Shown here: piece after piece, positions 1-64,000 of the stretch
How the letters are laid out: each line of letters starts with the position of its first letter
How positions within the stretch are numbered: the first letter of the stretch is position 1
Assembly: GCA_016212705.1 (NCBI GenBank)
Contig: JACREU010000002.1
Coordinates: 1,835-65,834, forward strand
Length of the DNA: 64,000 bases
DNA from: Deltaproteobacteria bacterium
GTDB taxonomy: Bacteria > Desulfobacterota > GWC2-55-46
Reading direction: 5' to 3'
The notes under the pieces: generated by a model
What the model saw: only the letters and a program-made list of their open reading frames with translations
Databases searched by the model: none
What the model was told of the DNA's origin: nothing
Made by a program: the position numbers and the translations under genes

Positions 1-684
1 CTCCTGAATACCATCGACAAAAACATAGTCACCGTCGAGGACCCGGTAGAGTACCACCTTAAGAGGGTCAACCAGGTCCAGGTAAATGTAAAAGTCGGCA
101 TAACATTCGCCAGCGCGCTCCGCCATATACTCAGGCAGGACCCGGACATAGTGATGATAGGAGAGATACGGGACAGGGAGACGGCCGAGATAGCCATACA
201 CGCCTCCTTGACCGGGCACCTCGTCATATCAACGGTGCACACAAACGACGCCGTCGGCACAATCTCAAGGCTCATGGACATGGGCATAGAGCCTTACCTC
301 ATTTCTTCAGCCTTGACGTGCGTCGTCGGACAGAGGCTGGTCAGGAAAGTCTGCAAGTCGTGCGCCGTAGCCTACGACCCGGACCCGCGCATGCTCACCG
401 ACCTCGGCGTTAAATTCACCGGCAACATCCCGCAGTTCTACAGGGGCGCCGGATGCCCGGCCTGCAAGGACACGGGCCTCAAAGGCAGGCTCGGCATCTA
501 CGAGGTCCTGCTCCTCGACGATGAAATCAAGTCCCTCATACTCGCAAAGGCGAACAGCAACCTGATCCTCGAAGCCGCCAGGAAAAAAGGCTACAAGACG
601 CTGCGCGTCCAGGGCGTAAGAGCGGTGGCCGGAGGATATACCACGGTAGAGGAGGTGCTCCAGGCTACTCAGTCGATAGACTGA
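1..684 (+). CDS. GspE/PilB/MshE-family pilus assembly ATPase, C-terminal part (5' truncated by the window edge)
   Basis: Frame 1 is open from base 1: [11 protein letters not shown] (Asp box), [15 protein letters not shown] (Walker B), [13 protein letters not shown] (His box), and CxxC...CxxC zinc motif. Confidence 0.95.
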
Positions 685-772
685 GGCTTGAAGAATATTG
701 AGGGAACATTTACGAAAGAGACCCTGTCAATACTCCTTCAAACCGCAATCGATCGTCCGTAATCTGGAAAGT

Positions 773-1993
773 ATGCCTTCATTCCAGTACAGGGCAAGAG
801 ACAGGCAGGGCGTGCTTGTGGTGGGCAACATGGACGCCGCGAGCCGGACCGAGCTTGAGGCCTCGTTGGACAAGCTGGGGCTTATCCCATTAAGTGTCGC
901 CGCCGGCGGGAGGAAGGCCGCGTTGCCTCCTTTTCTTGACGCGCTTTTTAAGGAAAAGGTCAAGGAGCGCGACATCATCCTCTTTTCCAGACAGCTTGCC
1001 ACGCTCTTCGGGGCGGGCGTGCCGCTCACGAGGGCGCTCTTCACCCTCGAGCGCCAGATACAGTCAAAGGTGTTCGTCGAGGTAGTAAAGAGGATCCGGG
1101 AGGACGTCGAAGGCGGCTCGTCGTTCTCAGGCGCCATATCGAAGCACCCCAAGGTCTTCGGCGAGCTCTACGCGAACATGATAGAGGCGGGAGAGGCGGG
1201 CGGCATACTCGACAACGTGCTTGACAGGCTCGCCAACATGTCCGAGAAGAGCGCCGAGAACAAGGCGAAGGTCAAGGCCGCGACCCTCTATCCCAAGATA
1301 GTCATGGGCGCGATAGGCATCGCGATTGTGATCCTCATGAACTTCGTCATCCCCAAGTTCGCGAAGCTCTACGCGAGTTTCCAGGTAGAGTTGCCCCTGC
1401 CTACGAAGATACTCATCAAGGCCTCGAACGCCTTTACCTCTTACTGGTATCTTGCCATAGTGGTCGTCGCGGCGGCCGTCTTCGGGTGGAAGACGTATGC
1501 CGCGACAAAAGAGGGGAGGCGGACCCTGGACGCCGTCCGCCTCATGGTCCCGATATTCGGCCCGCTCCTCCTTAAATCCATGCTCTCGCGTTTTTCAAGG
1601 GTCCTCGGCGCGCTCTACAAGAGCGGGCTCCCGATACTGCAGTCTCTCGACATAGTATCGCGCGCCGTCGAGAACACGGTCCTCGCCGTCGAGATAAAGA
1701 AGATAGAGGACGAGGTGAGGGCCGGCAAGGGGCTCGCCGAGCCGATGTCAAAGGCCCCGCACTTCCCGCCCATGGTAGTGCAGATGGTGACCGTCGGCGA
1801 GGACACGGGCAATCTCGACCAGATGCTCGATAAGGTCGCCGAGTATTACGACGGCGAGGTCGACAACACCATAAGGAACCTGACCACCACGCTCGAACCA
1901 ATTCTCCTCGCCTTCATATTCGCCATAGTCCTCTTCATCGCGCTCGCGATATTCCTCCCGATGTGGGACATATTGAAGATAGTGAGGCGGTAG
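773..1993 (+). CDS. PilC/GspF/MshG inner-membrane platform protein
   Basis: MPSFQYRARD start (ATG 773), FSRQLATLFGAGVPL, GEAGGILDNVL and GEDTGNLDQML; two T2SSF repeats and three TM segments. Confidence 0.95.
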   Translation: MPSFQYRARDRQGVLVVGNMDAASRTELEASLDKLGLIPLSVAAGGRKAALPPFLDALFKEKVKERDIILFSRQLATLFGAGVPLTRALFTLERQIQSKVFVEVVKRIREDVEGGSSFSGAISKHPKVFGELYANMIEAGEAGGILDNVLDRLANMSEKSAENKAKVKAATLYPKIVMGAIGIAIVILMNFVIPKFAKLYASFQVELPLPTKILIKASNAFTSYWYLAIVVVAAAVFGWKTYAATKEGRRTLDAVRLMVPIFGPLLLKSMLSRFSRVLGALYKSGLPILQSLDIVSRAVENTVLAVEIKKIEDEVRAGKGLAEPMSKAPHFPPMVVQMVTVGEDTGNLDQMLDKVAEYYDGEVDNTIRNLTTTLEPILLAFIFAIVLFIALAIFLPMWDILKIVRR

Positions 1994-1994
1994 C

Positions 1995-2423
1995 GTGAAG
2001 AAGGCCGCGGAGGGCGCGTTGCGCTCTGAAGAAGGCCGGTCGGTAATCGAGGCGCTCCTTGTGGCCGTCCTCGTCGCCGTCTTCGTCCTCATAGCCGTTG
2101 ACAGGTACTATTCGTCGATAAGGGCCGTCAGGGAGACGGCACTGCTCGTCGAGATGTCGAACTTAAGGAGCGCCTTCAGCTATTATCTAATGTTTAACGG
2201 AAAACCGCCGATATCGTTAAAAGAGCTGGTTGACAAGGGCGTTGACGCCTCGAAACGGGGGATAGAAGGGGCCGATTACAGGATAGTCATATCCGGAAAG
2301 TACGTCGAGACGATGACCCTGGACTCTGAAGGTTTTCCCATGGACCCGTTCGGGAACAGGTATTCGTATGACGCGTCTTCGGGGATGATCAGGTCGTCGA
2401 CTCGCGGCTACGAGAGATGGTGA
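1995..2423 (+). CDS. MshF-like pilin-like protein
   Basis: Class III-like leader EEG|RSVIE followed by a hydrophobic helix; DPFGNRYSY motif; lies between the platform gene and the major pilin, as mshF does. Confidence 0.7.
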   Translation: MKKAAEGALRSEEGRSVIEALLVAVLVAVFVLIAVDRYYSSIRAVRETALLVEMSNLRSAFSYYLMFNGKPPISLKELVDKGVDASKRGIEGADYRIVISGKYVETMTLDSEGFPMDPFGNRYSYDASSGMIRSSTRGYERW

Positions 2424-2452
2424 GGCGTTTTTCACAAGGTAAAACAAATATA

Positions 2453-2481
2453 TTGACCGTTTTTTGGGGCTGTGTTATAGC
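2453..2481 (+). promoter_or_regulatory. Probable sigma70 promoter of the major pilin gene
   Basis: TTGACC (2453-2458), 17 bp, TATAGC (2476-2481) with TG at the extended -10 position; GGAGG RBS before ATG 2520. Confidence 0.55.
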
Positions 2482-2519
2482 TAATATCGAGCATATTCAA
2501 TAATCAAAAGGAGGCAGGG

Positions 2520-2927
2520 ATGAGAGGGAATAAGGGTTTTACGCTTATAGAGCTTGTTATGGTCATCGTCATTCTCGCGATACTCGCGGCAGTGGCTATT
2601 CCGAGGTTCGTGGACTTGCAGTCCGACGCGAGGCTCTCTACCGCCAAGGGCATAGGCGGGGCGATATCAGGGGCAACGAACATACTGCACTCGCAGTTCC
2701 TGGTGCGGGGCACGGCGTACCAGCTCGGCACCACAGCGGGTTTTGCAAGCACGACCGCCGTTCTTTATGACGCCAACATAGCCGGAGCTACCGTCACCGC
2801 CGCCGACAACGTCACCATGGCCGGCAACGCCGTCCTCATCACGATCGACATCGGCGGAAACCCTTACACCATGACCTTCACAGGCGGCAACACGACCCTC
2901 TCCCCGAGGGTACAGTACAATTTCTAA
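2520..2927 (+). CDS. mshA: MshA-like major type IV pilin
   Basis: KG|FTLIELVMVIVILAILAAVAIPRFVDLQSDAR is the MshA-type N-terminus; it has its own promoter, RBS and terminator, as expected of a major pilin. Confidence 0.85.
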   Translation: MRGNKGFTLIELVMVIVILAILAAVAIPRFVDLQSDARLSTAKGIGGAISGATNILHSQFLVRGTAYQLGTTAGFASTTAVLYDANIAGATVTAADNVTMAGNAVLITIDIGGNPYTMTFTGGNTTLSPRVQYNF

Positions 2928-2951
2928 CCTCATCTGAGACGCATTTAAAAC

Positions 2952-3000
2952 GGACCCGTTATCGCCCTCTTAAGGAGAGTGGTAACGGGTCCTTCACTTT
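2952..3000 (+). terminator. Intrinsic terminator after the major pilin
   Basis: GGACCCGTTA...TAACGGGTCC perfect 10-bp stem (2952-2992), extendable by G-U pairs, followed by TTCACTTT. Confidence 0.75.
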
Positions 3001-3050
3001 AGGAAGGTAAAATCGACGCCGCGAATGTCAGCGCGGCGTCCGGTCCCTTA

Positions 3051-5441
3051 ATGTTTTTTTTTGCCGCCATATACCTTGCCGCGCTCGCGTCATTATACTT
3101 CTCTCAGGCGCTCGGCGGCGCGTTTCTCCTCACGGAAAGGGACTTAGGCGTCTATTTCCTGCCTCCGAGGCATCTCTGGGTCGAGATACTAAAGAACGGT
3201 GAATTCCCGCTCTGGAACCCGTATTCGTACAGCGGCCACCCGCTCCTTGCGACGCTCCAGCCGGGCATATTCTATCCCGTAAATATAATACTGCTCATAT
3301 TCCCGTTCGACCTCGCGTTCAACTTATCCATTGTAGTCCACTTTTTTCTCGCCGGGATATTCACTTACGCGCTCGTCCGGGAGCTTGGCGGCGGAAAGTG
3401 GGGCTCTCTCGCCTCGGCGGTCGCGTTCATGCTCGGAGGGTATCTCTTTTCCGCGCACAACGTGATGTCCACGCTTTTTTCCGCCGCGTGGACGCCGCTT
3501 GCGGTATTCCTCTTCTTAAGGGCCTTGCGGCGCGCCTCGTTTGGCTACGCCGTTTTCACCGGCATAGTTATGACGGTTATGTTCACCGGCGGCGGGATTG
3601 AAGTCTTCCTCGGCACTTTCGGGCTCTTGTCCGTACTCGCTTTTTTCCCGGGCATCTTTGATTTTGACGGCGCCGCGGCGAGGGCGAGTCTTGTCAAAAG
3701 GGCGGCCCTGCTTATTACAACAGCCGCTGTCTTCGTATCATTAGGGGCTGTGCAGTTATTCCCATTCATCGAGCTGGCGCGCCATTCGACGAGGGCAGGG
3801 GGGCTCTCCTTCTTTGAGGCGACGACGTGGTCGCTGGATGTCAAGGACTTCATCCAGTTCCTCATCCCAGACCCGTTCGGGTACGGCGTGAACGAGGATA
3901 AATACTGGGCCAACCAGAGCTGGCTTAAGACCATATACACCGGGGCAGTGCCTTTCGTGCTTTCCATATTCTTTTTCATGAAGGCAAGGAGAAGGGCCGT
4001 GCCTTTCGTGCTTCTCGCCCTCGTTTTCTTGAGCCTCTCGATGGGCCGCAACTTCCTATTTTACCAGTACCTCCACGCATGGTCGCCTTTTTTTGACAAA
4101 TTCAGGTATCCGGTAAAGTTCCTCTTCGCGCCGTTCCTCTTTATCTCCATCGCCGCGGGGCTTGGCTGTGATGCGCTCGTCGAGGCCGCCGGAAAACAGC
4201 GGAAGTCCGCGTTGAAAGTCATTTTTTTGCTCCTTGCGGCCGCCACACTCTCTGCCGCCGCATTCGGGTACCTGAGCTTCTCAGGCCAGGCGGTCAAGGC
4301 GTTCCTTGTGGATAGGGGAATAGACTATCCCGAGTACAACAGGGCTGAAATAAATATTTTCAACACCAAGCGGCTCCTCGCCTTCTTCATTGTATTCTCT
4401 ATCGGCCTGTACTTCGCGTACAGGTCAAAGGCCCTGCGGCTCCTCCCCTGGTTCGTCGTCGCAATGCTGTCAATAGACCTCTTTTTCGCGCACGAGGGCT
4501 ACTACTTCTCGACAAAGAGTACGGCCTATTACGACAAGGGCAATGTGATGGGTTTCATGACCGGGCGGATGGCGGCGGAGGACAACGGGCTCTTCCGGGT
4601 ATTCGTCACGCCGAAGACGATGGACGTGAACGTCGAGGTGAAGGACGCGGGAAAATTCGACAGCGACGTCTTAAGGAAAATGGACCTCCACAAGGAGCGG
4701 CTGACCGGCTACAACCTCCTCTTCCGCGTATTCGACATAAACGGCGTCGAGGTGATGAAACGCGGGGACTATGCGAGCCTCTACGACATCATGTCCAGGC
4801 GGTCTTCGATAGACGAGACCAATATACCCTCTTTGCTGAACGTAAGATACGTGGTATCTATACCTGAGATAAGGTCAAAGCGATACAGGCTCGTAAAGGT
4901 CGTAGGCGCGCTTCCAGGCGCGACGGGCTTGGAGGCTGAGAGGGCCTTGAAGATTTATGAGAACCTCGACTTCGTGCCGCGCTTCAGTCTGGCCGCTGAT
5001 TACAGGGTGATTACGAAGTCCGACGAGTTCGCCGCAACAATCTCCGGCAGAGGCTTCGACCCTAAAAAAACAGTCCTGCTTGAAGAAGAACCGTGGCCGG
5101 GCGGACAGGCCGAGGCACGCCCCATGCGGAACTGCAAAGTCGAAGTCGTAAGTTATAAGATGAACTCAATGGAGCTCCATACCGACTGCCCTGCGAGGTC
5201 CGTGCTTGTTGCTTCAGAGTCCTGGTATCCCGGCTGGAAGGCATTTGTAGACGGGAAGGAAGAGAGGATTTTAAAGGCCGACTACGTGCTCCGGGCCGTG
5301 CCGCTTGAGGGCGGAGCGCATGTCGTAAGGTTCGAGTACCGCCCAATGAGCTTTTACGCGGGCGCGTGGGTGAGCGTTGCCGCCGCCATGTCGCTCGTTG
5401 TATTCGGGATATTCCATTTTGCAAGGAAGAAAAGGGACTGA
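3051..5441 (+). CDS. YfhO-family multi-pass membrane protein (GT-C glycosyltransferase)
   Basis: GEFPLWNPYSYSGHPLLA, many TM helices, LLNVRYVV, and C-terminal SESWYPGWKAFVDGK...LRAVPLEGGAHVVRFEYRP plus a final TM. Confidence 0.85.
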   Translation: MFFFAAIYLAALASLYFSQALGGAFLLTERDLGVYFLPPRHLWVEILKNGEFPLWNPYSYSGHPLLATLQPGIFYPVNIILLIFPFDLAFNLSIVVHFFLAGIFTYALVRELGGGKWGSLASAVAFMLGGYLFSAHNVMSTLFSAAWTPLAVFLFLRALRRASFGYAVFTGIVMTVMFTGGGIEVFLGTFGLLSVLAFFPGIFDFDGAAARASLVKRAALLITTAAVFVSLGAVQLFPFIELARHSTRAGGLSFFEATTWSLDVKDFIQFLIPDPFGYGVNEDKYWANQSWLKTIYTGAVPFVLSIFFFMKARRRAVPFVLLALVFLSLSMGRNFLFYQYLHAWSPFFDKFRYPVKFLFAPFLFISIAAGLGCDALVEAAGKQRKSALKVIFLLLAAATLSAAAFGYLSFSGQAVKAFLVDRGIDYPEYNRAEINIFNTKRLLAFFIVFSIGLYFAYRSKALRLLPWFVVAMLSIDLFFAHEGYYFSTKSTAYYDKGNVMGFMTGRMAAEDNGLFRVFVTPKTMDVNVEVKDAGKFDSDVLRKMDLHKERLTGYNLLFRVFDINGVEVMKRGDYASLYDIMSRRSSIDETNIPSLLNVRYVVSIPEIRSKRYRLVKVVGALPGATGLEAERALKIYENLDFVPRFSLAADYRVITKSDEFAATISGRGFDPKKTVLLEEEPWPGGQAEARPMRNCKVEVVSYKMNSMELHTDCPARSVLVASESWYPGWKAFVDGKEERILKADYVLRAVPLEGGAHVVRFEYRPMSFYAGAWVSVAAAMSLVVFGIFHFARKKRD

Positions 5442-7483
5442 TGACTGACAAGAGGCCGGGACTTAATCTCTTCATCATAAGCTTTTTGACGCTCTTCGGC
5501 GAGATGATGTTCATAAGGTACGTCTCCTCGAACATATACCTGCTGTCATACTACAAGAACGCGATTTTGATCGCCATATTCCTCGGGATCGGCATTGGTT
5601 TTCTCACGTCGAGGTCGAAGAGGAATTACATCGAGTTCATCCCCATAGCCTCGCTCGTACTTGTCACCATCATCATCTATTTTAACGACTACCTCCGCAT
5701 AGACCTCGACCACTCGCTCAAGGACGAGTCTATCTGGCCGGAGTTCTGGGCGAACACCAGGGCGCAGTCCGTCCCGATACTGGGCGTCCTCGTGTTCTTC
5801 TACGTCGCAATAGCGCTCTACTTCATCCCGCTCGGGCAGGAGACGATACGGGCCATGTCGGCGTTCAGGCCTTTGCGCGCCTATTCCATAAACGTAGCCG
5901 GGGCGCTCGCCGGCATTGTCCTCTTCGCCATCGCGGGGTGGCTCTGGACGACGCCTCTCGTCTGGTTCGCCGTCTTCCTCGTGCCGACGCTCTGGCTCAG
6001 CCGAAAGTATTCGAACAGAGTGGTCTTTTATCTCAACGCCGCCTCTATTATCATAACCCTCTTCCTCGTCTTTTCGGCCCACTTCGGCGCCGAGGTATGG
6101 TCCCCGTACAGCAGGATCAGGGTCTATCCGTTCTCGGCGCAACCGGGCTCCGGCTTCATCTCTACGACGAACGGAAACCCGCAGGTCGGCTCCATGAACT
6201 TCGATCTCGTTTACAAAGGCCCGGAGGCGGCCCTCAACAAGGAGTCCCGCCGCATCTACGAAATACCATATGACCTCGGCGCTCCAAAGACCGTCATGGT
6301 AGTCGGCGCGGGGGCGGGCAACGAGACGGCGATGGCGCTCCGGCAGGGCGCCTCCTACATAGACGCCGTCGAGATAGACCCTGTATTCATCACGCTCGGC
6401 TCTCATTTGTCCCCGCACAGGCCGTTTTTGGACGAAAGGGTCTCTGTCCACGTGGACGACGCGAGGGCCTTCTTCCACAAGACTAAGAAAAAATACGACC
6501 TTGTCGTCATAGGCTTCCTCGACTCCCAGTACCATCTCACGCACATGTCGAACATAAGGACCGAAAACTTCGTCTACACCTACGAGAGCCTCAAACAGAC
6601 GAAAGAGCTCCTGACCGGCGACGGCGTCCTCCAGCTCAACTACAACGCGCCCAGGCCTGACATGCGCGCGAAGCTCTATGAGATATTAAAAGACGTATAC
6701 GGCGCAGACCTCGTCGTATACGCGCCGATCGGCCCGGTCTCCGGCAACATCTCCTACGTCGCTGGCCCCGGCGTGAGGGGCAAAAAGAAGGCGATCGAGG
6801 GGCTCCAGGAGATATCTTTCGGTACAATAGGGGCCCTGACGCTCCCCACCGACGACTGGCCGTTCCTCTATCTCGACGGGAAGAAGATACCGAGGGAGTA
6901 CTGGTCGATGCTCCTCCTGGTGCCCGTCATCTCTTTCGCGCTCATAAGGGTCGTAGCAGGGCGTCATGGGGCCTTCAGCCTCAAATTCTTCATGCTCGGG
7001 CTCGGGTTCATGCTCCTTGAGACAAAATCAATAACATCATTCGCGCTCCTTTTCGGCTCGACGGTGACGGTCGTCTCCATAGTCATCGCGGCGATACTCT
7101 CATCCGTCCTCCTCGCCAACTTCATAATACACAGGTGGTACATGGAGTCCGTCATTGTCCCGTACCTGCTTATTTTCGCATCGCTCGCCGTCCTTTACTT
7201 CCTGCCCTTGAGTCTGTTTATCGGGCTCAACTGGACTGCAAAGCTCGCCGTATCGCTCCTCCTCATTTCGGCCCCGATATTCTTCGCGTCGTTCGTCTTC
7301 GGCATATCCTTCGCCGGCTCGGAGAGGATGGACGTCGACATGGGCTCGAATATCTTCGGCGCGGTCGTCGGCGGTATGTCCGAGTACCTTTCGATGGCGA
7401 TGGGCTTCAACGGGCTCTACGTCGTCAGCCTCGTAGCGTACGCGATCGCCTTTATAATAGACATTAAGGGGAGGAAGGCTTGA
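5441..7483 (+). CDS. Membrane-fused spermidine-synthase-like class I SAM-dependent transferase
   Basis: ATG overlaps the upstream TGA. N-terminal TM bundle, WSPYSRI, VMVVGAGAGNE, AVEIDP, VDDARAF, PTDDWPFLYL, then a C-terminal TM bundle. Confidence 0.8.
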   Translation: MTDKRPGLNLFIISFLTLFGEMMFIRYVSSNIYLLSYYKNAILIAIFLGIGIGFLTSRSKRNYIEFIPIASLVLVTIIIYFNDYLRIDLDHSLKDESIWPEFWANTRAQSVPILGVLVFFYVAIALYFIPLGQETIRAMSAFRPLRAYSINVAGALAGIVLFAIAGWLWTTPLVWFAVFLVPTLWLSRKYSNRVVFYLNAASIIITLFLVFSAHFGAEVWSPYSRIRVYPFSAQPGSGFISTTNGNPQVGSMNFDLVYKGPEAALNKESRRIYEIPYDLGAPKTVMVVGAGAGNETAMALRQGASYIDAVEIDPVFITLGSHLSPHRPFLDERVSVHVDDARAFFHKTKKKYDLVVIGFLDSQYHLTHMSNIRTENFVYTYESLKQTKELLTGDGVLQLNYNAPRPDMRAKLYEILKDVYGADLVVYAPIGPVSGNISYVAGPGVRGKKKAIEGLQEISFGTIGALTLPTDDWPFLYLDGKKIPREYWSMLLLVPVISFALIRVVAGRHGAFSLKFFMLGLGFMLLETKSITSFALLFGSTVTVVSIVIAAILSSVLLANFIIHRWYMESVIVPYLLIFASLAVLYFLPLSLFIGLNWTAKLAVSLLLISAPIFFASFVFGISFAGSERMDVDMGSNIFGAVVGGMSEYLSMAMGFNGLYVVSLVAYAIAFIIDIKGRKA

Positions 7484-9165
7484 GAGGGGGGGGGGCCTCA
7501 AAAGCAGGCGTTATCTCCGGAGCCATAGCCGCGTGCATCCTCGTCGTATTCATCGCAACCGCTTCATCCGTCGCGCTTAAAAAAAACAACACATGGGACG
7601 AGTCCGCGCACATACTCTCGGGTTACGCCTATGTAAAAAACGGGATGGACTGGCTCTCGCCGCTTAACCACCCGGTCCTGGGCAGAGCCATATCAGGCGC
7701 GCTCCCGGCCGCGTTTCTCGACCTCGACTTTGACGAGAAGGTCCGTCCGGAGGGCGCGCCCGACTCAAACTTCTTCCCGTATTCGCTTAAGTTCCTCTAC
7801 GAGAACAGCGTCGACGGCGGCACAATCCTTTTCTGGAGCAGGCTTGGCAATATAACCCTCGCCGCACTACTCGGTATATTCGTCTTTGTCTGGTCGCGGG
7901 AGCTCTGGGGGGGAAAGGGCGCGCTCCTATCTCTCTTTCTCTATGCGCTCTGTCCCAATATTATCGCGAATGCCTCCATCGCCACGACAGACCTCCCTAT
8001 TACCGCCTTTTTCTTTATATCGCTCTACTTCCTCTATCGCCTTGACGCGAAGGGGGTTACGGCATGGAGGGCCACAGCCGCGGCAGTAGCGATAGCCTTC
8101 GCGCTCGCCTCGAAGCATACGGCATTACTCCTTTCCCCTATTGTCCTTGCGTCCTTCGGAATCGCATTAAGGCGGGAGGGCAAAAAGGCCCTGCCGTATT
8201 ACGCGTTACTGGTCATTACCGTCTATCTCTGCCTCTGGGCCTTGTACGGTTTCAGGTTCCGGTCCGGGAGCCCCAACTACGAGCCGCTCAATTGGTCCGC
8301 TTTCCAATCATCTTCACTGACGCCTGCCTTTGACTTTGCGAGGTCCTGGCGGCTCCTCCCGGAGGCGTACCTTTACAGTGTCGCCGGGGTCGTCATGGGG
8401 GCGTCCACCGGCAAGGCGGCCTTTCTCATGGGAGGGTATACGAGCACGGGCTGGTGGTATTACTTTATCGTCGCGTTCCTCATAAAGACGCCTATCCCGG
8501 CGCTGATACTCCTCGTCGCCTCCGTCCTCTACCTTTTCGCGGTCCGTGAAATCAGAAAGTGCCTGTGGCTCGTCATTCCGGCGCTTATCGTTTTTACGGC
8601 GATGTCCCTTCAAAAGGTCAACATCGGCATCCGCCATATACTCCCGGTCTATCCGTTCATATTCACGCTCATCGGTTTCGTCCCGCTAATAAATACAAAG
8701 AGCGCGAGGGTTGCCAGACTCGTCTTCGCCCTATTGATAGCCTGGTACGCCTTTTCGGCGGTTTCGATTTATCCGCACCAGCTCGCTTATTTTAACGAGT
8801 TCATCGGAGGCCCTCAAAACGGCTACAAATATCTTGTGGATTCCAACCTCGACTGGGGGCAGGACCTTAAGGGTCTCAAGGATTACATGGATAAAAACCA
8901 TATCGACAGGATAAAGCTTGCGTACTTCGGCCTCTCTGACCCGAGGTATTTCGGCATAGACTATGAGTACCTCCCGAGCTACGCGATACTCGCGCCCGTG
9001 AACGTAAAAGACGCGGTCGCTCTCAAGGGCTCTTTCGCGATAAGCGCTACCATGCTCCAGGGCGTCTACCTCGCTGACAGGGACTATTACAGGGTCTTTA
9101 GGGATATGAAACCCTCCGGGAACGTCGGATACTCCATATTCATCTATGACCTCGATAACGATTGA
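7480..9165 (+). CDS. ArnT/PMT-like lipid-carrier-dependent glycosyltransferase (GT-C)
   Basis: TTG start with GGGGAGG RBS; TWDESAH acidic motif after TM1, NHPVLG, GIRHILPVYPF, LAYFNEFIGG and DSNLDWGQDL. Confidence 0.85.
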   Translation: MRGGGASKAGVISGAIAACILVVFIATASSVALKKNNTWDESAHILSGYAYVKNGMDWLSPLNHPVLGRAISGALPAAFLDLDFDEKVRPEGAPDSNFFPYSLKFLYENSVDGGTILFWSRLGNITLAALLGIFVFVWSRELWGGKGALLSLFLYALCPNIIANASIATTDLPITAFFFISLYFLYRLDAKGVTAWRATAAAVAIAFALASKHTALLLSPIVLASFGIALRREGKKALPYYALLVITVYLCLWALYGFRFRSGSPNYEPLNWSAFQSSSLTPAFDFARSWRLLPEAYLYSVAGVVMGASTGKAAFLMGGYTSTGWWYYFIVAFLIKTPIPALILLVASVLYLFAVREIRKCLWLVIPALIVFTAMSLQKVNIGIRHILPVYPFIFTLIGFVPLINTKSARVARLVFALLIAWYAFSAVSIYPHQLAYFNEFIGGPQNGYKYLVDSNLDWGQDLKGLKDYMDKNHIDRIKLAYFGLSDPRYFGIDYEYLPSYAILAPVNVKDAVALKGSFAISATMLQGVYLADRDYYRVFRDMKPSGNVGYSIFIYDLDND

Positions 9166-9190
9166 ATGTTCACTCCCAAAATACTATAAT
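9162..9190 (+). promoter_or_regulatory. Internal sigma70 promoter for the minor-pilin genes
   Basis: TTGAAT (9162-9167), exactly 17 bp, TATAAT (9185-9190). Confidence 0.7.
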
Positions 9191-9197
9191 GCCGTCC

Positions 9198-9788
9198 GTG
9201 AATAAGGGCTTTACCCTGATAGAGCTCGTCCTTGTGATCACGCTTACGGCGATAGTCGCCGCCGTCGCGTATCCGATGATCTTTGGCGGGACCTCTGCCA
9301 TCTCCGTCCCTGTCTTTACAAAGAAGGTCCAGGAGGATATCCGCTACGCGCAGTCCTTAGTGCTCCTCCGCTCAAACCTCGACACCCCGAACGCCACGAA
9401 CCCGACCTTCAGGTACCGCATAAGGTTCAACGTCGCGGACGCGAGCTGTCCCGGCTCGTCCCAATACACCATAGTAAACGACGCGGACAACAACGGCACA
9501 TGGGGCGAAAATCCCAACGGCTCCGGAGCCGTGGAGAGCGCAAGGGACCCCGCGTCCGGCGACTCCTTCTTCTGCGTACGCATGGACACAGGCGACTTCG
9601 ATGGATTTCAGGTCTCGGCGGACTTCGGCGGCTCGGCGCCCGGGATATTGGAGTTCGATACGATGGGCGTGCCTTACGACAGCGACGGAGTGAGGCTTAC
9701 GGCCTCAAAGACCGTAACTGTCGCAAAGGGCGCGATTACGGGGACAGTGACAGTTACGCCGGTCACCGGCATGGCTACGGCACAATGA
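9198..9788 (+). CDS. Minor pilin, MshC/FimT-like (start GTG 9198 or ATG 9189)
   Basis: NKG|FTLIELVLVI; C-terminal FDTMGVP...VTVTPVTG typical of FimT/GspH/MshC; two Cys. Confidence 0.85.
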   Translation: MNKGFTLIELVLVITLTAIVAAVAYPMIFGGTSAISVPVFTKKVQEDIRYAQSLVLLRSNLDTPNATNPTFRYRIRFNVADASCPGSSQYTIVNDADNNGTWGENPNGSGAVESARDPASGDSFFCVRMDTGDFDGFQVSADFGGSAPGILEFDTMGVPYDSDGVRLTASKTVTVAKGAITGTVTVTPVTGMATAQ

Positions 9789-10201
9789 TGAGAAACGAAC
9801 AGGGCTTCACCCTTATAGAGGTCGTAATGGTCATAGTGGTGCTGGCGATAGCCGGCACCGGCATCCTCATGTACTTCGCTGGCCTCTCCGGCAGGCCCGA
9901 CGCGGTAACGCTCGCGCAGGCCGCCGCGCTCGCGCAGGAGAAGGTGGAGAGGTTGATCGCCGACAAGAAGGCGAACGGCTTCAATACTATAGTCTCTGAG
10001 GTCCCGGCTACACTGCCCGCGCCGTTCGACAGGTTCACCCGCGAGGTCGAGGTCTTCTGCGTGCAGGAGGCCGATCTTGACACCTCAAACGGCACCATGC
10101 CTGGTTGCTCCGACTCCGACATAAACGCCAAAAGGGTGAGGGTGAATGTATCGTGGGGGGGCGGCTCATCGGACTTTGTGACCGTCATGACAAGCCACTG
10201 A
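9785..10201 (+). CDS. Minor pilin, MshD/PilV-like
   Basis: EQG|FTLIEVVMVIVVLAI, AAALAQEKVE and KRVRVNVSW; overlaps its neighbours by ATGA/TGATG. Confidence 0.85.
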   Translation: MMRNEQGFTLIEVVMVIVVLAIAGTGILMYFAGLSGRPDAVTLAQAAALAQEKVERLIADKKANGFNTIVSEVPATLPAPFDRFTREVEVFCVQEADLDTSNGTMPGCSDSDINAKRVRVNVSWGGGSSDFVTVMTSH

Positions 10202-10746
10202 TGATGACCGGTCCGTTCGATAAAAAGGGGTTCACCCTTATCGAGACGGTCATGGTCATCGTCCTCGTCGGCATCATCGGCACCGTCATATCCTCCATCA
10301 TGTTCCAGGGGGCGAAGTCGCTGGAGGCCGGGGACATAAGGAAAGAGCTCTCGTCCCAGGGGAGGCTCGTTGTCGAGAGGGCTTCCCGCGAGATGCGCCT
10401 TATGCGCTGTACCACGGCAGGGAACTCCTGCGTGCCCCAGGCCGCGGACGTAACGACATGGACAGCCACCGACTTGAAGTTCGTAACGGCCAATTACGAG
10501 AGGGTGGGGTTAAGGTACGACGCCGGGACGCTGAAACTCAGCTATGGCGTTGGAGCAGTTGCCGTCGACCCGGAGTACACGCTCGCCGATAACGTATCCG
10601 CGGCGTCTTTCGAATACCTTAAAAGCGACGGCACCCCGGCGGCCGCCGTGAACGAGACGTGGGTGATAATACTCAACATGACGCTCACAAGCGGCGCCGA
10701 GTCCGTGCCGTTCAGGGCCTCGGTCCACCCGAGGGGCTTTAGATGA
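10201..10746 (+). CDS. Minor pilin, MshO/PilW-like
   Basis: KKG|FTLIETVMVIVLVGII, RLVVERASREMR, LADNVSAASFEY and terminal VHPR. Confidence 0.85.
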   Translation: MMTGPFDKKGFTLIETVMVIVLVGIIGTVISSIMFQGAKSLEAGDIRKELSSQGRLVVERASREMRLMRCTTAGNSCVPQAADVTTWTATDLKFVTANYERVGLRYDAGTLKLSYGVGAVAVDPEYTLADNVSAASFEYLKSDGTPAAAVNETWVIILNMTLTSGAESVPFRASVHPRGFR

Positions 10747-11513
10747 AACGGTTGATATCGAACGGACGGGGGGCGTCGATCATCGGCGTGATACTTGTCC
10801 TCGCGGTCCTGACCCTCTCGGGCGTGATATTCGTTTCCATATTTTCTACAGGCGTGGAGGAATCCACCGGAGAGGTCTTGTCATCAAGGGCGCTTTTCGC
10901 GGCAGAGGGCGGGCTTGAGGCCGCGATAGGGCATCTTAAGAGAACGCCTGTAAGCACTTACTGGCTATGGAAGGACGGCTACCTCGCCAAGCCCGTCGGC
11001 GGAGGCACAATGGACGTTGAGGTGCTCGAGTACGAGTCGAGGGACTCTACCCTCACGGCATCGAATAAATGCGAGCCGTTCGAGTCCGTCATAGTCTCAA
11101 CCGGCGCAAACCCCGCGCGCACGGTCTATGTGTCGCTTGCGTGGTCGTCGGCGTCGAACATGGCGCTTGAGCTCTACGACAACAGCGTCGCGGACTGCAA
11201 CAACCCCGCGGCCTCGGCCACACTCATTGCGTCCTCGGCTACGGCAAATATACCGGAGACGGTCCGCTACCGTGTCCAGACCGCGCCTCCGGCAACCCTT
11301 ACGTACACCGCGCGCGTCACCGGGGCCGTCGGGGACGTTTACAAGCTCAGGATAGCCCACCCGGACGAGACGAACTTCGGCACAGGGTCCACATGCGGTC
11401 AACCGGCCGGGCCTCCGTACGACTCCTGCATGAGGGCCGTGATATCATTGGGCAGGCATCAGAACGCGAGGAGAGAGGTCTTCTCCGGTTTCAGCCGCAC
11501 GCCTTTAAGGTGA
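10743..11513 (+). CDS. Minor pilin, MshP/PilX-like (no Glu5)
   Basis: GRG|ASIIGVILVL lacks E5; SSRALFAAEGGLEAA is the PilX/MshP N-terminal motif. Confidence 0.8.
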   Translation: MKRLISNGRGASIIGVILVLAVLTLSGVIFVSIFSTGVEESTGEVLSSRALFAAEGGLEAAIGHLKRTPVSTYWLWKDGYLAKPVGGGTMDVEVLEYESRDSTLTASNKCEPFESVIVSTGANPARTVYVSLAWSSASNMALELYDNSVADCNNPAASATLIASSATANIPETVRYRVQTAPPATLTYTARVTGAVGDVYKLRIAHPDETNFGTGSTCGQPAGPPYDSCMRAVISLGRHQNARREVFSGFSRTPLR

Positions 11514-11517
11514 ATAA

Positions 11518-14019
11518 ATGAGAGCACGCACATACATCTTTTTTGCGCTCGCGTTGGTCACGGCGCTTTTGTTCCACGCGCTCGCCGGGGCCGCCGAGAC
11601 ATTCTCAGTGACCGTCCCAGCTGGCACGGAAGTCACCATGCAGGACCCGAACGCCGTAATCCCGTTTACGGTTACGAATATAACCGGCTCCACCAAGGAC
11701 ATAAGGGAGATAACATTCAGGATAGACATCGCCAAATACAACTTCAGCACAGCTACCGTCCCTCCGGCAGGGTGGTGCATAAAGGAGGCGGAGCCAGACA
11801 GGATAACCTTCGCGCTGACACAGGGCTCAGGCGCGTGCAGCAGCGGCTCCACCACGAGCCGTATATCACCCGGCGGGAGCCTCGTCTTCAATATTACAAT
11901 GTTGCCGCTTGCCGCCTCTGCGGACGTCGCCGGGGATACGCTTACGAGCGTTACCGTCGACACCCAGGGCGGGTTCTCCCGCTCTGGCGCGCTCCCGACG
12001 TGGACACGGAGGTCCTTTGAGGCGACACTCGTTGCAACACCTGAGTCCCTCGGCGTCGGAGGGACGATAACGCTCACCATGCAGGTGACAAACCGCTCGA
12101 CAACAACGCAGTCGAATATAACATCTACCCCGACGCCGCCCACGCCGTCGAGCGCGATTGCGACCCTCTCGGAGGGCCCCTACTACGGCTCGACCGGACT
12201 CGACGGCAACCACACCTCCTCGGCGACGATTATAACCGTAGCGTCGACCGCCGGCTTCACCTCGCCGGGGGCCATAAGGATCGACTCAGAGGACGTCTGT
12301 TACACCGGGACGACCGCGACTACCTTTACCGGCGTTACGCGCGGGTGCAACCTGACGACGGCCGCCTCCCACACGACAGGCGCCGTTGTCTACGCGAAGA
12401 CGCAGTACTCGCTCACGGCTGGGCAAACAGGGGTGCTAATATGGTTGTATGGCGCGACGTCGACCGGGACGGTCTACTTTACGACGCGCGCGACAAATTC
12501 CGGGTCCACCGCGAACTCCGTACTCCTTAACTCGAACACGGTCCTCATCGGCAACTTCACCGCCTTTATCACCGTAACCCCTGAAAGCGTCATAACCGGG
12601 CAGTCTGTGACTGTAGAGATGGAGGTCAGGAACAACGGTACGTCGGCCCTCATCAATATCGCGCCTTCGGCCCTTACCCCATGCGCCGGCGGGGCGACAG
12701 AGACGCTCTTAAGCGGCCCCTCGCCATCGTCCATCTCATCGCTCGGAAGCGGCTCAACAGGGGCATTCTCATGGACTTACGCCATAACCGGGTCTCTCGG
12801 CCAGACGTACTGTCTCACAGGCTACGGTACGGCCTCGGGAGGCGCGACAACGAACACCGCTACGTCGAACTCCGGCGCTATCTCCCAGTACTCGGCGACG
12901 GTCTCTCCTTCGGTCATAGCGAGCGGGACTGCGAACCAGACCCTAACCTGGTCTGTCTACAACGGAGGCGCCTGTACCCTTAAAAATATCGAGATATCTT
13001 TCCCTGGAGGCGGAGGCAACTGGACCTGCTCGTCGGTTATTGCCCCTGCCGGGTGGACAGGCTCTTGCGGAGGGACAAAGGTGACGTTTCAATCGAGCAG
13101 TTCCGCGAACGACATACCAACGGGCGGCACAAAGGCGTTCTCGATAACGTACTCGACGACCGAGACGGTCACTTCAGACAAGGTAGTCGCTTTCCCGGTA
13201 AACCCGGTCCCAAGGGGAGGGTGCGGGGGGTCGGAGGCGGAGATAGGCACCTATGTGACGGTTACGGCCTACGGACTCTCGGTCGCGCACTCTCCGGTCG
13301 GCCCGGTCTACGCCGACGGTAGCGCGACCTACACCATGACCGCCACACTCGTCTCAGGTAGTACGCCGGTCGCCGGAAAGACCGTGACCTTCTCGACGAC
13401 GAACGGCACGCTCTCTCCGGCTACAGCCGTGACCGACGCAAACGGCGAGGCAACGGTCGCGCTAATAGCCCCGAACAGCACCACAAACACCACCGCGACC
13501 GTCACCGCGGCCTATTTGAACTCATCAGGGACCGATATTGTCAGCTTTACCGGCTGGAACAAGGCGAATATCCAGTACTGGGGGTCGCTCTCCCCGGCGT
13601 CCGCCTCTTGCAACGCGACAGTCTCCTTTACCATGGTCCTTAAGAATATAAGCGGAACGACGTCCATGACGCCGAATACCGGGAGTTACTTCGCCTTCAA
13701 CGACTCGTCAGCCGGCGGCTCTTCCGTCTTTCAGGCGTACCTGAATTCCGCCGTGACGCTCTCGGCTGGCGCGACACAGACGCTCGTATTCGGCTCTCCT
13801 ACAAGCTCGGGCGGAGGCGGAGGGGTTGTCATACCGTCCACCTTCCTTGCCGGGACATACTCTCCGACGCTTAACTCCGCGCCGCCCCCGGCGAGCGGGC
13901 TCTTTTTGACCGACGGCGGGACAAACGACCAGTACCGGACGATTACGGATACCGTGACCATTTCAGGTGACTGCGGGTCGGTCAACGTCTACATCATAGA
14001 GTGGCACGAGTTCAGGTGA
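11518..14019 (+). CDS. Large secreted Ser/Thr-rich Ig-repeat protein; putative pilus tip adhesin in the mshQ/pilY1 position
   Basis: Sec signal peptide, repeated beta-sandwich units, an invasin/Big_1-like segment (ADGSATYTMTATL...GKTVTFST...TDANGEATV) and C-terminal IIEWHE. Confidence 0.75.
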   Translation: MRARTYIFFALALVTALLFHALAGAAETFSVTVPAGTEVTMQDPNAVIPFTVTNITGSTKDIREITFRIDIAKYNFSTATVPPAGWCIKEAEPDRITFALTQGSGACSSGSTTSRISPGGSLVFNITMLPLAASADVAGDTLTSVTVDTQGGFSRSGALPTWTRRSFEATLVATPESLGVGGTITLTMQVTNRSTTTQSNITSTPTPPTPSSAIATLSEGPYYGSTGLDGNHTSSATIITVASTAGFTSPGAIRIDSEDVCYTGTTATTFTGVTRGCNLTTAASHTTGAVVYAKTQYSLTAGQTGVLIWLYGATSTGTVYFTTRATNSGSTANSVLLNSNTVLIGNFTAFITVTPESVITGQSVTVEMEVRNNGTSALINIAPSALTPCAGGATETLLSGPSPSSISSLGSGSTGAFSWTYAITGSLGQTYCLTGYGTASGGATTNTATSNSGAISQYSATVSPSVIASGTANQTLTWSVYNGGACTLKNIEISFPGGGGNWTCSSVIAPAGWTGSCGGTKVTFQSSSSANDIPTGGTKAFSITYSTTETVTSDKVVAFPVNPVPRGGCGGSEAEIGTYVTVTAYGLSVAHSPVGPVYADGSATYTMTATLVSGSTPVAGKTVTFSTTNGTLSPATAVTDANGEATVALIAPNSTTNTTATVTAAYLNSSGTDIVSFTGWNKANIQYWGSLSPASASCNATVSFTMVLKNISGTTSMTPNTGSYFAFNDSSAGGSSVFQAYLNSAVTLSAGATQTLVFGSPTSSGGGGGVVIPSTFLAGTYSPTLNSAPPPASGLFLTDGGTNDQYRTITDTVTISGDCGSVNVYIIEWHEFR

Positions 14020-14029
14020 GATAATTTTC

Positions 14030-14120
14030 TTTCAAAAAGGTGTTGAACTGGATATAATAGCCGTAATTTTTAAAGGTTTTTTGACAAAAGGGCTATAGAT
14101 TTCCCCAAAACTGCCGATTT
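14030..14120 (+). promoter_or_regulatory. Promoter region of the mshM-secretin block (sigma70 -10 box and a possible sigma28-like element)
   Basis: AT-rich gap; TATAAT at 14053-14058; TATAGATT-N11-GCCGATTT at 14094-14120. Confidence 0.4.
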
Positions 14121-14172
14121 TTTAGTCATGGGGGGGCGAAGACCCCCTAAAATCCTGAAAAAAAGGCCCCTA

Positions 14173-15135
14173 ATGTACGAGAAATTCTTTTTCCTCAAGG
14201 AAAAGCCCTTCCACATCACGCCGGACCCCAAGTTCCTCTACTTGAGCAAGAAGCACCGCGAGGCGATAGACCTCCTTTCGTTCGGCATCGTGGAGAGAAA
14301 AGGGTTCATACTGCTTACCGGCGAGGTCGGCACCGGCAAGACTACGCTTTGCAGGGCGCTCCTTGAGAAACTGCCCGCGCTCACCGAGAGCGCGCTTATT
14401 TTGAACCCGGTCCTCTCCGAGGAGGACTTATTAAAGACGATCACCGCTGACTTCGGCCTTAACCCCGGAAAGGACACGGTAAAGGAACACCTCGACGAGC
14501 TCAACAGGTTCCTCTTGAAAAAGGCGTCCTCGGGCGGCACGGCCGTCGTCATCATAGACGAGGCGCAGAACCTTAACCCCGCGACCCTCGAGATGGTCAG
14601 GCTCCTTTCGAACCTCGAAACGGAAAAGGAGAAGCTCCTCCAGATAGTCCTCGTCGGCCAGCCTGAGCTTCGGGACAAGCTCTCGCTCCCGGAGCTCCGG
14701 CAACTCAATCAGAGGATCATCGTAAGATACCATCTGAACCCGCTCGACCTCCTGGAGACGAAGTCGTATATCGAAAACAGGCTGAAGGTCGCCGGCGGCG
14801 GAAAGGTCGAGTTCAGGGAAGACGCCATGAGGCTCGTATTCGATAAGAGCCAGGGGATTCCGAGGATGATAAATATAGTCTGCGACAGGGCCCTTACCGC
14901 GGCATTCATCGACGAGAGCCGGACCATAGGCGCCGAGACCGTCAGGAAGGCGGTATCCGAACTCGAGTCTGACGGGTATCTGCAAAACGGAGCCTCGGCG
15001 GCAGTCGCCGGAAGCGAGGCAGGACCCTCCTATGGCAGGTACATGGCACCGATTGCGGCGACTGCCTTTGTCCTTGCCTTTATAGCCGGGCTCTTCATAG
15101 GCCCGGAGGTCTATAACTTCACGGTGCTACCTTAG
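14173..15135 (+). CDS. ExeA/MshM-family AAA ATPase
   Basis: MYEKFFFLKEKPFHITPDP, Walker A GEVGTGKT, Walker B VVIIDEAQNL, LVGQPEL, GIPRMIN and a C-terminal TM. Confidence 0.93.
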   Translation: MYEKFFFLKEKPFHITPDPKFLYLSKKHREAIDLLSFGIVERKGFILLTGEVGTGKTTLCRALLEKLPALTESALILNPVLSEEDLLKTITADFGLNPGKDTVKEHLDELNRFLLKKASSGGTAVVIIDEAQNLNPATLEMVRLLSNLETEKEKLLQIVLVGQPELRDKLSLPELRQLNQRIIVRYHLNPLDLLETKSYIENRLKVAGGGKVEFREDAMRLVFDKSQGIPRMINIVCDRALTAAFIDESRTIGAETVRKAVSELESDGYLQNGASAAVAGSEAGPSYGRYMAPIAATAFVLAFIAGLFIGPEVYNFTVLP

Positions 15136-15894
15136 ATGAGCCTAATACACCAGGCCCTTAAAAAAATCGAGGCCGCCAGATCAGCTTACAACCCACCTGC
15201 GGAGTTTACGCCGCCTTCCGCGGGCAGTAGGCGGCCTAAGGCCGCGGTTATCGTTGCCGTGTTGCTCGTCGTTCTCATCCCGGCCGGGTACGCGGCGTAC
15301 TCGCTCCTATCATCCGTTGAGAAGGTTGAGCGCGCCGCTAATGACGACCCCGGACTTGACGCGCTTAAGGCCTCCATCTCCGCGCCGCGGAGACCAAAGA
15401 CGGACGTGGACCCTTCGGCGCATAACGCCAAGGGGATTGAGCTGTTCCGGTCCATGCAGTACGGGGACGCGGAAAAGGAATTCAAGGCCGCGCTCGCTCT
15501 AAGGCCGGTTGAAGCGGCATACTACAACAACCTCGCGCTCGCTCTCGCTCTCAGTGGGAGGGAGGAAGAGGCCTTGACGCTCCTTAAGGAGGCGCTCGAC
15601 TTGAACCCGCGCCACATCGAGGCGCTCAATAACCTTGGCGCGCTCCTCGAGAGGAAGGGAGATGCCGCCTCAGCGGTCAAGAGGCTCAAAGAGGCGTTGA
15701 AGATAGACCCCGGCTACGCGGACGCGCTTTTAAACCTTGGAGTGGCGCTGGAAAGACAGGGGAGGACAAGGGAGGCGCTGGAGGCATACGAGCGCTTCCT
15801 CGAGAAAGACCGTACAGGCCCGCAGGGCGAAGAGGCGGCTAAAAAGGTCATGAGGCTTAAATCCGGGCTCATAATAAAAGCGCGTGAGGGCTGA
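15136..15894 (+). CDS. MshN-like membrane-anchored TPR protein
   Basis: MSLIHQALKK start, one TM, and about four TPR repeats (YYNNLAL, ALNNLGA, ALLNLGV). Confidence 0.85.
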   Translation: MSLIHQALKKIEAARSAYNPPAEFTPPSAGSRRPKAAVIVAVLLVVLIPAGYAAYSLLSSVEKVERAANDDPGLDALKASISAPRRPKTDVDPSAHNAKGIELFRSMQYGDAEKEFKAALALRPVEAAYYNNLALALALSGREEEALTLLKEALDLNPRHIEALNNLGALLERKGDAASAVKRLKEALKIDPGYADALLNLGVALERQGRTREALEAYERFLEKDRTGPQGEEAAKKVMRLKSGLIIKAREG

Positions 15895-16937
15895 TGCTAC
15901 CCGGCAAACGTAACCTCATAGGCGTTGACATCGGGTCGTATTCGGTGAAGGTCGTCTCTCTCGTTGGGACTGAAGGCTCCTATACCCTCGCAGGCGCGGC
16001 CCTCTTCAGATTGCCCAGCGAGGGCGGAGAGGCAGTGCCGGTGACGCCCCCCTTTCTCTCCGGCATATTGCAGGCCAAAAGGATAAAGGGCAGGAGGGCC
16101 GCCGCCCTTATGAACGGCCCCTCTCTCATATTCAAGCATTTGAAACTCCCGGTCATGCCGGAAAAGGACCTGAAGGAGGCGGTCCGCTGGGAGGTGCGCA
16201 AAGACCTCGCCATCGCGGTATCCGCGGCAGACCTCATCCTCGATTACATGAGCGCCGCAAAGACAGCCAAACCCGGGGACAATACCGTATCCATCGTCGC
16301 CTTCGCGGCGGTAAGGAGCGACGTTGAACGCACCATCTCCCTTTTCAGGGACGCGGGCCTCGAACTCCGCGTCCTCGAGGTCGCTCCTTCCGCGCTCCTA
16401 TTCTCATTCAACATCAGCAACGCCTGGGAACCCGGCGTCAACTACGCGATGCTCGATATCGGCGAGACCAAATCCACGCTCGCCATACTCAAGGACAAGA
16501 AGCTCTCCTTTACGCGCGAGATAGGGATGGGAGGCGCTGACTTCACTAAGTTCCTCGCCTCGGGGATAGGTAAGCCCGAGGCGGACGCCGAGGATTACAA
16601 GATAGCCTTCGGTCTTACTGCCGAAGACGAAAATGAGGACAAGGCGAAGGAGCTCCTCACCCAGGCCGTCGAGAGGCTCTGCACCGAGGTCCAGCGGTCG
16701 TTCGATTACTTCCAGGCGCAGTTCAGGGAGGGAAGCGTAGCCAAGCTCTTCATCTCTGGCGGCTCGTCAAGGCTCAAGGGCATAGAGGCTGTCATCTCGA
16801 AGATAATAGCGGTCCCTGTCTTCAAGGACGACCCATTGAGGTCCATACAGATACCGAAGGCGTTCGACAGGGCGGAACTCGCGGAAATCGCCCCGTGCCT
16901 GACGATAGCCGTAGGGCTCGCCGCGAGGAAGTCATGA
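15894..16937 (+). CDS. pilM: PilM actin-like alignment protein
   Basis: IGVDIGSYSVKVV, LDIGETKS, EVQRSFDYF, ISGGSSRLKG and AVGLAAR. Confidence 0.92.
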   Translation: MLPGKRNLIGVDIGSYSVKVVSLVGTEGSYTLAGAALFRLPSEGGEAVPVTPPFLSGILQAKRIKGRRAAALMNGPSLIFKHLKLPVMPEKDLKEAVRWEVRKDLAIAVSAADLILDYMSAAKTAKPGDNTVSIVAFAAVRSDVERTISLFRDAGLELRVLEVAPSALLFSFNISNAWEPGVNYAMLDIGETKSTLAILKDKKLSFTREIGMGGADFTKFLASGIGKPEADAEDYKIAFGLTAEDENEDKAKELLTQAVERLCTEVQRSFDYFQAQFREGSVAKLFISGGSSRLKGIEAVISKIIAVPVFKDDPLRSIQIPKAFDRAELAEIAPCLTIAVGLAARKS

Positions 16938-17533
16938 AGGGCATAAACCTCATACCCGAAGAGATACAGAGGGGATGGCGCATAAGGAAGTGGCGGCTCG
17001 CCTTCATCGCTTCTTTTGCCTGCTATCTCCTTTTCCTCGTAGCGGTCTTCGCGCTCCAGCGAACGGAGCTTAAGGGGCTTAAGGCCGTGGAGGCCGCGCT
17101 CATCTCCCAAAAAGACGCCCTCTCGGGCAGGAGCTCCGAGTACGCGCTCCTGACAAAAAAACTCTCGGATATACACGCGGCGGAAGGGGAGCTCAGCCAG
17201 AGGCTTGGAGTCGCCTCTGAGCTGAAGGACAGGAGGGTATCCTGGTCGTTCGTGCTCAAAAAGCTCAGCCACGAGGTGCCTAAGGGCGTGTGGCTCCGGT
17301 CCCTCTCCACATCCGACGTACAGGGCACGACTGAGAAAAAGGTCAAGTTCCTCGGCTCGGCCACAAACAACAGGGCGATCGCCGACTTCATCTTCAAAAT
17401 AGAGAACTCCGGCAACTTCAGGGACGCGGCCCTCTCGTACTCGCAGAAAAGGGAGATGGGCGGCACATCCGTCTATGACTTCGAGGTCTACGCGACCTTG
17501 AGAAAGACAGGCGAGGTGCTCTATGAATGGTGA
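16934..17533 (+). CDS. pilN: PilN-domain protein
   Basis: INLIP motif, TM, coiled coil and VPKGVWLRSL. Confidence 0.9.
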   Translation: MKGINLIPEEIQRGWRIRKWRLAFIASFACYLLFLVAVFALQRTELKGLKAVEAALISQKDALSGRSSEYALLTKKLSDIHAAEGELSQRLGVASELKDRRVSWSFVLKKLSHEVPKGVWLRSLSTSDVQGTTEKKVKFLGSATNNRAIADFIFKIENSGNFRDAALSYSQKREMGGTSVYDFEVYATLRKTGEVLYEW

Positions 17534-18122
17534 CGCGCTAAGGCGCTTGAAGGACGTGGACTTCTCTTTCCTTAAGTCGTTTAAGCGGGAGGCCCTCGCC
17601 GTTGGCGTACTTGTCATCCTCTCGCTCCTCTTCTACAGGTTCGGTTATAAGAGGAATATAGACGAGATGCATGCGCTGAGGTCGGGTAGCGAGGCCCTGC
17701 GCTCGGAGATACAGATGGCGGAGGCCCAGTCGCGGGCGTCGGAAGGGCTGTCAAAGGCCGTGAGCGACGCTACGGTAAACCTCAAGACCGTCGAGGGGAG
17801 GCTCAAAAGCCTCAAGGAACGTTTGCCGTCGGATAAGCAGGTCTCCAGAATACTCTCGGAGTTCTCCGAGAGCGACTTCCCGCGCGGCATAAGGATAGTA
17901 TCGATAAAGCCTCTGGAGCCCGAGGCAAAGGGCGAGCTCTCCAGGCTACCGTTCCATATAAAGATGGAGGCGAAGTTCCAGTCATTCGGGGATTACCTGG
18001 AGCGCATCGAGAGGCTCCCGAGGCTCATGGTCGTCGATAACTTCATGATAGAGGGCGGCGACGCCGCGGACCTTACGGCTGAAGTATATCTCAGCGCCTA
18101 TATATTGAGCTACGGAAGATGA
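17523..18122 (+). CDS. pilO: PilO/MshJ-like protein
   Basis: TM, coiled coil, RLPSDKQVSRIL and FGDYLERIERLPRLMVV. Confidence 0.88.
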   Translation: MNGDALRRLKDVDFSFLKSFKREALAVGVLVILSLLFYRFGYKRNIDEMHALRSGSEALRSEIQMAEAQSRASEGLSKAVSDATVNLKTVEGRLKSLKERLPSDKQVSRILSEFSESDFPRGIRIVSIKPLEPEAKGELSRLPFHIKMEAKFQSFGDYLERIERLPRLMVVDNFMIEGGDAADLTAEVYLSAYILSYGR

Positions 18123-18499
18123 AGACCTGCATACCCATACTACTGATAACGATATCCCTGCTGATAACTCCCTTTGCCGGCGCGGCTGAAGAATCCCTCT
18201 CCTTACGGAACGCGCTCCCTGAGACAAAGGCGGAGCCTCTCGCGTGGGGAAGGGACCCTTTTGTCCCCGAGGTGCGCGTCTCGGGCCCCTCGACAGCCCC
18301 TCAGCAGGAGCTCCGGCTTAAGGCCGTCTTCTACAACGAGACGCGTCCGTCGGCTATCATCAACGAGAATATCGTCTACAGGGGGAGCCTCATCGGAGGG
18401 CAAAAAATCGTTGATATAGGCAGGACTCATGTTATACTTCAAGGAGAAAATGGCTCTATAAGGCTCGAACTCACAGAGGTCCCGGAGCTAAAAAAATGA
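18119..18499 (+). CDS. PilP/MshK-like periplasmic protein
   Basis: Signal peptide, GRDPF motif and LKAVFY...SAIIN; lies between pilO and the secretin. Confidence 0.75.
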   Translation: MKTCIPILLITISLLITPFAGAAEESLSLRNALPETKAEPLAWGRDPFVPEVRVSGPSTAPQQELRLKAVFYNETRPSAIINENIVYRGSLIGGQKIVDIGRTHVILQGENGSIRLELTEVPELKK

Positions 18500-19824
18500 G
18501 GTTAAACAGGCCTTCACGACGCGCCTTCGCGTCCTTCCTCCTCGTCCTCTCCATCATTTTCATTATCCCGGCCCCCGCGTCTCCAGGCCAGGCCGAGGAC
18601 GCCTTACGGAATGAAAAGAGGCTCTTTTCCATCGAGGTGAGGGAGGCCGACATTACGGACGTTCTCCGCGCGCTCGCGCAACAGAGCGGGCTTAACATCA
18701 TACTCGGCGAGGGTGTCTCAGGAAAGGTCTCGGTTAGCTTCAAGGACATCCCGTTCAGGGACGCCCTTGAGATCATCATCAAGGCGAACGGGCTCACATA
18801 TACCATACAGAACAACGTCTTCTGGGTCGGGAAAAAGGTCGACTTCTCGGACGAGATGTCGATAGAGACGGTCAAACTCAACTACGCGGACCCGGCTGTC
18901 GCCGTGCCCCAGTTGAAAGGCATATTGAGCGCCGACGGTGTGGCGTATTCGGACGCGAGGACGAATTCCGTCATCTTAAGGGACCTCCCGAGGAACATCG
19001 CGAGGGCGCGCGCACTTTTAAAGAGCGTTGACTCCCCCTCGGCGCAGGTCTTGATAGAAGCGCGCATAGTCGAGGCGTCTTCTACCTTCTCCAAACAGCT
19101 CGGAATCCAGTGGGGAGGGGCGTACAACTCCGGGTCGGACTCCGTCACAGGCGGCCAGTCGCTCTCGACTTCGACCGGCGGCAGGAGCTTCGCCGTCAAC
19201 CTCCCCGTAGCGTCGCCGACATCAGGCGTCGGCATCATCATCGGGTCGCTTTCGAGCAAGCTGACGCTCGACCTCGAGCTTACCGCCGCGGAATCCAAGG
19301 GGGACTTGAAGATCGTCTCGAGGCCGAGGATAGCCACCATAAACAACAAGGCCGCCAAGATCCACAGCGGGACGACATACAGGGTGAAGTCCTCCGAGAC
19401 GACGTCCACGGATACCACGACTTCGTCTTCGTCCGGCCTTGAGGAGATATCCACGGGCATTGACCTTACCGTAACGCCCCAGATATCCGACGACGGCTTC
19501 GTCCTCCTGAACATATCGACTGAGAAGAGCGAGGCTGATTTTTCCAGGACCGTCGACGGGATACCCGGCGTGACGGAAAAGAGCGCGTCGACCTACGTGC
19601 TCGTCCGCGACGGCGACACAGTGGTCATAGGCGGGCTATACAGGTCCGTTGAGAGCGGCACCGACTCTTCGGTCCCGTATCTCTCCGAGATACCCGTCAT
19701 CGGCCCCATACTCTTCAAATCGAAGTCGAAGGAGCTCCAGAACGAGGAGCTCCTCGTATTCATAACGCCAAGCATCCTAAAGCATGAAAAAACGGAGGCC
19801 TCGATTGGGAACGCCGCAAGGTAA
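18496..19824 (+). CDS. Secretin (short PilQ/MshL type: STN, N3 and secretin domains; no AMIN)
   Basis: ADITDVLRALAQQSGLNI, QVLIEARIVE, LGIQW, GIDLTVTPQI, GDTVVIGGL, VPYLSEIPVIG and ELLVFITP. Confidence 0.93.
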   Translation: MRLNRPSRRAFASFLLVLSIIFIIPAPASPGQAEDALRNEKRLFSIEVREADITDVLRALAQQSGLNIILGEGVSGKVSVSFKDIPFRDALEIIIKANGLTYTIQNNVFWVGKKVDFSDEMSIETVKLNYADPAVAVPQLKGILSADGVAYSDARTNSVILRDLPRNIARARALLKSVDSPSAQVLIEARIVEASSTFSKQLGIQWGGAYNSGSDSVTGGQSLSTSTGGRSFAVNLPVASPTSGVGIIIGSLSSKLTLDLELTAAESKGDLKIVSRPRIATINNKAAKIHSGTTYRVKSSETTSTDTTTSSSSGLEEISTGIDLTVTPQISDDGFVLLNISTEKSEADFSRTVDGIPGVTEKSASTYVLVRDGDTVVIGGLYRSVESGTDSSVPYLSEIPVIGPILFKSKSKELQNEELLVFITPSILKHEKTEASIGNAAR

Positions 19825-20617
19825 GACTAAACTGAAAACCATCTCAGCCTTATCGATCGCCGCCTTTCTAATGGCCGTTATGCTCCTGCCGTCATGCAAG
19901 AAGGACGACGCGACGGAAGAGGTCATATCCAAAAGGGTGAGGATCGGGCTCCAGGAGGCGGGCTCAAAGGCCGCTCCGTCAGAGGGGGGGCAGGGCGCTG
20001 ACGTCCATACGACTGAGGCGCAGAAGGCGGAGACAAAGCCCGCTGAGCCTGTGATGGAGACCGCGCCCTTGGCAAAGCCGTCCGACGCTGTAAAGGCCCT
20101 TGAGGCGCCGCAGAAGCCGGAGGAAAAGGCCGCTTTGAAAAAGGCAGAGCCGGCCATCGAAAAAAAGGCGGCTGAACCCCCAAAGCCGGCCGTAAAAAAG
20201 ACTGAACCCGCGGCTCCTCAGAAGTCCGGCAGTAAGGCAGGGCCGGTCAAGGCGCAGAGGCCTGAAGTAAAGGTCTCCAAGGCGGAAAAGGCAAAAGACG
20301 CTCGACAGATGTGGCTTGACAAGGTAGCGAAGGCAGGCAAGGCCCTCGCCAAAAAGCCGTATGCGGTAAACGTCGCCTCTTTCCCGAGCTTGAAAGAGGC
20401 GCACTCGCTCCTTAAGTCCCTCAAGGCATCCGGCTACATTGCGTACACGACCGAATTCACCAAGGAGGGGGTCAAGTGGTACAGGGTGCGGGTCGGCTTT
20501 TATAAATCGAGGGAAGAGGCCTCAAAGGTCGGGGACAGGCTCGAGTCCAGATACAACGTACAATCCCCCTGGATAGTAAAACCGCCTAAGGAAGAGGCGG
20601 CCGGTCTGATACAATAG
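19784..20617 (+). CDS. SPOR-domain lipoprotein with a Pro/Ala/Lys/Glu-rich linker (true start may be slightly downstream)
   Basis: Lipobox-like LLPSC, low-complexity linker, and C-terminal YAVNVASF...WYRVRVGFYKSREEA. Confidence 0.85.
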   Translation: MKKRRPRLGTPQGKTKLKTISALSIAAFLMAVMLLPSCKKDDATEEVISKRVRIGLQEAGSKAAPSEGGQGADVHTTEAQKAETKPAEPVMETAPLAKPSDAVKALEAPQKPEEKAALKKAEPAIEKKAAEPPKPAVKKTEPAAPQKSGSKAGPVKAQRPEVKVSKAEKAKDARQMWLDKVAKAGKALAKKPYAVNVASFPSLKEAHSLLKSLKASGYIAYTTEFTKEGVKWYRVRVGFYKSREEASKVGDRLESRYNVQSPWIVKPPKEEAAGLIQ

Positions 20618-20654
20618 CGGTTTAAAGCCTTTGTAAAACAACAAGTTAATTAAA

Positions 20655-20691
20655 AAGGCCCTTGACTGCCGAGTTCCAGGGGCCTTAAAAT
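20655..20691 (+). promoter_or_regulatory. Probable miaB promoter overlapping an inverted repeat
   Basis: TTGACT (20662-20667), 18 bp, TAAAAT (20686-20691); AAGGCCCTTG...CAGGGGCCTT dyad at 20655-20686. Confidence 0.45.
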
Positions 20692-20733
20692 GAAATACCG
20701 GCGAATTATGCAAAAAATGGACCTTTTTGATAG

Positions 20734-22077
20734 ATGGAGCAGAGTGCAGAAGGCGTAAAAAGGGTTTTTCTTGAGACCTTCGGGTGTCAGATGAACGACA
20801 ACGACTCGGAGAGGATACTTGGGTTCCTTAAAAATATTAATTATACGCGCACCAGCAAGCCGACGGACGCCGACCTTATCATCCTGAACACCTGCTCTGT
20901 CCGGGACAAGGCGGAGCAGAAGGTCTACTCGGCGCTCGGCAGGTTCAAGGAGCTGAAAGAGGAGAGACCGGGGCTCATCCTGGGTGTGGCCGGCTGTGTC
21001 GCCCAGCAGGAGGGCAAAAAACTCCTGAAGAGGGCCCCGTACCTCGACCTCGTCTTCGGGCCCCAGAATATTCACAGGCTCCCCGACCTCATAGGAGAAA
21101 TAAGTAAAAAGAGGGGACGGCTCGTAGCCGTCGAGCAGTCCGAGTCAATCGATGAGAACGAGTACGGACTCTTATCCGCCGCGGACGGGAGGGCCTTCGT
21201 CTCCATCATGCGCGGGTGCGACAACTTCTGCGCCTATTGCATCGTCCCGTACACGAGGGGGAGAGAGGTAAGCAGGAGGAGCGCCGATATAATCGGCGAG
21301 GTATCGAGGCTCGCCGAAGGCGGCGTAAAGGAGGTAACGCTCCTCGGCCAGAACGTCAACTCCTACGGCGCGGGAGGCGCTGAAGTATCCTTCCCGGAGT
21401 TGCTCCGCCTTGTAGCCCGCATAGACGGCATAAGGAGGGTGCGTTTCATAACCTCGCACCCCAAGGACATCTCCGTTGGGCTCATACGCCTCTTCGGAGA
21501 GGAGCCAAAGCTCGCGAGGCACATACACCTGCCTGTCCAGTCCGGCTCGGACAGGGTACTTAAGGCAATGGGCAGGGGCTACACTGCCTCGCATTACTCT
21601 TCGAAGGTAAGGCTCATCAAAAATCTCCACCCGGATATCTCCGTCACGACCGACATAATCGTCGGCTTTCCAGGGGAGACTGAGGACGAATTCGAGGAGA
21701 CGATCGCGCTTCTTCGCGACTTGCGCTTCGACAACATCTTTTCGTTCATGTACTCGCCGAGGCCGCTCACGAAGGCCGCGGCGTTCACTGGCCATGTCCC
21801 GGCGGACGTAAGGTCAAAGAGGCTTCAGAGGCTCCAGGACGCCCAGCGGTGCATAACCCTTGAGAGGAGCAGAGAGCTCGTAGGCAGGAGGGTCGAGGTC
21901 CTTTTGGAAGGAGCCTCCACCGCGCCCGGCGAGCGCGAGTTTTCAGGCAGGACCTCCTGCAACAGGATAGTGCGTTTCCCGTATGAAGGCGTTTTACCCG
22001 ATTCCATCGTCGAAGTAGTCGTAACGGAGGCATATCCGAACTCGCTCCGCGCGGAATTCCCCCCGCAGGGAAAATGA
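20734..22077 (+). CDS. miaB: tRNA-i6A37 methylthiotransferase MiaB
   Basis: TFGCQMN, NTCSVRDKAEQK, GCVAQ, CDNFCAYCIVPYTRGRE, HLPVQSGS and a TRAM domain. Confidence 0.97.
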   Translation: MEQSAEGVKRVFLETFGCQMNDNDSERILGFLKNINYTRTSKPTDADLIILNTCSVRDKAEQKVYSALGRFKELKEERPGLILGVAGCVAQQEGKKLLKRAPYLDLVFGPQNIHRLPDLIGEISKKRGRLVAVEQSESIDENEYGLLSAADGRAFVSIMRGCDNFCAYCIVPYTRGREVSRRSADIIGEVSRLAEGGVKEVTLLGQNVNSYGAGGAEVSFPELLRLVARIDGIRRVRFITSHPKDISVGLIRLFGEEPKLARHIHLPVQSGSDRVLKAMGRGYTASHYSSKVRLIKNLHPDISVTTDIIVGFPGETEDEFEETIALLRDLRFDNIFSFMYSPRPLTKAAAFTGHVPADVRSKRLQRLQDAQRCITLERSRELVGRRVEVLLEGASTAPGEREFSGRTSCNRIVRFPYEGVLPDSIVEVVVTEAYPNSLRAEFPPQGK

Positions 22078-22090
22078 AAAGGAGCAACAG

Positions 22091-22591
22091 ATGCTGTTAA
22101 AAATGAAGGTCTCCGGGCTTGCCATCGACCCGTTTACCAACGTCCCGATAGTCATATTGAAGGACATGGAAGAGAAGAACACGCTCCCGGTCTGGATAGG
22201 CGTGCTTGAGGCGAGCGCCATAGCCTCTGAGCTCGAAAAGATCCAGTTCTCGAGGCCGATGACGCACGACCTCCTGCGGGAGATACTCAAGTCCCTCGGC
22301 GCGGCCATAGAAAAGGTCGAGATAGTGGACCTCAGGGACAACGTCTACTACGCCCTCATACAGATGACTACCAAGGACGGCGGCTTTACAATCGACGCGA
22401 GGCCGAGCGACGCCATAGCCATCGCCTTAAGGGCCGGCGCGCCGATATTCGTCGAGGCGAAGGTCGTCGAAAAATCGAAGTCCATTGATCTGCGTGATGC
22501 CGGGAAGGACGGCCTGAAGGAAGGGGCCAAGAACTTTCTGGATTCCCTCGAGGACATGAGCCCGGGGGACTTCGGCAAATACAAGATGTAG
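22091..22591 (+). CDS. Bifunctional nuclease family protein (DUF151)
   Basis: LPVWIGVLEA, RPMTHDL and IDARPSDAIAIALR. Confidence 0.93.
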   Translation: MLLKMKVSGLAIDPFTNVPIVILKDMEEKNTLPVWIGVLEASAIASELEKIQFSRPMTHDLLREILKSLGAAIEKVEIVDLRDNVYYALIQMTTKDGGFTIDARPSDAIAIALRAGAPIFVEAKVVEKSKSIDLRDAGKDGLKEGAKNFLDSLEDMSPGDFGKYKM

Positions 22592-22641
22592 GGTCTCCAT
22601 CGCCTCCGGCAGAAGGGGCTATTAAGAAGCCCCGCATACGG

Positions 22642-23676
22642 TTGCGGGGACCTGATGAGAAGACTACGGAGTTTTTATTTTTGGAAAGCGAAGCGTTATC
22701 AGCTCTTGCGGGAAAGCTCGTGCCGGGGAGGTTCTACGACGGCTTTTTCGTAAGCGAATACGGGCGGCTTGAGGCCCTCCGCGCGGCGCGTTACAACAGC
22801 GCCTTCTCGGTAATCATCCTGACGATCGACCACGGCCCCGCAATTGACGAGGGCGCGGGCCTTGAGGCCCTTAGGGCTACCGCCAGGGCCTGCGTGGACT
22901 CCATCAGGAACTGCGACGTAGCCGGGCTTACCGGCGACGGGCAGATAACCGTCATACTCCCGGAGACCGACTGGTTCGGGTCCCTCGCCGCGACGAGGAA
23001 GATCTCGAAGGCCGTTTCCGCTAACCTTCCGAGGGAGCGGGGACAGCCCTCGGCCATACTCTCCAACGCGACTTTCCCAAAGGACGGCAGGGGCTACGGA
23101 GAGGTCGTAAGCGCGGCCCTCAAAAGGGCCTCTGACCGCAGGGGGTCCGTCTGGGAGAAGGCGGGCTTCAGAAACAGGCTCTTCTGGGAGATACTCGGAG
23201 ACCTTACGGGCGCGGGGCAAAAAGGCGCCGGGTGCGCCACGTTCGACGCGGGCGCGAATCAGGAGCTCAATGAATTCTTTCTCGACCAGATCAACGACTT
23301 CGTCGCCAAGGAGGTCTTGCGGTCGCCGCAAAGACGCGGCATAGCGTACTTCGCGTTCAGGGACATCGACCCGGGGCTCCCGCTCCTTAAGTCCCTCAAT
23401 TCCTCTGGGGCGCTCTCGGCAAAGGTCTTCCTCGTAGGCGAAGGCGGCTCCCGCTCGATCGAGGTCAAGAACGCGACCCCCATACTGCTTGACGACCCGA
23501 GGCTCCGTGAGACGTCCTTCACTTTTTATTTGAGCGAGGAGTCGGGCTACGCCCTCGTCTGCAAGGAGAACTGGGGCGAGACATTCTCGTGCTTTCATAC
23601 GTCGGACGAGTTCCTCGTCGAGGGGCTCATAACGAAGTTCCAGAACGAATACTCCTTGCAGGAACAACTCGGCTGA
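22642..23676 (+). CDS. Degenerate GGDEF-like domain fused to a DICT-like domain
   Basis: RAARYNSAFSVIILTID...IRNCDVAG...ILPETD...ATFPKDG traces a GGDEF fold, with GDGQI replacing GGDEF; the C-terminus (KVFLVG, DDPRL, YALVCKE, FHTSDEFLV) resembles DICT. Confidence 0.65.
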   Translation: MRGPDEKTTEFLFLESEALSALAGKLVPGRFYDGFFVSEYGRLEALRAARYNSAFSVIILTIDHGPAIDEGAGLEALRATARACVDSIRNCDVAGLTGDGQITVILPETDWFGSLAATRKISKAVSANLPRERGQPSAILSNATFPKDGRGYGEVVSAALKRASDRRGSVWEKAGFRNRLFWEILGDLTGAGQKGAGCATFDAGANQELNEFFLDQINDFVAKEVLRSPQRRGIAYFAFRDIDPGLPLLKSLNSSGALSAKVFLVGEGGSRSIEVKNATPILLDDPRLRETSFTFYLSEESGYALVCKENWGETFSCFHTSDEFLVEGLITKFQNEYSLQEQLG

Positions 23677-25196
23677 TGGATAGAAAGCACATCCTCCTCG
23701 CATTCAGGGACGAAGGCGAGATGAAAGAATTTTCAGACCATATCTCCGGGCTCGGCTTAGAGGTAGAGTCCGCCGGCGACGGCGCGCGCGCCCTGGAGCT
23801 CTCCATTCAGGACCCGCCCGCGATGATAGTGGCGGACTTCGATCTCCCGGTCATAAGCGGCGAGCGGCTCTTCCAGATACTCAGGAATAACCCGCACACG
23901 GCGAAGGTCCCGTTCCTCTTTATATCCGACGGCGTAGCCGACATAAAGGGGTTCAGGACCGGCGTCGACATATTCCTCTTGAAACCCGTCAACCTCGAAG
24001 AGGTCTCCGTCAGGGTCAGGAAGTCGCTTTCATCCGCGCCCTCAGGCATGGGCTCCAAGGAACTCGAGGGCAGGCTCAATCACATGCCGCTCGCCGACAT
24101 CCTCCAGTTCCTGCACCTGAACAGGAAGGAAGGGGAATTAAGGCTTAAATCCGGGGAGAGCTCAGGCGCCGTATTCGTAAAAGACGGCCACATACTGAAC
24201 GCCGTCCTGGACGGTATAGAGAAGGAGAAGGCGCTCTTCAGGCTCCTCGCCTGGACGGACGGCAAGTTCGAGTTCATCCCGAAGGCCATAACCGCGCCGA
24301 GGAAGATACGCGGGAGCGCCGGGGGCGTCCTCATGGAGGGGATGAGACAGCTCGACGAGTTCAGGAAGCGCGAGTCTGAGTTCCCCTCGAGGGACGCGGT
24401 GCTCCGGCCCCGCGCCGGGGCCGAGACGCTCCCCAAGGGGCTTCAGCCGATAGTCTACGAGGTCGTACAGATATCAAAGGCGCTCGGCAGGGTAGGGGAG
24501 ATCGTCGAGAGGTCTTCGCACCCGGACTACGACGTCTATGTGACTATACAGGGGCTCCTTGCCCGGGGGGTCCTCGCTGAGGAGCCGGCCGGGACTTTTG
24601 CCCGCGACGAGGTCTTTCTCACGAACGACCAGATGATAAGCATAAGGGAGAAGATAATAAGCAGGTTCTCCGGGATTGGGAGCTTGAATTACGGGAGGGT
24701 CCTCATCCTTGCCACCTCCGGCAAGCTCGTTCAGGCGTTCCTTGCCCAGTGCAGGAGGATACCCGGACTGCATGTGGACGCGAGGTCGGCCTTCTCCCAG
24801 ATGGATAACCCGCTCGGGCCCGTTGCAACGCTTAAGCTCTACGGCGGGCTCGACCTTACCATCTTTTCCATACCTGCGGTCAGGAACATGGGGCCGCTCT
24901 GGAGGGCGTTCTCATCGAACCTCGTCTCCATCGTCCTCCTATGGGACAGGGAAGGGGCGGAGTCTTCGTTAAAAGACCTCGCCTCGGCAAAGAGGGAGAT
25001 ACTCCTTGGGAGACGGGTCCCGGCGGCGCATGTCTTCGTGGGGGCAGAGGGCGAAGAGGCCCGGTATAAGAAAGAGATGGGCCTTAAGTCGGACGAGCCG
25101 CTCTTCAGGATCGAGGAGAACGGAAAGGCCGTCGCGCAGGACGTCTTCTACAGCCTTTTCAGCAACCTTTTAAAGGAAGATTATGCCGCAATTTAA
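23676..25196 (+). CDS. Receiver-DUF4388 protein with a C-terminal degenerate small-GTPase-like domain
   Basis: ATG overlaps the upstream TGA. REC (IVADFDLP, PFLFIS, LKP), DUF4388 (GRLNHMPLADILQFL...WTDGKFEF...LMEGMRQLDE), and a C-terminus resembling MglA-type strands. Confidence 0.8.
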   Translation: MDRKHILLAFRDEGEMKEFSDHISGLGLEVESAGDGARALELSIQDPPAMIVADFDLPVISGERLFQILRNNPHTAKVPFLFISDGVADIKGFRTGVDIFLLKPVNLEEVSVRVRKSLSSAPSGMGSKELEGRLNHMPLADILQFLHLNRKEGELRLKSGESSGAVFVKDGHILNAVLDGIEKEKALFRLLAWTDGKFEFIPKAITAPRKIRGSAGGVLMEGMRQLDEFRKRESEFPSRDAVLRPRAGAETLPKGLQPIVYEVVQISKALGRVGEIVERSSHPDYDVYVTIQGLLARGVLAEEPAGTFARDEVFLTNDQMISIREKIISRFSGIGSLNYGRVLILATSGKLVQAFLAQCRRIPGLHVDARSAFSQMDNPLGPVATLKLYGGLDLTIFSIPAVRNMGPLWRAFSSNLVSIVLLWDREGAESSLKDLASAKREILLGRRVPAAHVFVGAEGEEARYKKEMGLKSDEPLFRIEENGKAVAQDVFYSLFSNLLKEDYAAI

Positions 25197-25214
25197 ACAC
25201 AGAGGGGGACCCCG

Positions 25215-25865
25215 ATGATAGACCTCCACACGCACAGCCTTTTGAGCGACGGCGCGCTCATACCCACCGAGCTCGTAAGGAGGGCGCGCGTCGCCGGATA
25301 CGCGGCGATGGCCATAACCGACCACGCGGACGCCTCCAACATCGAAGACGTCCTGAAAAAGCTAATCAAGGTCGCGAGGCAGTTGAATACGGACAGGACC
25401 TTCAAGGTCATACCCGGAGTGGAGCTTACCCACATACCGCCGAGGCTCATACCGGTGATGGTCAAGAAGGCGCGCTTACTCGGCGCGCGCGTCGTTGTGG
25501 GCCACGGAGAAACGCTCTCGGAGCCCGTGGAAGCAGGGACTAACAGGGCGTATATAGAGGCGAAAACCGACATACTCGCGCACCCGGGGCTCATAACCGA
25601 GGCAGACGCGGGGCTCGCCGCGAAAAACGGCGTGCACCTTGAGATAACGACGCGCGCCGGGCATTCGATCTCGAACGGCCACGTCGCCGCGCTCGGAAAA
25701 AGATGCGGCGCGGGCTTGCTTCTGAATACCGACTCGCACGCCCCGGGGGACCTCGCAGGCGACGAGCGCGCGCTGAAGGTCGCGTTAGGCGCGGGTCTAA
25801 CCGAAGACGACTTTAAAAAAATGCAGGATAATGCCGATGCCATCGTTAAGAAAATTCGCGTTTAG
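25215..25865 (+). CDS. PHP-domain (histidinol-phosphate-phosphatase-like) protein
   Basis: DLHTHS, ITDH, GVELTH, VVGHGET, LAHPG and NTDSH. Confidence 0.93.
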   Translation: MIDLHTHSLLSDGALIPTELVRRARVAGYAAMAITDHADASNIEDVLKKLIKVARQLNTDRTFKVIPGVELTHIPPRLIPVMVKKARLLGARVVVGHGETLSEPVEAGTNRAYIEAKTDILAHPGLITEADAGLAAKNGVHLEITTRAGHSISNGHVAALGKRCGAGLLLNTDSHAPGDLAGDERALKVALGAGLTEDDFKKMQDNADAIVKKIRV

Positions 25866-27057
25866 CGCCGTCCTCGGCGCGTTGCTCTTCCAGGGTTGCG
25901 CGTCAGCCCCTCCGATAGGGGAAAAGACCGCGTGGCAGACCTTCATGAGGTCGTATTCGAGGACTAACGTATCGGAAGATTCTATCATTCTTCCGCTCGT
26001 CGTAGCGTGGGAGGACGACGTATCCGCCTCCACGGCCTTCAAGGGATATACGAAGGAACAGCCCTCGTCCCCGGTCTTCTACGACGGGGCGCTCTTCGTC
26101 TCGTCGACGGATGAACGGCTCTATTCATACGACGCGGCCTCCGGGAAAATAATATGGACGTTCAACGCCTCCTTTCCGATAGAGGCGACGCCGACGGTAG
26201 CCGGAGACCGCGTCTTCTTCGGCTCCGGAGACGGCGCAATGAGGTGCCTGGACAAGGCGACAGGCAACTCGATATGGAGCTACCAGACACGCTCGGAGAT
26301 ACTCTCCTCCCCCATAGTAGTGGACGGGCGCGTAATATTCACGTCATCCGACGACAGGGTCCACGCGGTGGATGAGAAGACCGGGGAGAGGCTCTGGACC
26401 TTCGCCCGCGCGACGTTCAGGGCCGTCCAGCCGAGGGTCAACGGCTCCCCGGCATACTCCGACGGCCGCGTCTTCGTATTCTTTTCCGACGGCTCGCTCG
26501 CCGCGATTTCCGTTGACAGGGGCGCGGAGCTCTGGTCAAAGGCCGGAGTGGTCAGGGACTTCGATTCGCCGATAAAGACGAGAAGGACCCCGCTCGTCGA
26601 CAACGGACTCGTTTATGTGATAGACGACAAGAACTCCGTCCAGGCGTTTTCCGCCGTGACAGGCGAGGCGAAGGGGTCTTTCGACCTCCTCAAGGCCTAT
26701 GACTTTGTCCTGCCGGACGCGCGGACGATAACGATACTCGGCGTTGACCAGATAATCTCGCTCGACAGGATAACAGGCTCGATACTATGGAAAAAGGACC
26801 TCCGGAACAGGCCGTCTTCGTCGATATTCGCCGTCAAGGGGATGGTCTTCGTCCTCTCCAATCACAGGACGAGCTTCCTTAATACCGGCTACTTTGAGAA
26901 GGACAACGGCTATATCGAGGCGCTGGACATGAAGAACGGCGATACGCTATGGGGCGAAGGGTTGAAGTCCGGCATATCGTCGAACGGCTCCTCTGGACAT
27001 TCGAGGATAGCCTTACTCACCGACAGCGGCATCATAGAGGTATTCAGGGGCAGGTAA
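25837..27057 (+). CDS. PQQ-like beta-propeller lipoprotein (BamB-like)
   Basis: Lipobox FQGC and repeated D/xxTGxxxW propeller blades. Confidence 0.85.
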   Translation: MPSLRKFAFSAVLGALLFQGCASAPPIGEKTAWQTFMRSYSRTNVSEDSIILPLVVAWEDDVSASTAFKGYTKEQPSSPVFYDGALFVSSTDERLYSYDAASGKIIWTFNASFPIEATPTVAGDRVFFGSGDGAMRCLDKATGNSIWSYQTRSEILSSPIVVDGRVIFTSSDDRVHAVDEKTGERLWTFARATFRAVQPRVNGSPAYSDGRVFVFFSDGSLAAISVDRGAELWSKAGVVRDFDSPIKTRRTPLVDNGLVYVIDDKNSVQAFSAVTGEAKGSFDLLKAYDFVLPDARTITILGVDQIISLDRITGSILWKKDLRNRPSSSIFAVKGMVFVLSNHRTSFLNTGYFEKDNGYIEALDMKNGDTLWGEGLKSGISSNGSSGHSRIALLTDSGIIEVFRGR

Positions 27058-27081
27058 CCAGCAAGCAAGGAAAGAGACGCC

Positions 27082-29307
27082 ATGCCGAACAGGCTAAACA
27101 TCGCTTTTATGTGGCACATGCACCAGCCCCTCTACAAGGACCCGGCCACGAACGAGTACACCATGCCGTGGGTCCTCTTCCACGCGACAAAAGACTACTA
27201 CGACATGGTCGCGATATTGGACGAGTTCCCGGAGGTCCACCAGACCTTCAACCTCGTACCGTGCCTTATCGAGCAGTTGAACGAGTACGCGAGCGGCAAG
27301 GCGAACGACTCATACGGGAAGATAAGCGCCAGGACCGTCGCCGAGCTTACGAAGGAAGACAAGTCCTTCATGCTCCAGTACTTCTTCCAGGCGAACTGGG
27401 ACCACATGATAAGGCCGGTCCCGAGGTATCTGGAGCTCCTCCGGAAGCGCGGCCTCAACAACACCAAAGAGGAGGTCCAGGCTGTCCTCCGGTACTTCAG
27501 GGACGAGGATTATCTCGACCTCCAGGTGCTCTTCAACCTCGTCTGGATTGACCCTGTGTTCAGGGAGAAGGACCCGTTTCTGCGCGCCCTGTACGAAAAG
27601 GGCGGCGGATACACCGAGCAGGAAAAGAAGAAGCTCCTGCAGAGGCAGACCGCGATAGCCGGCATGGTAGTGCCCAAGTACGCGGAGATGATGGAGAAGG
27701 GGATAATCGAGGTCTCGACTACGCCGTATTATCATCCGATACTCCCGCTCCTTTGCGACAGCCTTTCGGCAAGGGAGGCTATGCCCGGCGTGACGCTCCC
27801 GAAGGAGAGGTTCATCCACCCGGAGGACGCCGTTGTTCAGCTCAAGAGAGGCGTGGAACTCTACGAGAAGACCTTTGGCAGAAGGCCGGCGGGGCTCTGG
27901 CCGTCCGAGGGTTCGGTGTCCATGGAGATGCTCCCGCTTGTGGCGGCCGAGGGTTTCAAGTGGCTCGCGACCGACGAGGAGATACTCTCGAACTCGCTCA
28001 AAAGGCCTTTACGGAGGGACAGCTCCGGCAACTGCTACGACCCGTTCCTGTACAAGGCATATTCGGTGGAGGCGGCCGGGGAGAGGTTGTCGATGGTATT
28101 CAGGGACCACGTCCTCTCGGACCTCATCGGATTCGACTACTCGAAGCTCGACCCCGAGGCCGCGGCGAACGACATGGTCTCAAGGCTCATACACATACAC
28201 AACATGCTCGAGGAGCCCGGCAGGCACATCGTCCCCATCATACTCGACGGCGAAAACGCCTGGGAGCACTTCAGGAACGACGGGAGGGATTTTCTGGTAG
28301 CCCTGTATTCGAAGCTCGAACGCCACACTAAGCTCAAATGCGTGACGATCAGCGAGTTCCTTGCCAACGAGACGCGCAGGGACGAAATCCAGTGGCTCTT
28401 CCCCGGCTCCTGGATAAGCCACAACTTCCGTATCTGGATAGGGCACCCCGAGGACAACGCGGCCTGGGACTTCATAGCGGATGCGAGGTCGGCGCTCGTC
28501 CAATACGAAAAGGCCCTTACCCCGCAGGAGAGGGAAGAGAAAAAGGACAACCTCGTTGCGGCGTGGGACGAGATCTACGCCGCCGAGGGGAGCGACTGGT
28601 TCTGGTGGTACGGGGAGGAGCACTCGTCTTTGAGCGACGAGCACTTCGACAACCTCTTCAGGCGCCACATAAAGAGGATATACGCCCTTATCGACGCGGA
28701 GCCTCCGGACTCGCTCGATATCCCTATTTCGTCCGAGGTCAAGGGGTTCGTGCCGCCGCTTACGCCTACCGCCCTTATAAAGCCTGTCATAGACGGGACG
28801 ATATCCAATTACTTCGAGTGGCTCGCCGCCGGAAGGCTTGAGAGACAGTACTACGGCTCCGCCATGCACAGGGAACTGCAGAGCAACGGTTTGATCGAGT
28901 CCGTCTCCTACGGCTTTTCGGAGGAAGAGCTTTTTTTCCGTTTCGATTACCTCGCCGAGGCCGCGTCCTTTGAAAAGGAGTGGTCCCTCTCCATCAACTT
29001 CATGCACCCGTCCGACGTAAGGCTCGCGGCCGTCGTCAAGGGGGCGGAGTCCTCCGTGACGGCGCAGGCCAAAAAGGACGGCAAGTGGGCCGAGGAGAAG
29101 GACCACGGCGTACGCGTCGCTTCCGACGCGGTAGTTGAGCTATCGCTCCCGCTCTCGCTCCTCGGCGGCATCGACAAGGGCGCGGAGATACGGCTCGTAA
29201 TAACCATCAACGCCGGAGATCGCGGGATAGAACGGTGGCCGGTCAAGGGATTCATCGTCTTCCACGCGCCGTCCGAGGACTTCGAGGAGCAGAACTGGAT
29301 AGTGTAA
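27082..29307 (+). CDS. Glycoside hydrolase family 57 (amylopullulanase-like)
   Basis: WHMHQP, PYYHPILPLL, GLWPSEG (nucleophile), ILDGENAWE (acid/base) and AEGSDWFWWYG. Confidence 0.95.
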   Translation: MPNRLNIAFMWHMHQPLYKDPATNEYTMPWVLFHATKDYYDMVAILDEFPEVHQTFNLVPCLIEQLNEYASGKANDSYGKISARTVAELTKEDKSFMLQYFFQANWDHMIRPVPRYLELLRKRGLNNTKEEVQAVLRYFRDEDYLDLQVLFNLVWIDPVFREKDPFLRALYEKGGGYTEQEKKKLLQRQTAIAGMVVPKYAEMMEKGIIEVSTTPYYHPILPLLCDSLSAREAMPGVTLPKERFIHPEDAVVQLKRGVELYEKTFGRRPAGLWPSEGSVSMEMLPLVAAEGFKWLATDEEILSNSLKRPLRRDSSGNCYDPFLYKAYSVEAAGERLSMVFRDHVLSDLIGFDYSKLDPEAAANDMVSRLIHIHNMLEEPGRHIVPIILDGENAWEHFRNDGRDFLVALYSKLERHTKLKCVTISEFLANETRRDEIQWLFPGSWISHNFRIWIGHPEDNAAWDFIADARSALVQYEKALTPQEREEKKDNLVAAWDEIYAAEGSDWFWWYGEEHSSLSDEHFDNLFRRHIKRIYALIDAEPPDSLDIPISSEVKGFVPPLTPTALIKPVIDGTISNYFEWLAAGRLERQYYGSAMHRELQSNGLIESVSYGFSEEELFFRFDYLAEAASFEKEWSLSINFMHPSDVRLAAVVKGAESSVTAQAKKDGKWAEEKDHGVRVASDAVVELSLPLSLLGGIDKGAEIRLVITINAGDRGIERWPVKGFIVFHAPSEDFEEQNWIV

Positions 29308-29324
29308 GACCGGAATCCGTCATT

Positions 29325-29357
29325 CCCGCGGTCTCTAAGCGGGGACCGGGGTCTTTT
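29325..29357 (+). terminator. Probable terminator after the GH57 gene
   Basis: CCCG-CGGTCTC/GGGACCG-GGG hairpin followed by TCTTTT. Confidence 0.5.
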
Positions 29358-29465
29358 AGCGATAGGACTTAACAGCACGGGTTCCTGTCCACGCGGAAAC
29401 CGTCAAGCGCATTTATTTTCCGGAAGTCTATAATCTGACGTTTGTATCTGGCTACCTCTCATCCT

Positions 29466-32048
29466 ATGAAAACCGTAACCCCTGCCATGCGGCAGTACCT
29501 CGATATCAAGGCCCTGCACAAGGACTCCATCCTGTTCTTCAGGATGGGGGACTTCTACGAGATGTTCTTTGAGGACGCGCTCCTCGCCTCGCGCGCGCTC
29601 GGCATAGCTCTCACGTCCAGAGACAAGGAACGCAAGGTCCCTATGTGCGGCGTGCCGTATCATGCGGCGGCCTCATACGTCGCGAGGCTCGTTAAAGACG
29701 GGCACAAGATCGCGATATGCGAGCAGACGACCGCCCCCGTGGATGCGAAGGGCATCGTCGAGAGGGCCGTAGTAAAGGTCATAACGCCGGGTGTCGCGCT
29801 CGATGACGAGCTCCTCGATCCCAAGTCGAACAACTTCATAGCCTCAGCCTGTTTGAACGGCACAAGGGCGGGGTTCGCCTACATGGACGTCTCGACCGGA
29901 GAGTTCAGGGCGACGCTCCTCTCGTCCTTATCCGCCGTCGATGAGGAGATCAAAAGGATAAGGCCGCTCGAACTGCTCGTTCCGGATGGCGCTGTCTTCT
30001 CTTTTGAAAATGCGGACATCCATGTCAGGAAGGTCACGGAGCTACCCGCCTGCGAGTTCGACTTCGCGTCCGCCGCTGAGAGGCTCTCCGCCCAGTTCGG
30101 GACAACGTCCCTGGACGGCTTCGGCCTCTCCGAGCTCTCGGACGGCGTGAGAGCCGCCGGGGCGCTCCTCGCCTACGTCAAAGAGACGCAGAAGGGCGCG
30201 CTTGGCCATGTCACGAGGTGCACGCCCTATTATACTGAGGACTATCTCGTCATGGACGCCTCCACCAGGAGGAACCTCGAGATAACCGAAAATTTAAGGG
30301 GAGGCGGAAGGGAGGCAACGCTCCTTGAGCTACTCGACAGGACGCGGACCGCTATGGGGGGCAGGCGCCTCAGGTCCTGGCTCATCCACCCGCTAAAGGA
30401 CATCGCCCCCATCCGCGACAGGCAGGAGGCGGTCTCCGAGCTACTGGACAAAAGAGAGGCGCGCTCGGCGCTAAGTGCGTCTCTCTCAAGTCTATACGAC
30501 ATCGAGAGGCTCTCAGTTAGGGCCTCTCTCGGGGCCGCGGGCCCGAGGGACCTTGTCGCCTTAAAGGACTCGCTCAAGGTCATACCCGAGCTGATAGATG
30601 CGCTCTCCAGGTTCAATGGCGCGCTTTTGAAGGACGTCTCCGCCGCGTTGGACGCGGTGCCGGAGGCGTCCGCGCTCATAGAGAGGGCGATAATCGACGC
30701 GCCTCCGGTGAACGCGAGGGACGGCGGCTTCATAAGGGCGGGCTTTGACGCTACACTCGACGAGCTGCGCTCCATACGTTCCGGAGGCAAGGACTGGATA
30801 GCCGCGCTCGAGGCCTCCGAGAGGCTAAAGACAGGGATAAATTCGCTCAAGGTCGGTTACAACAGGGTCTTCGGCTACTATATAGAGATTACGAAGTCCA
30901 ACCTCTCGTCGGTCCCGGCTGATTACATAAGAAAGCAGACGCTCGTCGGAGCGGAACGCTTCATCACCCCGGCGCTTAAGGACTGGGAGGAGAAGATACT
31001 CTCGGCCGAGGAGAGGTCCATCGCGCTCGAGGGAAGGCTTTTTTCAAAGATACTTTTTGAGACCGCGCGCCACGAAGGGCGCGTGCTGAGGACCTCGGAC
31101 GCCGTTGCGGTCCTCGATACCCTGATTTCTTTCGCGGACGCCGCCTCCGAAGGCGGGTACGCGAGGCCCATCGTCGACGATTCCGACTCAATCGACATAG
31201 AAGGCGGCAGGCACCCGGTCGTTGAGCGCCTCTCGAAGGACGGGTTCGTCTCGAACGACCTCGCGCTCGGGCCAGATACGAGGGTCGTAATACTCACCGG
31301 CCCGAACATGGCCGGGAAGTCCACTTATCTACGCCAGAACGCGCTCATCATACTCCTTGCGCAAATCGGGTCATTTGTCCCTGCCGCGCGCGCGCGCATA
31401 GGCGTAGTTGACAGGATATTCACGCGGGTCGGGGCCTCAGACGACCTCGCGCGGGGGCATTCGACGTTCATGGTGGAGATGAACGAGACGGCGAACATCC
31501 TGAATAACGCGACACCCAGGAGCTTCATCGTCCTTGACGAGATAGGCAGGGGGACATCGACCTTCGACGGCCTCTCCATAGCCTGGGCGGTCGTCGAGCA
31601 CCTGCATGACAAACAGACCGTCGCGGCAAAGACGCTCTTCGCCACGCATTACCACGAGCTCACCGACCTTTCCTTGACAAGGGAAAGGGTCAAAAATTAT
31701 AATATGGCTGTAAAGGAATGGGGAGATAATATAATCTTTTTAAGGAAGGTGGTGCCCGGCGGCGCGTCCCGGAGCTACGGGATACAGGTCGCGAGGCTCG
31801 CGGGCCTGCCCGGGGAAGTGATAGCGCGCGCGCGGGAGATACTCAAGAACCTCGAATCCGGCGAGCTCAACTCGTCCGGAGTGCCGAGGATATCCGTTCA
31901 GGCGGAGAGGCGCGAAGCGCGCCAGTTGAGCCTGCTCGGAGGCCGCGACGATGTGCGCGAAAGGCTCAGAGAGCTTGAGATAGAGCGTCTGACGCCGCTT
32001 GACGCGCTCCTTGAGCTCAAAAACCTCAAAGACATGCTGGAGAACTGA
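29466..32048 (+). CDS. mutS: DNA mismatch repair protein MutS
   Basis: TPAMRQY, FRMGDFYEMF, TGPNMAGKST, STFMVEM, DEIGRGTST, FATHYHEL and SYGIQVARLAG. Confidence 0.98.
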   Translation: MKTVTPAMRQYLDIKALHKDSILFFRMGDFYEMFFEDALLASRALGIALTSRDKERKVPMCGVPYHAAASYVARLVKDGHKIAICEQTTAPVDAKGIVERAVVKVITPGVALDDELLDPKSNNFIASACLNGTRAGFAYMDVSTGEFRATLLSSLSAVDEEIKRIRPLELLVPDGAVFSFENADIHVRKVTELPACEFDFASAAERLSAQFGTTSLDGFGLSELSDGVRAAGALLAYVKETQKGALGHVTRCTPYYTEDYLVMDASTRRNLEITENLRGGGREATLLELLDRTRTAMGGRRLRSWLIHPLKDIAPIRDRQEAVSELLDKREARSALSASLSSLYDIERLSVRASLGAAGPRDLVALKDSLKVIPELIDALSRFNGALLKDVSAALDAVPEASALIERAIIDAPPVNARDGGFIRAGFDATLDELRSIRSGGKDWIAALEASERLKTGINSLKVGYNRVFGYYIEITKSNLSSVPADYIRKQTLVGAERFITPALKDWEEKILSAEERSIALEGRLFSKILFETARHEGRVLRTSDAVAVLDTLISFADAASEGGYARPIVDDSDSIDIEGGRHPVVERLSKDGFVSNDLALGPDTRVVILTGPNMAGKSTYLRQNALIILLAQIGSFVPAARARIGVVDRIFTRVGASDDLARGHSTFMVEMNETANILNNATPRSFIVLDEIGRGTSTFDGLSIAWAVVEHLHDKQTVAAKTLFATHYHELTDLSLTRERVKNYNMAVKEWGDNIIFLRKVVPGGASRSYGIQVARLAGLPGEVIARAREILKNLESGELNSSGVPRISVQAERREARQLSLLGGRDDVRERLRELEIERLTPLDALLELKNLKDMLEN

Positions 32049-32053
32049 AGACC

Positions 32054-33310
32054 TTGCGACCTTGCCGCCACGCCCTTAAGCGCCTTATGCCCATCTTCCT
32101 TTTTGCCGCGCTCTTCCTTTGGCCGCTTCACGCGCGCGCCGGAAAGACCGCCGACGTAACGGAGGTCAAGCACTGGTCCAACCCGAATTATACAAGGATA
32201 GTCATAAGCCTCGATAAGACGGCCGCCTTCTCGCACAAGCTCCTTAACCCGGACCCGGCGATAAACAAGGACTGGCGGCGGCTCTACGTCGATATAAAGA
32301 ACGCTCATCTCGGAGAGACCCTCAACAAGAACATACCCATAAACGACGGGTTGCTCAAGGTGGCGAGGGCAGGGCAGTTCGACAAGGACACGGTCCGGGT
32401 CGTCTTCGACATAGAGTCCATAGAGGACTTCAAAATATTCCCCTTGAGCGACCCGTTCAGGATAATCGTCGACGTTACTGGAAAGGGCGAGGCCCTGGCA
32501 AAGGCGGAGAAGCCCCCTCCAGCGGCAAAAGAGCCTGAAAAGCCGCAGGCCGTCATAGAGAAGCCCTCGGCCGGGAAGGCGCCGGAGATAAGGAGCGCCT
32601 CTCCGACGATAACACAGCAACTCGGCCTTAAGGTGAGGAAGATAGTCCTCGACCCCGGCCACGGCGGCAAAGACCCCGGCGCCATCGGCAGGGGCGGCCT
32701 TAAGGAAAAAGACGTCACATTGAGGCTCGGCAGGATGCTCCGGGAGACGCTCTCCGCCAGGCTCGAATCAAAGGTCGTGATGACGCGCTCGACCGACGTC
32801 TTCATCCCGCTTGAGGAGAGGACCGCCATAGCGAACAGCCAGGACGCCGACCTCTTCGTCTCCATTCACATAAACGCCTCGCCCCGGAGAGCGGCCTCGG
32901 GTGTGGAGACATATACGCTCGGGCTCTCAAACAGCGAGGAGGCGAAACGGATCGCCGCGCGCGAGAACGCAACATCCACGCGCTCGGTGAGCGACCTCGA
33001 ATTCATTTTGAACGACCTCATAAAGACCGCGAAGACGAACGATTCGGTGAGGCTTGCCGCCTCGGTGCAGGACAAGCTCGTCTCTGGCCTTAAGGCGAAA
33101 TACAAATCGACAAAATCCAACGGCGTCAAGGGCGCGCCATTCTACGTGCTCGTCGGAACTAAGATGCCCGCGATACTCATCGAGGTCTCTTACATCTCGA
33201 ACCCGGACGAGGAAAAGAGGCTTAAGGACGAGCGGTACCTGAAAGAGGTCGTCGAGGGCATCACATCCGGTCTGCTTAAGTACATAAACGGCGGAGGCCA
33301 GTCGTTATAG
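32054..33310 (+). CDS. N-acetylmuramoyl-L-alanine amidase with AMIN domains (AmiC-like)
   Basis: Signal peptide, AMIN (YTRIVI, VRVVFD), LDPGHGGKDPGA, FVSIHINA and PAILIEV. Confidence 0.95.
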   Translation: MRPCRHALKRLMPIFLFAALFLWPLHARAGKTADVTEVKHWSNPNYTRIVISLDKTAAFSHKLLNPDPAINKDWRRLYVDIKNAHLGETLNKNIPINDGLLKVARAGQFDKDTVRVVFDIESIEDFKIFPLSDPFRIIVDVTGKGEALAKAEKPPPAAKEPEKPQAVIEKPSAGKAPEIRSASPTITQQLGLKVRKIVLDPGHGGKDPGAIGRGGLKEKDVTLRLGRMLRETLSARLESKVVMTRSTDVFIPLEERTAIANSQDADLFVSIHINASPRRAASGVETYTLGLSNSEEAKRIAARENATSTRSVSDLEFILNDLIKTAKTNDSVRLAASVQDKLVSGLKAKYKSTKSNGVKGAPFYVLVGTKMPAILIEVSYISNPDEEKRLKDERYLKEVVEGITSGLLKYINGGGQSL

Positions 33311-35962
33311 ATGCACAACCAGGTCCTCGATAGATTGAGAAAGAGCGCGCAGGCCGCGCCTGTCGTGAAGGAATTCCTTGCCAGGGGGGAGGAAGAGTTG
33401 AGGCGCCTGCACCTCGCCAGCCTCTCGGGCCGCGAGATATGCGGGTCGTACACTCTGCTCGTCGACAATATCCTGAAAGGGCTTTTCACCTTCAAGAAGG
33501 AGGAGCTCAAGTGCGGCGACCCCATGACCCTCGTCGCCATAGGCGGCTACGGCAGGGGCGAGCTCAACATACGGTCCGACATAGACCTCATGCTCCTTTA
33601 CGGCAGGAAACTCACCCCCGCTATCGAGGACCTGACCCAGCAGATGCTCTATGTCCTCTGGGACACGGGGCTCGACCTCGGCTTCAGCATCCGCTCCTTA
33701 TCCGAATGCATAGCGCTCGCCAAAGACGACCTTAAGACCATGACGGCGGTCCTGGACTTAAGGTTCATCGACGGGGACGAGAAGCTCTTCCAGGCGTTGC
33801 ATTCAAACGCAAGGAAGCACCTCTTCAACAAGGGGCGCATCGGGGATTTCGTAAGGGACAAGGTCGAGGAGACGAGGCAGAGGCACGCCAAGTACGGCGG
33901 CTCGGTCTACATCCTCGAACCGAACGTAAAGGAGGGCGAGGGGGGCCTGCGCGACCTCCACACTGCGATGTGGGTCGTAAAAGCCGGAAGCGGCAAGATC
34001 CTTGAGCCTTTCTCGACGTCCCTCATATCCGACCATGACAGAAAGACGCTCGACGCCTCGCTCGACTGCCTCCTCTGGGTGAGAAACGAGCTCCACTTCG
34101 CCACCGGGAGGAAGAACGACCAACTCACCTTCGACCACCAGGAGAGGATAGCCTCGCTCCTCGGTTTCGAGTCGAATGAAAAGGCGCTCGCGGTCGAGCA
34201 GTTCATGCAGAAGTATTACAAGGACGCCTCTAACGTAAACCATTACTCGAACCTCATATTATCCCGCTCCCTGCATACCGGAGACGAAAAGGTCTTCTCC
34301 TGGCCGAAGAAGAAGGTCCGCATAGACAAAAACTACTGCATAGCCGAGGGGGTGCTCGCTTTAAAAGACAAGGGCGCGCCCTTCGACGACCCGTCTGTCG
34401 CCATAAAGGCGTTCGAATACTCGCAGGCCTTCAACGTGGAGATACACCAGTCCACGAAGGACGCGGTCCTGCATTACCTCGACGGCGCCGGGGACGAGTT
34501 CAGACGCTCGCGCGACGTATCCGACTCGTTCCTGAAGATATTGAGGCACAAGGAGGTTTACAGGACACTCCTTGAGATGCAGAGGCTCAAATTCCTCGAG
34601 AAATATATCCCCGAGTTCGGGGATATAAGTTGCCGCGTACAGCACGACCTCTATCACGTGTACACGGTCGACGCGCACACGCTCTTTGCAGTCAGGGAGC
34701 TTGAGAGGCTCCGCGGCCAGTACAAGGCGGATTTTTCGCTCCTGTCCACCATCTTCGAAGAGATTCCTAACCCGGAGATACTCACCCTCGCAGTCCTCTT
34801 CCATGACATCGGAAAGGCGCACGGCAAGGGGCACGCCGAGAAGGGGGCCCACATAGTCCCAGCGATATGCGAGAGGCTCCATCTCTCGGAGGACGACACG
34901 AACCTCATAAAATTCCTCGTCAGGAACCACCTCATCCTCGCGGACACCGCCCAGTACAGGGACCTGCACGACGAGAACCTCGTAATAGAGTTCGCGAAGA
35001 AGATAGGCGACATGGAGAGGCTCAACCTCCTCTACCTCCTTACGTTCGCGGACGTCAGGGCAGTTGGGCCGGACGTCTGGAGCCAGTGGAAGGGCGCGCT
35101 CTTTCAGGAGCTCTACTTCAAGGTGCTTACCGTGCTTGAGCGCGGGACGTTCGAGCCAGAGGACGCGGCGGTAAAAATCGCCGTTGTAAAGGAGAGGGTC
35201 TTCGAGGCGTTGAGGCCTGATTGCGTGGACAGGTACTGCGTGGACGAATACTTCGGGCTTCTCCCGCCGAGGTACTTCCTCTCGAACCGCCCTGATACCA
35301 TCGCCGAGCACATAAAGACGCTCCGGGATTTTACAGGCAGGCCCTATGTGATGACAGTCCGCCAGGACACGTTCAGAGAGTACACGGAGGTCCTCATCTG
35401 CACGCACGACGTACACGGGCTCTTCTCCATGATAACGGGGGTAATGGCCGCCAACGCCGTCAATATACTGGGCGCGCAGATCAATACGCTCAAAAACGGC
35501 ATAGTCCTCGACGTATTGCAGGTGGTGAACGCCACAGGCGAGCTCATTACGGATGAGACCAGGCTTAAGAAGATGGAGCACGACCTCTCGGAAGTCATAA
35601 CAGGCAGGGTGAAGGTGGCCGCGCTCGTCGGCAGGAGAAAGCCATCGATACTGGATAAAAAGGCGAAGCCGACGGTGAGGACATCAGTCGAGATAGACAA
35701 CGAGGTATCCGACGCATACACCGTTATAGACATGCACGCGCAGAACAGGATCGGACTCCTTTACGACATAACGAGCACATTATCCCGCCTCGGCTTATAT
35801 ATCTACATAGCCAAGATATCGACCAAGGGAGACGCCGTTGCGGACATATTCTACGTGAAGGACATCTTTGGGCAAAAGATTTTCTATAAGGAGAAGCTTA
35901 AGGAGATGGCCGACCTCCTCCACAAGGCGCTGACCGAACGGCATGACAAGGGAGGCGCTTGA
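33311..35962 (+). CDS. glnD: [Protein-PII] uridylyltransferase
   Basis: GGYGRGEL...SDIDL, LEPNVKEGEGGLRD, HVYTVDAH, FHDIGK and two ACT domains. Confidence 0.97.
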   Translation: MHNQVLDRLRKSAQAAPVVKEFLARGEEELRRLHLASLSGREICGSYTLLVDNILKGLFTFKKEELKCGDPMTLVAIGGYGRGELNIRSDIDLMLLYGRKLTPAIEDLTQQMLYVLWDTGLDLGFSIRSLSECIALAKDDLKTMTAVLDLRFIDGDEKLFQALHSNARKHLFNKGRIGDFVRDKVEETRQRHAKYGGSVYILEPNVKEGEGGLRDLHTAMWVVKAGSGKILEPFSTSLISDHDRKTLDASLDCLLWVRNELHFATGRKNDQLTFDHQERIASLLGFESNEKALAVEQFMQKYYKDASNVNHYSNLILSRSLHTGDEKVFSWPKKKVRIDKNYCIAEGVLALKDKGAPFDDPSVAIKAFEYSQAFNVEIHQSTKDAVLHYLDGAGDEFRRSRDVSDSFLKILRHKEVYRTLLEMQRLKFLEKYIPEFGDISCRVQHDLYHVYTVDAHTLFAVRELERLRGQYKADFSLLSTIFEEIPNPEILTLAVLFHDIGKAHGKGHAEKGAHIVPAICERLHLSEDDTNLIKFLVRNHLILADTAQYRDLHDENLVIEFAKKIGDMERLNLLYLLTFADVRAVGPDVWSQWKGALFQELYFKVLTVLERGTFEPEDAAVKIAVVKERVFEALRPDCVDRYCVDEYFGLLPPRYFLSNRPDTIAEHIKTLRDFTGRPYVMTVRQDTFREYTEVLICTHDVHGLFSMITGVMAANAVNILGAQINTLKNGIVLDVLQVVNATGELITDETRLKKMEHDLSEVITGRVKVAALVGRRKPSILDKKAKPTVRTSVEIDNEVSDAYTVIDMHAQNRIGLLYDITSTLSRLGLYIYIAKISTKGDAVADIFYVKDIFGQKIFYKEKLKEMADLLHKALTERHDKGGA

Positions 35963-35965
35963 CGC

Positions 35966-36859
35966 ATGGAGGGGCAAGAGCTCATAGACTTTTTCCTCGA
36001 CTACATAGTCGTGGAAAAAGGGCTGGCCGAGAACACCAGGGCCTCATACTGCCGGGACCTCCTGCGGTTCAACGCCTATATCGTTCAAAAAGGCTCGTCC
36101 CTTGAGGCCGCCTCGCCTGAGGGTATCTCAGAGTTTCTAAAGTACCTGAAAGAGGCGGGGCTCTCGGTCGGGTCTTACACAAGGGGGCTCATCGCCCTGC
36201 GTTCCTTTTACAAGTTCCTCGTTAAAAAAGAGCATATAAAACTCTCCCCGTGTATTGCCATCGACATCCCCAAGGCCGTTAAAAAGCTCCCGGAGTTCCT
36301 TAAATTCGAAGAGGTCGAGAAGCTCCTTTCGGCGCCTAAGACGGATAAGCCGCTCGGGGCCAGGGACAAGGCGATGATAGAAGTGCTCTACGCAACCGGG
36401 CTCAGGGTATCCGAGCTCGTGACGCTTAAACTTAACGACTTGAACCTTCAGGCCGGCTATCTGACGGCGTTCGGCAAGGGGTCAAAGGAGCGGATCGTGC
36501 CTCTTGGAGAGGCGGCGCTCATCTGGCTCAAAAGGTACATGGAAGAGGCCCGGCCCGTTATACTAAAAATGAGGCAGAACAAGTACCTTTTTGTGACAAC
36601 TAGAGGCTCTCGCATGACGCGCCAGAACTTCTGGGTCATCATAAAGAGAGCGGCCGTTGATGCCAAGATTGACAAGCGGAAGATCAAGCCTCATATCATA
36701 CGGCATTCTTTCGCCACACACCTCCTGGAAGGAGGCGCCGACCTCCGGCTCGTGCAAGCGATGCTCGGCCACGCCGACATATCCACCACCCAGATATACA
36801 CACACATCACAAACGAACGCCTCAAGAACCTCCACAAATCGAAGCACCCGAGGGGATAG
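35966..36859 (+). CDS. xerD: Site-specific tyrosine recombinase XerD
   Basis: EKGLAENT, LYATGLRVSEL, GKGSKERIVP, MTRQNFW, HIIRHSFATHLL and QAMLGHADISTTQIYTH. Confidence 0.95.
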   Translation: MEGQELIDFFLDYIVVEKGLAENTRASYCRDLLRFNAYIVQKGSSLEAASPEGISEFLKYLKEAGLSVGSYTRGLIALRSFYKFLVKKEHIKLSPCIAIDIPKAVKKLPEFLKFEEVEKLLSAPKTDKPLGARDKAMIEVLYATGLRVSELVTLKLNDLNLQAGYLTAFGKGSKERIVPLGEAALIWLKRYMEEARPVILKMRQNKYLFVTTRGSRMTRQNFWVIIKRAAVDAKIDKRKIKPHIIRHSFATHLLEGGADLRLVQAMLGHADISTTQIYTHITNERLKNLHKSKHPRG

Positions 36860-36929
36860 GAGCGCCAGAGGTCACGAAGACATCCTATAAAAGGACCGTG
36901 GCAGAGCCTGTGGATCTCCCCTTGAGGTA

Positions 36930-36957
36930 ATTTGACATAATATCCATTATGCGACAT
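36930..36957 (-). other. dif: dif site (XerC/XerD recombination site)
   Basis: Minus strand reads ATGTCGCATAA-TGGATA-TTATGTCAAAT, against E. coli dif GGTGCGCATAA-TGTATA-TTATGTTAAAT: 11-6-11 layout and XerD arm 10/11 identical. Confidence 0.88.
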
Positions 36958-37321
36958 TGATTCCTATCCCTGACAATCAGCGCTGGACCCACATATATTC
37001 CTCAACTATCTATTTTAATAATGCCCCCTCCCGTGCCGTATCTATAAAATATTACATTACAAATTTAGCGCTGATGTTTTATATTTTAGCGACTATGGTG
37101 TATTATATTGCGCTGGCCAGGACATCAATGGCCGTTTATCTCCTGAACTCCAGCTTTCTCTATCTTCAATTCGCTAACTAAAACCATTTGAAAAACAACA
37201 CGTTAGTTGCCTGATTGCAGTATCGATCGCCTGAAAATATCTTATGTAGTGCCTGATATGACGGCCGCACCTGCGTAATAATCAACGTCAAGCGGTCTTT
37301 TTTCTCTTGTTCACAAAACCG

Positions 37322-37348
37322 TAAAGTTTTACGCATTAACGTCGATAA
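37322..37348 (+). promoter_or_regulatory. Sigma28 (FliA)-type promoter of the HDOD gene
   Basis: TAAAGTTT-N11-GTCGATAA, one mismatch to TAAAGTTT-N11-GCCGATAA, 36 bp before ATG 37385. Confidence 0.75.
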
Positions 37349-37384
37349 GGAATTATCCAAATAACGGCTTATTCAGGACGATCG

Positions 37385-38239
37385 ATGAGCACTAAAAGGG
37401 AAGAACTCTTAAGCAGGATATACGAGATCATAAAGATTTCGACTATCCCCTCAATTTTAAAGAAGATTATCGAGGTAACCGAGGACTCAAACTCCTCAGT
37501 ATGCGAGCTTGAGCGCGTGATCGAGCACGACCAGTCGATAGCCGCGAGGGTAGTCGGGATATCTAACTCCGTATACTACGGGTTCCCGAGGAAGATAAAC
37601 TCCATATCCCAGGCGATACTCGTACTCGGCTTTGAGATGGTAAAGGGGCTCGCGATATCGACCGCGGTCTTCGACGTCTTTGACAAGGGAAAGCGCCCTG
37701 ACATAGTATCCCTCTGGCGGCACTCATTCGAAGTGGCTATGGGCTCGGTCCTCCTCGCCGAAAAGTCCGGTGGCGTAGCCAAAGACAGTGCGTTTTTAGC
37801 CGGGCTCCTTCACGATATAGGAAGGCCGATTCTCTATCAGATATTCGGAAGACAGTACCTGGATGTAATAGGGTGCGACGCGATGGGGCTACTGTCAATT
37901 GAGGAGGAGACTTTCGGCGCCGCGCACCCGGAGGCCGGCTCCTGGTTCGCCGACAGGTGCAAACTACCCGAGAGTTGCGTTAATTCGATAAGGTTCCACC
38001 ACAACCCGGAGCTCTACCTCTCGACAGTAAAGACAGGGAAGCCTTCACCCCTCGTGCCGATGGTATATCTCGCGGACCTGATAATATCGGAAGGCAACGA
38101 CTGTTCGGGGAAATGCACGATCATATCACCGAGACACTCGGATATAATGAAGGCCGCCTGCGTGGACAATATGGTCCTCCATGAAGTGGCTGAAACGGTC
38201 AAAAAGATGAGCGCACAGCTCGATGGTTACTTCAATTAA
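37385..38239 (+). CDS. HDOD-domain protein
   Basis: ISTIP, IEHDQSIAARVVGISNSVYYG, SISQAILVLG, LWRHS, AGLLHDIG and IRFHH. Confidence 0.93.
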   Translation: MSTKREELLSRIYEIIKISTIPSILKKIIEVTEDSNSSVCELERVIEHDQSIAARVVGISNSVYYGFPRKINSISQAILVLGFEMVKGLAISTAVFDVFDKGKRPDIVSLWRHSFEVAMGSVLLAEKSGGVAKDSAFLAGLLHDIGRPILYQIFGRQYLDVIGCDAMGLLSIEEETFGAAHPEAGSWFADRCKLPESCVNSIRFHHNPELYLSTVKTGKPSPLVPMVYLADLIISEGNDCSGKCTIISPRHSDIMKAACVDNMVLHEVAETVKKMSAQLDGYFN

Positions 38240-38257
38240 AGTTGCTTTAGCCCCCCC

Positions 38258-38491
38258 CTACTCCATTATCACGTTCGTAAGCGTCCTCTTCACATGGTTC
38301 ACCGCCTGTATCCTGCTTATAACGACGTCCCCCAGTATCTTGAAGTTTGAGGCCTGAACAAGGGCTATGAGGTCGTAGGGGCCCGTGACGATCCTCGCGT
38401 TCTCTACGCCGGCTATCTTCAGGAGGTGCTCAAGGACCTCCTTTGACTTTGCGTGCTCGCACTCTATGAAGACATAGGCCTCGACTGACAT
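38258..38491 (-). CDS. Stand-alone Lrp/AsnC ligand-binding (RAM) domain protein
   Basis: AYVFI, VTGPYDLIA and VKRTLT; no HTH; GGAGG RBS. Confidence 0.9.
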   Translation of the reverse strand: MSVEAYVFIECEHAKSKEVLEHLLKIAGVENARIVTGPYDLIALVQASNFKILGDVVISRIQAVNHVKRTLTNVIME

Positions 38492-38603
38492 GACACCTCC
38501 ATTATAATTACTATTAAGTTAGCCATATAACAAGCAGATTTTATTGAATTTTTTCGCCTCGCCAAGCCTGTTGCCATGTATCGCACCAAAAATCATTTCT
38601 CCA

Positions 38604-39146
38604 CTATCCTCCCCTCAGCGAACCCCTGTCAAGGTCCTCCTCAGGGACCCTCTTATGAAAGATGTTCTGATGGCAGTCTATGCAGGTCTTCTTGCCTTCC
38701 TTCATCTCCTCGTGGAAGGGCCGGGCCCAATCGTTTCTCGGGACCGGGTTCCTGTGGCAGGTCCTGCATGGAGAGCTGTCCCATTTTTTGAGCCTGACCC
38801 TAGCCTTGTGCGCGAACCCGGCCCTGTATCGGTCGAACTCCTCCTCGCTTTTAATATTATACCGGACCTCGTTCACGACGTCCTTTACGCCGTCGATGGC
38901 GTGGGTAGCCGCCCTCTCAAAAAAACCTGGCGGCAGGTGGCAGTCCCCGCACTCCGGCGCGAAACCGAGCGGGCCGAAGTGCGATGAGGCCCGTAGCTCT
39001 CTTTCCGGATAGGTCATGGAATGGCAAGAAACGCAGAATTTTGTCGAGCTGAAATACCCCTCGGTCCCCGCGTAAAGCCATGAGAGGACGAGGAGCAGGA
39101 GGGGCGCAAATATCAATATGTTTCTGGCGTATCTGGGAGGGGGCAT
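38604..39146 (-). CDS. NapC/NirT-family membrane-anchored tetraheme cytochrome c
   Basis: N-terminal TM; four CxxCH motifs (CVSCH, CGDCH, CRTCH, CIDCH) with FCVSCHSM and DCHLP signatures. Confidence 0.92.
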   Translation of the reverse strand: MPPPRYARNILIFAPLLLLVLSWLYAGTEGYFSSTKFCVSCHSMTYPERELRASSHFGPLGFAPECGDCHLPPGFFERAATHAIDGVKDVVNEVRYNIKSEEEFDRYRAGFAHKARVRLKKWDSSPCRTCHRNPVPRNDWARPFHEEMKEGKKTCIDCHQNIFHKRVPEEDLDRGSLRGG

Positions 39147-39276
39147 TTTTATAATTGAGCTGGAAGATAAAAGCAAGAATGAAATCCACTCAATTTATAT
39201 CAGAAAAACCGATTATTAACAAGGAGGGCGCCTTCTACTAAGAAGTGGTTATACAGAGGCTGAACAACCACCCTTC

Positions 39277-39316
39277 AAAAGAAAAAGGGTTACAGGCCTA
39301 AGGCCCGTAACCCTTT
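39277..39316 (-). terminator. Intrinsic terminator after the tRNA
   Basis: AAAGGGTTACGGGC/GCCTGTAACCCTTT stem followed by a T-rich tail on the minus strand. Confidence 0.85.
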
Positions 39317-39324
39317 GATTTTAC

Positions 39325-39401
39325 TGGTGCCCCCGAGACGATTCGAACGTCCGACAAACAGATTAGGAATCTGCTGCTCTATCCATCTGAGCTACGGGGG
39401 C
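39325..39401 (-). tRNA. tRNA-Arg (anticodon CCT)
   Basis: GCCCCCGTAGCTCAGATGGATAGAGCAGCAGATT-CCT-AATCTGTTTGTCGGACGTTCGAATCGTCTCGGGGGCACCA: 77 nt, full cloverleaf, encoded CCA. Confidence 0.97.
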
Positions 39402-39555
39402 TTTATGTAAAATTTTCATGTGGTTAGAGCGGGGTGGCTGGCTCCTCCAGGTTAAATCCGCGCCTCCACTCAGTCCACACAAGTCAGTTATATTCTCAAA
39501 ATAAGGTTTTGATGTCAATATTTTTTTGTTCCACATATGCAGGCGCTTCGGTTCC

Positions 39556-41148
39556 TCAGAAGATAGAAGAGACCTCTATGCCAATAACGGCGCCGTCTCC
39601 CTCTTCCCCGCCGGTAACGCCCGCGACACCCTTAACCGACAGGCCGCCGAATGACCGCGTTATGTCGGCGCCGAGCCATCTTGAGGTCTCTGGGTCCTCC
39701 CCATGAACGCCGGAGCGCTCGTAGTCGAACTCAATGCCGTAGCTCACGCCATCTGAAGCGCGATACTCGGCCCTTGCAAAGAGGTCGCGCGCGTCCGCGC
39801 CCATGTGGTGGCCGATCTCTCTCCCCTTATACCTGTATCCGGTATAATATACCCCGTGCTCGTACCAGAGCGGGCCGTACCTTTCGCTGTGCGCCGTGTC
39901 GGCCCACTCCACCCTAAGGTCGAGGCTGTCGATTGCGATGCCCTTGAAAAACACCCCGAGTAGCGACGCCTGCCCGGTAGGCGTCTTTGTGTCACCCGAG
40001 GAGTCCTCGAAACCCCATTCGGTATAGAGCTTCATGGAGGCGAAGGGGAGGTATTTTATTTTGTTCAGATATATGAGAGAGGCGTCGATGGAGGCGAGCT
40101 GGTTTCCGTTAATGGGCGAATCCCCGTGGTCGACGCTGTCGGAGACGATGAAGACCTGTCCCCATTCGCTTAAGCTCAGGCCTCTTCTGCCGTCGCCTCC
40201 AAACATAAACACCCTGCTGAACCCGAGCTGAAAGGCCGGCGCGGGCCGTAAGTCCAGCCTCATGCCGAGGAGGGAGGCGCGTGGATAATCCCTTTCCTCT
40301 TCGAGGCGGGCGAGGAAGACGGTGGGTTTTATGAGGCCGATGCGTTTTAAGACCCAGGGGAGGATGAATGGACGGCTTGACGTTATTTTTACGGACTCGA
40401 AAGGCTCCGCGTTGTCGCTCATAATGAGCGAGCCGTGAAAGGAGGCCCCCCACCACATCGGGTCCCTCCCTGCCACTACTTCGATATTATACAGGCTTCC
40501 GACGATATAGACAGACCTTGCCTCAACAGCGGATGAATCATCCGAGAGCCTGTACTCAGGGGAGAGATTGAATGACAGATAATCAGAGCCGGCCATGAGG
40601 TCGACTCCTGCCCTCGCGTTGGAGCCTTCCTTAAATGTGTCGCCGCCCCTTGCCATATCCGGCGTGACAAGGGCGCCGCTGGAGAGGTAGTAATACTTCA
40701 CATACGGGTTTGCGATAGGTTTAACTGACAGGGAGTCTTTACGCGGCATAAGGTTTTCAAGCGCCCTCTCTATCCTCGATATGGCAACAGAGGCGGGCCC
40801 AAGCCGCGCCCGTTCAGTCGCATCGAGCCTGTCCCACCTGGACTTCGCCTCAATGGTGAGACGCGCGGCCTCTTTATAGGTGAACGGCTTTGAAGCAAGG
40901 AATGCGGTCGTTACGAGCCCGTATGATTCAAGCGTCTCAATATCACTGTATGCCTGGTTGCCAATCGGGATGTTTATATGGCCCATGCCCGCTACGCAAA
41001 TGCGTGAGGCAAGGAGGACGATAAGCAGGGCGAGGGGCGCAAAAATTGCGTTTCTTTTTATTTTAATATCAATTCCGCTCCCACTCCTCGTCCCCTTCAC
41101 CGGGTCATATCTTAAAGATCGCACGCGGTAGTTATCCTTCCATATCAT
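39556..41148 (-). CDS. wzi: Capsule assembly Wzi-family outer-membrane protein (start uncertain, 41100-41214)
   Basis: GRDPMWWGASFHGSLIMSDNAEP, MFGGDGR, GNQLASID, IGHHMG and a terminal Phe. Confidence 0.88.
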   Translation of the reverse strand: MIWKDNYRVRSLRYDPVKGTRSGSGIDIKIKRNAIFAPLALLIVLLASRICVAGMGHINIPIGNQAYSDIETLESYGLVTTAFLASKPFTYKEAARLTIEAKSRWDRLDATERARLGPASVAISRIERALENLMPRKDSLSVKPIANPYVKYYYLSSGALVTPDMARGGDTFKEGSNARAGVDLMAGSDYLSFNLSPEYRLSDDSSAVEARSVYIVGSLYNIEVVAGRDPMWWGASFHGSLIMSDNAEPFESVKITSSRPFILPWVLKRIGLIKPTVFLARLEEERDYPRASLLGMRLDLRPAPAFQLGFSRVFMFGGDGRRGLSLSEWGQVFIVSDSVDHGDSPINGNQLASIDASLIYLNKIKYLPFASMKLYTEWGFEDSSGDTKTPTGQASLLGVFFKGIAIDSLDLRVEWADTAHSERYGPLWYEHGVYYTGYRYKGREIGHHMGADARDLFARAEYRASDGVSYGIEFDYERSGVHGEDPETSRWLGADITRSFGGLSVKGVAGVTGGEEGDGAVIGIEVSSIF

Positions 41149-41214
41149 ACCCCGTTGCCTCCCAACCTCCATCCTCCACACCCTTACTCGCTCGCCCCAC
41201 TCCCCCCCCCGCAA

Positions 41215-43932
41215 TCAGAAGGCGACTATGATGACTCCGGCGGTTACGGCTATCTGGTAGAGTATCTGCGTAAGGTCTTTGATCTCGCTCATCCAGGCTA
41301 CGCGTTCTATCTCCTCCGGCACTACAATGGTATCGCCGGGATCAAGCCGGGACGTGAAAGAGAGCGCGTCCCATGCGTGGGACGCGGAGTTCCACTCGAA
41401 GTCGAATGACCCGATGGACGGCGTAACAGAAGAGCCGTCGGCCTTTATCACATAGAGTCTGTCCATGTCGGCGGTCCGGGACGCTCCGCCTGCCCTTCCG
41501 ATGTATTCGGTTATCCCGTTGCCGGGCTCGTAGACGAAAGAGGCCGGGTTGACTACTGAGCCGGAGACGTTCACGACAGCGGACCTCTCGGGGACGTAGA
41601 GGGTGTCGAGGGATTCGAGCGCGAGGTCGTGGGGAGAGCCTTTAAGCCTCTCAATGGAAGCGAGTTTCACAACCACCCTGCCCCTTGGTTTAGCGTCTCT
41701 TATTAAATTGACGAAGGCCCTTTTCTTTTCGGTCGCAAGGTCATTTTGCATTGAGGTCTCGGCTGAGAGCGATTTTTCGGCCTTGGAAGCGGAACTCGAT
41801 AAGAGCTCAGCCTCAAGCCTGCGCGTGTATTCATCGAGCCTTTCCTGCTGAACGGCCCTTACCGACTCTCGCGTGAAGACCGCGCCTAACAGGTACGCCT
41901 TTTCAGTGAAGCCGCCGGCCCTCTCTATGACCGAGCTGAGAGGCTCGCCCTTGTTTATGGGGTACTTTCCAGGGAACCTGACCTCGCCGGAGACCGTAAC
42001 GGACCTGTCAGCGCCCCAGTCAGGTATCTTTTTGACGAAGAGGCTGTCAAAAGGCGACAGAGACGCGTTATCTGGACCATTGGAGAGTATATCCTTCAGG
42101 CTCACCTTTCTGACGCTTATCGCAGAGACCTCCCCTTTTACGACTACGTGGGAGGTGATCTCGGCCTCATCCAGGTAGGCCGACCCGAGGAGACCGCCTC
42201 CGGCGAAGACGAGGTCGCTTATCTTCATGTTGACCGCGTACTGGTACTTTCCGGGGTTCGTGACCTCGCCGTTTATCGTCGCGTAAGGCTTAAACTGCGT
42301 CTCCCATACCGAATGCACTACTACCCTGTCGGAGACTGCGAGCCTCAAATTATCGGACGCCTCCCCTGCAAGCGCCTTCGAGAGGTTGAACTTGAGGAGC
42401 CTGACGTCTTTCGTGTCCCTGTCAGTCCTGTAGAGCTCGGCGTCTTTAAGAAAGGCGTTCCCGGTCAGGTCTCCGGCCTTTTTCACAAGGTCTTTGACAG
42501 TGAGGTTCTCCTCAAGGTCGAACGTCCCCGGCCTTCTTACCTCTCCCGCGATAGTGACGCGCGGCCTTTCCATGAACTCCCACCTGGGGTATACGACGAT
42601 TGTGTCTCTCGGCTTTAGCGCGATATCGGCTTCGCCCGACCCCTTGAAAAGCTCCCTTAGGCTGAACGGCAGGAGGGCTGTCTCGCCGCCCGGGCTGACA
42701 GGCCTTTTTACGACGCCGTAGTCGAGGTAGGTCTCATCGAGGAGGTCTGATATATCCTTAATGACGTCCTTAAGCGTCATCGAGGGTTTGAGCTCGTACT
42801 TGCCCGGACGCTTGAGACTGCCCTCTGCGTAGACGGCGTTCGTATCCATCTCGACAATGGAAAGGACCTTGACGAGGTCCGCGTCCTGGAGCTTGAAATT
42901 AAATTGACGGCCCTCCGAGGCGTTGACGTCCACGACGACCCTCCGGACGTTCCCCTCGACCCTCTCGACCTGCACCTTCTGCGTGTACGCCGTGGGGATT
43001 ATGCCGCCTGAGAGCTCAATGAGCGTTTCAAGGTCCGCCTTTTCACCAAGCTCGTAGACGGACGGCCTCCTGACGTTGCCGGCGATGGCCGCGAGCGGCC
43101 CGACAGTCGGCACGAAAACGACGTCGCCGTTTGAGAGCCTCGAATCCCTCGACCTGTCGCCGGAGAGAAGGAGGTCGTAAAAGTCCATCCGCGCGACCGT
43201 CTTTCCGCCGCGCTTGAGCTCGGTCTTTCTTAGCGACCCTATCTCAGTAGGCCCGCCTGAAGCGAGGAGCGCGTTAGTGATCGTCGACATGGCGCTCAAC
43301 GAATAAGCGCCGGGCTTTTTGACCTCGCCAAGCACAAATACCTGTATGGAGCGGAGCCTCCCGGCCGTTATGCTTATGTCAGTCCCGATGATATTCGCTG
43401 ACTGCCTCGACAAAAACCTTTTCATCTCGTCGAACGTCATTCCGGCGACGCTAAGAGGCCCTATATTGGGGAAGAGAATCGTCCCCTCACGCGTGACGGT
43501 CAGCGTGTGCTCTCCGTTGACCCTACCCCAGAGGAGGACCGTTATCTCGTCGCCAGGGCCGATTATGTAGTCTGATGAGACAGGGAGGTCCGCGGGCGGG
43601 GTTAGCGTCGGGCCGCTGAAGAGGTCGTAGCCGAAAGGTTTGAGCGTTATCGCCGGCTCAGCAGGTGACGAGGCCGAAAGATATCTCTCGAAGAGAGAGA
43701 CCGTGGCGCTCGCTGGAGGCGGCGCAGATATTGCGGGCGACGCCTTTGCCTCATTTGGCGAGCCCGCCTTTGCCACGGCCTCTCTGCCCACGGGTACGCA
43801 CCCTGCCCTTGCCAATATCTCAAGCGGAGCGCCGCCTGCCTTGAGCGCGTCGCACTTGTCATCGGCGATAGAGCGGCTGTTCAGTATAAAAACGCCTGTC
43901 AGAATGAGAATAACCCTTAATATCACTTGCAT
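41215..43932 (-). CDS. Polysaccharide export protein with multiple SLBB domains (Wza/KpsD/OtnA-like)
   Basis: PFGYDLF, YIIGPGD, repeated GEVxxPGxY SLBB units, and C-terminal LTQILYQIAV helix. Confidence 0.92.
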   Translation of the reverse strand: MQVILRVILILTGVFILNSRSIADDKCDALKAGGAPLEILARAGCVPVGREAVAKAGSPNEAKASPAISAPPPASATVSLFERYLSASSPAEPAITLKPFGYDLFSGPTLTPPADLPVSSDYIIGPGDEITVLLWGRVNGEHTLTVTREGTILFPNIGPLSVAGMTFDEMKRFLSRQSANIIGTDISITAGRLRSIQVFVLGEVKKPGAYSLSAMSTITNALLASGGPTEIGSLRKTELKRGGKTVARMDFYDLLLSGDRSRDSRLSNGDVVFVPTVGPLAAIAGNVRRPSVYELGEKADLETLIELSGGIIPTAYTQKVQVERVEGNVRRVVVDVNASEGRQFNFKLQDADLVKVLSIVEMDTNAVYAEGSLKRPGKYELKPSMTLKDVIKDISDLLDETYLDYGVVKRPVSPGGETALLPFSLRELFKGSGEADIALKPRDTIVVYPRWEFMERPRVTIAGEVRRPGTFDLEENLTVKDLVKKAGDLTGNAFLKDAELYRTDRDTKDVRLLKFNLSKALAGEASDNLRLAVSDRVVVHSVWETQFKPYATINGEVTNPGKYQYAVNMKISDLVFAGGGLLGSAYLDEAEITSHVVVKGEVSAISVRKVSLKDILSNGPDNASLSPFDSLFVKKIPDWGADRSVTVSGEVRFPGKYPINKGEPLSSVIERAGGFTEKAYLLGAVFTRESVRAVQQERLDEYTRRLEAELLSSSASKAEKSLSAETSMQNDLATEKKRAFVNLIRDAKPRGRVVVKLASIERLKGSPHDLALESLDTLYVPERSAVVNVSGSVVNPASFVYEPGNGITEYIGRAGGASRTADMDRLYVIKADGSSVTPSIGSFDFEWNSASHAWDALSFTSRLDPGDTIVVPEEIERVAWMSEIKDLTQILYQIAVTAGVIIVAF

Positions 43933-44002
43933 GTAGCGCTTCCCCCTTGTGCCCTCTCGCGGGTGACGTTGCGTTCGGCCTTTTTTGTTCTTGTTTACGC
44001 CC

Positions 44003-44998
44003 TCAGTCGCTCCCGGTCTCCTCGTCAACGGCTAATTCCGGGACTGACCCGTCCCCTTCCACCGCCTTTTGACTCGCCATAAGAAGCGAGACGAACTCAA
44101 GGACAAACGCCGCCAATACTCCGGCGAGGAGCGATAAGGCCGCGCCGGCCTCCACGATACGCGCCTTTCCCGGCCTCACGCGCCTGTCCGGGACCCTTGG
44201 AGGGTCTATGACCTTGAAGGCGAAGTTCTCCTTGACCTCGGACATCATGTAGACTTCTATCTGCTGTGCAATGAGGTTATATATCTTTTGCCTGATAAAC
44301 GGATCGTTCGCGGCCCCAAGCTGTTCGACGAGGTAGCGCTTGTTCGTCTGGGCGACCCGCTTCGCCTCGCCCGACATGTGCAGATTGAGGGTGGAGAGCA
44401 GTAGCTCTATAACCCTTGAGGCAAAGGCCGGGTCCCGGTGCTCGGCGTATATGGCGATCGTGTTGTCTTTGGCGCTCGCCGATACCGTTACGATGTTATC
44501 GAGCTCGCGGAGCCCGTCCCATAGCGAAGGGCCTCTGTTACTTCCGCCTGAGGCCTCAGCCGGGCCGGCTATGAAAAGCCGTTTCATCCGCCCGGTCAAT
44601 CCGTTGTCTGGCGCTTGCTTCCAGCCTTTCATCTCGGCGTCCCAGTTATCGCTGAATAGGAGAGGTAGGAGGTTATGCGTCTCTATGACCTTTTCTCTCA
44701 GTATGTTTGAGTTGAGGAGGCCTATTATCTCGGAAGACGGGCGGGACGCCGGAAAAGTTATGCCCGATATCCCGCCAAGTTGCTGTGCGACCATCGACAT
44801 CTCCGAGCCGCCAGTCTCCCTGCCGGCCACCGGGGTTATTACGGCGGAGGCCCTGTAAATGTCGGTCATGAAAAAGGTGCCGGTTGCCGCTGATATCGTC
44901 CCTGCCGCGAAGAATAGCGCCGCGTACATCCGCCACTTCCAGATTATCAGCAGGTAAGCCATGACCCCCGCCTCTTTTTGCGTACTCGTCGCGCTCAT
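44003..44998 (-). CDS. Wzz-like polysaccharide co-polymerase
   Basis: Two TM segments, YRASAVITP, and VIDPPRVPDRRVRP before TM2. Confidence 0.88.
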   Translation of the reverse strand: MSATSTQKEAGVMAYLLIIWKWRMYAALFFAAGTISAATGTFFMTDIYRASAVITPVAGRETGGSEMSMVAQQLGGISGITFPASRPSSEIIGLLNSNILREKVIETHNLLPLLFSDNWDAEMKGWKQAPDNGLTGRMKRLFIAGPAEASGGSNRGPSLWDGLRELDNIVTVSASAKDNTIAIYAEHRDPAFASRVIELLLSTLNLHMSGEAKRVAQTNKRYLVEQLGAANDPFIRQKIYNLIAQQIEVYMMSEVKENFAFKVIDPPRVPDRRVRPGKARIVEAGAALSLLAGVLAAFVLEFVSLLMASQKAVEGDGSVPELAVDEETGSD

Positions 44999-47022
44999 GC
45001 GAGGGCTTCCTTTTCCTGCACCATGACTGACGGCCTTTCCTCTTCCCTCGTCTCTCTTGGAGCAACGGCCGCTATCTCCAAGCGCGGCTCTTCGAAGTGC
45101 CTTACGTACTTTTTCAAAAGGTCTTTTACGGCCTCTGGCTTCGGGCGCGCGTGGATAAGCGCGTCGAACTCGCCCAATATTATCCTGATCTCCTCAACCG
45201 TGAACCTGTCGCTGTTCTTCGCGACGAAAATCTGCCTGTGGAGGCTCGCGGTGGTGCCCTCCTCGGCCGTGAGTATCTCCTCGAAGAGTTTCTCTCCCGG
45301 CCTCGGGTCAATGAACTCGATGTCTATGTCCTTGTGCGGCACAAGACCGTTTATGCGAATGAGCTCCTCGGCAAGGTCGACGATCCTGACAGGCTCGCCC
45401 ATGTCGAGGACGAGGACCTCTCCGCCCCTGCCTATGACCGACGCCTGGAGGACGAGCGAGACGGCCTCGGGTATGGTCATGAAGTATCTCTTCATCTCTC
45501 GGTGAGTTACAGTGAGCGGGCCCCCGTTCTTAAGCTGTTCCATGAAGAGCGGCAGGACGCTACCGCGGCTACCGAGGACGTTGCCGAACCTTACCGAGAC
45601 GAACTCGGTCCCTCCGGCGGAATTCATGGCCCTGCAGACGTTCTCGGACATCCGTTTTGTAGCGCCCATGACGCTTGTGGGCATCACGGCCTTATCAGTG
45701 GATATCATGACGAATTTTTGCGCACCGCTCGAAACCGCGGCGTGCGCCACCGCGTGCGCGCCGAATATGTTCACCTTTACCGCCTCCGTCGGGTTATGCT
45801 CCATCATCGGAACGTGCTTGTAGGCGGCGGCGTGGAAGACTATGTCGGGCCTGACTGAGTCAAAGACCTCGTTTACTCTTTGCGAGTCCCTTATGTCCGC
45901 GACTATGAACGAGACCTTTTCGCGGCCTCTCGAAGCGTCCTTGCTGAAATGCCGCGGGAACATGCGCTTCAACCTCATCTCCATGTTATGCAGTTCGGTT
46001 TCGTCTATGTCGAGGAGCGCTACCCTTCCCGGAGCGGACGAGAGGACCTGCACGGTTATTTCCGACCCGATAGAGCCGCCGGCTCCGGTTATGAGGATGT
46101 TCTTGCCCTTGAGGAACTCGTTTATCGAGGCGTAATCGACCTCGACCGATTGTCTGCCGATCAAATCCTCTATGCGGATCGATTCGAGGTTTTTAAGGTT
46201 CACCTCGGGGCTTGTAAAGTCGTATATGCGCGGCACTATCTTGATAGTCTTGACCCCGGCCTCCGTAGCCGCGGTATAGATGGCGCGGAGCACCTTCTGG
46301 TTGAGCGACGGGATGGCTATTATCACCGCCTCTATACCCTTCCGGAGCACCATCGGCTTAAGCGTGTCGATGGCCCCCAGGACCTTTACGCCGTGCATGT
46401 ATGTGCCGGTCTTGTTCTTGTCGTCGTCGAGGAGCCCTATGGGGTTGAAGCCCGCGAAACCCTGCCGCGACATGTCTCTTATTATCATTTCACCCGCGTT
46501 TCCAGCGCCGACTACGATTGTTCTAATGCCGCCCCCGGTGGCCTTGTTTTTCTTGAAGACCTCGAGATAAAGCCTCTTGGATATCCGGAGCAGGAAGAGG
46601 AGTATGAGCGTGTTGGCGGCGTCTATGATAAAGACCGACCTCGGGAACCCGTAGAGGCGGACCCCGGCTACGCTGAGCACCGACAGTACGCCATCTCCCG
46701 GCGTCGGAAGGTACACGAAGAGGACGAGGACGGCCTCCGAGACTATGATAGCGCCTGTCATGTTAACGAGGTCCTTAAGCCCGACGTACTTCCAGGTGAC
46801 CCTGCAGAGGTTGAACGTAGTGAATACGGCGAGCTTTATCGTGATGAAAAGCGGGAGCACTCCGTATATGAGCGCCTTCTGTGACTCAAGGAGGTTGAGA
46901 TCGAACCTCAGGAGGAACGAGATGTACAGGGACGCCGAGATCACGAGGATGTCCGAGATGAAGAAGAACGCGTACCTCTTGAAATAGGTAGGGTACATGA
47001 GCTTTGATATAAATCCGTTCAT
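44995..47022 (-). CDS. CapD/WbpM/PglF-type membrane-bound nucleotide-sugar 4,6-dehydratase
   Basis: Four TM segments, VGAGNAG, TGAGGSIGSE, HAAAYKHVP, STDKAV, MGATKR and RFGNVLGSRGSV. Confidence 0.95.
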   Translation of the reverse strand: MNGFISKLMYPTYFKRYAFFFISDILVISASLYISFLLRFDLNLLESQKALIYGVLPLFITIKLAVFTTFNLCRVTWKYVGLKDLVNMTGAIIVSEAVLVLFVYLPTPGDGVLSVLSVAGVRLYGFPRSVFIIDAANTLILLFLLRISKRLYLEVFKKNKATGGGIRTIVVGAGNAGEMIIRDMSRQGFAGFNPIGLLDDDKNKTGTYMHGVKVLGAIDTLKPMVLRKGIEAVIIAIPSLNQKVLRAIYTAATEAGVKTIKIVPRIYDFTSPEVNLKNLESIRIEDLIGRQSVEVDYASINEFLKGKNILITGAGGSIGSEITVQVLSSAPGRVALLDIDETELHNMEMRLKRMFPRHFSKDASRGREKVSFIVADIRDSQRVNEVFDSVRPDIVFHAAAYKHVPMMEHNPTEAVKVNIFGAHAVAHAAVSSGAQKFVMISTDKAVMPTSVMGATKRMSENVCRAMNSAGGTEFVSVRFGNVLGSRGSVLPLFMEQLKNGGPLTVTHREMKRYFMTIPEAVSLVLQASVIGRGGEVLVLDMGEPVRIVDLAEELIRINGLVPHKDIDIEFIDPRPGEKLFEEILTAEEGTTASLHRQIFVAKNSDRFTVEEIRIILGEFDALIHARPKPEAVKDLLKKYVRHFEEPRLEIAAVAPRETREEERPSVMVQEKEALA

Positions 47023-47125
47023 ACTCTCCCGTTCCGTGTTTTTTTGTCCGGGTGAGCTTGCAAGAAGAGGTCGAGGGGCGCCATGTCATGGTGTCGTCCG
47101 TTGTCTGTTCAGCGCGGCGTTTAAG

Positions 47126-48130
47126 TTAACTGTCGTACTTCTCCGATATCGCCTGCGGAAGCCCTGCAACCTTCGGCCTTAGCCCTTTTATCGACCTGTA
47201 AACGGCTATGAATGCGAAGGAGAAGGCGACGGCAACGAAGACCTGCCAGAATATGCCTCCGTAATATGCGGCGAGCGAGGCCGCGCCGATAAGGAGCTGG
47301 AGTACGCAATAGACGAGCGACACGACCCAGTGCCGGTACCCGAGCTCGTTGGCGAGGTACTGGTAGAGATGGCTCCTGTGGGCTAAGGCGATGCGCTCAC
47401 CAGTCCTGAAACGCAGGTACAGCGTCACAATCGCATCCGCGTAAAAGAGGCTCAGGAACATCCCCATGCAGATAAGGTCTTTGAGGCCCTCAGTCAGCCT
47501 GAACGCGAAGAGGGCGAAGAGAAAACCGAGGAACATGGAACCCGCGTCGCCCATGAACGTCCGCGCCCTTGGCAAATTGAACGGCAGGAACCCGATGCAG
47601 GCCGCGGCGATTGCGAGGGAAATGACGCTTATGGCATGGTCAGCGCCGGTGAGGAATGCAAAGACCGAGAGTAGCGTGAAGGCCGCTGCGCCGGTCAGCC
47701 CTGCAATGCCGTTAATCCCGTCCATGAAGTTATAGAAGTTAGCCGTACCGGTCATGAATATGACCCAGAAGACAAACAAGGCCGCGCCGTAGACGCCCAA
47801 CTCCATGTAGGGCAGTACGACGACGGCGGAGATCAGTAGCTCGATTGAGAGCCTTAAGGAAGGAGAGAGGCTGAACGAGTCCTCGATCAACCCGAGCAGA
47901 CCCATGCCGAAGCCGATGATCGTGTCAAAAAAAACACCGGTGACGTATACGCCGACGATTAGAAAGGCGAGAACGATCCCTATGCCGCCCCCCCTCGGCG
48001 TGGGCACGGTATGAGAGCTCCTTTCGGAGGGCTCGTCATACATGGCGAGTCTTCTACCCGATGCGCTTACAAAAGCCGCTCCGGCCGCTCCGACAAAAAA
48101 GCCCGTCAACACAAGCGCGGTATCCATCAT
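47126..48130 (-). CDS. WecA/WbpL-type (MraY-like) polyprenyl-phosphate sugar-1-phosphate transferase
   Basis: RSSHTVPTPRGGG, NFYNFMDGING, FMGDAGS and AHRSHLYQ. Confidence 0.93.
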   Translation of the reverse strand: MMDTALVLTGFFVGAAGAAFVSASGRRLAMYDEPSERSSHTVPTPRGGGIGIVLAFLIVGVYVTGVFFDTIIGFGMGLLGLIEDSFSLSPSLRLSIELLISAVVVLPYMELGVYGAALFVFWVIFMTGTANFYNFMDGINGIAGLTGAAAFTLLSVFAFLTGADHAISVISLAIAAACIGFLPFNLPRARTFMGDAGSMFLGFLFALFAFRLTEGLKDLICMGMFLSLFYADAIVTLYLRFRTGERIALAHRSHLYQYLANELGYRHWVVSLVYCVLQLLIGAASLAAYYGGIFWQVFVAVAFSFAFIAVYRSIKGLRPKVAGLPQAISEKYDS

Positions 48131-48171
48131 TTGGCACCTCTTATACCTTGATATTTACAGTCCACCTGCCG

Positions 48172-49329
48172 TCAGGCCCTGCCTGCCTTTTCCCACGCCG
48201 GTTTCTGCGCGCCAAGGACCGCCTTTATAAAGCCTATGAGGAGCGCGAGGTTCAGGTTGCATAAATAAAAAGGTATGTAGACGAAAAAGGGGAGACTCCT
48301 TGCCCTTGACGCCGCGAGCCCCAGGAGGGCCGTGGAATAGAAGATTGCCTGGATATAAAAAAGCGTCTCGAATAAGGCGCCGTCGAGCAGGCGCATGTTG
48401 AGGAAGATGAGCGCGACCATTATGAACGGGACCGCCCACCTGAGCACCCTGTGCGACCAGTATATGAACGAGCGCGCGCCGAGCGCCGGATTGAGGAGCG
48501 CCAACAGGTGGAGCATCGCGATATAGTGGCCGGCCCCGTCCCTCACGTGCCTCATGAACTCCCCGCTGGCGTCTTCCGCGACGTCCTCATAGGCCAGCGC
48601 CTCTTCCTCGTATATAGACAGCCGGCCTTTTTCCACGACCTTCATCGAGATGGTGAAATCGTCGTTTATCGCGGACTTCTCAAGCGGCTCGAAAAGCTCT
48701 CTTCGAATGGCGTATATCGCGCCGTTCGCGCCTGCTACATACCCGATCCTCGATTCAAACCTCTTGAGCATCGCCTCGTACCTCCAGTACGCACCCTCGC
48801 CCCTGCCGCTTATGTTTCCGGACGGGTTCCTGTATACGAGCCTCCCAGAGACGCACCCTACGTCGGGGTCGAGAAAGCGTCGGGAGAGCCTTTTGAGCGC
48901 GTTTTTTTCAAGCTCGGTGTTGGCGTCGGTAAAGACCGCAATGTCGGAGGCGACCTCGCGCATAGCGGCGTTTATCGCGCTACCCTTCCCTGACCTCGGC
49001 AGGCTCAAGAGACGGATATTCCCGAACTTGCCTGCGTACCCGCTCACAATGCCATTGGTCGAGTCGCTTGACCCGTCAGAGGCGATAATGACGGTAAGGA
49101 GCCCTTGCGGGTAGTCGAGCGCAAGAGAGTTCTCTATTTTTTTCGCAATTACAGCCTCTTCGTTGTACGCCGCGATGACGAGCGTCGCGGCAGGCAAGGC
49201 GCGAGCCGCTCCGTTTTCATGGTACTTGCGCTCAGGCCCGAGCCGAGCTACCGCGATAAGCGCAAGCGGGTAGACCGCGTATGTATACGCTATCGTCGCG
49301 AGCCCCGCCCAGAAAACGACCTCAAGCAT
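48172..49329 (-). CDS. Family 2 glycosyltransferase with TM segments
   Basis: IAAYNEE, SDGSSD, FTDAN, GANGAIYA and NDDF. Confidence 0.93.
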   Translation of the reverse strand: MLEVVFWAGLATIAYTYAVYPLALIAVARLGPERKYHENGAARALPAATLVIAAYNEEAVIAKKIENSLALDYPQGLLTVIIASDGSSDSTNGIVSGYAGKFGNIRLLSLPRSGKGSAINAAMREVASDIAVFTDANTELEKNALKRLSRRFLDPDVGCVSGRLVYRNPSGNISGRGEGAYWRYEAMLKRFESRIGYVAGANGAIYAIRRELFEPLEKSAINDDFTISMKVVEKGRLSIYEEEALAYEDVAEDASGEFMRHVRDGAGHYIAMLHLLALLNPALGARSFIYWSHRVLRWAVPFIMVALIFLNMRLLDGALFETLFYIQAIFYSTALLGLAASRARSLPFFVYIPFYLCNLNLALLIGFIKAVLGAQKPAWEKAGRA

Positions 49330-49334
49330 ATCCC

Positions 49335-50780
49335 TTAGCCCTCCCTCAAAAGGTATTTTGCGAATACGCGGGCGGATTTGACGGTCTTTTTCATCTCCTC
49401 AGGCGACCTTAAGACCCGGAGGAGTTTACGCGCAAGGTATCTGGGCCCCAGGTAGTATTCCCTGCGGGCGCGTCCGCAGAACCTGACCAAATCTTCTGAC
49501 GAGAGCGCTGGTGTGGAAACCACACAGTTGTGGAGGCCTTCGGAAGTGAGCCACTTGCTGAAGTCCGTCGTCTCAAGGTAGCCGTTCCTCCTCGCCCACT
49601 CGTAAGTCTCTGTACCCGGATAAACCATCAAAGGAAAGAACTGGCAGGTATCGGCGTTTATTTCTCTCGCGAACGCAAGCGACTTAAGAAGCGTGTCTTT
49701 CGTCTCCCCGGGGTTCCCGGCCATGAAGCAGGAATGGAGCATAACGCCCGCCTTTCTCGCGTCCTTGACAAAGGTCCTCATGCGCTCAATTGTCAGCCCT
49801 TTTTTTATGTTCTTTAATATCCCGTCGTCCGCGGACTCGAAACCGACTACGATGAGCCTGCAACCGGCCCGCTTCATCGCCCGCATCGTATCAAGACTCA
49901 GATTGGCGCGGCACTCGACGGTCCAGGGGACCTTTACGCGCCTTTTTAACATCAGCTCTGAGAACTCTACCGTATGCTTTTCATTGAACGAGAACGTGTC
50001 GTCGTCGATCAGGACCTCCCTCACCTCAGGGAGCTCTCGTTCTATATACTCAAACTCGGAGACTATGTTCTCAGGGGTCCTCTGCCTCTGCCTCCTCCCG
50101 AACATCTTTTCCGGGTATACGCAGTACGAGCACCGCGCGTTGCACCCCCTGGAAGTAAAGATGGACACGACCGGATACCTGCAGTGGGCGTAGAAGTAGT
50201 TCCTTATGTTCAGGTGTTTTTTGTAGACCTTTGATACGAACGGCAGGGAGTCGAGGTCTTCGATAAAGGCCCGATCCGGGCCTGAGATTATCGTTTCTCC
50301 GTCCCTGTATGTGAGGCCGCTGACGGCCTCAAGGCCGCCCTTTTCCATGAGCCTTTCGGCAAGCTCGGCTATGGTCAAGTCGTACTCGCCCCTTGCGACG
50401 GCGTCAACGCGCCTGTCGAGGGCGAGGGATTCCTCCGGCAGCGCCGAGACGTGAGGGCCTGTCAACACGACAAAGCTCGACGGCAGGAGGTCTTTTATCT
50501 CTCCGGCGACAGAGCAGTCGTTATAGATGCTCGGCGTACCGGTGTAGACGACGACTATCTCCGGGGAAAAGCCGTTTACCGCCTTCAATGTCTCGCCCCT
50601 TGTGAGCCCTTCGGCAGGTGCGTCGATGATCATAACCGTATGCCCTCTGTCCTCAAGCAACCCGGCGGCATAGGCGTGCCATATCGGATAATAGATCGTC
50701 CCGCTCTTCGTAACGGCAGGAGAGCGAGAGAACCTTGAGTACCTCGGCAGGAACGGCGGATTAAGGAAAAGCACCTTCAT
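49335..50780 (-). CDS. B12-binding radical SAM enzyme (HpnJ-like N-terminus)
   Basis: MKVLFLNPPF...YYPIWHAY, GPHVSALPEE, RGEYD, SRGCNARCSYC, DDDTF and GFES. Confidence 0.9.
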   Translation of the reverse strand: MKVLFLNPPFLPRYSRFSRSPAVTKSGTIYYPIWHAYAAGLLEDRGHTVMIIDAPAEGLTRGETLKAVNGFSPEIVVVYTGTPSIYNDCSVAGEIKDLLPSSFVVLTGPHVSALPEESLALDRRVDAVARGEYDLTIAELAERLMEKGGLEAVSGLTYRDGETIISGPDRAFIEDLDSLPFVSKVYKKHLNIRNYFYAHCRYPVVSIFTSRGCNARCSYCVYPEKMFGRRQRQRTPENIVSEFEYIERELPEVREVLIDDDTFSFNEKHTVEFSELMLKRRVKVPWTVECRANLSLDTMRAMKRAGCRLIVVGFESADDGILKNIKKGLTIERMRTFVKDARKAGVMLHSCFMAGNPGETKDTLLKSLAFAREINADTCQFFPLMVYPGTETYEWARRNGYLETTDFSKWLTSEGLHNCVVSTPALSSEDLVRFCGRARREYYLGPRYLARKLLRVLRSPEEMKKTVKSARVFAKYLLREG

Positions 50781-52219
50781 CGTGTCCCTCCCCTGAAACG
50801 TACCCTGTCGGATAATTTCCTCAAGGCATTGTTGTTGAAGAAGAGCCTCTGGAAGGCCATCGTGGAGCCGATATACGAGAGCGGGTACTTAAATGGGCCG
50901 TACCTCTCGAAGACCCTCTCTATCCCTTTTTTCTGGATATTCAGTGTAACGTCTCGGAGCCTTTTCGCTAGCGCCTCCCTCTCCTCAATGGATAGCTCGG
51001 GGGTAGTAAAGAAAGGTTTGCCTGTTTTTTTAGAGAACCGCAAGTTCTTGTCCATGCTGTTAAGGAGTTCGAGCGGGTCGGCGGTCCAGGCTTTTTTTCC
51101 CTCAACCCAGTCCCAGAGCGCGGTCCCCGGAAAGGGCATCAGGTTGTAAAAATCGGCCTTGAATACCGGGTACTTCCGCGCTATTTTTATTGAGTCTTCT
51201 ATGTCTTCGACCGTCTCCCCAGGAGTGCCGTATACGAAAAAGAGCGAGACCTCGAACCCGAGCTCACAGCTTAACTTTATCGCCGACTCTATCTCGGCCA
51301 TCGTCTCGCCTTTTTTGAGGGTCTTAAGGACCTTGTCGTTACCGGCCTCAACGCCTATGCCGAAGCTCTTGAAGCCGGCCTCTTTCATGCGCACAAGCAT
51401 CTCCCGCTCGATCTTATCGGCCCTTATGCCGTTAGATGCCCTCAAGGTGAGACCCTTGAGCCCCCGCTTCTCTATCTCGTCGCAGAGGGCGAATACCCGC
51501 TCTCTATAGAAGGTGAAGTTGTCGTCGAGGAAGTTGAATATGCGCGTGCCTTTCGCGTACCAGAATTCGAGCTCGGAGCCTATGCCCTCTATCGACCTCG
51601 TCCTTATCTCTTTTCCGAGCGTGAGCCCGACCGAGCAGAATATGCACGAGTACGGGCACCCGCGGGACGTGATTACGCCCATCTCGTTGGCGTACTTATC
51701 AAGCTCGAATTTTTCATACCTCGGCCAGCCTATGGCGTCGAGGTCGCCGGGCCTCTCTAAGGGATTCGCGCATACGCCCTTAGCCCCGTCCCTGTACACG
51801 ACGCCGGGTATGGAGGACGGCTCCTCGCCCTTGAGGTAACGGACGAGCGAGCGCTCAGCCTCTCCGGTAAACGCGATATCGACCTTCGGATATTCTTCAA
51901 GTATCTTCCTGCCGAGTATCGTCACATGAGGGCCGCCAGCAATAGTCGCGACACCTGGGCACGCGTCCTTGATCGCGCCGAGGAGGCCGAAGAACCTCTT
52001 GTGCCCCACGGTGTATACGGTTGTCCCGACGCAGTCGTAGCCGCCTTTCCTTACCCTCTCGATAACATCGTCTTCCGAGTAGCCGAGCTTCATGTCGATC
52101 ACATCGTAATCGATGCCCTCATCAGCCAGCGCCTCCGCGAGATAGCCGGTGCCGAGCGGCGGCCTGCTCGACCCAAGCTCGTCCGAATAGACGTTATAAA
52201 GGAGCAGTACCCTCTTCAA
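50777..52219 (-). CDS. B12-binding radical SAM enzyme
   Basis: PPLGTGYLA, AGGPHVT, GEAE, TSRGCPYSCIFC, DDNF and GTPGET. Confidence 0.92.
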   Translation of the reverse strand: MKRVLLLYNVYSDELGSSRPPLGTGYLAEALADEGIDYDVIDMKLGYSEDDVIERVRKGGYDCVGTTVYTVGHKRFFGLLGAIKDACPGVATIAGGPHVTILGRKILEEYPKVDIAFTGEAERSLVRYLKGEEPSSIPGVVYRDGAKGVCANPLERPGDLDAIGWPRYEKFELDKYANEMGVITSRGCPYSCIFCSVGLTLGKEIRTRSIEGIGSELEFWYAKGTRIFNFLDDNFTFYRERVFALCDEIEKRGLKGLTLRASNGIRADKIEREMLVRMKEAGFKSFGIGVEAGNDKVLKTLKKGETMAEIESAIKLSCELGFEVSLFFVYGTPGETVEDIEDSIKIARKYPVFKADFYNLMPFPGTALWDWVEGKKAWTADPLELLNSMDKNLRFSKKTGKPFFTTPELSIEEREALAKRLRDVTLNIQKKGIERVFERYGPFKYPLSYIGSTMAFQRLFFNNNALRKLSDRVRFRGGTR

Positions 52220-53441
52220 TCGACGTCCCTCCCTTGAGTAGCGACTTCGCCTCCATAAAGACCTCTTCAGCGGTTATGTCGGATATGCACCTGCCTGCGC
52301 CCCCTCCCTTATTGTGCACGCATCCGAATTGCCAGCACGGGGAGCATGGATATGCCTTGTATACGACCCTTTCGCGGCCGGCTGACCTCGGCCCGAAGAC
52401 CTCAGGCGACTGCGGCCCCATGAGCGCCACCACAGGGATGCCTGCGGAGGCCGCTATGTGCATGGGGCCGCTGTCGAGACCTATGAAAAGCGAGCCTTTC
52501 TCAAAGACCGCCTTCAGTCCGGCTATCTCGAAGGCCCCGCAGCCGTTCACCACGCGCCCTGACGGGTGTTTTATACGCGCCATGACCCTTCCCGCCCTTT
52601 CGTAATCCGACTTTGCCCCGATAAGGGTAATGTCGAGCTTTCCATCGAGTTCAAGGAGCCTTTCGGATACTTCCGAGAACCTCTCCTCTGGCCATCTCCG
52701 GAGTTCCCCTCCTGAGCCGATATGGATGAATATCCTCTCGTCCGCCTCTTCATCCACTGACCTGGCGGCCCCTTCCGATTCGCGCGCCCCTCTTTCTTTT
52801 TCGTGATGCTTTATCCCACCGACCGCCATGATGGAGTCGACGAAGTGCTGGCAACTAACTTTTTTATTTATACGCGGCCCGGTCTCCCCATCGAGCCCTC
52901 CCCTCATCAGCGAGAGCCATGAAGACCTCATGGGGTTCGGGAATGCGGCTACACTCCTTAAAGGCACCCTATTGCCGACAAGCCACCTGAATGTCCGTCC
53001 GTCGCCGCGCAGCCAGAGCGCGCAATTGAATCCGTGGCCGGAAAGCGCCCTTGCCGGGAAAGCCGTTCTTTTTTGAGACCTGGAGTATTTTTCGGAGTCG
53101 TAGACGTATGTCTTCTCTATCCCCTCGCAAGTTCGGGCGAGGTTTGAGTTTATCGAATCGATGAGGACCGAGATGCGTATGGAGTCGCCGTGCTTTTTTC
53201 TGAGGGCGTCTATGAGGTGAATGGTGAGCACAAAATCGCCTATCGCTCCGAGCTGTACGATAAGGAGATCGCCGTTCACTGCGGCGACCGGCATGAGCCG
53301 TTCGTATGCCCTCAGCAGGAGGGCCTGCGCGTATGAGCCGAGCGACAGCGCGATCGATCTTGAGATAAACGAGTATCTATGCAATGCGCCCCCGGTTACG
53401 GCTTTGATTAACGCCAATGGACGGGTGAGACGGCTGTGCAA
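52194..53441 (-). CDS. Family 9 (heptosyltransferase-like) glycosyltransferase (start uncertain)
   Basis: LGAIGDFVL, RRWPEERF, FIGLDSGPMHIAA and CSPC...C...C. Confidence 0.9.
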   Translation of the reverse strand: MHSRLTRPLALIKAVTGGALHRYSFISRSIALSLGSYAQALLLRAYERLMPVAAVNGDLLIVQLGAIGDFVLTIHLIDALRKKHGDSIRISVLIDSINSNLARTCEGIEKTYVYDSEKYSRSQKRTAFPARALSGHGFNCALWLRGDGRTFRWLVGNRVPLRSVAAFPNPMRSSWLSLMRGGLDGETGPRINKKVSCQHFVDSIMAVGGIKHHEKERGARESEGAARSVDEEADERIFIHIGSGGELRRWPEERFSEVSERLLELDGKLDITLIGAKSDYERAGRVMARIKHPSGRVVNGCGAFEIAGLKAVFEKGSLFIGLDSGPMHIAASAGIPVVALMGPQSPEVFGPRSAGRERVVYKAYPCSPCWQFGCVHNKGGGAGRCISDITAEEVFMEAKSLLKGGTSIEEGTAPL

Positions 53442-53604
53442 AAAAAACAGACGTCTGTCCCAGGGGACAAAGTTGAGTTTTCCAGGTGATTGGCTTTAAG
53501 GCTCAGATGAAGATCGAAGGTGTGAGTCGGGGAGTTTCAGGATGATGGAACGCCGGGGGCGTTTAGAGACCCACCCGGCTTAACATTGAATTTCAATTAA
53601 GTCG

Positions 53605-53632
53605 ATTATAGCATCTTTTATTAAAATGTAAA
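53605..53632 (-). promoter_or_regulatory. Internal sigma70 promoter (extended -10) for the GT9-to-wzi block
   Basis: Minus strand TTTACA-16 bp-TATAAT with TGn before the -10 box, and an AT-rich upstream tract. Confidence 0.7.
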
Positions 53633-53645
53633 GTAAAATATTAAA

Positions 53646-55049
53646 CTAAGATTTGCCATTTTTGAAGGCCATCATGCCAGCAACATACATGGCTATGAGA
53701 AGATTGAAGCATCCGATGTAGAATATAGACCCATAGGAATTGGCCGAAATCGCGAGCGCAACGAGCGATCCGCCGAATGAGAACCTGATGAAATCCAACT
53801 CGTTCGAGGCGATCCCCTTTCCGAGAGAATGGATTCGTAATCCGGTGAAGACGAGGAGCGCGAGCCCTATGACGCCTGTCTCGGCGGTCCACTCGATGTA
53901 CGAGTTTAGTATCGCCACCCTGAAGGCCTCGAAGTCAAGCGAACCGAAGTTTAAGTTTATGGACCCGGACACGGCCTTTGTGAGAAGAGGCGATTGACCT
54001 ATACCAACACCTGTAAACAGGTTGTCCGCTATCATCTCCATGCCTATCTTCCAGGTAAGGGTCCTGCTGTTAATGGTAAGCGCTTCGCTTATCAGCTTGC
54101 CGGTTATCGCCGAGCTTACGAACTCATGGAACGAGTATATGATGACGCCTATGAAAAGAGCGGCCCCCGCGAGCGCCCTCCCCTTGACTCCTTTTCTGAA
54201 TATCAGAAGGACTGAAAGAACGCTCAATATCATCGATACCGAAAAAGTGAGGGCGAGCGCGATGGCCGTAAGCGAGAGTATGAGCTTTAGCGTCCGTTTG
54301 GAGTATCGGCAACCCTCGTAGCCGTACCGTGTCGCTCCGATAACGGGGAATGTCATCGTAACGAGCAGTAGCCCGTAGGTCTGCGGCTCTCCGACGTATC
54401 CTCCAATCCTCAAAAAAGGGAATGTGATCACGCTCCCGAGCCTTACGCCCGCGGCCGCGTATAAGATGAACTGCAGGAGCCCGAAGCAGACGGCCGCTGT
54501 ATGGAGCTGTATGGCGAAGTTGATGGCGGTAGCGATCCTCTTTCTGCCGCTCAGGGCCGATATGACGAAGTCGATTGCGAATAGCGAAAGGAAGAGCCTT
54601 ATAAGGAACGAAAGCCCCCTGTACCCCGGGGAGTTGATGCCGACGGCCCAGGGCAGTGCGTAGCTCTCCGCAGGAAAGGCCTTCCCTGGGATGAGGCTCG
54701 ATAGCATTAGGGAGATGGACGCCCATATGAATATGAGAAACAAAGGCGCCTGCAACGGGTGTGGTTTGGGATCGAACGAGCCTTTTGCGAGTACTTCGAC
54801 GATGGATACCGCGAGCATGGCAACGGCAGTGAGGGATGAGGCGCTTATCGAGCCCAACTTCAGCGCATTGTCGTTCGACATAACGAAAGCTGAGGCTATG
54901 AAGGCCATGGTAAGAGCGAACCTGGGGTTTGCGCGGCCCGCGCGCGTCAAGGGATAAAACAGCGTGCCTTGGAAGCGGCCCGCCACGCTGTCTGCAAGCG
55001 CTACTGTCGCCTGCCTGTTTGCCTCTCTTGTCCCCTTCACCACTTCCAC
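53646..55049 (-). CDS. O-antigen ligase/polymerase family membrane protein (Wzy_C)
   Basis: About 11 TM segments, RIGGYVGEP, RTLTWKIG...FTGVGIG and NSYIEWTAETGVIG. Confidence 0.85.
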   Translation of the reverse strand: MEVVKGTREANRQATVALADSVAGRFQGTLFYPLTRAGRANPRFALTMAFIASAFVMSNDNALKLGSISASSLTAVAMLAVSIVEVLAKGSFDPKPHPLQAPLFLIFIWASISLMLSSLIPGKAFPAESYALPWAVGINSPGYRGLSFLIRLFLSLFAIDFVISALSGRKRIATAINFAIQLHTAAVCFGLLQFILYAAAGVRLGSVITFPFLRIGGYVGEPQTYGLLLVTMTFPVIGATRYGYEGCRYSKRTLKLILSLTAIALALTFSVSMILSVLSVLLIFRKGVKGRALAGAALFIGVIIYSFHEFVSSAITGKLISEALTINSRTLTWKIGMEMIADNLFTGVGIGQSPLLTKAVSGSINLNFGSLDFEAFRVAILNSYIEWTAETGVIGLALLVFTGLRIHSLGKGIASNELDFIRFSFGGSLVALAISANSYGSIFYIGCFNLLIAMYVAGMMAFKNGKS

Positions 55050-55090
55050 TCCCTCGATGCCGGACTCGTCAAAAAAAAACGCCTGCCGCC

Positions 55091-56743
55091 TTACCTCTTT
55101 CTGTATATCTGATAAGAGCCAAGTTCCATCACAGGTTCGAAGGCCAGGTCGATCTTCCGCATCTGATCAGGCGCGAGCCTCGCAAAATTGACCCTTCTCT
55201 CGATTATCCAGTCCCAATTGTTCAGGTCGCCGGAAAGGGCCGTCAGGGACCCTGCCTTACTGAATTCCATCCCTGTGTAGTACATTATGTCGCCGGGGAT
55301 GACTACCGCGCTCCAGGACGGGATTGCCGCCCTTACAAACCCTATCGTCTCTTTTGCGCCGGTCTCTCCGTACTGGACCCTTGTCTGGTACTGACCTGTC
55401 GCCTGTGACGCAAAGAGAGAGATGAAGGATGCGATGGAGAGCGCGACAAGCGTACTTCGAACCGTCGTTCCTGCGCGCCATCTGCAAAAAAGACGCGCCA
55501 TTGCAAAGACCGCCGCGTTCATCGCCGTGTAGACGAGGAGATAAGAGGCGAGCCCCGTATAATCGCGGACCCTGTAGCGCAGAAGCGTCTCATACATGGG
55601 GTCGCCTGCAATCACATAAAAGATGCCGGCAAAGACGGCAACCACAAGCAACGCAGGAGCGAAGCGCATCTCAATTAATTCGCGCCTGAGGGAGGTAAAA
55701 ACAAAGAGGGCCGATAACGGGTATAACGGGTAAAAATATTTAAGCTCTCCGAAGGGGTACGGGTGCAGGAATAAATAAAAAAAGAATATCGAAGTTATGA
55801 GGATCAGGAGGAGATTTTCTACGCCGCCGCGCCTCCATTCCTTAACGACACTGACAGCGGCAGTTAGGAATAGCGCTATGAAAAACGGACTCAACCAGAA
55901 CGTCATCGCCATTATCTTCGTAAGCGGCGAGAAGAACGCCACGCCTGAGGCAAATAGCGGCGCGCCCTCCTGAGTTTTATTGAAGGCGATGAATTCGAAG
56001 GAGTTGGGGCCGTCTATGAAAAAGTACGCGTATGCGAGGTAAAACGGAACGAACGTGACAAGGGCAGACGAGAGGATGAGGGCCGAGTTCCTTATGGCCC
56101 TCCTGATGCCGACGCCTGTGGTCGCCTCATAGACAAGCGTTGAGAAAACGAGGAGGAACGGCGTAAAAAAATATTTTGCCCACATGGCAAGACCAACAAG
56201 GAAACCGGCCTTGAGGTAAAAGGCCGTTGATGATTCTCCGATGGGGCGGCCCTTGATATAGTAGAGGAGCGCGATGAGGATAAGCGGGGTCAGCACAACC
56301 GGCTCCATCTCAAGGAGGAGCGAGCCGTGGACAAAGGGCGGCATAATGGCGATAAAGGCGAGCGCAAAAGGCGCGACCCCGCCTATATCAATCGCCTTCA
56401 TGATCCTCCAGAGGAGAAAGAGGCTCAAGACCGCGGAAGCGGCCCCCAGAAAATAGAGCGAGTGAAAACTGTCTCCCAACAGGGTCCGCGCGGCTTTCCC
56501 CATTAGCGCGTAGAGCGGCGGGTGGCAATAATAGGCGAGCGCCCTTCCCCAGCTCGCGGTGTCCCTGATGTGTATTACCTCCTCGTGCATCGGGAGCTGG
56601 AACAGGAACGGCGCCGCTAAGACGAGATAAATGGCGGCAGAGGTAGAAAACGGCCGGCCTTCCGTGAATGAGAGAGAGCGCTCCGAGGTTCCCTCCCACC
56701 CCCTCTTGTCGTTCGCCAGTGCTTTATCTATCGGGTCGCTCAT
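55091..56743 (-). CDS. GT-C (ArnT/GtrC-like) multi-pass glycosyltransferase
   Basis: ATG 56743 with GGAGGAG RBS; HEE after TM1, HPPLY, GLAMWAKY and KYFYPLYP. Confidence 0.75.
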   Translation of the reverse strand: MSDPIDKALANDKRGWEGTSERSLSFTEGRPFSTSAAIYLVLAAPFLFQLPMHEEVIHIRDTASWGRALAYYCHPPLYALMGKAARTLLGDSFHSLYFLGAASAVLSLFLLWRIMKAIDIGGVAPFALAFIAIMPPFVHGSLLLEMEPVVLTPLILIALLYYIKGRPIGESSTAFYLKAGFLVGLAMWAKYFFTPFLLVFSTLVYEATTGVGIRRAIRNSALILSSALVTFVPFYLAYAYFFIDGPNSFEFIAFNKTQEGAPLFASGVAFFSPLTKIMAMTFWLSPFFIALFLTAAVSVVKEWRRGGVENLLLILITSIFFFYLFLHPYPFGELKYFYPLYPLSALFVFTSLRRELIEMRFAPALLVVAVFAGIFYVIAGDPMYETLLRYRVRDYTGLASYLLVYTAMNAAVFAMARLFCRWRAGTTVRSTLVALSIASFISLFASQATGQYQTRVQYGETGAKETIGFVRAAIPSWSAVVIPGDIMYYTGMEFSKAGSLTALSGDLNNWDWIIERRVNFARLAPDQMRKIDLAFEPVMELGSYQIYRKR

Positions 56744-56771
56744 GGACTTCTCCTCCCGCGTTGATTCATTG

Positions 56772-56875
56772 CCGCCCACATGCGCCCACCCGCCCCCACA
56801 CCCATTAAACAAGGTATGCCGCTCCCCGCTATGCCACCCCACCCCACCCCACCTGCCCACCCACCTGCCCACCTG
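56772..56875 (-). repeat. G-rich short repeats (GGGGT x3, CAGGTGGG x3) forming two G-quadruplex-type clusters
   Basis: Six G3-G4 runs at 56837-56870 and five at about 56775-56803, read directly on the minus strand. Confidence 0.7.
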
Positions 56876-56878
56876 TTT

Positions 56879-57859
56879 TCAGCGATAGAGACGCAGTCTC
56901 ACGTCGTCTGTCAGGTCCGCGTCTTTGGCCCGTTCAAACCCTGACGTGCTCTCTATTATGTAATTGGGCCTTTTTTTGTTCTCGTTGTAGATGCGCCCTA
57001 TATAGATGCCGAGTATGCCGACGGTAAAGAGCTGTGTGCCGCCGAGGAAGAGCATGGTGGCCATTATCGCAGACCAGCCCGGGAGGTTCATGCCCAGGAA
57101 CTTCATTACGATGATCGCCACAAGATACATGAACGCGCCGACTGATACGAGGAAGCCTATGATGAGCGACAGGCTCAACGGCGCGAGAGAGAAAGACGTG
57201 AGCCCTGAGGTGAACGCGCTTATCGGGCCGAGCCCGAAGATCGGGTAGTGTGTGTCGCCGGCGAACCTCTTTTCCCTCGAATAGAATACCTGGACCTGCC
57301 TGAAACCGACCCATGAGACGAGCCCGCGCATGAAGGCGTCCTTTTCCTTGAGTTTGAGGACCTCCTTCACCACCCGCCTGTCGAGCAACTTGAAATCCCC
57401 TGAATCGACAGGGAGGTCTATTTCGGAGAAGAGCCTCAACACCCTGTACGCCTTCTTCGTTATCCACATCTTCAGGGGGTTCTCCCCGTCCCTCGCGACC
57501 CTTGTGGTGTAGACTACGTCGGCCCCCTCCTTCCATTTGGAGACGATCTCGGGTATGAGCTCCGGCGGGTCCTGGAGGTCGGTGTCCATATAGATGACCG
57601 CGTCACCCTTGGCAAGCCTCATCCCGGCGAAGACGCACGGGGTCGAGCCGAACCTCCTCGACATGTTGATTATCTTTATCGCAACGTCGTTTTTCATGAG
57701 TTCCGTGAGGAGCCTCAGCGAGCCGTCCGTCGAGGCGTCGTTGACGAATATGAATTCGTAACCGCACCCGGTCGTCTTAAGGGACTTATGCAGTCTCCTT
57801 ACGAGCTCCGGGATGTTAGCCTCCTCGTTCCTGAATGACAGCACAATGGAAATCAGCAT
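56879..57859 (-). CDS. GtrB/CsbB-type polyprenyl-phosphate glycosyltransferase (GT2)
   Basis: RNEEANI, VNDASTD, SRRFG, MDTDLQDPPE, GDFKLLDR, RGLVSWVGF, two C-terminal TM segments and KRPNYII. Confidence 0.95.
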   Translation of the reverse strand: MLISIVLSFRNEEANIPELVRRLHKSLKTTGCGYEFIFVNDASTDGSLRLLTELMKNDVAIKIINMSRRFGSTPCVFAGMRLAKGDAVIYMDTDLQDPPELIPEIVSKWKEGADVVYTTRVARDGENPLKMWITKKAYRVLRLFSEIDLPVDSGDFKLLDRRVVKEVLKLKEKDAFMRGLVSWVGFRQVQVFYSREKRFAGDTHYPIFGLGPISAFTSGLTSFSLAPLSLSLIIGFLVSVGAFMYLVAIIVMKFLGMNLPGWSAIMATMLFLGGTQLFTVGILGIYIGRIYNENKKRPNYIIESTSGFERAKDADLTDDVRLRLYR

Positions 57860-57895
57860 CCTGGCCTCCTTTTAAGCGAAAAAAACCGCCTCGTT

Positions 57896-58963
57896 TTAAG
57901 TAGTTGCCGCTTTCCTTTTGCACCCTGGCGCTATCCACCTGTAGAGATCGGCCAGCTCCCCGCATATGGCGCGAGGGTCGTGCCTTTTAAAATCGTATTC
58001 GTATAAGACCTCTCCCCGCGGAAGCTCCGCTCTCGCAAAAAGCCCCGGCAGGTCCTTGACCGCGTCGCTGAATGTAAACTCCTCGGGTATGCACGCGATC
58101 GACCCCCTCACAGACTCGTGGCAGATGACCATACGGCGGGCGTAGAGCGCCTCAAGGCAAACCCGCGGCATGCCTTCGGAGGCCGAGGGGAGCACGACGG
58201 CCTTGTATTCGCGTATCCGGTCCGGCACGTCCCCGGGCGGCACGTATCCCTGATACGCGGCGCCTTCGATATTAGAGACCCTCTCCGTGAAGACCGCGCC
58301 CATCGCGTTGAACCCGTAGAAGTCGAGTTCGAGCGGGTTCTCCGAGCCCTTCCGGTACGCCGCATAAGCGTCAAGCAATTCCAATACGCCTTTGTTCGCC
58401 GCGATCGTCCCGAAGTACGCAAGCTTGCGCCCTGGCTCGACCGCGGACCTTAAGGGTTTCAACGCAAGCGGCACCTGAATAACTATGGCGTTTTCTATCC
58501 AACCGTAAAACTCCCTTAAATCATCCGAGCAGAATATGAAGTTGTGTCCGAAGCCGAAGTTCCCGTAGAACCTGTCCCTTATGTCGATGACGACCTTTGA
58601 GGGAGACAAGAGCAACGCGAGCCAGATGAGCCGACCTATGTACCTGCCGTATACGTACCTCGCGTGAATGTGGACGACGTCCGACCCTGAAAACAGTATC
58701 TCTCTCAATATCTTCAGATAGTTGACCGCCTGATGTGCCCGCCTTTTAATCGGGGCCGAGTCATAGCTCAAGAGGCTGTCGTCATAGGAGACCCCTTCCG
58801 CCTCTTTGGAGCACCCGCGCTCGGTCAGTACCCTGATATCAAAATCCCTGTTGAAACCCGCCCCGAGACGCTCAAGTATTATGCCGTAGTCCACTGCGGC
58901 CCCGCCCTGGTAAGGGGGCATTATCGAGACTATGCAGAGGACTTTGAGCCTCGTCTTTGGCAT
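57896..58963 (-). CDS. Family 4 (GT-B) glycosyltransferase
   Basis: PPYQGGA, YFGTIAANKG and LPSASEGMPRVCLEA. Confidence 0.88.
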   Translation of the reverse strand: MPKTRLKVLCIVSIMPPYQGGAAVDYGIILERLGAGFNRDFDIRVLTERGCSKEAEGVSYDDSLLSYDSAPIKRRAHQAVNYLKILREILFSGSDVVHIHARYVYGRYIGRLIWLALLLSPSKVVIDIRDRFYGNFGFGHNFIFCSDDLREFYGWIENAIVIQVPLALKPLRSAVEPGRKLAYFGTIAANKGVLELLDAYAAYRKGSENPLELDFYGFNAMGAVFTERVSNIEGAAYQGYVPPGDVPDRIREYKAVVLPSASEGMPRVCLEALYARRMVICHESVRGSIACIPEEFTFSDAVKDLPGLFARAELPRGEVLYEYDFKRHDPRAICGELADLYRWIAPGCKRKAATT

Positions 58964-60191
58964 CTTTTCTCCTCCTTTTATTGAGCGCCTTGCTACAACC
59001 TATAGAGAAGCCCCGCAAGAAGGCCGAAAGGAAGACGGCCGGACCGTATCGGAACATATTGGAGAACGACCCGAAGGCCGGGGCCAATTTAAGCTTAGAG
59101 AGCTGAAAGAGCATGAGTATCACGAGCCTTATGACGTGGTTCTTCTTGAATACGGCGTCCCTGTGTATCACAGCGTCCCTCTGCGGGTGGGAAGAGCTGT
59201 CGAGCAGGCTCAGAAGTCCTTCGACAAGCCCTGGAAAATAGGCCTCTGCCTCAAACCTTAAGGCCTTGTTGAACGCGGCCTCGGCTATTCGGGTCCTGAG
59301 AGAATCGTTTGCGAGGTAGTGCCTGACCCTTTCAAGGAGCGACCTTTCGTCATGAAATACGTCTATCTCCTTTCCAGGGACAAAGGTCTCGCCAAGAGAC
59401 GGGGAGTGCTCGCTCAGGCAAAAAGACCTTGTAAGGGCGATTTCCATCGGACGCCCCTTGTTCTGCCTTACGATATTTGTCAGCGCGTTTTCGTTAAGGA
59501 ACCACGCAAGGGGTCCCGCGGAATCAACCTTAGTGAAGTTCAGGTTTATCTTCGAGCGTGAAAAGATGGACGGAATATCCTCCTTTTTCAAAAACCCGTT
59601 CTCAGAGCCGTCCCCGAAGGTCTCGACCGAGATACCGTTTCGCCTCAGATATTCGATGCAGTCGGCCCTGCCGCCCTTGGCACAGTCGCCTACGAAACTT
59701 ACGTCAATATCCTTTTTAATATCAACTGGATGAAAGTCTTTCTTTAGATAGCTTGAGAAGTAATACATGGAAGGGACGCCGAGCTTTCGATAGGCGAAGC
59801 ATGCGTAGTAATCGGTTGTAATCGCCGCGTCAAAGACCTGCGCGTAGTATTTCGAGAGGACGTCGAATATCATTTCATCGTCGAGCGCCCAGAGGACAAG
59901 CCTTGCGCCGGTCCGTTCCCGCAAGTCCCTGAAAAACTCGATCGATAACTCATAGCTGTCGCCGTTAGGCGCGAAGAAGACGGTATCGACGGACTCGTCC
60001 CTGACAATCCTCATTATCTCTCTTTCAGTCGGCCTTATGCCTGTCTCTGCGACCGAGTCGGAGAAATGGAATACCCTGCCTCCCCCAAAGCCCTCGATAA
60101 GGAGGCGCGCGTTCTGGTCCGCGAAGTCGTTCATGGTCGCGGCGTCCTTCTTGTGGACGTTAAGGACGAGTATGCGTCCGGCCGGCTTCAT
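58872..60191 (-). CDS. CgeB-like (Glyco_trans_1_2) glycosyltransferase
   Basis: DIDVSFVG, SKINLNF, KGRPMEIAL, PGKEIDVF and RTRIAEAA. Confidence 0.85.
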   Translation of the reverse strand: MKPAGRILVLNVHKKDAATMNDFADQNARLLIEGFGGGRVFHFSDSVAETGIRPTEREIMRIVRDESVDTVFFAPNGDSYELSIEFFRDLRERTGARLVLWALDDEMIFDVLSKYYAQVFDAAITTDYYACFAYRKLGVPSMYYFSSYLKKDFHPVDIKKDIDVSFVGDCAKGGRADCIEYLRRNGISVETFGDGSENGFLKKEDIPSIFSRSKINLNFTKVDSAGPLAWFLNENALTNIVRQNKGRPMEIALTRSFCLSEHSPSLGETFVPGKEIDVFHDERSLLERVRHYLANDSLRTRIAEAAFNKALRFEAEAYFPGLVEGLLSLLDSSSHPQRDAVIHRDAVFKKNHVIRLVILMLFQLSKLKLAPAFGSFSNMFRYGPAVFLSAFLRGFSIGCSKALNKRRRKDAKDEAQSPLHSLDNAPLPGRGRSGLRHNT

Positions 60192-61654
60192 TTTACAATC
60201 ACACGCTCCACATGGAGCCTCCTTCCCTTCACGTCTATCATCCCGAGGATGACGAGAGTACCGAGGACAGCCGCGCCGTATGCCGCTACGGTTACAGGGA
60301 GCTTTACATAAGGGCTAAAGCCTGTTGCCGAATACGATAACCTCAATACAGAAAGGGCCCCCAGGAGCGGGAGGACGAACGCAAAGACCCTCGCGACTAA
60401 CCTTTTATCAAGAAGCTCGACCCCGCAGTCCCTTACCTTTTTAATGAAATAGACCAATATAAGGCACTCAATCGCCGCAACGGATGCCGCGGCGCCCGTT
60501 GCTCCCCATAAATATATGGCCGCGCACCCTAATGTGGCGTTAAGGAGGGCCGCGTAGACTGATGGCCTCAAAATCTCCCTGTCCCTGTACATGGCGAGGA
60601 GCACCTGCATCCCGAGTATCGAGCTTATGTGTATCGTTATGAAGTTAAGCGACAGCAACCGTAAAGGCAGGACAGCGGGGAGCGCCTCTGTTGAGAAGAA
60701 GGCCGTCAATATCTCCTCCGTGAAGAACTGCGTAAAAAGAAACCCGGAGAGCGCCATTATCGATACCGCGAAGATTGATTCCCTGGCGGCCTCCCTCCCC
60801 TTCGAGATGGAATCTGAAAAGGCCTGCATCGTCTGCGGCTGGTATACAGTCGATACCTTCCCCTGTATGTTGGAATAAGCGTAAGTCAGCTGGTCGGCGA
60901 GCGAGTAATAACCCACCGCCGCGTCACCGGCGAATACCCCGAGGAATACGGCGGTAGCCCTCGTATACAGGATTATGAATATGTTCGAGACGAAAAAGTT
61001 GAAGTTTACCCGCATCTTTTTCAGCACAGTCTTAAAATCCGGCAGGGAGAGCGAGATGTTGAACCGCGCGCGCAGAAGCGCTATCGACGCGAGGTACGCC
61101 ATGACCCGCGGGAGGGTGAAGACGAGCGGCAAAAGCCTGTACCCGCTCTCGTCCCTTACAAGGGCAAAGAGGAGGAGAACGACCACAATGTTCCCGGCAA
61201 GGCTCATGTGCACGAAGTCCTTGAGTTTCTCTATGCCCTGATATACGAACGACGTGTCCAGGAACACGGCGACGAGCGTCAAAAGCGAATACATAAACAA
61301 CTCAGGCTCGGATGAGAACCTCATTAAAAATAGAAGAGGGAGCGCAATAATGACGGAGAACGCGAGCGCCATAAGCTTGGAAAACATTATCGCCGAATAT
61401 TCCGAGTTAAGGCATTTAAGGTCCTCGCTCATGGATATGTCCCGGACCCCTGTCTGAACGAACCCGTAGCCCGCCACTACCGAGAGCAACCCGGCTACGG
61501 CCTGGAAAAAAGCGTATTTGCCATAGTTTTCTATGCCCACGGTCTTAACCGTATAGGGGATAGTCACAAGCGGCAAGGCGTAGAGCCCGAGCTGGATAAC
61601 GATGAGGTTAACCCCGGACTTGAGCTTGGAGTCCTTTTTAATATCTGTTGGCAT
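60188..61654 (-). CDS. wzx: Wzx-type oligosaccharide flippase
   Basis: PLVTIPY...GIENYG, YQGIEK, AVGYYSLA and many TM segments. Confidence 0.9.
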   Translation of the reverse strand: MPTDIKKDSKLKSGVNLIVIQLGLYALPLVTIPYTVKTVGIENYGKYAFFQAVAGLLSVVAGYGFVQTGVRDISMSEDLKCLNSEYSAIMFSKLMALAFSVIIALPLLFLMRFSSEPELFMYSLLTLVAVFLDTSFVYQGIEKLKDFVHMSLAGNIVVVLLLFALVRDESGYRLLPLVFTLPRVMAYLASIALLRARFNISLSLPDFKTVLKKMRVNFNFFVSNIFIILYTRATAVFLGVFAGDAAVGYYSLADQLTYAYSNIQGKVSTVYQPQTMQAFSDSISKGREAARESIFAVSIMALSGFLFTQFFTEEILTAFFSTEALPAVLPLRLLSLNFITIHISSILGMQVLLAMYRDREILRPSVYAALLNATLGCAAIYLWGATGAAASVAAIECLILVYFIKKVRDCGVELLDKRLVARVFAFVLPLLGALSVLRLSYSATGFSPYVKLPVTVAAYGAAVLGTLVILGMIDVKGRRLHVERVIVK

Positions 61655-62891
61655 TTCGGAGACTCAGGTATATGGACTTGAGGTTAGGGAAGACCGAAAA
61701 GACGAAAAAGCCGACGGCCTTTCTCGCGTCGATCCTGCCGGTTTTCAGTATGGTCTCAATCTCTTCGAGCGCGTAACGCCATCTGCCGAGCGCGACAAAC
61801 CTCGCGAGCATCCTCACCCTGAAAGTGGCGTAGTACCTCTCGAAGTGGCTGTCTACGCAAACAGGAGAGAAACGACGGCGTCTGCCGCGCCTCCCTTCAT
61901 CTATAAGGGCGACGAGCCTTGGTATCGCGGTCATCACGTCGTAGTCCCTGACCGCCCTTTCGTGCCCGGCCTCGGCTATCGCTCCCCTCTCGGCATCGTG
62001 CGCGAGATAGTATCTTATCTTTTCAACGAGCTCGTCCCTTGAATCGAAAACCTCTACCTCTTTTCCAGGCTCGTAGGCCTCCTCTATTCCAGGCACATAT
62101 TCCGTAAGGACGAAACCGCCGGAGAGGGCTATCTCGGATATCCTCCCCTTCACCTGGCGGAGCCTTGAGTTTATCGATGGCTCTCGTCTGAGGGCGTTCC
62201 TCCGGGATATGCTGGTAAAGTTCAGGTTGACCTTCGTCCTGTTGAATACCTCAACCATCCTTACGAGCGGCAGAGGCCCGTTTGTCGACCCTGTCCCGAA
62301 GGTCTCGACCATTATGCCGTTTTTAGCCGCGTACTCGATGTACTCCTGTCTCTCAAGCTTGCCGTTGAAGTCTCCGACGAACGATACGTCGATGTCTTTT
62401 CTCGTGGTATCGACCCTGAAATATTTCGAGGCGTCGAAGGAACTGAAGAACGAGACCGCGTCTATCCCGTACTGCCGGAACCTGAACCGCGAAAGCGAAT
62501 CATAGACAACGACAAGGTCGAAGCACTGGGCATAATATATATCCCTGATGTCGAAGTAATGGTCGCAGTCGCCGGCGGTCATGACCATGAAGGCCTTTTT
62601 GCGGAGCCTTTCAAGGAAACCGAGGCTAAAGTGAAAGTCGCTCGGCGACGACTGGAATACAACGACCTCAGCCCCAATGGAATCGACCCTCTTCAACAGA
62701 TAATCCTCCAGGCCACCCTTCCCGAGAGCCATATACAGGTCGTCGTAGTCCAGGAACTCGGCGCCGCCTCGAACAAACTCCCTTATGTAGCCGAAGCCGA
62801 GGTCGTTGGAAAAATCGTCCCTCATCGTCGAGAGTATTACGTATTTTTTAGCGCCCATATCATGCCGATGGTTCAAGCGGTTTTTCGCCAT
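61638..62891 (-). CDS. CgeB-like (Glyco_trans_1_2) glycosyltransferase
   Basis: DIDVSFVG, TKVNLNF, KGRISEIALSGGF, PGKEVEVF and AIAEAGHERA. Confidence 0.87.
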   Translation of the reverse strand: MAKNRLNHRHDMGAKKYVILSTMRDDFSNDLGFGYIREFVRGGAEFLDYDDLYMALGKGGLEDYLLKRVDSIGAEVVVFQSSPSDFHFSLGFLERLRKKAFMVMTAGDCDHYFDIRDIYYAQCFDLVVVYDSLSRFRFRQYGIDAVSFFSSFDASKYFRVDTTRKDIDVSFVGDFNGKLERQEYIEYAAKNGIMVETFGTGSTNGPLPLVRMVEVFNRTKVNLNFTSISRRNALRREPSINSRLRQVKGRISEIALSGGFVLTEYVPGIEEAYEPGKEVEVFDSRDELVEKIRYYLAHDAERGAIAEAGHERAVRDYDVMTAIPRLVALIDEGRRGRRRRFSPVCVDSHFERYYATFRVRMLARFVALGRWRYALEEIETILKTGRIDARKAVGFFVFSVFPNLKSIYLSLRNANRY

Positions 62892-62933
62892 AACGCCGGC
62901 GGCTGTTTAATCCGCGTCTGCCGCCCCTAAGTC

Positions 62934-63998
62934 TCAGCGGCTCTCGCGCAGTATCGCGGTTGAGAGGTCGTCCTCGCGCGTATCTATCGCCATCTCAGAG
63001 TTGACCTTTCGTAGCGACTTGTTTACTTTCACAAACCTGCCGCCTTCGTTGGACAGCCATTTACGCATCTTCCTTATGATCGTACTTCCGAGCCCCTTGA
63101 CCCCGAAGTGTCTTACAAGGAGCGCGTACTTAAGGGCTGACTTTCTGATAAACTTTGGCAGTACCGAATACGCGAGCCCTATCCTGTAAGGCCGCGTCCG
63201 CTTCTTTCTTAAGACCTTCAGGTATCCGTTCTTCCTGATGTACGCGGTTATCAGCTCCATCGAAATATAATACTTCCAGTAGGCGAGCTCCTCTTTTTCA
63301 TAATCGGTGAAGTTGAGATAATGGCTTAGTTCGTTCGCGTCGACGTCGTGGAGGCTTTCGATATACCTCTCCTCTTCGTCTATCGTGTTGCCTATAAACC
63401 CCATCTTCCTCGCGTACTCGTAGACCGGGGTGCCGGGGATGGCCTGGACGAAGTTCACATAGACCTCAAACGGAAAGTCGATGTCGTCGGGCACAACCGA
63501 AGAGAGGTTTTTGATCGTCTCCTCTATCGTCTCCTCACTCTCTCCAGGCATCCCTATGACGAGCCCTATCACCGTAAAAAGCCTGTGCTTGAAGCATAGG
63601 CGTATCGCCTCAAGGTTCTCCTCGACCGTCGAGTTCTTTTCCATCACATCGAGTATCTTCTGCGAGAGGGACTCGATGCCGAAGTTGACGTGTACGCACC
63701 CGGCCTCCTTCCATGACTTCAATATTTCCTCGTTCACCGACTTGACCCGCACCGCAGGAGCCGCCCAGTTGAGCCCTGAGGCTTTCAGGTACTCGACGAG
63801 CCTTGCGGTCGCCTTCCTGTGGTTGCCGAAGTTCTCTTCGGAAAAGAGCAGAAGGCCCACATTGTGGTCAGCCTTCAGCGCTTCGATGTACTCTATTACG
63901 CCATCTCCCTCGAGGACCTTATACCCCTTAGTGAACCTGTGGCAGAAGGTGCACCTGTTTACGCAACCCTTGCTCGTAAAGGCGGTCGCAAGGTTTTT
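62934..63998 (-). CDS. Radical SAM enzyme, probably of the B12-binding class (5' truncated by the window edge)
   Basis: Frame is open to the edge: TSKGCVNRCTFCHR, EENF, FGIES, IGMPGE and PGTPVY. Confidence 0.88.
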   Translation of the reverse strand, partial: KNLATAFTSKGCVNRCTFCHRFTKGYKVLEGDGVIEYIEALKADHNVGLLLFSEENFGNHRKATARLVEYLKASGLNWAAPAVRVKSVNEEILKSWKEAGCVHVNFGIESLSQKILDVMEKNSTVEENLEAIRLCFKHRLFTVIGLVIGMPGESEETIEETIKNLSSVVPDDIDFPFEVYVNFVQAIPGTPVYEYARKMGFIGNTIDEEERYIESLHDVDANELSHYLNFTDYEKEELAYWKYYISMELITAYIRKNGYLKVLRKKRTRPYRIGLAYSVLPKFIRKSALKYALLVRHFGVKGLGSTIIRKMRKWLSNEGGRFVKVNKSLRKVNSEMAIDTREDDLSTAILRESR

Positions 63999-64000
63999 AT

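Follow-up and report, generated by a model that had tools for sequence, protein, structure and literature searches.

Two membrane genes of the GT-C glycosyltransferase type and a variable gene for a transporter-enzyme fusion lie between the major and the minor pilin genes of an uncultured groundwater bacterium (assembly GCA_016212705.1). What such a cassette does inside a type IV pilus locus, and whether its three genes form a unit, is the question considered here. All coordinates refer to the window, that is the whole stretch of 64,000 nucleotides that was analysed.

Layout of the pilus locus

The genes around the cassette (Table 1) encode a pilus machine that the original prediction called MSHA-type. 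This name is only partly appropriate: the full ATPase (contig C76, 1-2600) matches the models for the MshEN domain (E 1.2e-20) and for NF053729, a c-di-GMP motif related to MshE (52.6 bits, cut-off 38), but the secretin clears the threshold of the PilQ subfamily (296 bits, cut-off 284) and stays below that of MshL (136 against 250). The platform protein matches both the GspF and PilC models at E about 1e-109, under their equivalog cut-offs. Pfam and NCBIfam gave no match for the 142-aa gene, whose N-terminal sequence (G-R-S-V-I-E) looks pilin-like, nor for the 256-aa and 833-aa genes. The 833-aa protein contains 29.8% Ser+Thr, with an S/T/P-rich tract at residues 193-212, and its gene was detected in 26 of the 77 genomes of the bacterial order. 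The major pilin is a 135-aa precursor with leader MRGNKG and 0 cysteines.

Table 1. Features of the pilus locus and of a putative donor-supply pair in the window
Feature	Position	Strand	Basis
Pilus assembly ATPase, 3' part (full gene 567 aa, start upstream of the window)	1..684	+	T2SSE E 2e-77
GspF/PilC-type platform protein	698..1993	+	T2SSF E 4.5e-65
Conserved 142-aa gene between platform and pilin genes	1995..2423	+	Position kept in relatives
Major type IV pilin	2520..2927	+	N_methyl E 8.8e-9; TIGR02532 34.5 bits (cut-off 16.3)
Stem-loop 3' of pilin gene	2952..2992	+	Folding of spacer
YfhO-type GT-C glycosyltransferase-like protein, 796 aa	3051..5441	+	Pfam YfhO
MFS-fold membrane protein with spermidine-synthase-fold domain, 680 aa	5441..7483	+	Pfam Spermine_synth
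PMT_2 (GT39/ArnT-like) GT-C glycosyltransferase-like protein, 561 aa	7480..9165	+	Pfam PMT_2
Three minor pilins	9189..10746 (about 9189-9788, 9788-10201, 10222-10746)	+	N_methyl E 1e-7, 1.4e-7, 2.9e-5
256-aa gene, then 833-aa secreted pilus-locus protein	10743..14019	+	Composition; presence in order
AAA_22 (MshM/ExeA-like) ATPase, TPR protein, PilM, PilN, PilO, secretin (rest of pilus machine)	14128..19824	+	Profile searches
Second PMT_2 protein, unrelated to that of the cassette, beside GT2	55091-56872	-	PMT_2 E 2.1e-9
PgfS/ArnC-like polyprenyl-phosphate GT2	56879-57859	-	PgfS model E 5.1e-68, 229 bits (cut-off 500, not reached); ArnC model E 8.3e-42

The presence of three overlapping membrane genes between the major and minor pilins was confirmed. 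Their open reading frames occupy 3051-9165; the first two genes overlap by 1 nt (TGATG at 5439-5443, AAGGAAGAAAAGGGA upstream) and the last two by 4 nt (TTGA at 7480-7483, AAGGGGAGGAAGG upstream). The middle frame is open from 5366, its likely ATG being at 5441, and the third starts with TTG. The 127-nt spacer that follows the pilin gene folds strongly (MFE -53.4 kcal/mol, z -5.4; 0 of 200 shuffles fold as well), and past the stem-loop given in Table 1 a second stem is found at about 3012-3043. The strong stem-loop had been described as the pilin terminator; it is possibly an attenuator or terminator, but because its tail is U-poor the terminator label stays interpretative. At the other end of the cassette a new consensus promoter for the minor pilins had been proposed, and this is not supported. 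The sequence at 9162-9190 (TTGAAT-17-TATAAT) matches 10 of 12 consensus positions, but promoter-like sites in 1900-10000 occur at chance level (4 observed, 4.1 +/- 2.6 expected in the promoter scan), and the -10 hexamer (9185-9190) overlaps the likely ATG of the first minor pilin at 9189, so that the transcript would begin inside the gene. From the junction sequence, a TTG at 9162 is a possible alternative start of this pilin.

The outer genes and their linkage to the pilin

The YfhO-type protein matches its Pfam family with E 1.7e-8 (33.8 bits, cut-off 28.5), over residues 694-775 only. Its AF2 model (pLDDT 89.3), whose C-terminal domain is mostly made of beta strands, was matched by Foldseek to AftD (9.2e-8), ArnT (5.7e-6), STT3, AglB and PglB, and on this model the fold is GT-C. 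Of 74 relatives, 71-72 share the acidic loop-1 motif E29-R30-D31 and all share R248, R352 and K356; with this fold and these conserved residues, the protein looks like an enzyme. The PMT_2 protein (E 6.6e-9, 36.6 bits, cut-off 26.1) likewise has an acidic loop-1 motif, D40, E41 and H44 being invariant across 44 aligned relatives, and the GT-C identity originally proposed for both outer genes holds. That the YfhO-type protein has the GT-C fold but no catalytic activity, and instead serves the pilin as a chaperone or in assembly, seems to us highly improbable. In favour of such a role, genes 3' of pilA can code for pilin accessory factors that are not enzymes (PMC11841053), and the Pfam alignment reaches only the last 82 residues. 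Against it, between 71 and 74 of the 74 relatives, from several phyla, share the ERD motif and the invariant basic residues, and YfhO is accompanied by genes for GT2 sugar-carrier synthases and for sugar tailoring.

The linkage of this gene to the pilin is the strongest result of our analysis. Using the YfhO alignment, with patterns specific to this subfamily, we found 78 loci, which according to their record titles belong to Thermodesulfobacteriota, 'Deltaproteobacteria' MAGs, Nitrospinota, Nitrospirota, an anammox planctomycete and an Emcibacteraceae MAG. A type IV pilin ORF with a class III leader motif lies directly upstream on the same strand in 71 of them, a count that overstates independence since related loci are kin. 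In the remaining seven the pilin is cut by the contig end (three), upstream DNA is missing (two), the pilin lies 2 kb upstream (one) or it is divergent (one). Within the order, PMT_2 orthologues occupy the same position in 15/15 complete loci, and the succession pilin, YfhO, (SpeE-like), PMT_2, minor pilins is kept in 9/9 loci with the middle gene and in the 6/6 complete loci that lack it. The predicted tie between cassette and pilus locus thus stands, within the order by gene order and in several phyla by the YfhO subfamily. In this order YfhO and PMT_2 belong invariably to the pilus locus, and no empty site was seen. The idea that the trio is one swappable module is therefore not sustained, since the middle gene alone varies.

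Other glycan genes, among them sugar-carrier synthases and methyltransferases, recur downstream of the pilin-YfhO pair in other lineages. Pfam labels for 96 ORFs of 18 loci include GT2, GT2-methyltransferase fusions, class I methyltransferases, B12 radical-SAM, Wzy_C and PMT_2. All 78 loci were also labelled by phmmer, and the first labelled gene 3' of YfhO was tallied for 64 judged rows (63 loci and the window): SpeE-like and Wzy_C 11 each, methyltransferase 10, PMT_2 9, radical SAM, minor pilin and none 4 each, GT2-methyltransferase 3, and GT2, other PMT_2 type, second YfhO and GspE 2 each.

It is also conceivable that the GT-C enzymes serve a non-pilus acceptor (lipopolysaccharide, exopolysaccharide or another envelope glycoconjugate) and that their position reflects co-regulation only. 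Relatives of YfhO and of ArnT/PMT_2 modify teichoic acid and lipid A in known systems (in part, Rismondo 2018). GT-C genes are common in the genome, with 11 PMT_2 matches (9 above the cut-off), so that some adjacency could be incidental; moreover, a polysaccharide cluster with Wzi, Poly_export, Wzy_C, GT2, GT9 and PMT_2 occupies 39.5-64 kb of the window, and in Nitrospinota Wzy_C genes lie 3' of the pilin-YfhO pair. We nevertheless consider this explanation unlikely, because a pilin immediately upstream in so many loci across phyla would be difficult to account for if the acceptor had no relation to the pilus, and because a distant YfhO paralogue of the same genome (contig C100) has no pilin-motif ORF nearby.

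The variable middle gene

The middle protein matches Spermine_synth in Pfam (E 3.6e-6, 27.1 bits, cut-off 22.9) and 1uir in a PDB profile search (E 4.5e-18). In its AF2 model (pLDDT 88.2) there are 14 helices, and the spermidine-synthase-fold domain (about residues 213-484) is inserted between two MFS lobes. Foldseek matched the model to spermidine synthases, and VIA-align gave Z 21.0 over 312 residues with NorA and Z about 17 with spermidine synthases; the membrane part, as modelled, is a major-facilitator transporter fold. Because of two extra helices and of the loop charges, the enzyme-like domain is predicted to face the periplasm. Two residues that we take to be hallmarks of aminopropyltransferases are absent from it. 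A methylating or aminoalkylating step, as first proposed for the cassette, is not supported by these features. Fused MFS/spermidine synthase proteins (NF037959; PRK03612-type membrane 'polyamine aminopropyltransferases') similarly join an MFS-like membrane part and a spermidine-synthase-fold domain in one chain, but here the domain sits between the two lobes, flanked by the two extra helices. The middle protein does not match NF037959 at E 0.01, and a genuine member is encoded on contig C7 of the genome (118.6 bits, cut-off 40). We know of no NF037959 or PRK03612-type member with a tested function.

The distribution of this gene could suggest that it is unrelated to the pilus. It would then code for a common housekeeping membrane protein, a transporter bearing an extra domain, and would have been inserted on several occasions between two membrane genes transcribed together. 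It was detected in 12 of the 77 genomes of the order, against 26 for the 833-aa pilus gene, and the YfhO tree requires 5 or more gains or losses of it; on the tree of its own family, YfhO adjacency needs 4 changes (13 adjacent, 35 non-adjacent, 42 not judged). Thus 35 of 48 judged relatives have no adjacent YfhO and their neighbours are mixed. In the 80 metagenome loci collected for the family, the gene has YfhO as a direct neighbour twice (L196, L198) and at a distance of up to about 4 kb once (L182), and it has PMT_2 as a direct neighbour twice (L168, L178), the other neighbours being mixed; a homologue at 56% identity (L143) lies outside any pilus locus. Of the co-occurrence expected beside pilins, then, the gene order is borne out in the order, but most relatives of the middle gene are found away from pili and GT-C genes. 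Still, we regard a pilus-unrelated middle gene as possible, though on the unlikely side: where present, it always has YfhO immediately on one side and PMT_2 immediately on the other, stop and start codons overlapping at the junctions, and separate lineages (L113, L196, L198) lie directly 3' of pilin-type YfhO genes, which we count in favour of a glycosylation cassette.

Known systems and a possible pathway

No publication on this pilus-locus cassette was found. TfpW of Pseudomonas aeruginosa group IV (pilA-tfpW) is a GT-C enzyme encoded directly 3' of the major pilin, which it glycosylates; according to 10.1101/2020.04.19.049825 it has an acidic motif in periplasmic loop 1 and a large C-terminal domain in the periplasm, and its lipid-linked sugar donor is made in the cytoplasm, features that the YfhO-type system would share. 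The same preprint gives TfpW a DDX motif, an Emb-like proline-rich motif and a C-terminal TPR domain; set beside this description, the YfhO-type protein has an E-R-D motif, belongs to the YfhO family and has the mostly-beta domain, and D-arabinofuranose synthesis genes were not seen here.

In streptococci, Ser/Thr-rich protein regions outside the cytoplasm are O-glycosylated by the YfhO-family enzymes PgtC2 and PgfM1, which work with GtrB and PgfS, both of GT-A type. In this two-step pathway the GT-A enzyme makes an undecaprenyl-phosphate sugar, the GT-C enzyme attaches the sugar to Ser/Thr of surface proteins on the extracytoplasmic side, and two GT-C enzymes can share one pathway (10.1101/2024.05.05.592596). 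The Pfam family YfhO is common to these enzymes (PgfM1/PgfM2 with PgfS, PgtC2 with GtrB) and to the window protein, and a PgfS-like GT2 is present in the window. However, these are Gram-positive systems that act on Ser/Thr-rich disordered tails and adhesins rather than on pilins, the second GT-C here is of PMT_2 and not YfhO type, and the YfhO-type protein, with 19 bits against the PgfM1 model cut-off of 1400, is not a PgfM1 equivalog. The major pilin (17% Ser+Thr) has no poly-Ser/Thr tract like the streptococcal substrates, and the acceptor could be another pilus protein or a non-protein.

From the observed gene order, conservation, folds and conserved motifs we infer substrates, donors and every chemical step of a pathway that is probably O-glycosylation of pilus proteins from polyprenyl-phosphate sugars. 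A cytoplasmic GT2 would load a sugar on polyprenyl phosphate, the candidates being five PgfS/ArnC-like genes of the genome, one of them within the window. The pilus locus itself contains no GT2 or flippase gene, and no GtrA-family gene was found in the genome (85.7% complete); the GT2 and PMT_2 pair at 55091..57859 may supply the donor. The lipid-linked sugar would then be flipped to the periplasmic face, where the YfhO-type GT-C would move it to Ser/Thr of the major pilin, and the PMT_2-type GT-C might add a second sugar or act on another pilus protein, e.g. the S/T/P-rich 833-aa protein. The middle gene would be an optional add-on, an MFS-type transporter with a probably periplasmic enzyme-like domain; where it occurs, its most probable role would be to modify the glycan or the carrier, or else to provide or flip a substrate. 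On balance, we lean towards the view that this type IV pilus locus encodes its own periplasmic glycosylation cassette.

The cassette and the surrounding pilus locus

The cassette, consisting of a YfhO-type gene, a middle gene that encodes a membrane protein with an inserted spermidine-synthase-fold (SpeE-like) domain and a PMT_2 gene, follows the major pilin gene and precedes the first minor pilin. What the original prediction had read from the sequence on these genes was borne out for the open reading frames, the Pfam families and the junctions, the promoter being the exception. The stop codon of the YfhO-type gene and the start codon of the middle gene have one common base (TGATG), the middle and PMT_2 genes overlap by four bases (TTGA), and purine-rich Shine-Dalgarno-like stretches precede the starts of both. 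The spacer between the pilin and the YfhO-type gene is 123 nt long and contains a strong stem-loop. The promoter claimed for the minor pilins proved to be a consensus match only, with four such matches found against 4.1 expected by chance, and its -10 box overlaps the probable minor-pilin start codon.

Coordinates of the cassette, its surroundings and related features (window positions unless another source is named)
Feature	Position	Strand	Remarks
142-aa gene	1995-2423		
Major pilin gene	2520-2927		
Stem-loop	2952-2992		z -5.4
YfhO-type gene	3051-5441	+	796 aa; Pfam YfhO, E 1.7e-8
Middle gene	5441-7483	+	680 aa from ATG at 5441; Pfam Spermine_synth, E 3.6e-6
PMT_2 gene	7480-9165	+	561 aa, TTG start; Pfam PMT_2, E 6.6e-9
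Claimed minor-pilin promoter	9162-9190		
First minor pilin, ATG	9189		
833-aa protein gene	11518-14019		
Second glycan cluster	47126-63860	-	
PgfS/ArnC-like GT2 gene	56879-57859	-	adjoins unrelated PMT_2 protein gene
Tandem YfhO-type genes, related locus L097	6846-12407		
Middle-protein paralogue, related locus L224 (G000:C7, contig of the same genome)	1611-4223		870 aa

The window begins within the gene of an assembly ATPase (567 aa at full length) that carries an MshEN domain and an MshE-type c-di-GMP motif. This gene is followed by those for a GspF/PilC platform protein, the conserved 142-aa product, the pilin and the cassette, and after the cassette by three minor pilins, a 256-aa gene, the gene of a secreted protein of 833 aa, an AAA_22 ATPase, a TPR protein, PilM, PilN, PilO and a PilQ-type secretin. 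The pilus had been called MSHA-type, and this designation holds for the ATPase (MshEN E 1.2e-20; NF053729 52.6 bits against a cut-off of 38) but not for the secretin, which scores below the MshL model (136.4 bits, cut-off 250.2) and above the PilQ subfamily model (296.4 bits, cut-off 284.35). The 142-aa product has a hydrophobic pilin-like N-terminus after G-R-S-V-I-E, with Glu at +5 and Arg at +1; Pfam found no N_methyl domain in it. No Pfam or NCBIfam family matches the 833-aa protein, in which Ser and Thr make up 29.8% of the residues; it has 12 cysteines and, at residues 193-212, a tract rich in S, T and P (RSTTTQSNITSTPTPPTPSS), and is a plausible candidate for an O-glycosylation target. 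Close homologues carry names that suggest metagenome-assembled genomes (MAGs) from groundwater, of 'Deltaproteobacteria' or Thermodesulfobacteriota.

The two GT-C proteins and their linkage to the pilin

The AF2 model of the YfhO-type protein (pLDDT 89.3) has a GT-C fold, and Foldseek matched it to AftD (6w98, E 9.2e-8) and ArnT (5f15, E 5.7e-6), and further to STT3, AftA, AglB, PglB and Emb, with 20 chains at E <= 0.001. The model combines a multi-helix membrane domain with an extracytoplasmic C-terminal domain, as expected of a GT-C member. The acidic residue that GT-C enzymes carry in the first extracytoplasmic loop would be supplied by E29-R30-D31, which follows the first helix and, from hydropathy and the model, probably faces the periplasm. 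Of 74 relatives, 71-72 retain this motif, and all retain R248, R352 and K356. Assignment to Pfam PF09586 (YfhO) is above the cut-off (33.8 against 28.5 bits), with an alignment limited to residues 694-775 (the last 82), and nearly all homologues among the matches listed carry the same precomputed label. With 21,264 cluster representatives matched by the YfhO profile at E <= 1e-30, the wider family must be very large. The protein falls below the cut-offs of the PgfM1/PgfM2 equivalogs (19 bits against 1400 for NF047589, 15.4 against 1500 for NF047590), and a profile search with the YfhO alignment against sequences of solved structures gave nothing meaningful (best E 0.24).

The PMT_2 protein scores 36.6 bits against a Pfam cut-off of 26.1. 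An Asp-Glu pair in loop 1 is a hallmark of the PMT_2/GT39-ArnT-like family, and here the acidic loop-1 pair is present as D40 and E41, which together with H44 are invariant in 44 sequences. The corresponding search of solved-structure sequences with the PMT_2 alignment also returned nothing meaningful (best E 0.29).

One genome per species was scanned with the YfhO alignment, yielding 78 loci whose record titles name MAGs of Thermodesulfobacteriota or 'Deltaproteobacteria', members of Nitrospinota and Nitrospirota, an anammox planctomycete and a MAG of the Emcibacteraceae. A same-strand ORF with a pilin motif directly adjoins the YfhO gene upstream in 71 of them; in the others the pilin is interrupted by the contig end (three loci), no upstream DNA is in the record (two), the pilin lies at a distance of 2 kb (one) or it is divergent (one). 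All these upstream pilins belong to a single family with a length of about 130 residues, and cysteine is lacking in 53 of the 71. It should be noted that these counts describe a clade and not independent trials, because the loci were found by subfamily-specific patterns and are mutually related. As a partial control, a distant YfhO paralogue on another contig of the same genome (C100) has no adjoining pilin-motif ORF.

The interval between YfhO and PMT_2 and the middle protein

Within the taxonomic order of this bacterium, 12 of 77 genomes were found to carry the middle gene and 26 the 833-aa pilus gene. The gene order pilin-YfhO-SpeE-like-PMT_2-minor pilins is kept in all nine retrieved loci with the middle gene, down to identities of about 48-65%, and the order pilin-YfhO-PMT_2-minor pilins in all six complete loci without it; among the incomplete loci of the latter kind, PMT_2 is visible in two partial ones, and three more are truncated at a contig end and hence uninformative. 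As gene order is thus kept in 15 of 15 complete loci, the two GT-C genes are fixed in the pilus locus of the order. The presence and absence of the SpeE-like gene take six changes on the YfhO tree, of which well-supported branches force at least five. Of the three genes, YfhO is the universal partner of the pilin, PMT_2 is a partner at the level of the lineage, and the SpeE-like one is optional.

Farther away, Pfam was run on 96 ORFs of 18 distant loci and all 78 loci were labelled by phmmer, and the first labelled gene downstream of YfhO was tallied in 64 judged rows (63 loci and the window). This gene is SpeE-like in 11 rows, a Wzy_C protein in 11, a class I methyltransferase in 10 and the PMT_2 orthologue in nine. 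B12 radical-SAM enzymes, minor pilins and the lack of any labelled gene account for four rows each, a GT2-methyltransferase fusion for three, and GT2, another PMT_2 type, a second YfhO and GspE for two each. In two related loci, L075 and L094, genes for GT2, methyltransferase and radical-SAM enzymes lie between YfhO and the PMT_2 orthologue (46-50% identity), the interval that in the window is occupied by the SpeE-like gene; since the contents differ, this interval has the character of a variable slot for tailoring genes. The trio had been proposed as a swappable module. This idea stands as far as the interval is variable, but the trio is not one unit. A search for an 'empty site' without either GT-C gene found none in the order's 15 complete loci.

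Other arrangements were observed among the related loci. In Nitrospinota (L085, L091, L099, L100, L104, L108 and others) a Wzy_C gene of the O-antigen ligase/PglL-like kind directly follows pilin-YfhO, which places two distinct candidate pilin-glycosylating enzymes side by side. Tandem YfhO-type genes follow the pilin in L132 and in L097, an anammox MAG with GT2 and methyltransferase genes downstream of the tandem. A GT2-class I methyltransferase fusion of about 470-540 aa adjoins pilin-YfhO in L092, L096 and L131 (also L101 and L121), which suggests that a lipid-linked sugar is methylated before transfer.

The suggestion of a spermidine-synthase-like fold between two transmembrane bundles was confirmed for the middle protein, whose AF2 model (pLDDT 88.2) consists of seven helices, a spermidine-synthase-fold domain (about 213-484) and seven further helices. 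The domain includes the N-terminal beta domain of spermidine synthases (profile match to 1uir, E 4.5e-18; Foldseek 1uir_B, E 5e-8), and the VIA-align Z scores were 17.8 (9q41) and 17.4 (6qmm). The membrane part of the model matches the MFS fold of two six-helix lobes (VIA-align to NorA with Z 21.0 and rmsd 3.9 over 312 aligned residues; OCTN2 19.7, SotB 18.9, VMAT2 18.7, LtaA 16.2). At E <= 0.01, the protein matched no Pfam MFS family, nor NF037959 (fused MFS/spermidine synthase, cut-off 40 bits). Its paralogue in L224 is above NF037959 at 118.6 bits and is flanked by genes for a Tgl/PilW-like TPR lipoprotein and a PilZ-domain protein.

MFS proteins have six plus six helices, with both termini and the middle loop cytoplasmic. 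Here, two extra helices flank the inserted domain, and in 62 family members the loops of the predicted cytoplasmic side contain 1.7-2.9 Lys+Arg per loop against 0.02-0.6 in the short loops opposite; because of these helices and loop charges, the domain is predicted to face the periplasm. As for its chemistry, aminopropyltransferases are marked by an acidic residue in the GGG[DE]G loop and by the first Asp of D-x-x-D-P. Compared with 1uir, the family has GAGAGN for GGGEGA and 'fgllDS' for IIDLTDP; as Ala replaces the loop Glu and Gly the first Asp, the protein is not a canonical spermidine synthase. It is also below the cut-off of the aminopropyltransferase equivalogs (best PRK00811, 33.4 bits against 260). 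Of the residues aligned with the nucleoside-binding acids of 1uir, D313 and D340 occur in every one of the 62 sequences and E311 in 90% or more of them, and a charged pair in helix 1, E21/R26, is invariant. The extra helices, the loop charges and these conserved residues would fit a proton-coupled MFS-type exporter that feeds its own periplasmic domain, which in turn would alkylate the pilus glycan or protein; the cargo could be a cationic cofactor or substrate, i.e. SAM, decarboxylated SAM or a polyamine. Such a protein would be a membrane-spanning tailoring enzyme of a new kind. We know of no SAM-type chemistry outside the cytoplasm, and we consider this function improbable.

Most relatives of the middle gene are not near pili. 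In 80 metagenome loci of the family, YfhO adjoins the gene in two and lies up to about 4 kb away in one more, PMT_2 adjoins it in two and the remaining neighbours are mixed; with so few adjacencies, the idea that distant relatives usually lie beside GT-C genes was rejected. Separate lineages of the middle gene do sit after a pilin-type YfhO, an adjacency that needs four changes on the family's own tree. An Atlas search gave only further unnamed Spermine_synth clusters.

Predicted glycosylation of pilus proteins

Gene context and fold give good support to the prediction that the cassette glycosylates pilus proteins. TfpW is described as a GT-C enzyme that is encoded after pilA, glycosylates the pilin and has a C-terminal TPR domain and an Emb-like proline-rich motif (10.1101/2020.04.19.049825). 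The YfhO-type gene resembles it in being the next gene after that of the major pilin, whereas the C-terminal domain of the modelled protein (about 598-763) is mostly of beta strands and Pfam found no TPR in the protein. The second precedent is within the YfhO family: in streptococci, PgfM1 and PgtC2 are reported to O-glycosylate surface proteins in regions rich in Ser and Thr, with undecaprenyl-phosphate sugars from PgfS or GtrB as donors (10.1101/2024.05.05.592596). In its Ser+Thr content and its tract, the 833-aa protein is closer to these substrates than the pilin is.

A polyprenyl-phosphate-linked sugar donor for the YfhO-type protein is indirectly supported, as it would fit the GT2 genes that occur in the genome and, elsewhere, beside pilin-YfhO. 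There is no GT2 gene within the pilus locus itself; the genome has five PgfS/ArnC-like GT2 genes, 11 PMT_2 matches (nine above the cut-off) and two YfhO matches. A GtrA-family flippase gene was not found in this 1.98-Mb MAG, which is 85.7% complete, so that its absence is not established. The second glycan cluster of the window encodes GT4, GT2, two B12 radical-SAM enzymes, GT9, Wzy_C, PMT_2, the PgfS-like GT2, GT1-type proteins and a Wzx-like flippase (Polysacc_synt). In L094, L075 and L101 a very similar set of genes immediately adjoins pilin-YfhO, and the cluster might feed the pilus cassette.

A literature search, with subscription journals mostly outside its scope, returned no work on YfhO enzymes linked to pilins (one paper that did come up concerns teichoic acid), none that joins pilins with glycosyltransferase family 39 and, among the 20 of 942 matches listed, nothing relevant on spermidine synthase-like proteins with transmembrane helices or a glycosyltransferase; a paper on a cyanobacterial pilin glycosyltransferase (PMC9306852) makes no mention of GT-C, PMT or YfhO.

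If the prediction is true, O-glycosylation of proteins by the YfhO family, known from streptococci, would also reach the pili of Gram-negative bacteria, and the membrane spermidine-synthase-like proteins, a large and uncharacterised family, would gain their first testable context. Pilus glycosylation shapes adhesion and phage susceptibility, and to our knowledge its known routes are few, namely the PglL/TfpO-type oligosaccharyltransferases and TfpW. The pilin-tied YfhO-type enzyme, found across several phyla, would then be a third and widespread route, one that includes a variable slot for methyltransferases, radical-SAM enzymes, a PMT_2 enzyme or the MFS-SpeE fusion.

Follow-up and report, generated by a model that had tools for sequence, protein, structure and literature searches.

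The window, a stretch of 64,000 nucleotides of deltaproteobacterial DNA, contains a surface-polysaccharide locus in which the B12-domain radical SAM protein R1, a member of a sister clade of the hopanoid enzyme HpnJ, is paired with a GT2 glycosyltransferase, GT2a. Across phyla the pair is retained beside the initiating transferase and a dehydratase, even where the remainder of the locus has turned over. It is very probable that R1 and three further radical enzymes, R2, R3 and R4, all act on glycan substrates. The reading that we prefer, at somewhat less than even confidence, is that R1 contracts the ring of a lipid-linked repeat-unit sugar and that R2, R3 and R4 C-methylate sugars, all within a Wzx/Wzy pathway.

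Radical SAM genes in a surface-polysaccharide locus

R1 (49335..50780, 481 aa), R2 (50777..52219, 480 aa) and R3 (62934..64000 in the window) are encoded by three intact minus-strand open reading frames. The radical SAM genes lie where a sequence-only reading of this DNA had put them, at 49335, 50777 and 62934, which are their stop ends. At least two had been called B12-binding; all three pass PF02310 (50 bits for R1, 62 bits for R2 and 43.9 bits for R3, cut-off 32.1) and would be of the B12-binding type, and all three carry PF04055 with its CxxxCxxC motif. R3 is complete on its contig, with 575 aa corresponding to window 62934-64661, 661 nt beyond the window end. The end of contig C76 overlaps the start of contig C35 by exactly 140 nt and the relative G301 shows the same gene order on a single contig; thus a fourth B12 radical SAM gene, R4 (C35:100-1644), can be placed directly upstream of R3. 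An N-terminal PF02310 domain and PF04055 with CxxxCxxC, the class B architecture, were found in R1, R2, R3 and R4. These domains suggest that the four enzymes depend on cobalamin; since AprD4 binds none (PMC12931638), a B12-type domain need not bind it.

The proposed adjacency to GT2, GT9 and CgeB-like glycosyltransferases was confirmed to the nucleotide. GT2a (48172..49329, minus strand, PF00535/PF13641) starts 5 nt past R1, R2 and R1 overlap by 4 nt, the GT9-family gene (52194..53441, minus strand, PF01075) overlaps R2 by 26 nt, and a PF13524 (CgeB-like) glycosyltransferase begins 42 nt past R3. The GT9-family protein scores under every heptosyltransferase cut-off. Its gene is the first past a predicted sigma-70-like site, TTTACA-16-TATAAT with a TG extension (53605..53632, minus strand, 11/12 match), in the 204-nt gap ahead of GT9-R2-R1-GT2a. 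This is the only minus-strand site scoring at least 10 in 39.5-64 kb, and its sequence is identical in three relatives (L013, L014, L020); promoter-like sites overall were not commoner than in shuffles (9 vs 9.4).

The remaining genes, all on the minus strand, bear out the placement within a surface-polysaccharide locus. They encode the capsule assembly protein Wzi (39556..41214, PF14052), a Wza/SLBB-repeat polysaccharide export protein (41215..44028, PF02563 and PF10531), a Wzz-like chain-length protein (44003..44998, PF02706, with a score at its cut-off), a membrane-anchored UDP-HexNAc 4,6-dehydratase (44995..47022, PF02719, 370 bits), which from its architecture we take to be PglF/WbpM-like, and a WecA/MraY-type initiating phosphoglycosyltransferase (47126..48130, PF00953). 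On the other side of the radical SAM pair are a Wzy_C family membrane protein, polymerase or ligase (53646..55049, PF04932), a GT-C (PMT_2) protein with a GT2 of the polyprenyl-phosphate glycosyltransferase type (55091..57859, PF13231 and PF00535), a GT4-type glycosyltransferase (57896..58963, PF13692/PF00534), a first CgeB-like glycosyltransferase (58872..60191, PF13524), the Wzx flippase (60188..61654, PF01943) and a second CgeB-like glycosyltransferase (61638..62891, PF13524), 37% identical to the first. Profile matches to PF00953, PF01943, PF04932, PF02706, PF02563 and PF14052 together mark the locus as Wzx/Wzy-dependent. The presence of Wzi and Wza would favour a capsule; a Wzz lacking a kinase domain and a PF04932 protein that is either ligase or polymerase are compatible with capsule and O-antigen alike. 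The GT-C and GT2 proteins are likely a periplasmic side-sugar pair, and PgfS/ArnC models stay under cut-off for them. Beside R3 and R4 lies an upstream sugar-nucleotide block with a GHMP kinase, a nucleotidyltransferase, transketolase halves and epimerases.

The source genome has 15 non-MetH B12-domain genes, and the association of radical SAM enzymes with glycan genes is not due to chance because 10 of them lie in glycan loci; one more is beside two lipid-A-acyltransferase-like genes, three are elsewhere and one is without context. Genomes of this kind have 14-21 B12-domain genes apiece. CobS and a B12-type MetH are also encoded in the source genome.

Relationship of R1 to HpnJ

R1 scores 414.5 bits against the HpnJ model TIGR03471, below its cut-off of 577.6; other members of the R1 clade score 376-448 and eight scanned HpnJ-clade proteins 700-842. 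Identity between R1 and HpnJ is 35-39% over a full-length alignment. In an IQ-TREE phylogeny of 54 chosen rows, R1 falls outside the HpnJ clade in a separate sister clade (support 100/98). A group uniting HpnJ (11 rows), the glycan clade (22 rows) and two intermediate rows has 100/100 support on a stem of 0.5, and each of these sets is monophyletic, with 19 further B12 radical SAM rows for comparison. The same topology was obtained with FastTree (119 rows) and with IQ-TREE on 30 rows. For the IQ-TREE runs the proteins were trimmed to their first 430 residues; the partial L144 was excluded from the 54-row tree and the motif comparison, and the trees are without Cds, PtmC, Fom3 and GenK. HpnJ's nearest outside rows (L125, L126) adjoin glycan genes in genomes without shc.

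The R1 glycan clade (n=89) and HpnJ (n=20) have in common T-S-T-P-S, R-x-E-[YF]-D, C-x-[YW]-P-Q and H-x-[CT]-F. In 94% of the former and 95% of the latter V/T-G replaces the Gly-Gly motif; R1 itself has T-G, and OxsB likewise has x-G. Gly-Gly is found in 100% of both R2 sets (n=24 and 92) and in R3 and R4. Among solved structures the methylases TokK and CysS have Gly-Gly and the ring-contracting OxsB, the one structure on the non-methylase side, has V-G-N. R1 keeps the Gly-Glu (G-E) pair, which only 29% of the R1 clade retains. Where TokK has Trp215, an aromatic residue is found in R1 (Tyr) and in HpnJ (Trp) but not in OxsB, so this position either points against rearrangement or does not discriminate. 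Taken together, the sister relationship and the HpnJ-type motif changes favour rearrangement for R1, and the canonical cobalamin motifs of R2, R3 and R4 favour methylation.

The AlphaFold model of R1 has a pLDDT of 88.8. Its best structural match among solved structures is AprD4 (TM 0.72), which is also the top sequence match in that set; the N-terminal profile of the R1 clade matches TokK, CysS and OxsB and not AprD4. Matches in the ESM Atlas are only to B12/radical SAM and HpnJ-named clusters. A single job predicting an R1-GT2a complex returned a score of 0.00 and 'no answer', and was counted neither way.

Other family names were rejected. R1 and R2 reach 153 and 125 bits against the BchE model TIGR02026 (cut-off 481.35), and R1 reaches 90.5 bits against the AprD4 family NF033070 (cut-off 500). 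R1, R2 and R3 are far under the cut-offs of ApyD, PhpK, HpnR, KedN5, BzaD and Sden_1168; the best named-family score of R2 is ApyD (141.6 vs 750), and that of R4 is 166 vs 481. Database entries of the R1 clade widely carry the wrong label BchE, the chlorophyll cyclase. An origin of the enzymes by recent duplication of a single gene was also discarded, as pairwise identity is 23-27% among R1, R2 and R3 and 28% between R1 and R4; with such low mutual identity (22-27%) the enzymes probably do different jobs.

A hopanoid role for R1 was not retained. None of shc, hpnK and hpnH was over cut-off in the source genome (85.7% complete), and GT2a, with no match to TIGR03472, is not HpnI. In the absence of an HpnK-type deacetylase the substrate of R1 cannot equal that of HpnJ. 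Across the clade, shc was over cut-off for 2 of 26 glycan-clade entries (25 distinct genomes) vs 22 of 24 HpnJ-tier genomes, most of the genomes checked being incomplete MAGs and related genomes not being independent. The sequence-only reading had named a true HpnJ within a hopanoid pathway as an example that would count against it; with R1 outside the HpnJ clade, its HpnJ score below cut-off and no hopanoid pathway found, the proposal was not refuted and is supported in part.

Conservation of the R1-GT2a pair

In nearly all close relatives GT2 directly follows R1, and is usually followed by the initiating transferase. When loci were collapsed at 90% identity and only those with room were counted, GT2 was within two genes after R1 in 27 of 29 loci at ≥59% identity and in 35 of 49 at 40-58%, leaving 14 of 49 mid-clade loci without it. 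The R1-to-GT2a spacing is -16 to +18 nt in 28/29 pairs. Among the close loci with 2.3 kb downstream (n=22), 19 have the initiating transferase and 17 the dehydratase. A glycan gene lies within 1.2 kb of R1 in 30/31 close and 41/53 mid-clade loci. The hosts include Ignavibacteriota, Omnitrophota, Smithella and Deltaproteobacteria, among others; no named cultured carrier of the family was found beyond Lawsonia, and 16 pattern matches on viral contigs included no relative. The genome search scored the top five candidates of each genome and so undercounts weak paralogues. In relatives from Deltaproteobacteria and Nitrospirae, R2 lies immediately upstream of R1 or is separated from it by one gene, and a second subclade adjoins GT9 and lipid-A-acyltransferase-like genes.

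GT2a has hydrophobic C-terminal segments at residues 302-320 and 354-372; among proteins of solved structure, its best relative is the membrane GT2 6yv7. The R1-linked GT2a proteins form one clade (37 rows). N202, N222, H261, D264 and H268 occur in 30/30 of them as against 0-9% of 57 unlinked relatives, although this set was sampled through R1, so that common ancestry may account for the residues private to it. GT2a-family genes are often found away from R1: none of the 28 family loci of this phylum at 30-39% identity, and none of the 29 of a second phylum at 33-40%, had R1 within 1.5 kb. A reciprocal check at GT2a identity of at least 50% has little power: among 301, the query or centre aside, a single genome qualified, and it carries R1; among 201 there was none.

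Discussion

The present study shows that the link between these enzymes and glycan loci, which the sequence-only reading had taken as a sign of glycan tailoring, holds across phyla. The enzymes are not of one kind, however, as the motifs of R1 differ from those of R2, R3 and R4. In the pathway that we envisage, the dehydratase and the WecA-type transferase, both present as genes, would load a 6-deoxy-HexNAc onto undecaprenyl-PP, and GT2a would attach the hexose or HexNAc that comes next. HpnI/HpnJ and calditol synthase serve as the analogy for the following step, in which R1 could abstract the C5 hydrogen, upon which the ring would open and C1-C5 would close, to give a five-membered carbocycle with an ether in place of the glycosidic bond. 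Ring contraction as the R1 step is put forward tentatively. R2 may alter the sugar handled by GT9, and R3 and R4 may work in the upstream sugar-nucleotide block, the product being attached by the two CgeB-like transferases.

HpnJ acts with HpnI and HpnK in the bacteriohopanetetrol cyclitol ether pathway, and its ring contraction, in the available text of PMC9092360, rests on a knockout only. It resembles R1 in its sister position, the common motif changes and a GT2-type neighbour; unlike HpnJ, R1 lies in a Wzx/Wzy locus by an initiating transferase and its neighbour is not HpnI. For calditol synthase (Cds) of Sulfolobus, a radical SAM enzyme, the accessible parts of PMC13459092 and PMC9092360 give a proposed ring contraction in which a glucose on a lipid becomes an ether-linked cyclopentane. 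The likeness to R1 is in this proposed chemistry, but the product of Cds is an archaeal lipid head group. Caryose of Burkholderia caryophylli LPS is a cyclopentane carbasugar in a surface polymer, with a biosynthesis stated to be unknown in the available text of PMC9092360; it is a precedent in type of product, but is nine-carbon and glycosidically linked, unlike the ether-linked residue proposed for R1. The B12 radical SAM sugar C-methylases MoeK5 (moenomycin) and GenK/GenD1 share the domain plan of R1-R4, but serve secondary metabolites rather than surface polymers and are distant in sequence from the locus enzymes. These C-methylases are the best model for R2, R3 and R4. A putative MoeK5 of pSCL4, named by inference from neighbour genes in an unannotated record (the moe cluster is located on pSCL4 according to the available portion of PMC3814723), is 30% identical to R2, 27% to R4, 25% to R3 and 26% to R1, carries Gly-Gly and is placed by the tree outside the clade of HpnJ and R1.

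It is also possible, though rather unlikely, that R1, R2, R3 and R4 are all cobalamin-dependent C-methylases making branched sugars, as do MoeK5 and GenK, with R1 methylating the donor, acceptor or product of GT2a. Methylation is the reaction of most characterised class members, judging from the available text of PMC9204698, the N-terminal domain of R1 matches TokK and CysS, R1 has an aromatic residue after the Cys motif, and CobS and the B12-type MetH are encoded in the genome. However, the by far nearest clade of R1 is HpnJ, whose knockout phenotype is isomerisation, the putative MoeK5 lies outside that grouping, and Gly-Gly is changed in almost all of the R1 clade.

Less probable again is another radical sugar reaction of R1, perhaps needing no cobalamin, such as AprD4-like diol dehydration/deoxygenation, oxidation or C-C coupling. 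AprD4 (the apramycin diol dehydratase) and OxsB (oxetanocin ring contraction) are the top fold matches and perform non-methylating radical sugar chemistry, AprD4 does so without bound cobalamin, and the cobalamin motifs of R1 deviate from the consensus. But both are only 17-23% identical to R1 and act on small soluble substrates, the AprD4 model score is far below its cut-off, the clade N-terminal profile reaches OxsB and not AprD4, and AprD4 may rank first only because no HpnJ structure exists.

It is improbable that R1 and GT2a build a glycolipid head group of their own, similar to calditol or BHT-cyclitol, or a lipid anchor, and are merely lodged in the operon. Such a role would agree with the two known ring-contracting relatives, both acting on glycolipids, with a membrane-bound GT2a related to 6yv7 and with the second subclade beside lipid-A-acyltransferase-like genes, but it fits poorly with a pair that stays by the initiating transferase and dehydratase while the locus turns over. 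That the genes are passengers of a variable region with non-glycan substrates, or that R1 is a stray HpnJ, is very improbable in spite of the many B12-domain genes per genome and the three outside glycan loci, given the overlapping or abutting frames, the nearness of glycan genes to R1 and the lack of any hopanoid pathway found.

No description of this R1 system was found in the literature searched, where radical SAM sugar chemistry is known from antibiotics and two glycolipid head groups and not from capsule or O-antigen assembly. If R1 is a ring-contracting enzyme of repeat units, as we prefer, a broader picture can be offered more cautiously still: a large HpnJ-sister family over several anaerobic phyla might place ether-linked cyclopentanes in repeat units, HpnJ might have branched off from an older enzyme of surface glycans and become specialised for hopanoids, and this locus might carry out both a ring contraction and as many as three radical C-methylations. 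The conserved R1-GT2a pair beside the starter enzyme points to an enzyme and its probable substrate, which makes the proposal directly testable, and the R1 clade offers many soluble HpnJ-type proteins for the question of HpnJ ring contraction and its need for cobalamin. If true, an ether-linked carbocycle in a surface polymer would escape routine acid-hydrolysis sugar analysis, and capsules or O-antigens would have non-glycosidic joints resistant to acid and glycosidase, which may well matter for resistance to phage depolymerases.

Radical SAM genes in the polysaccharide locus

The three radical SAM genes recognised in the sequence-only reading are real and intact, and all lie on the minus strand within a 25-kb polysaccharide locus. 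That reading, which took at least two of them to be B12-binding, is right and understated; all three carry a B12 domain above cut-off. R1 (49335-50780, minus strand) and R2 (50777-52219, minus strand) each have PF02310 and PF04055. R3, also on the minus strand, is cut by the window edge and is whole on the contig (575 aa), with a B12 domain above cut-off. The window is part of contig C76 of a 1.98 Mb genome that is 85.7% complete. Among named relatives, Deltaproteobacteria bacterium GWB2_55_19 (L013) comes nearest, with an R1 that is 93% identical. The end of C76 shares an exact 140-nt overlap with contig C35, 41-47 nt past the R3 start, and a related genome (G301) has the same gene order on a single contig at 86-100% protein identity; thus, the locus runs on into a fourth B12 radical SAM gene, R4. 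Preceding R4 are genes for a HAD hydrolase, an altronate-dehydratase-like protein, a 571-aa epimerase fusion, DJ-1, two transketolase halves, two epimerases, a GHMP kinase, a nucleotidyltransferase and a DegT-family enzyme.

The order of transcription is the sugar-nucleotide block, R4, R3, a CgeB-like glycosyltransferase, Wzx, a second CgeB-like glycosyltransferase, GT4, GT2 plus GT-C, Wzy_C, a 204-nt gap, GT9, R2, R1, GT2a (the GT2 gene directly downstream of R1), a WecA-type transferase, a 4,6-dehydratase, Wzz, Wza and Wzi. The gap before GT9 holds the sole promoter-like site of at least 10/12 on the minus strand of the locus, and this site is identical in all three relatives compared. Pairwise identity among R1-R4 is 23-28% where compared, therefore they are old paralogues, and none of the four reaches any NCBIfam cut-off.

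Elsewhere in the window, 698-20617 holds a Type II secretion/type IV pilus cluster (T2SSF, PilM/N/O, secretin). Several of its large ORFs have no strong Pfam match (3051-7483, 11518-14019), and it includes a GT-C gene (7480-9165). Adjoining the end of the locus, at a lower-GC boundary (50% GC at 36-38 kb), 35966-39176 encodes a XerC/D-type recombinase, an HDOD protein and a NapC/NirT cytochrome c.

Relationship of R1 to HpnJ

The reading of R1 as a true HpnJ, the hopanoid radical SAM enzyme, acting in a hopanoid pathway is contradicted by its score on TIGR03471 (414.5 vs a cut-off of 577.6), by its placement in a separate clade and by the source genome, where none of shc (squalene-hopene cyclase), hpnK and hpnH was found over cut-off at 85.7% completeness. 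At E<=1e-50, 4119 of 7998 candidates were relatives of R1, true HpnJ included, and the best 120 of these were each at least 65% identical. Loci were drawn from genomes (18), metagenomes (80 of 381), a 301-genome phylum sample (44 genomes matched, 30 loci) and plasmids. A FastTree analysis of 119 rows set a 20-row HpnJ clade apart from a 90-row clade with R1. The former contains annotated Burkholderiaceae HpnJ, and its neighbours are HpnK, HpnI or another radical SAM gene. In an IQ-TREE analysis of 54 chosen rows the HpnJ clade, the R1 clade and two intermediate rows join at 100/100. On these alignments R1 is placed as the sister of HpnJ. Of the 24 HpnJ-tier genomes, 18 assigned by tree and 6 on identity alone, 22 have shc over cut-off. 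In the R1 clade this holds for 2 of 26 handles, which stand for 25 genomes, and one of the two also carries an HpnJ-tier gene; as many genomes are incomplete and kin, this is a contrast and not a statistic. By analogy, the source locus may work like the HpnI/HpnJ pair moved onto a surface-polysaccharide pathway, although it lies outside that family.

Two proteins (L125, L126; genomes G242, G204), 40-42% identical, are placed between HpnJ and the R1 clade. They adjoin glycan genes, and their genomes have no shc over cut-off.

The GT2 partner of R1

To describe the context of the R1 clade, 130 loci were collapsed to 105 groups at 90% identity, 6 of them without room. Where there was room, a GT2 gene lies within two genes downstream in 27 of 29 groups at >=59% identity and in 35 of 49 groups at 40-58%. 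Of the close loci, 22 extend 2.3 kb downstream; 19 of these hold an initiating transferase, from one or the other of two unrelated families, and 17 hold the dehydratase, while the genes upstream vary. The R1 clade is accompanied by a GT2 where the pathway begins. The R1-linked GT2a proteins form one 37-row clade with five private polar residues, three of which lie in the helix where processive GT2 enzymes carry QxxRW. Counting against the pairing, GT2a relatives in the wider family often occur without R1 (28/28 and 29/29 loci), the linked set was sampled through R1, and the GT2 is missing in 14 of 49 mid-clade loci.

Several individual arrangements were also recorded. A second R1-clade member of the source genome, 50% identical (L010:1-15001, contig C32), lies in the order GDP-mannose dehydratase, GT4, GT9, DUF362, radical SAM, GT2, molybdopterin oxidoreductase, phosphodiesterase/sulfatase-like, PAPS-reductase-like and EF-Tu-like genes; the last two are possibly CysD/CysN, for a sulfated glycan. 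In one subclade, 26 loci encode a DUF362 protein upstream of the radical SAM enzyme, directly adjacent in 21 (for example L071:5702-7000 and L119:2967-4202); these proteins could be dedicated electron donors. On plasmid 1 of Lawsonia intracellularis (NC_008012.1; L031:16055-17518) an R1-clade member, 47% identical, has no GT2 directly after it; the genes around it encode five SAM methyltransferases, another radical SAM protein, SIS, HAD and GHMP-kinase proteins, and GT2s. In one relative (L025:7172-14257) R2 and the dehydratase are each in two ORFs, by either assembly error or decay, and R1 and GT2a are whole.

Possible chemistry of R1

According to reviews (PMC13459092 and PMC9092360), HpnJ is proposed, on knockout evidence only, to contract BHT-glucosamine to a cyclitol ether, and the calditol synthase Cds of Sulfolobus is proposed to contract glucose likewise by C5 hydrogen abstraction and C1-C5 closure. 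Cobalamin hot spots were tallied as named in PMC9204698. In both the G-x-S and the Gly-Gly motif, HpnJ (n=20) and the R1 clade (n=89) have another residue in place of the first glycine, and the two share T-S-T-P-S, R-x-E-[YF]-D, C-x-[YW]-P-Q, DDT and H-x-[CT]-F. Gly-Gly is kept in R2 and its 116 relatives, R3 and R4. In the solved structures of TokK and CysS this motif is Gly-Gly, and in that of OxsB, which contracts a ring, it is V-G-N. PMC3814723 places a moe cluster on pSCL4 of Streptomyces clavuligerus; from this and from its neighbours we infer that the B12 radical SAM gene there is MoeK5, which has Gly-Gly and falls outside the HpnJ plus R1 clade, loosely near R4.

The AlphaFold model of R1 (pLDDT 88.8) matches AprD4 best, then MgmA, TsrM, CysS, OxsB and TokK. 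Several points speak against a firm call on the chemistry: according to PMC12931638, non-methylases have no clear structural features separating them from alkylating enzymes, and AprD4 is a precedent for a B12-type domain that need not bind cobalamin; R1 and HpnJ also have an aromatic residue at the TokK Trp215 position that is absent from OxsB. In a bioRxiv preprint on BchE (10.64898/2026.04.29.721654), OxsB is listed as the only other mechanistically characterised non-methylase. Since no deacetylase was found, the substrate of R1 would be a neutral hexose or N-acetylhexosamine and not glucosamine. It is rather doubtful that the polymer really contains an ether-linked carbocycle.

R2, R3 and R4

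R2 has 24 full-length relatives at >=63% identity and 625 at E<=1e-80. Close copies seen in context are found upstream of R1, either adjacent to it or one gene away, with GT9 further upstream in most such loci; more distant relatives occur in other glycan-type loci. Relatives of R3 are rare: 2 of 300 other genomes carry one, at 34-35% identity, in one case beside sugar-nucleotide genes and in the other next to a further radical SAM gene on a short contig. R4 groups at 100/100 (IQ-TREE, 54 chosen rows) with a gene on an Azospirillum plasmid that is flanked by a GDP-fucose-synthase-like gene and a kinase. From motifs and context, the simplest reading is that R2-R4 would methylate a sugar nucleotide or a higher-carbon sugar.

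R2 relatives of 40% identity adjoin a phosphatidylserine-decarboxylase-family gene in two distant genomes (L223 in G215, L224 in G003), one with Wzy_C and polysaccharide deacetylases nearby. An ABC-transporter capsule locus (L225:2709-9540, G175) has three radical SAM genes similar to R2, of which one includes a fused methyltransferase domain.

B12 radical SAM genes and glycan assembly

The pattern extends across the genome, which has 16 B12-domain matches, one being MetH. Of the 15 apart from MetH, 10 are in glycan loci; three of these belong to a second Wza/Wzc/Wzy locus and one to a flagellin glycosylation locus. Four distinct relatives (five handles, two of them one genome) have 14-21 matches each. 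The second Wza/Wzc/Wzy/Wzx locus (L002:4997-19898, contig C106) holds its three B12 radical SAM genes in tandem and also contains genes for a methyltransferase, a GT9 and two lipid-A-acyltransferase-like proteins; one of the radical SAM enzymes scores 284 on BzaD and 266 on a ladderane-associated model, each below cut-off. The flagellin locus gene (L004:6518-13739, contig C25; Sden_1168, 264 bits vs a cut-off of 575) neighbours a Maf/MptE-like protein, transaldolase and two methyltransferases.

In a full-text literature search covering few subscription papers, no paper on B12 radical SAM enzymes in capsule or O-antigen loci was found. The link of these enzymes to glycan assembly, as suggested from the sequence alone, is well supported. 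For R1-R4, this connection stands more firmly than any reaction assigned to them.
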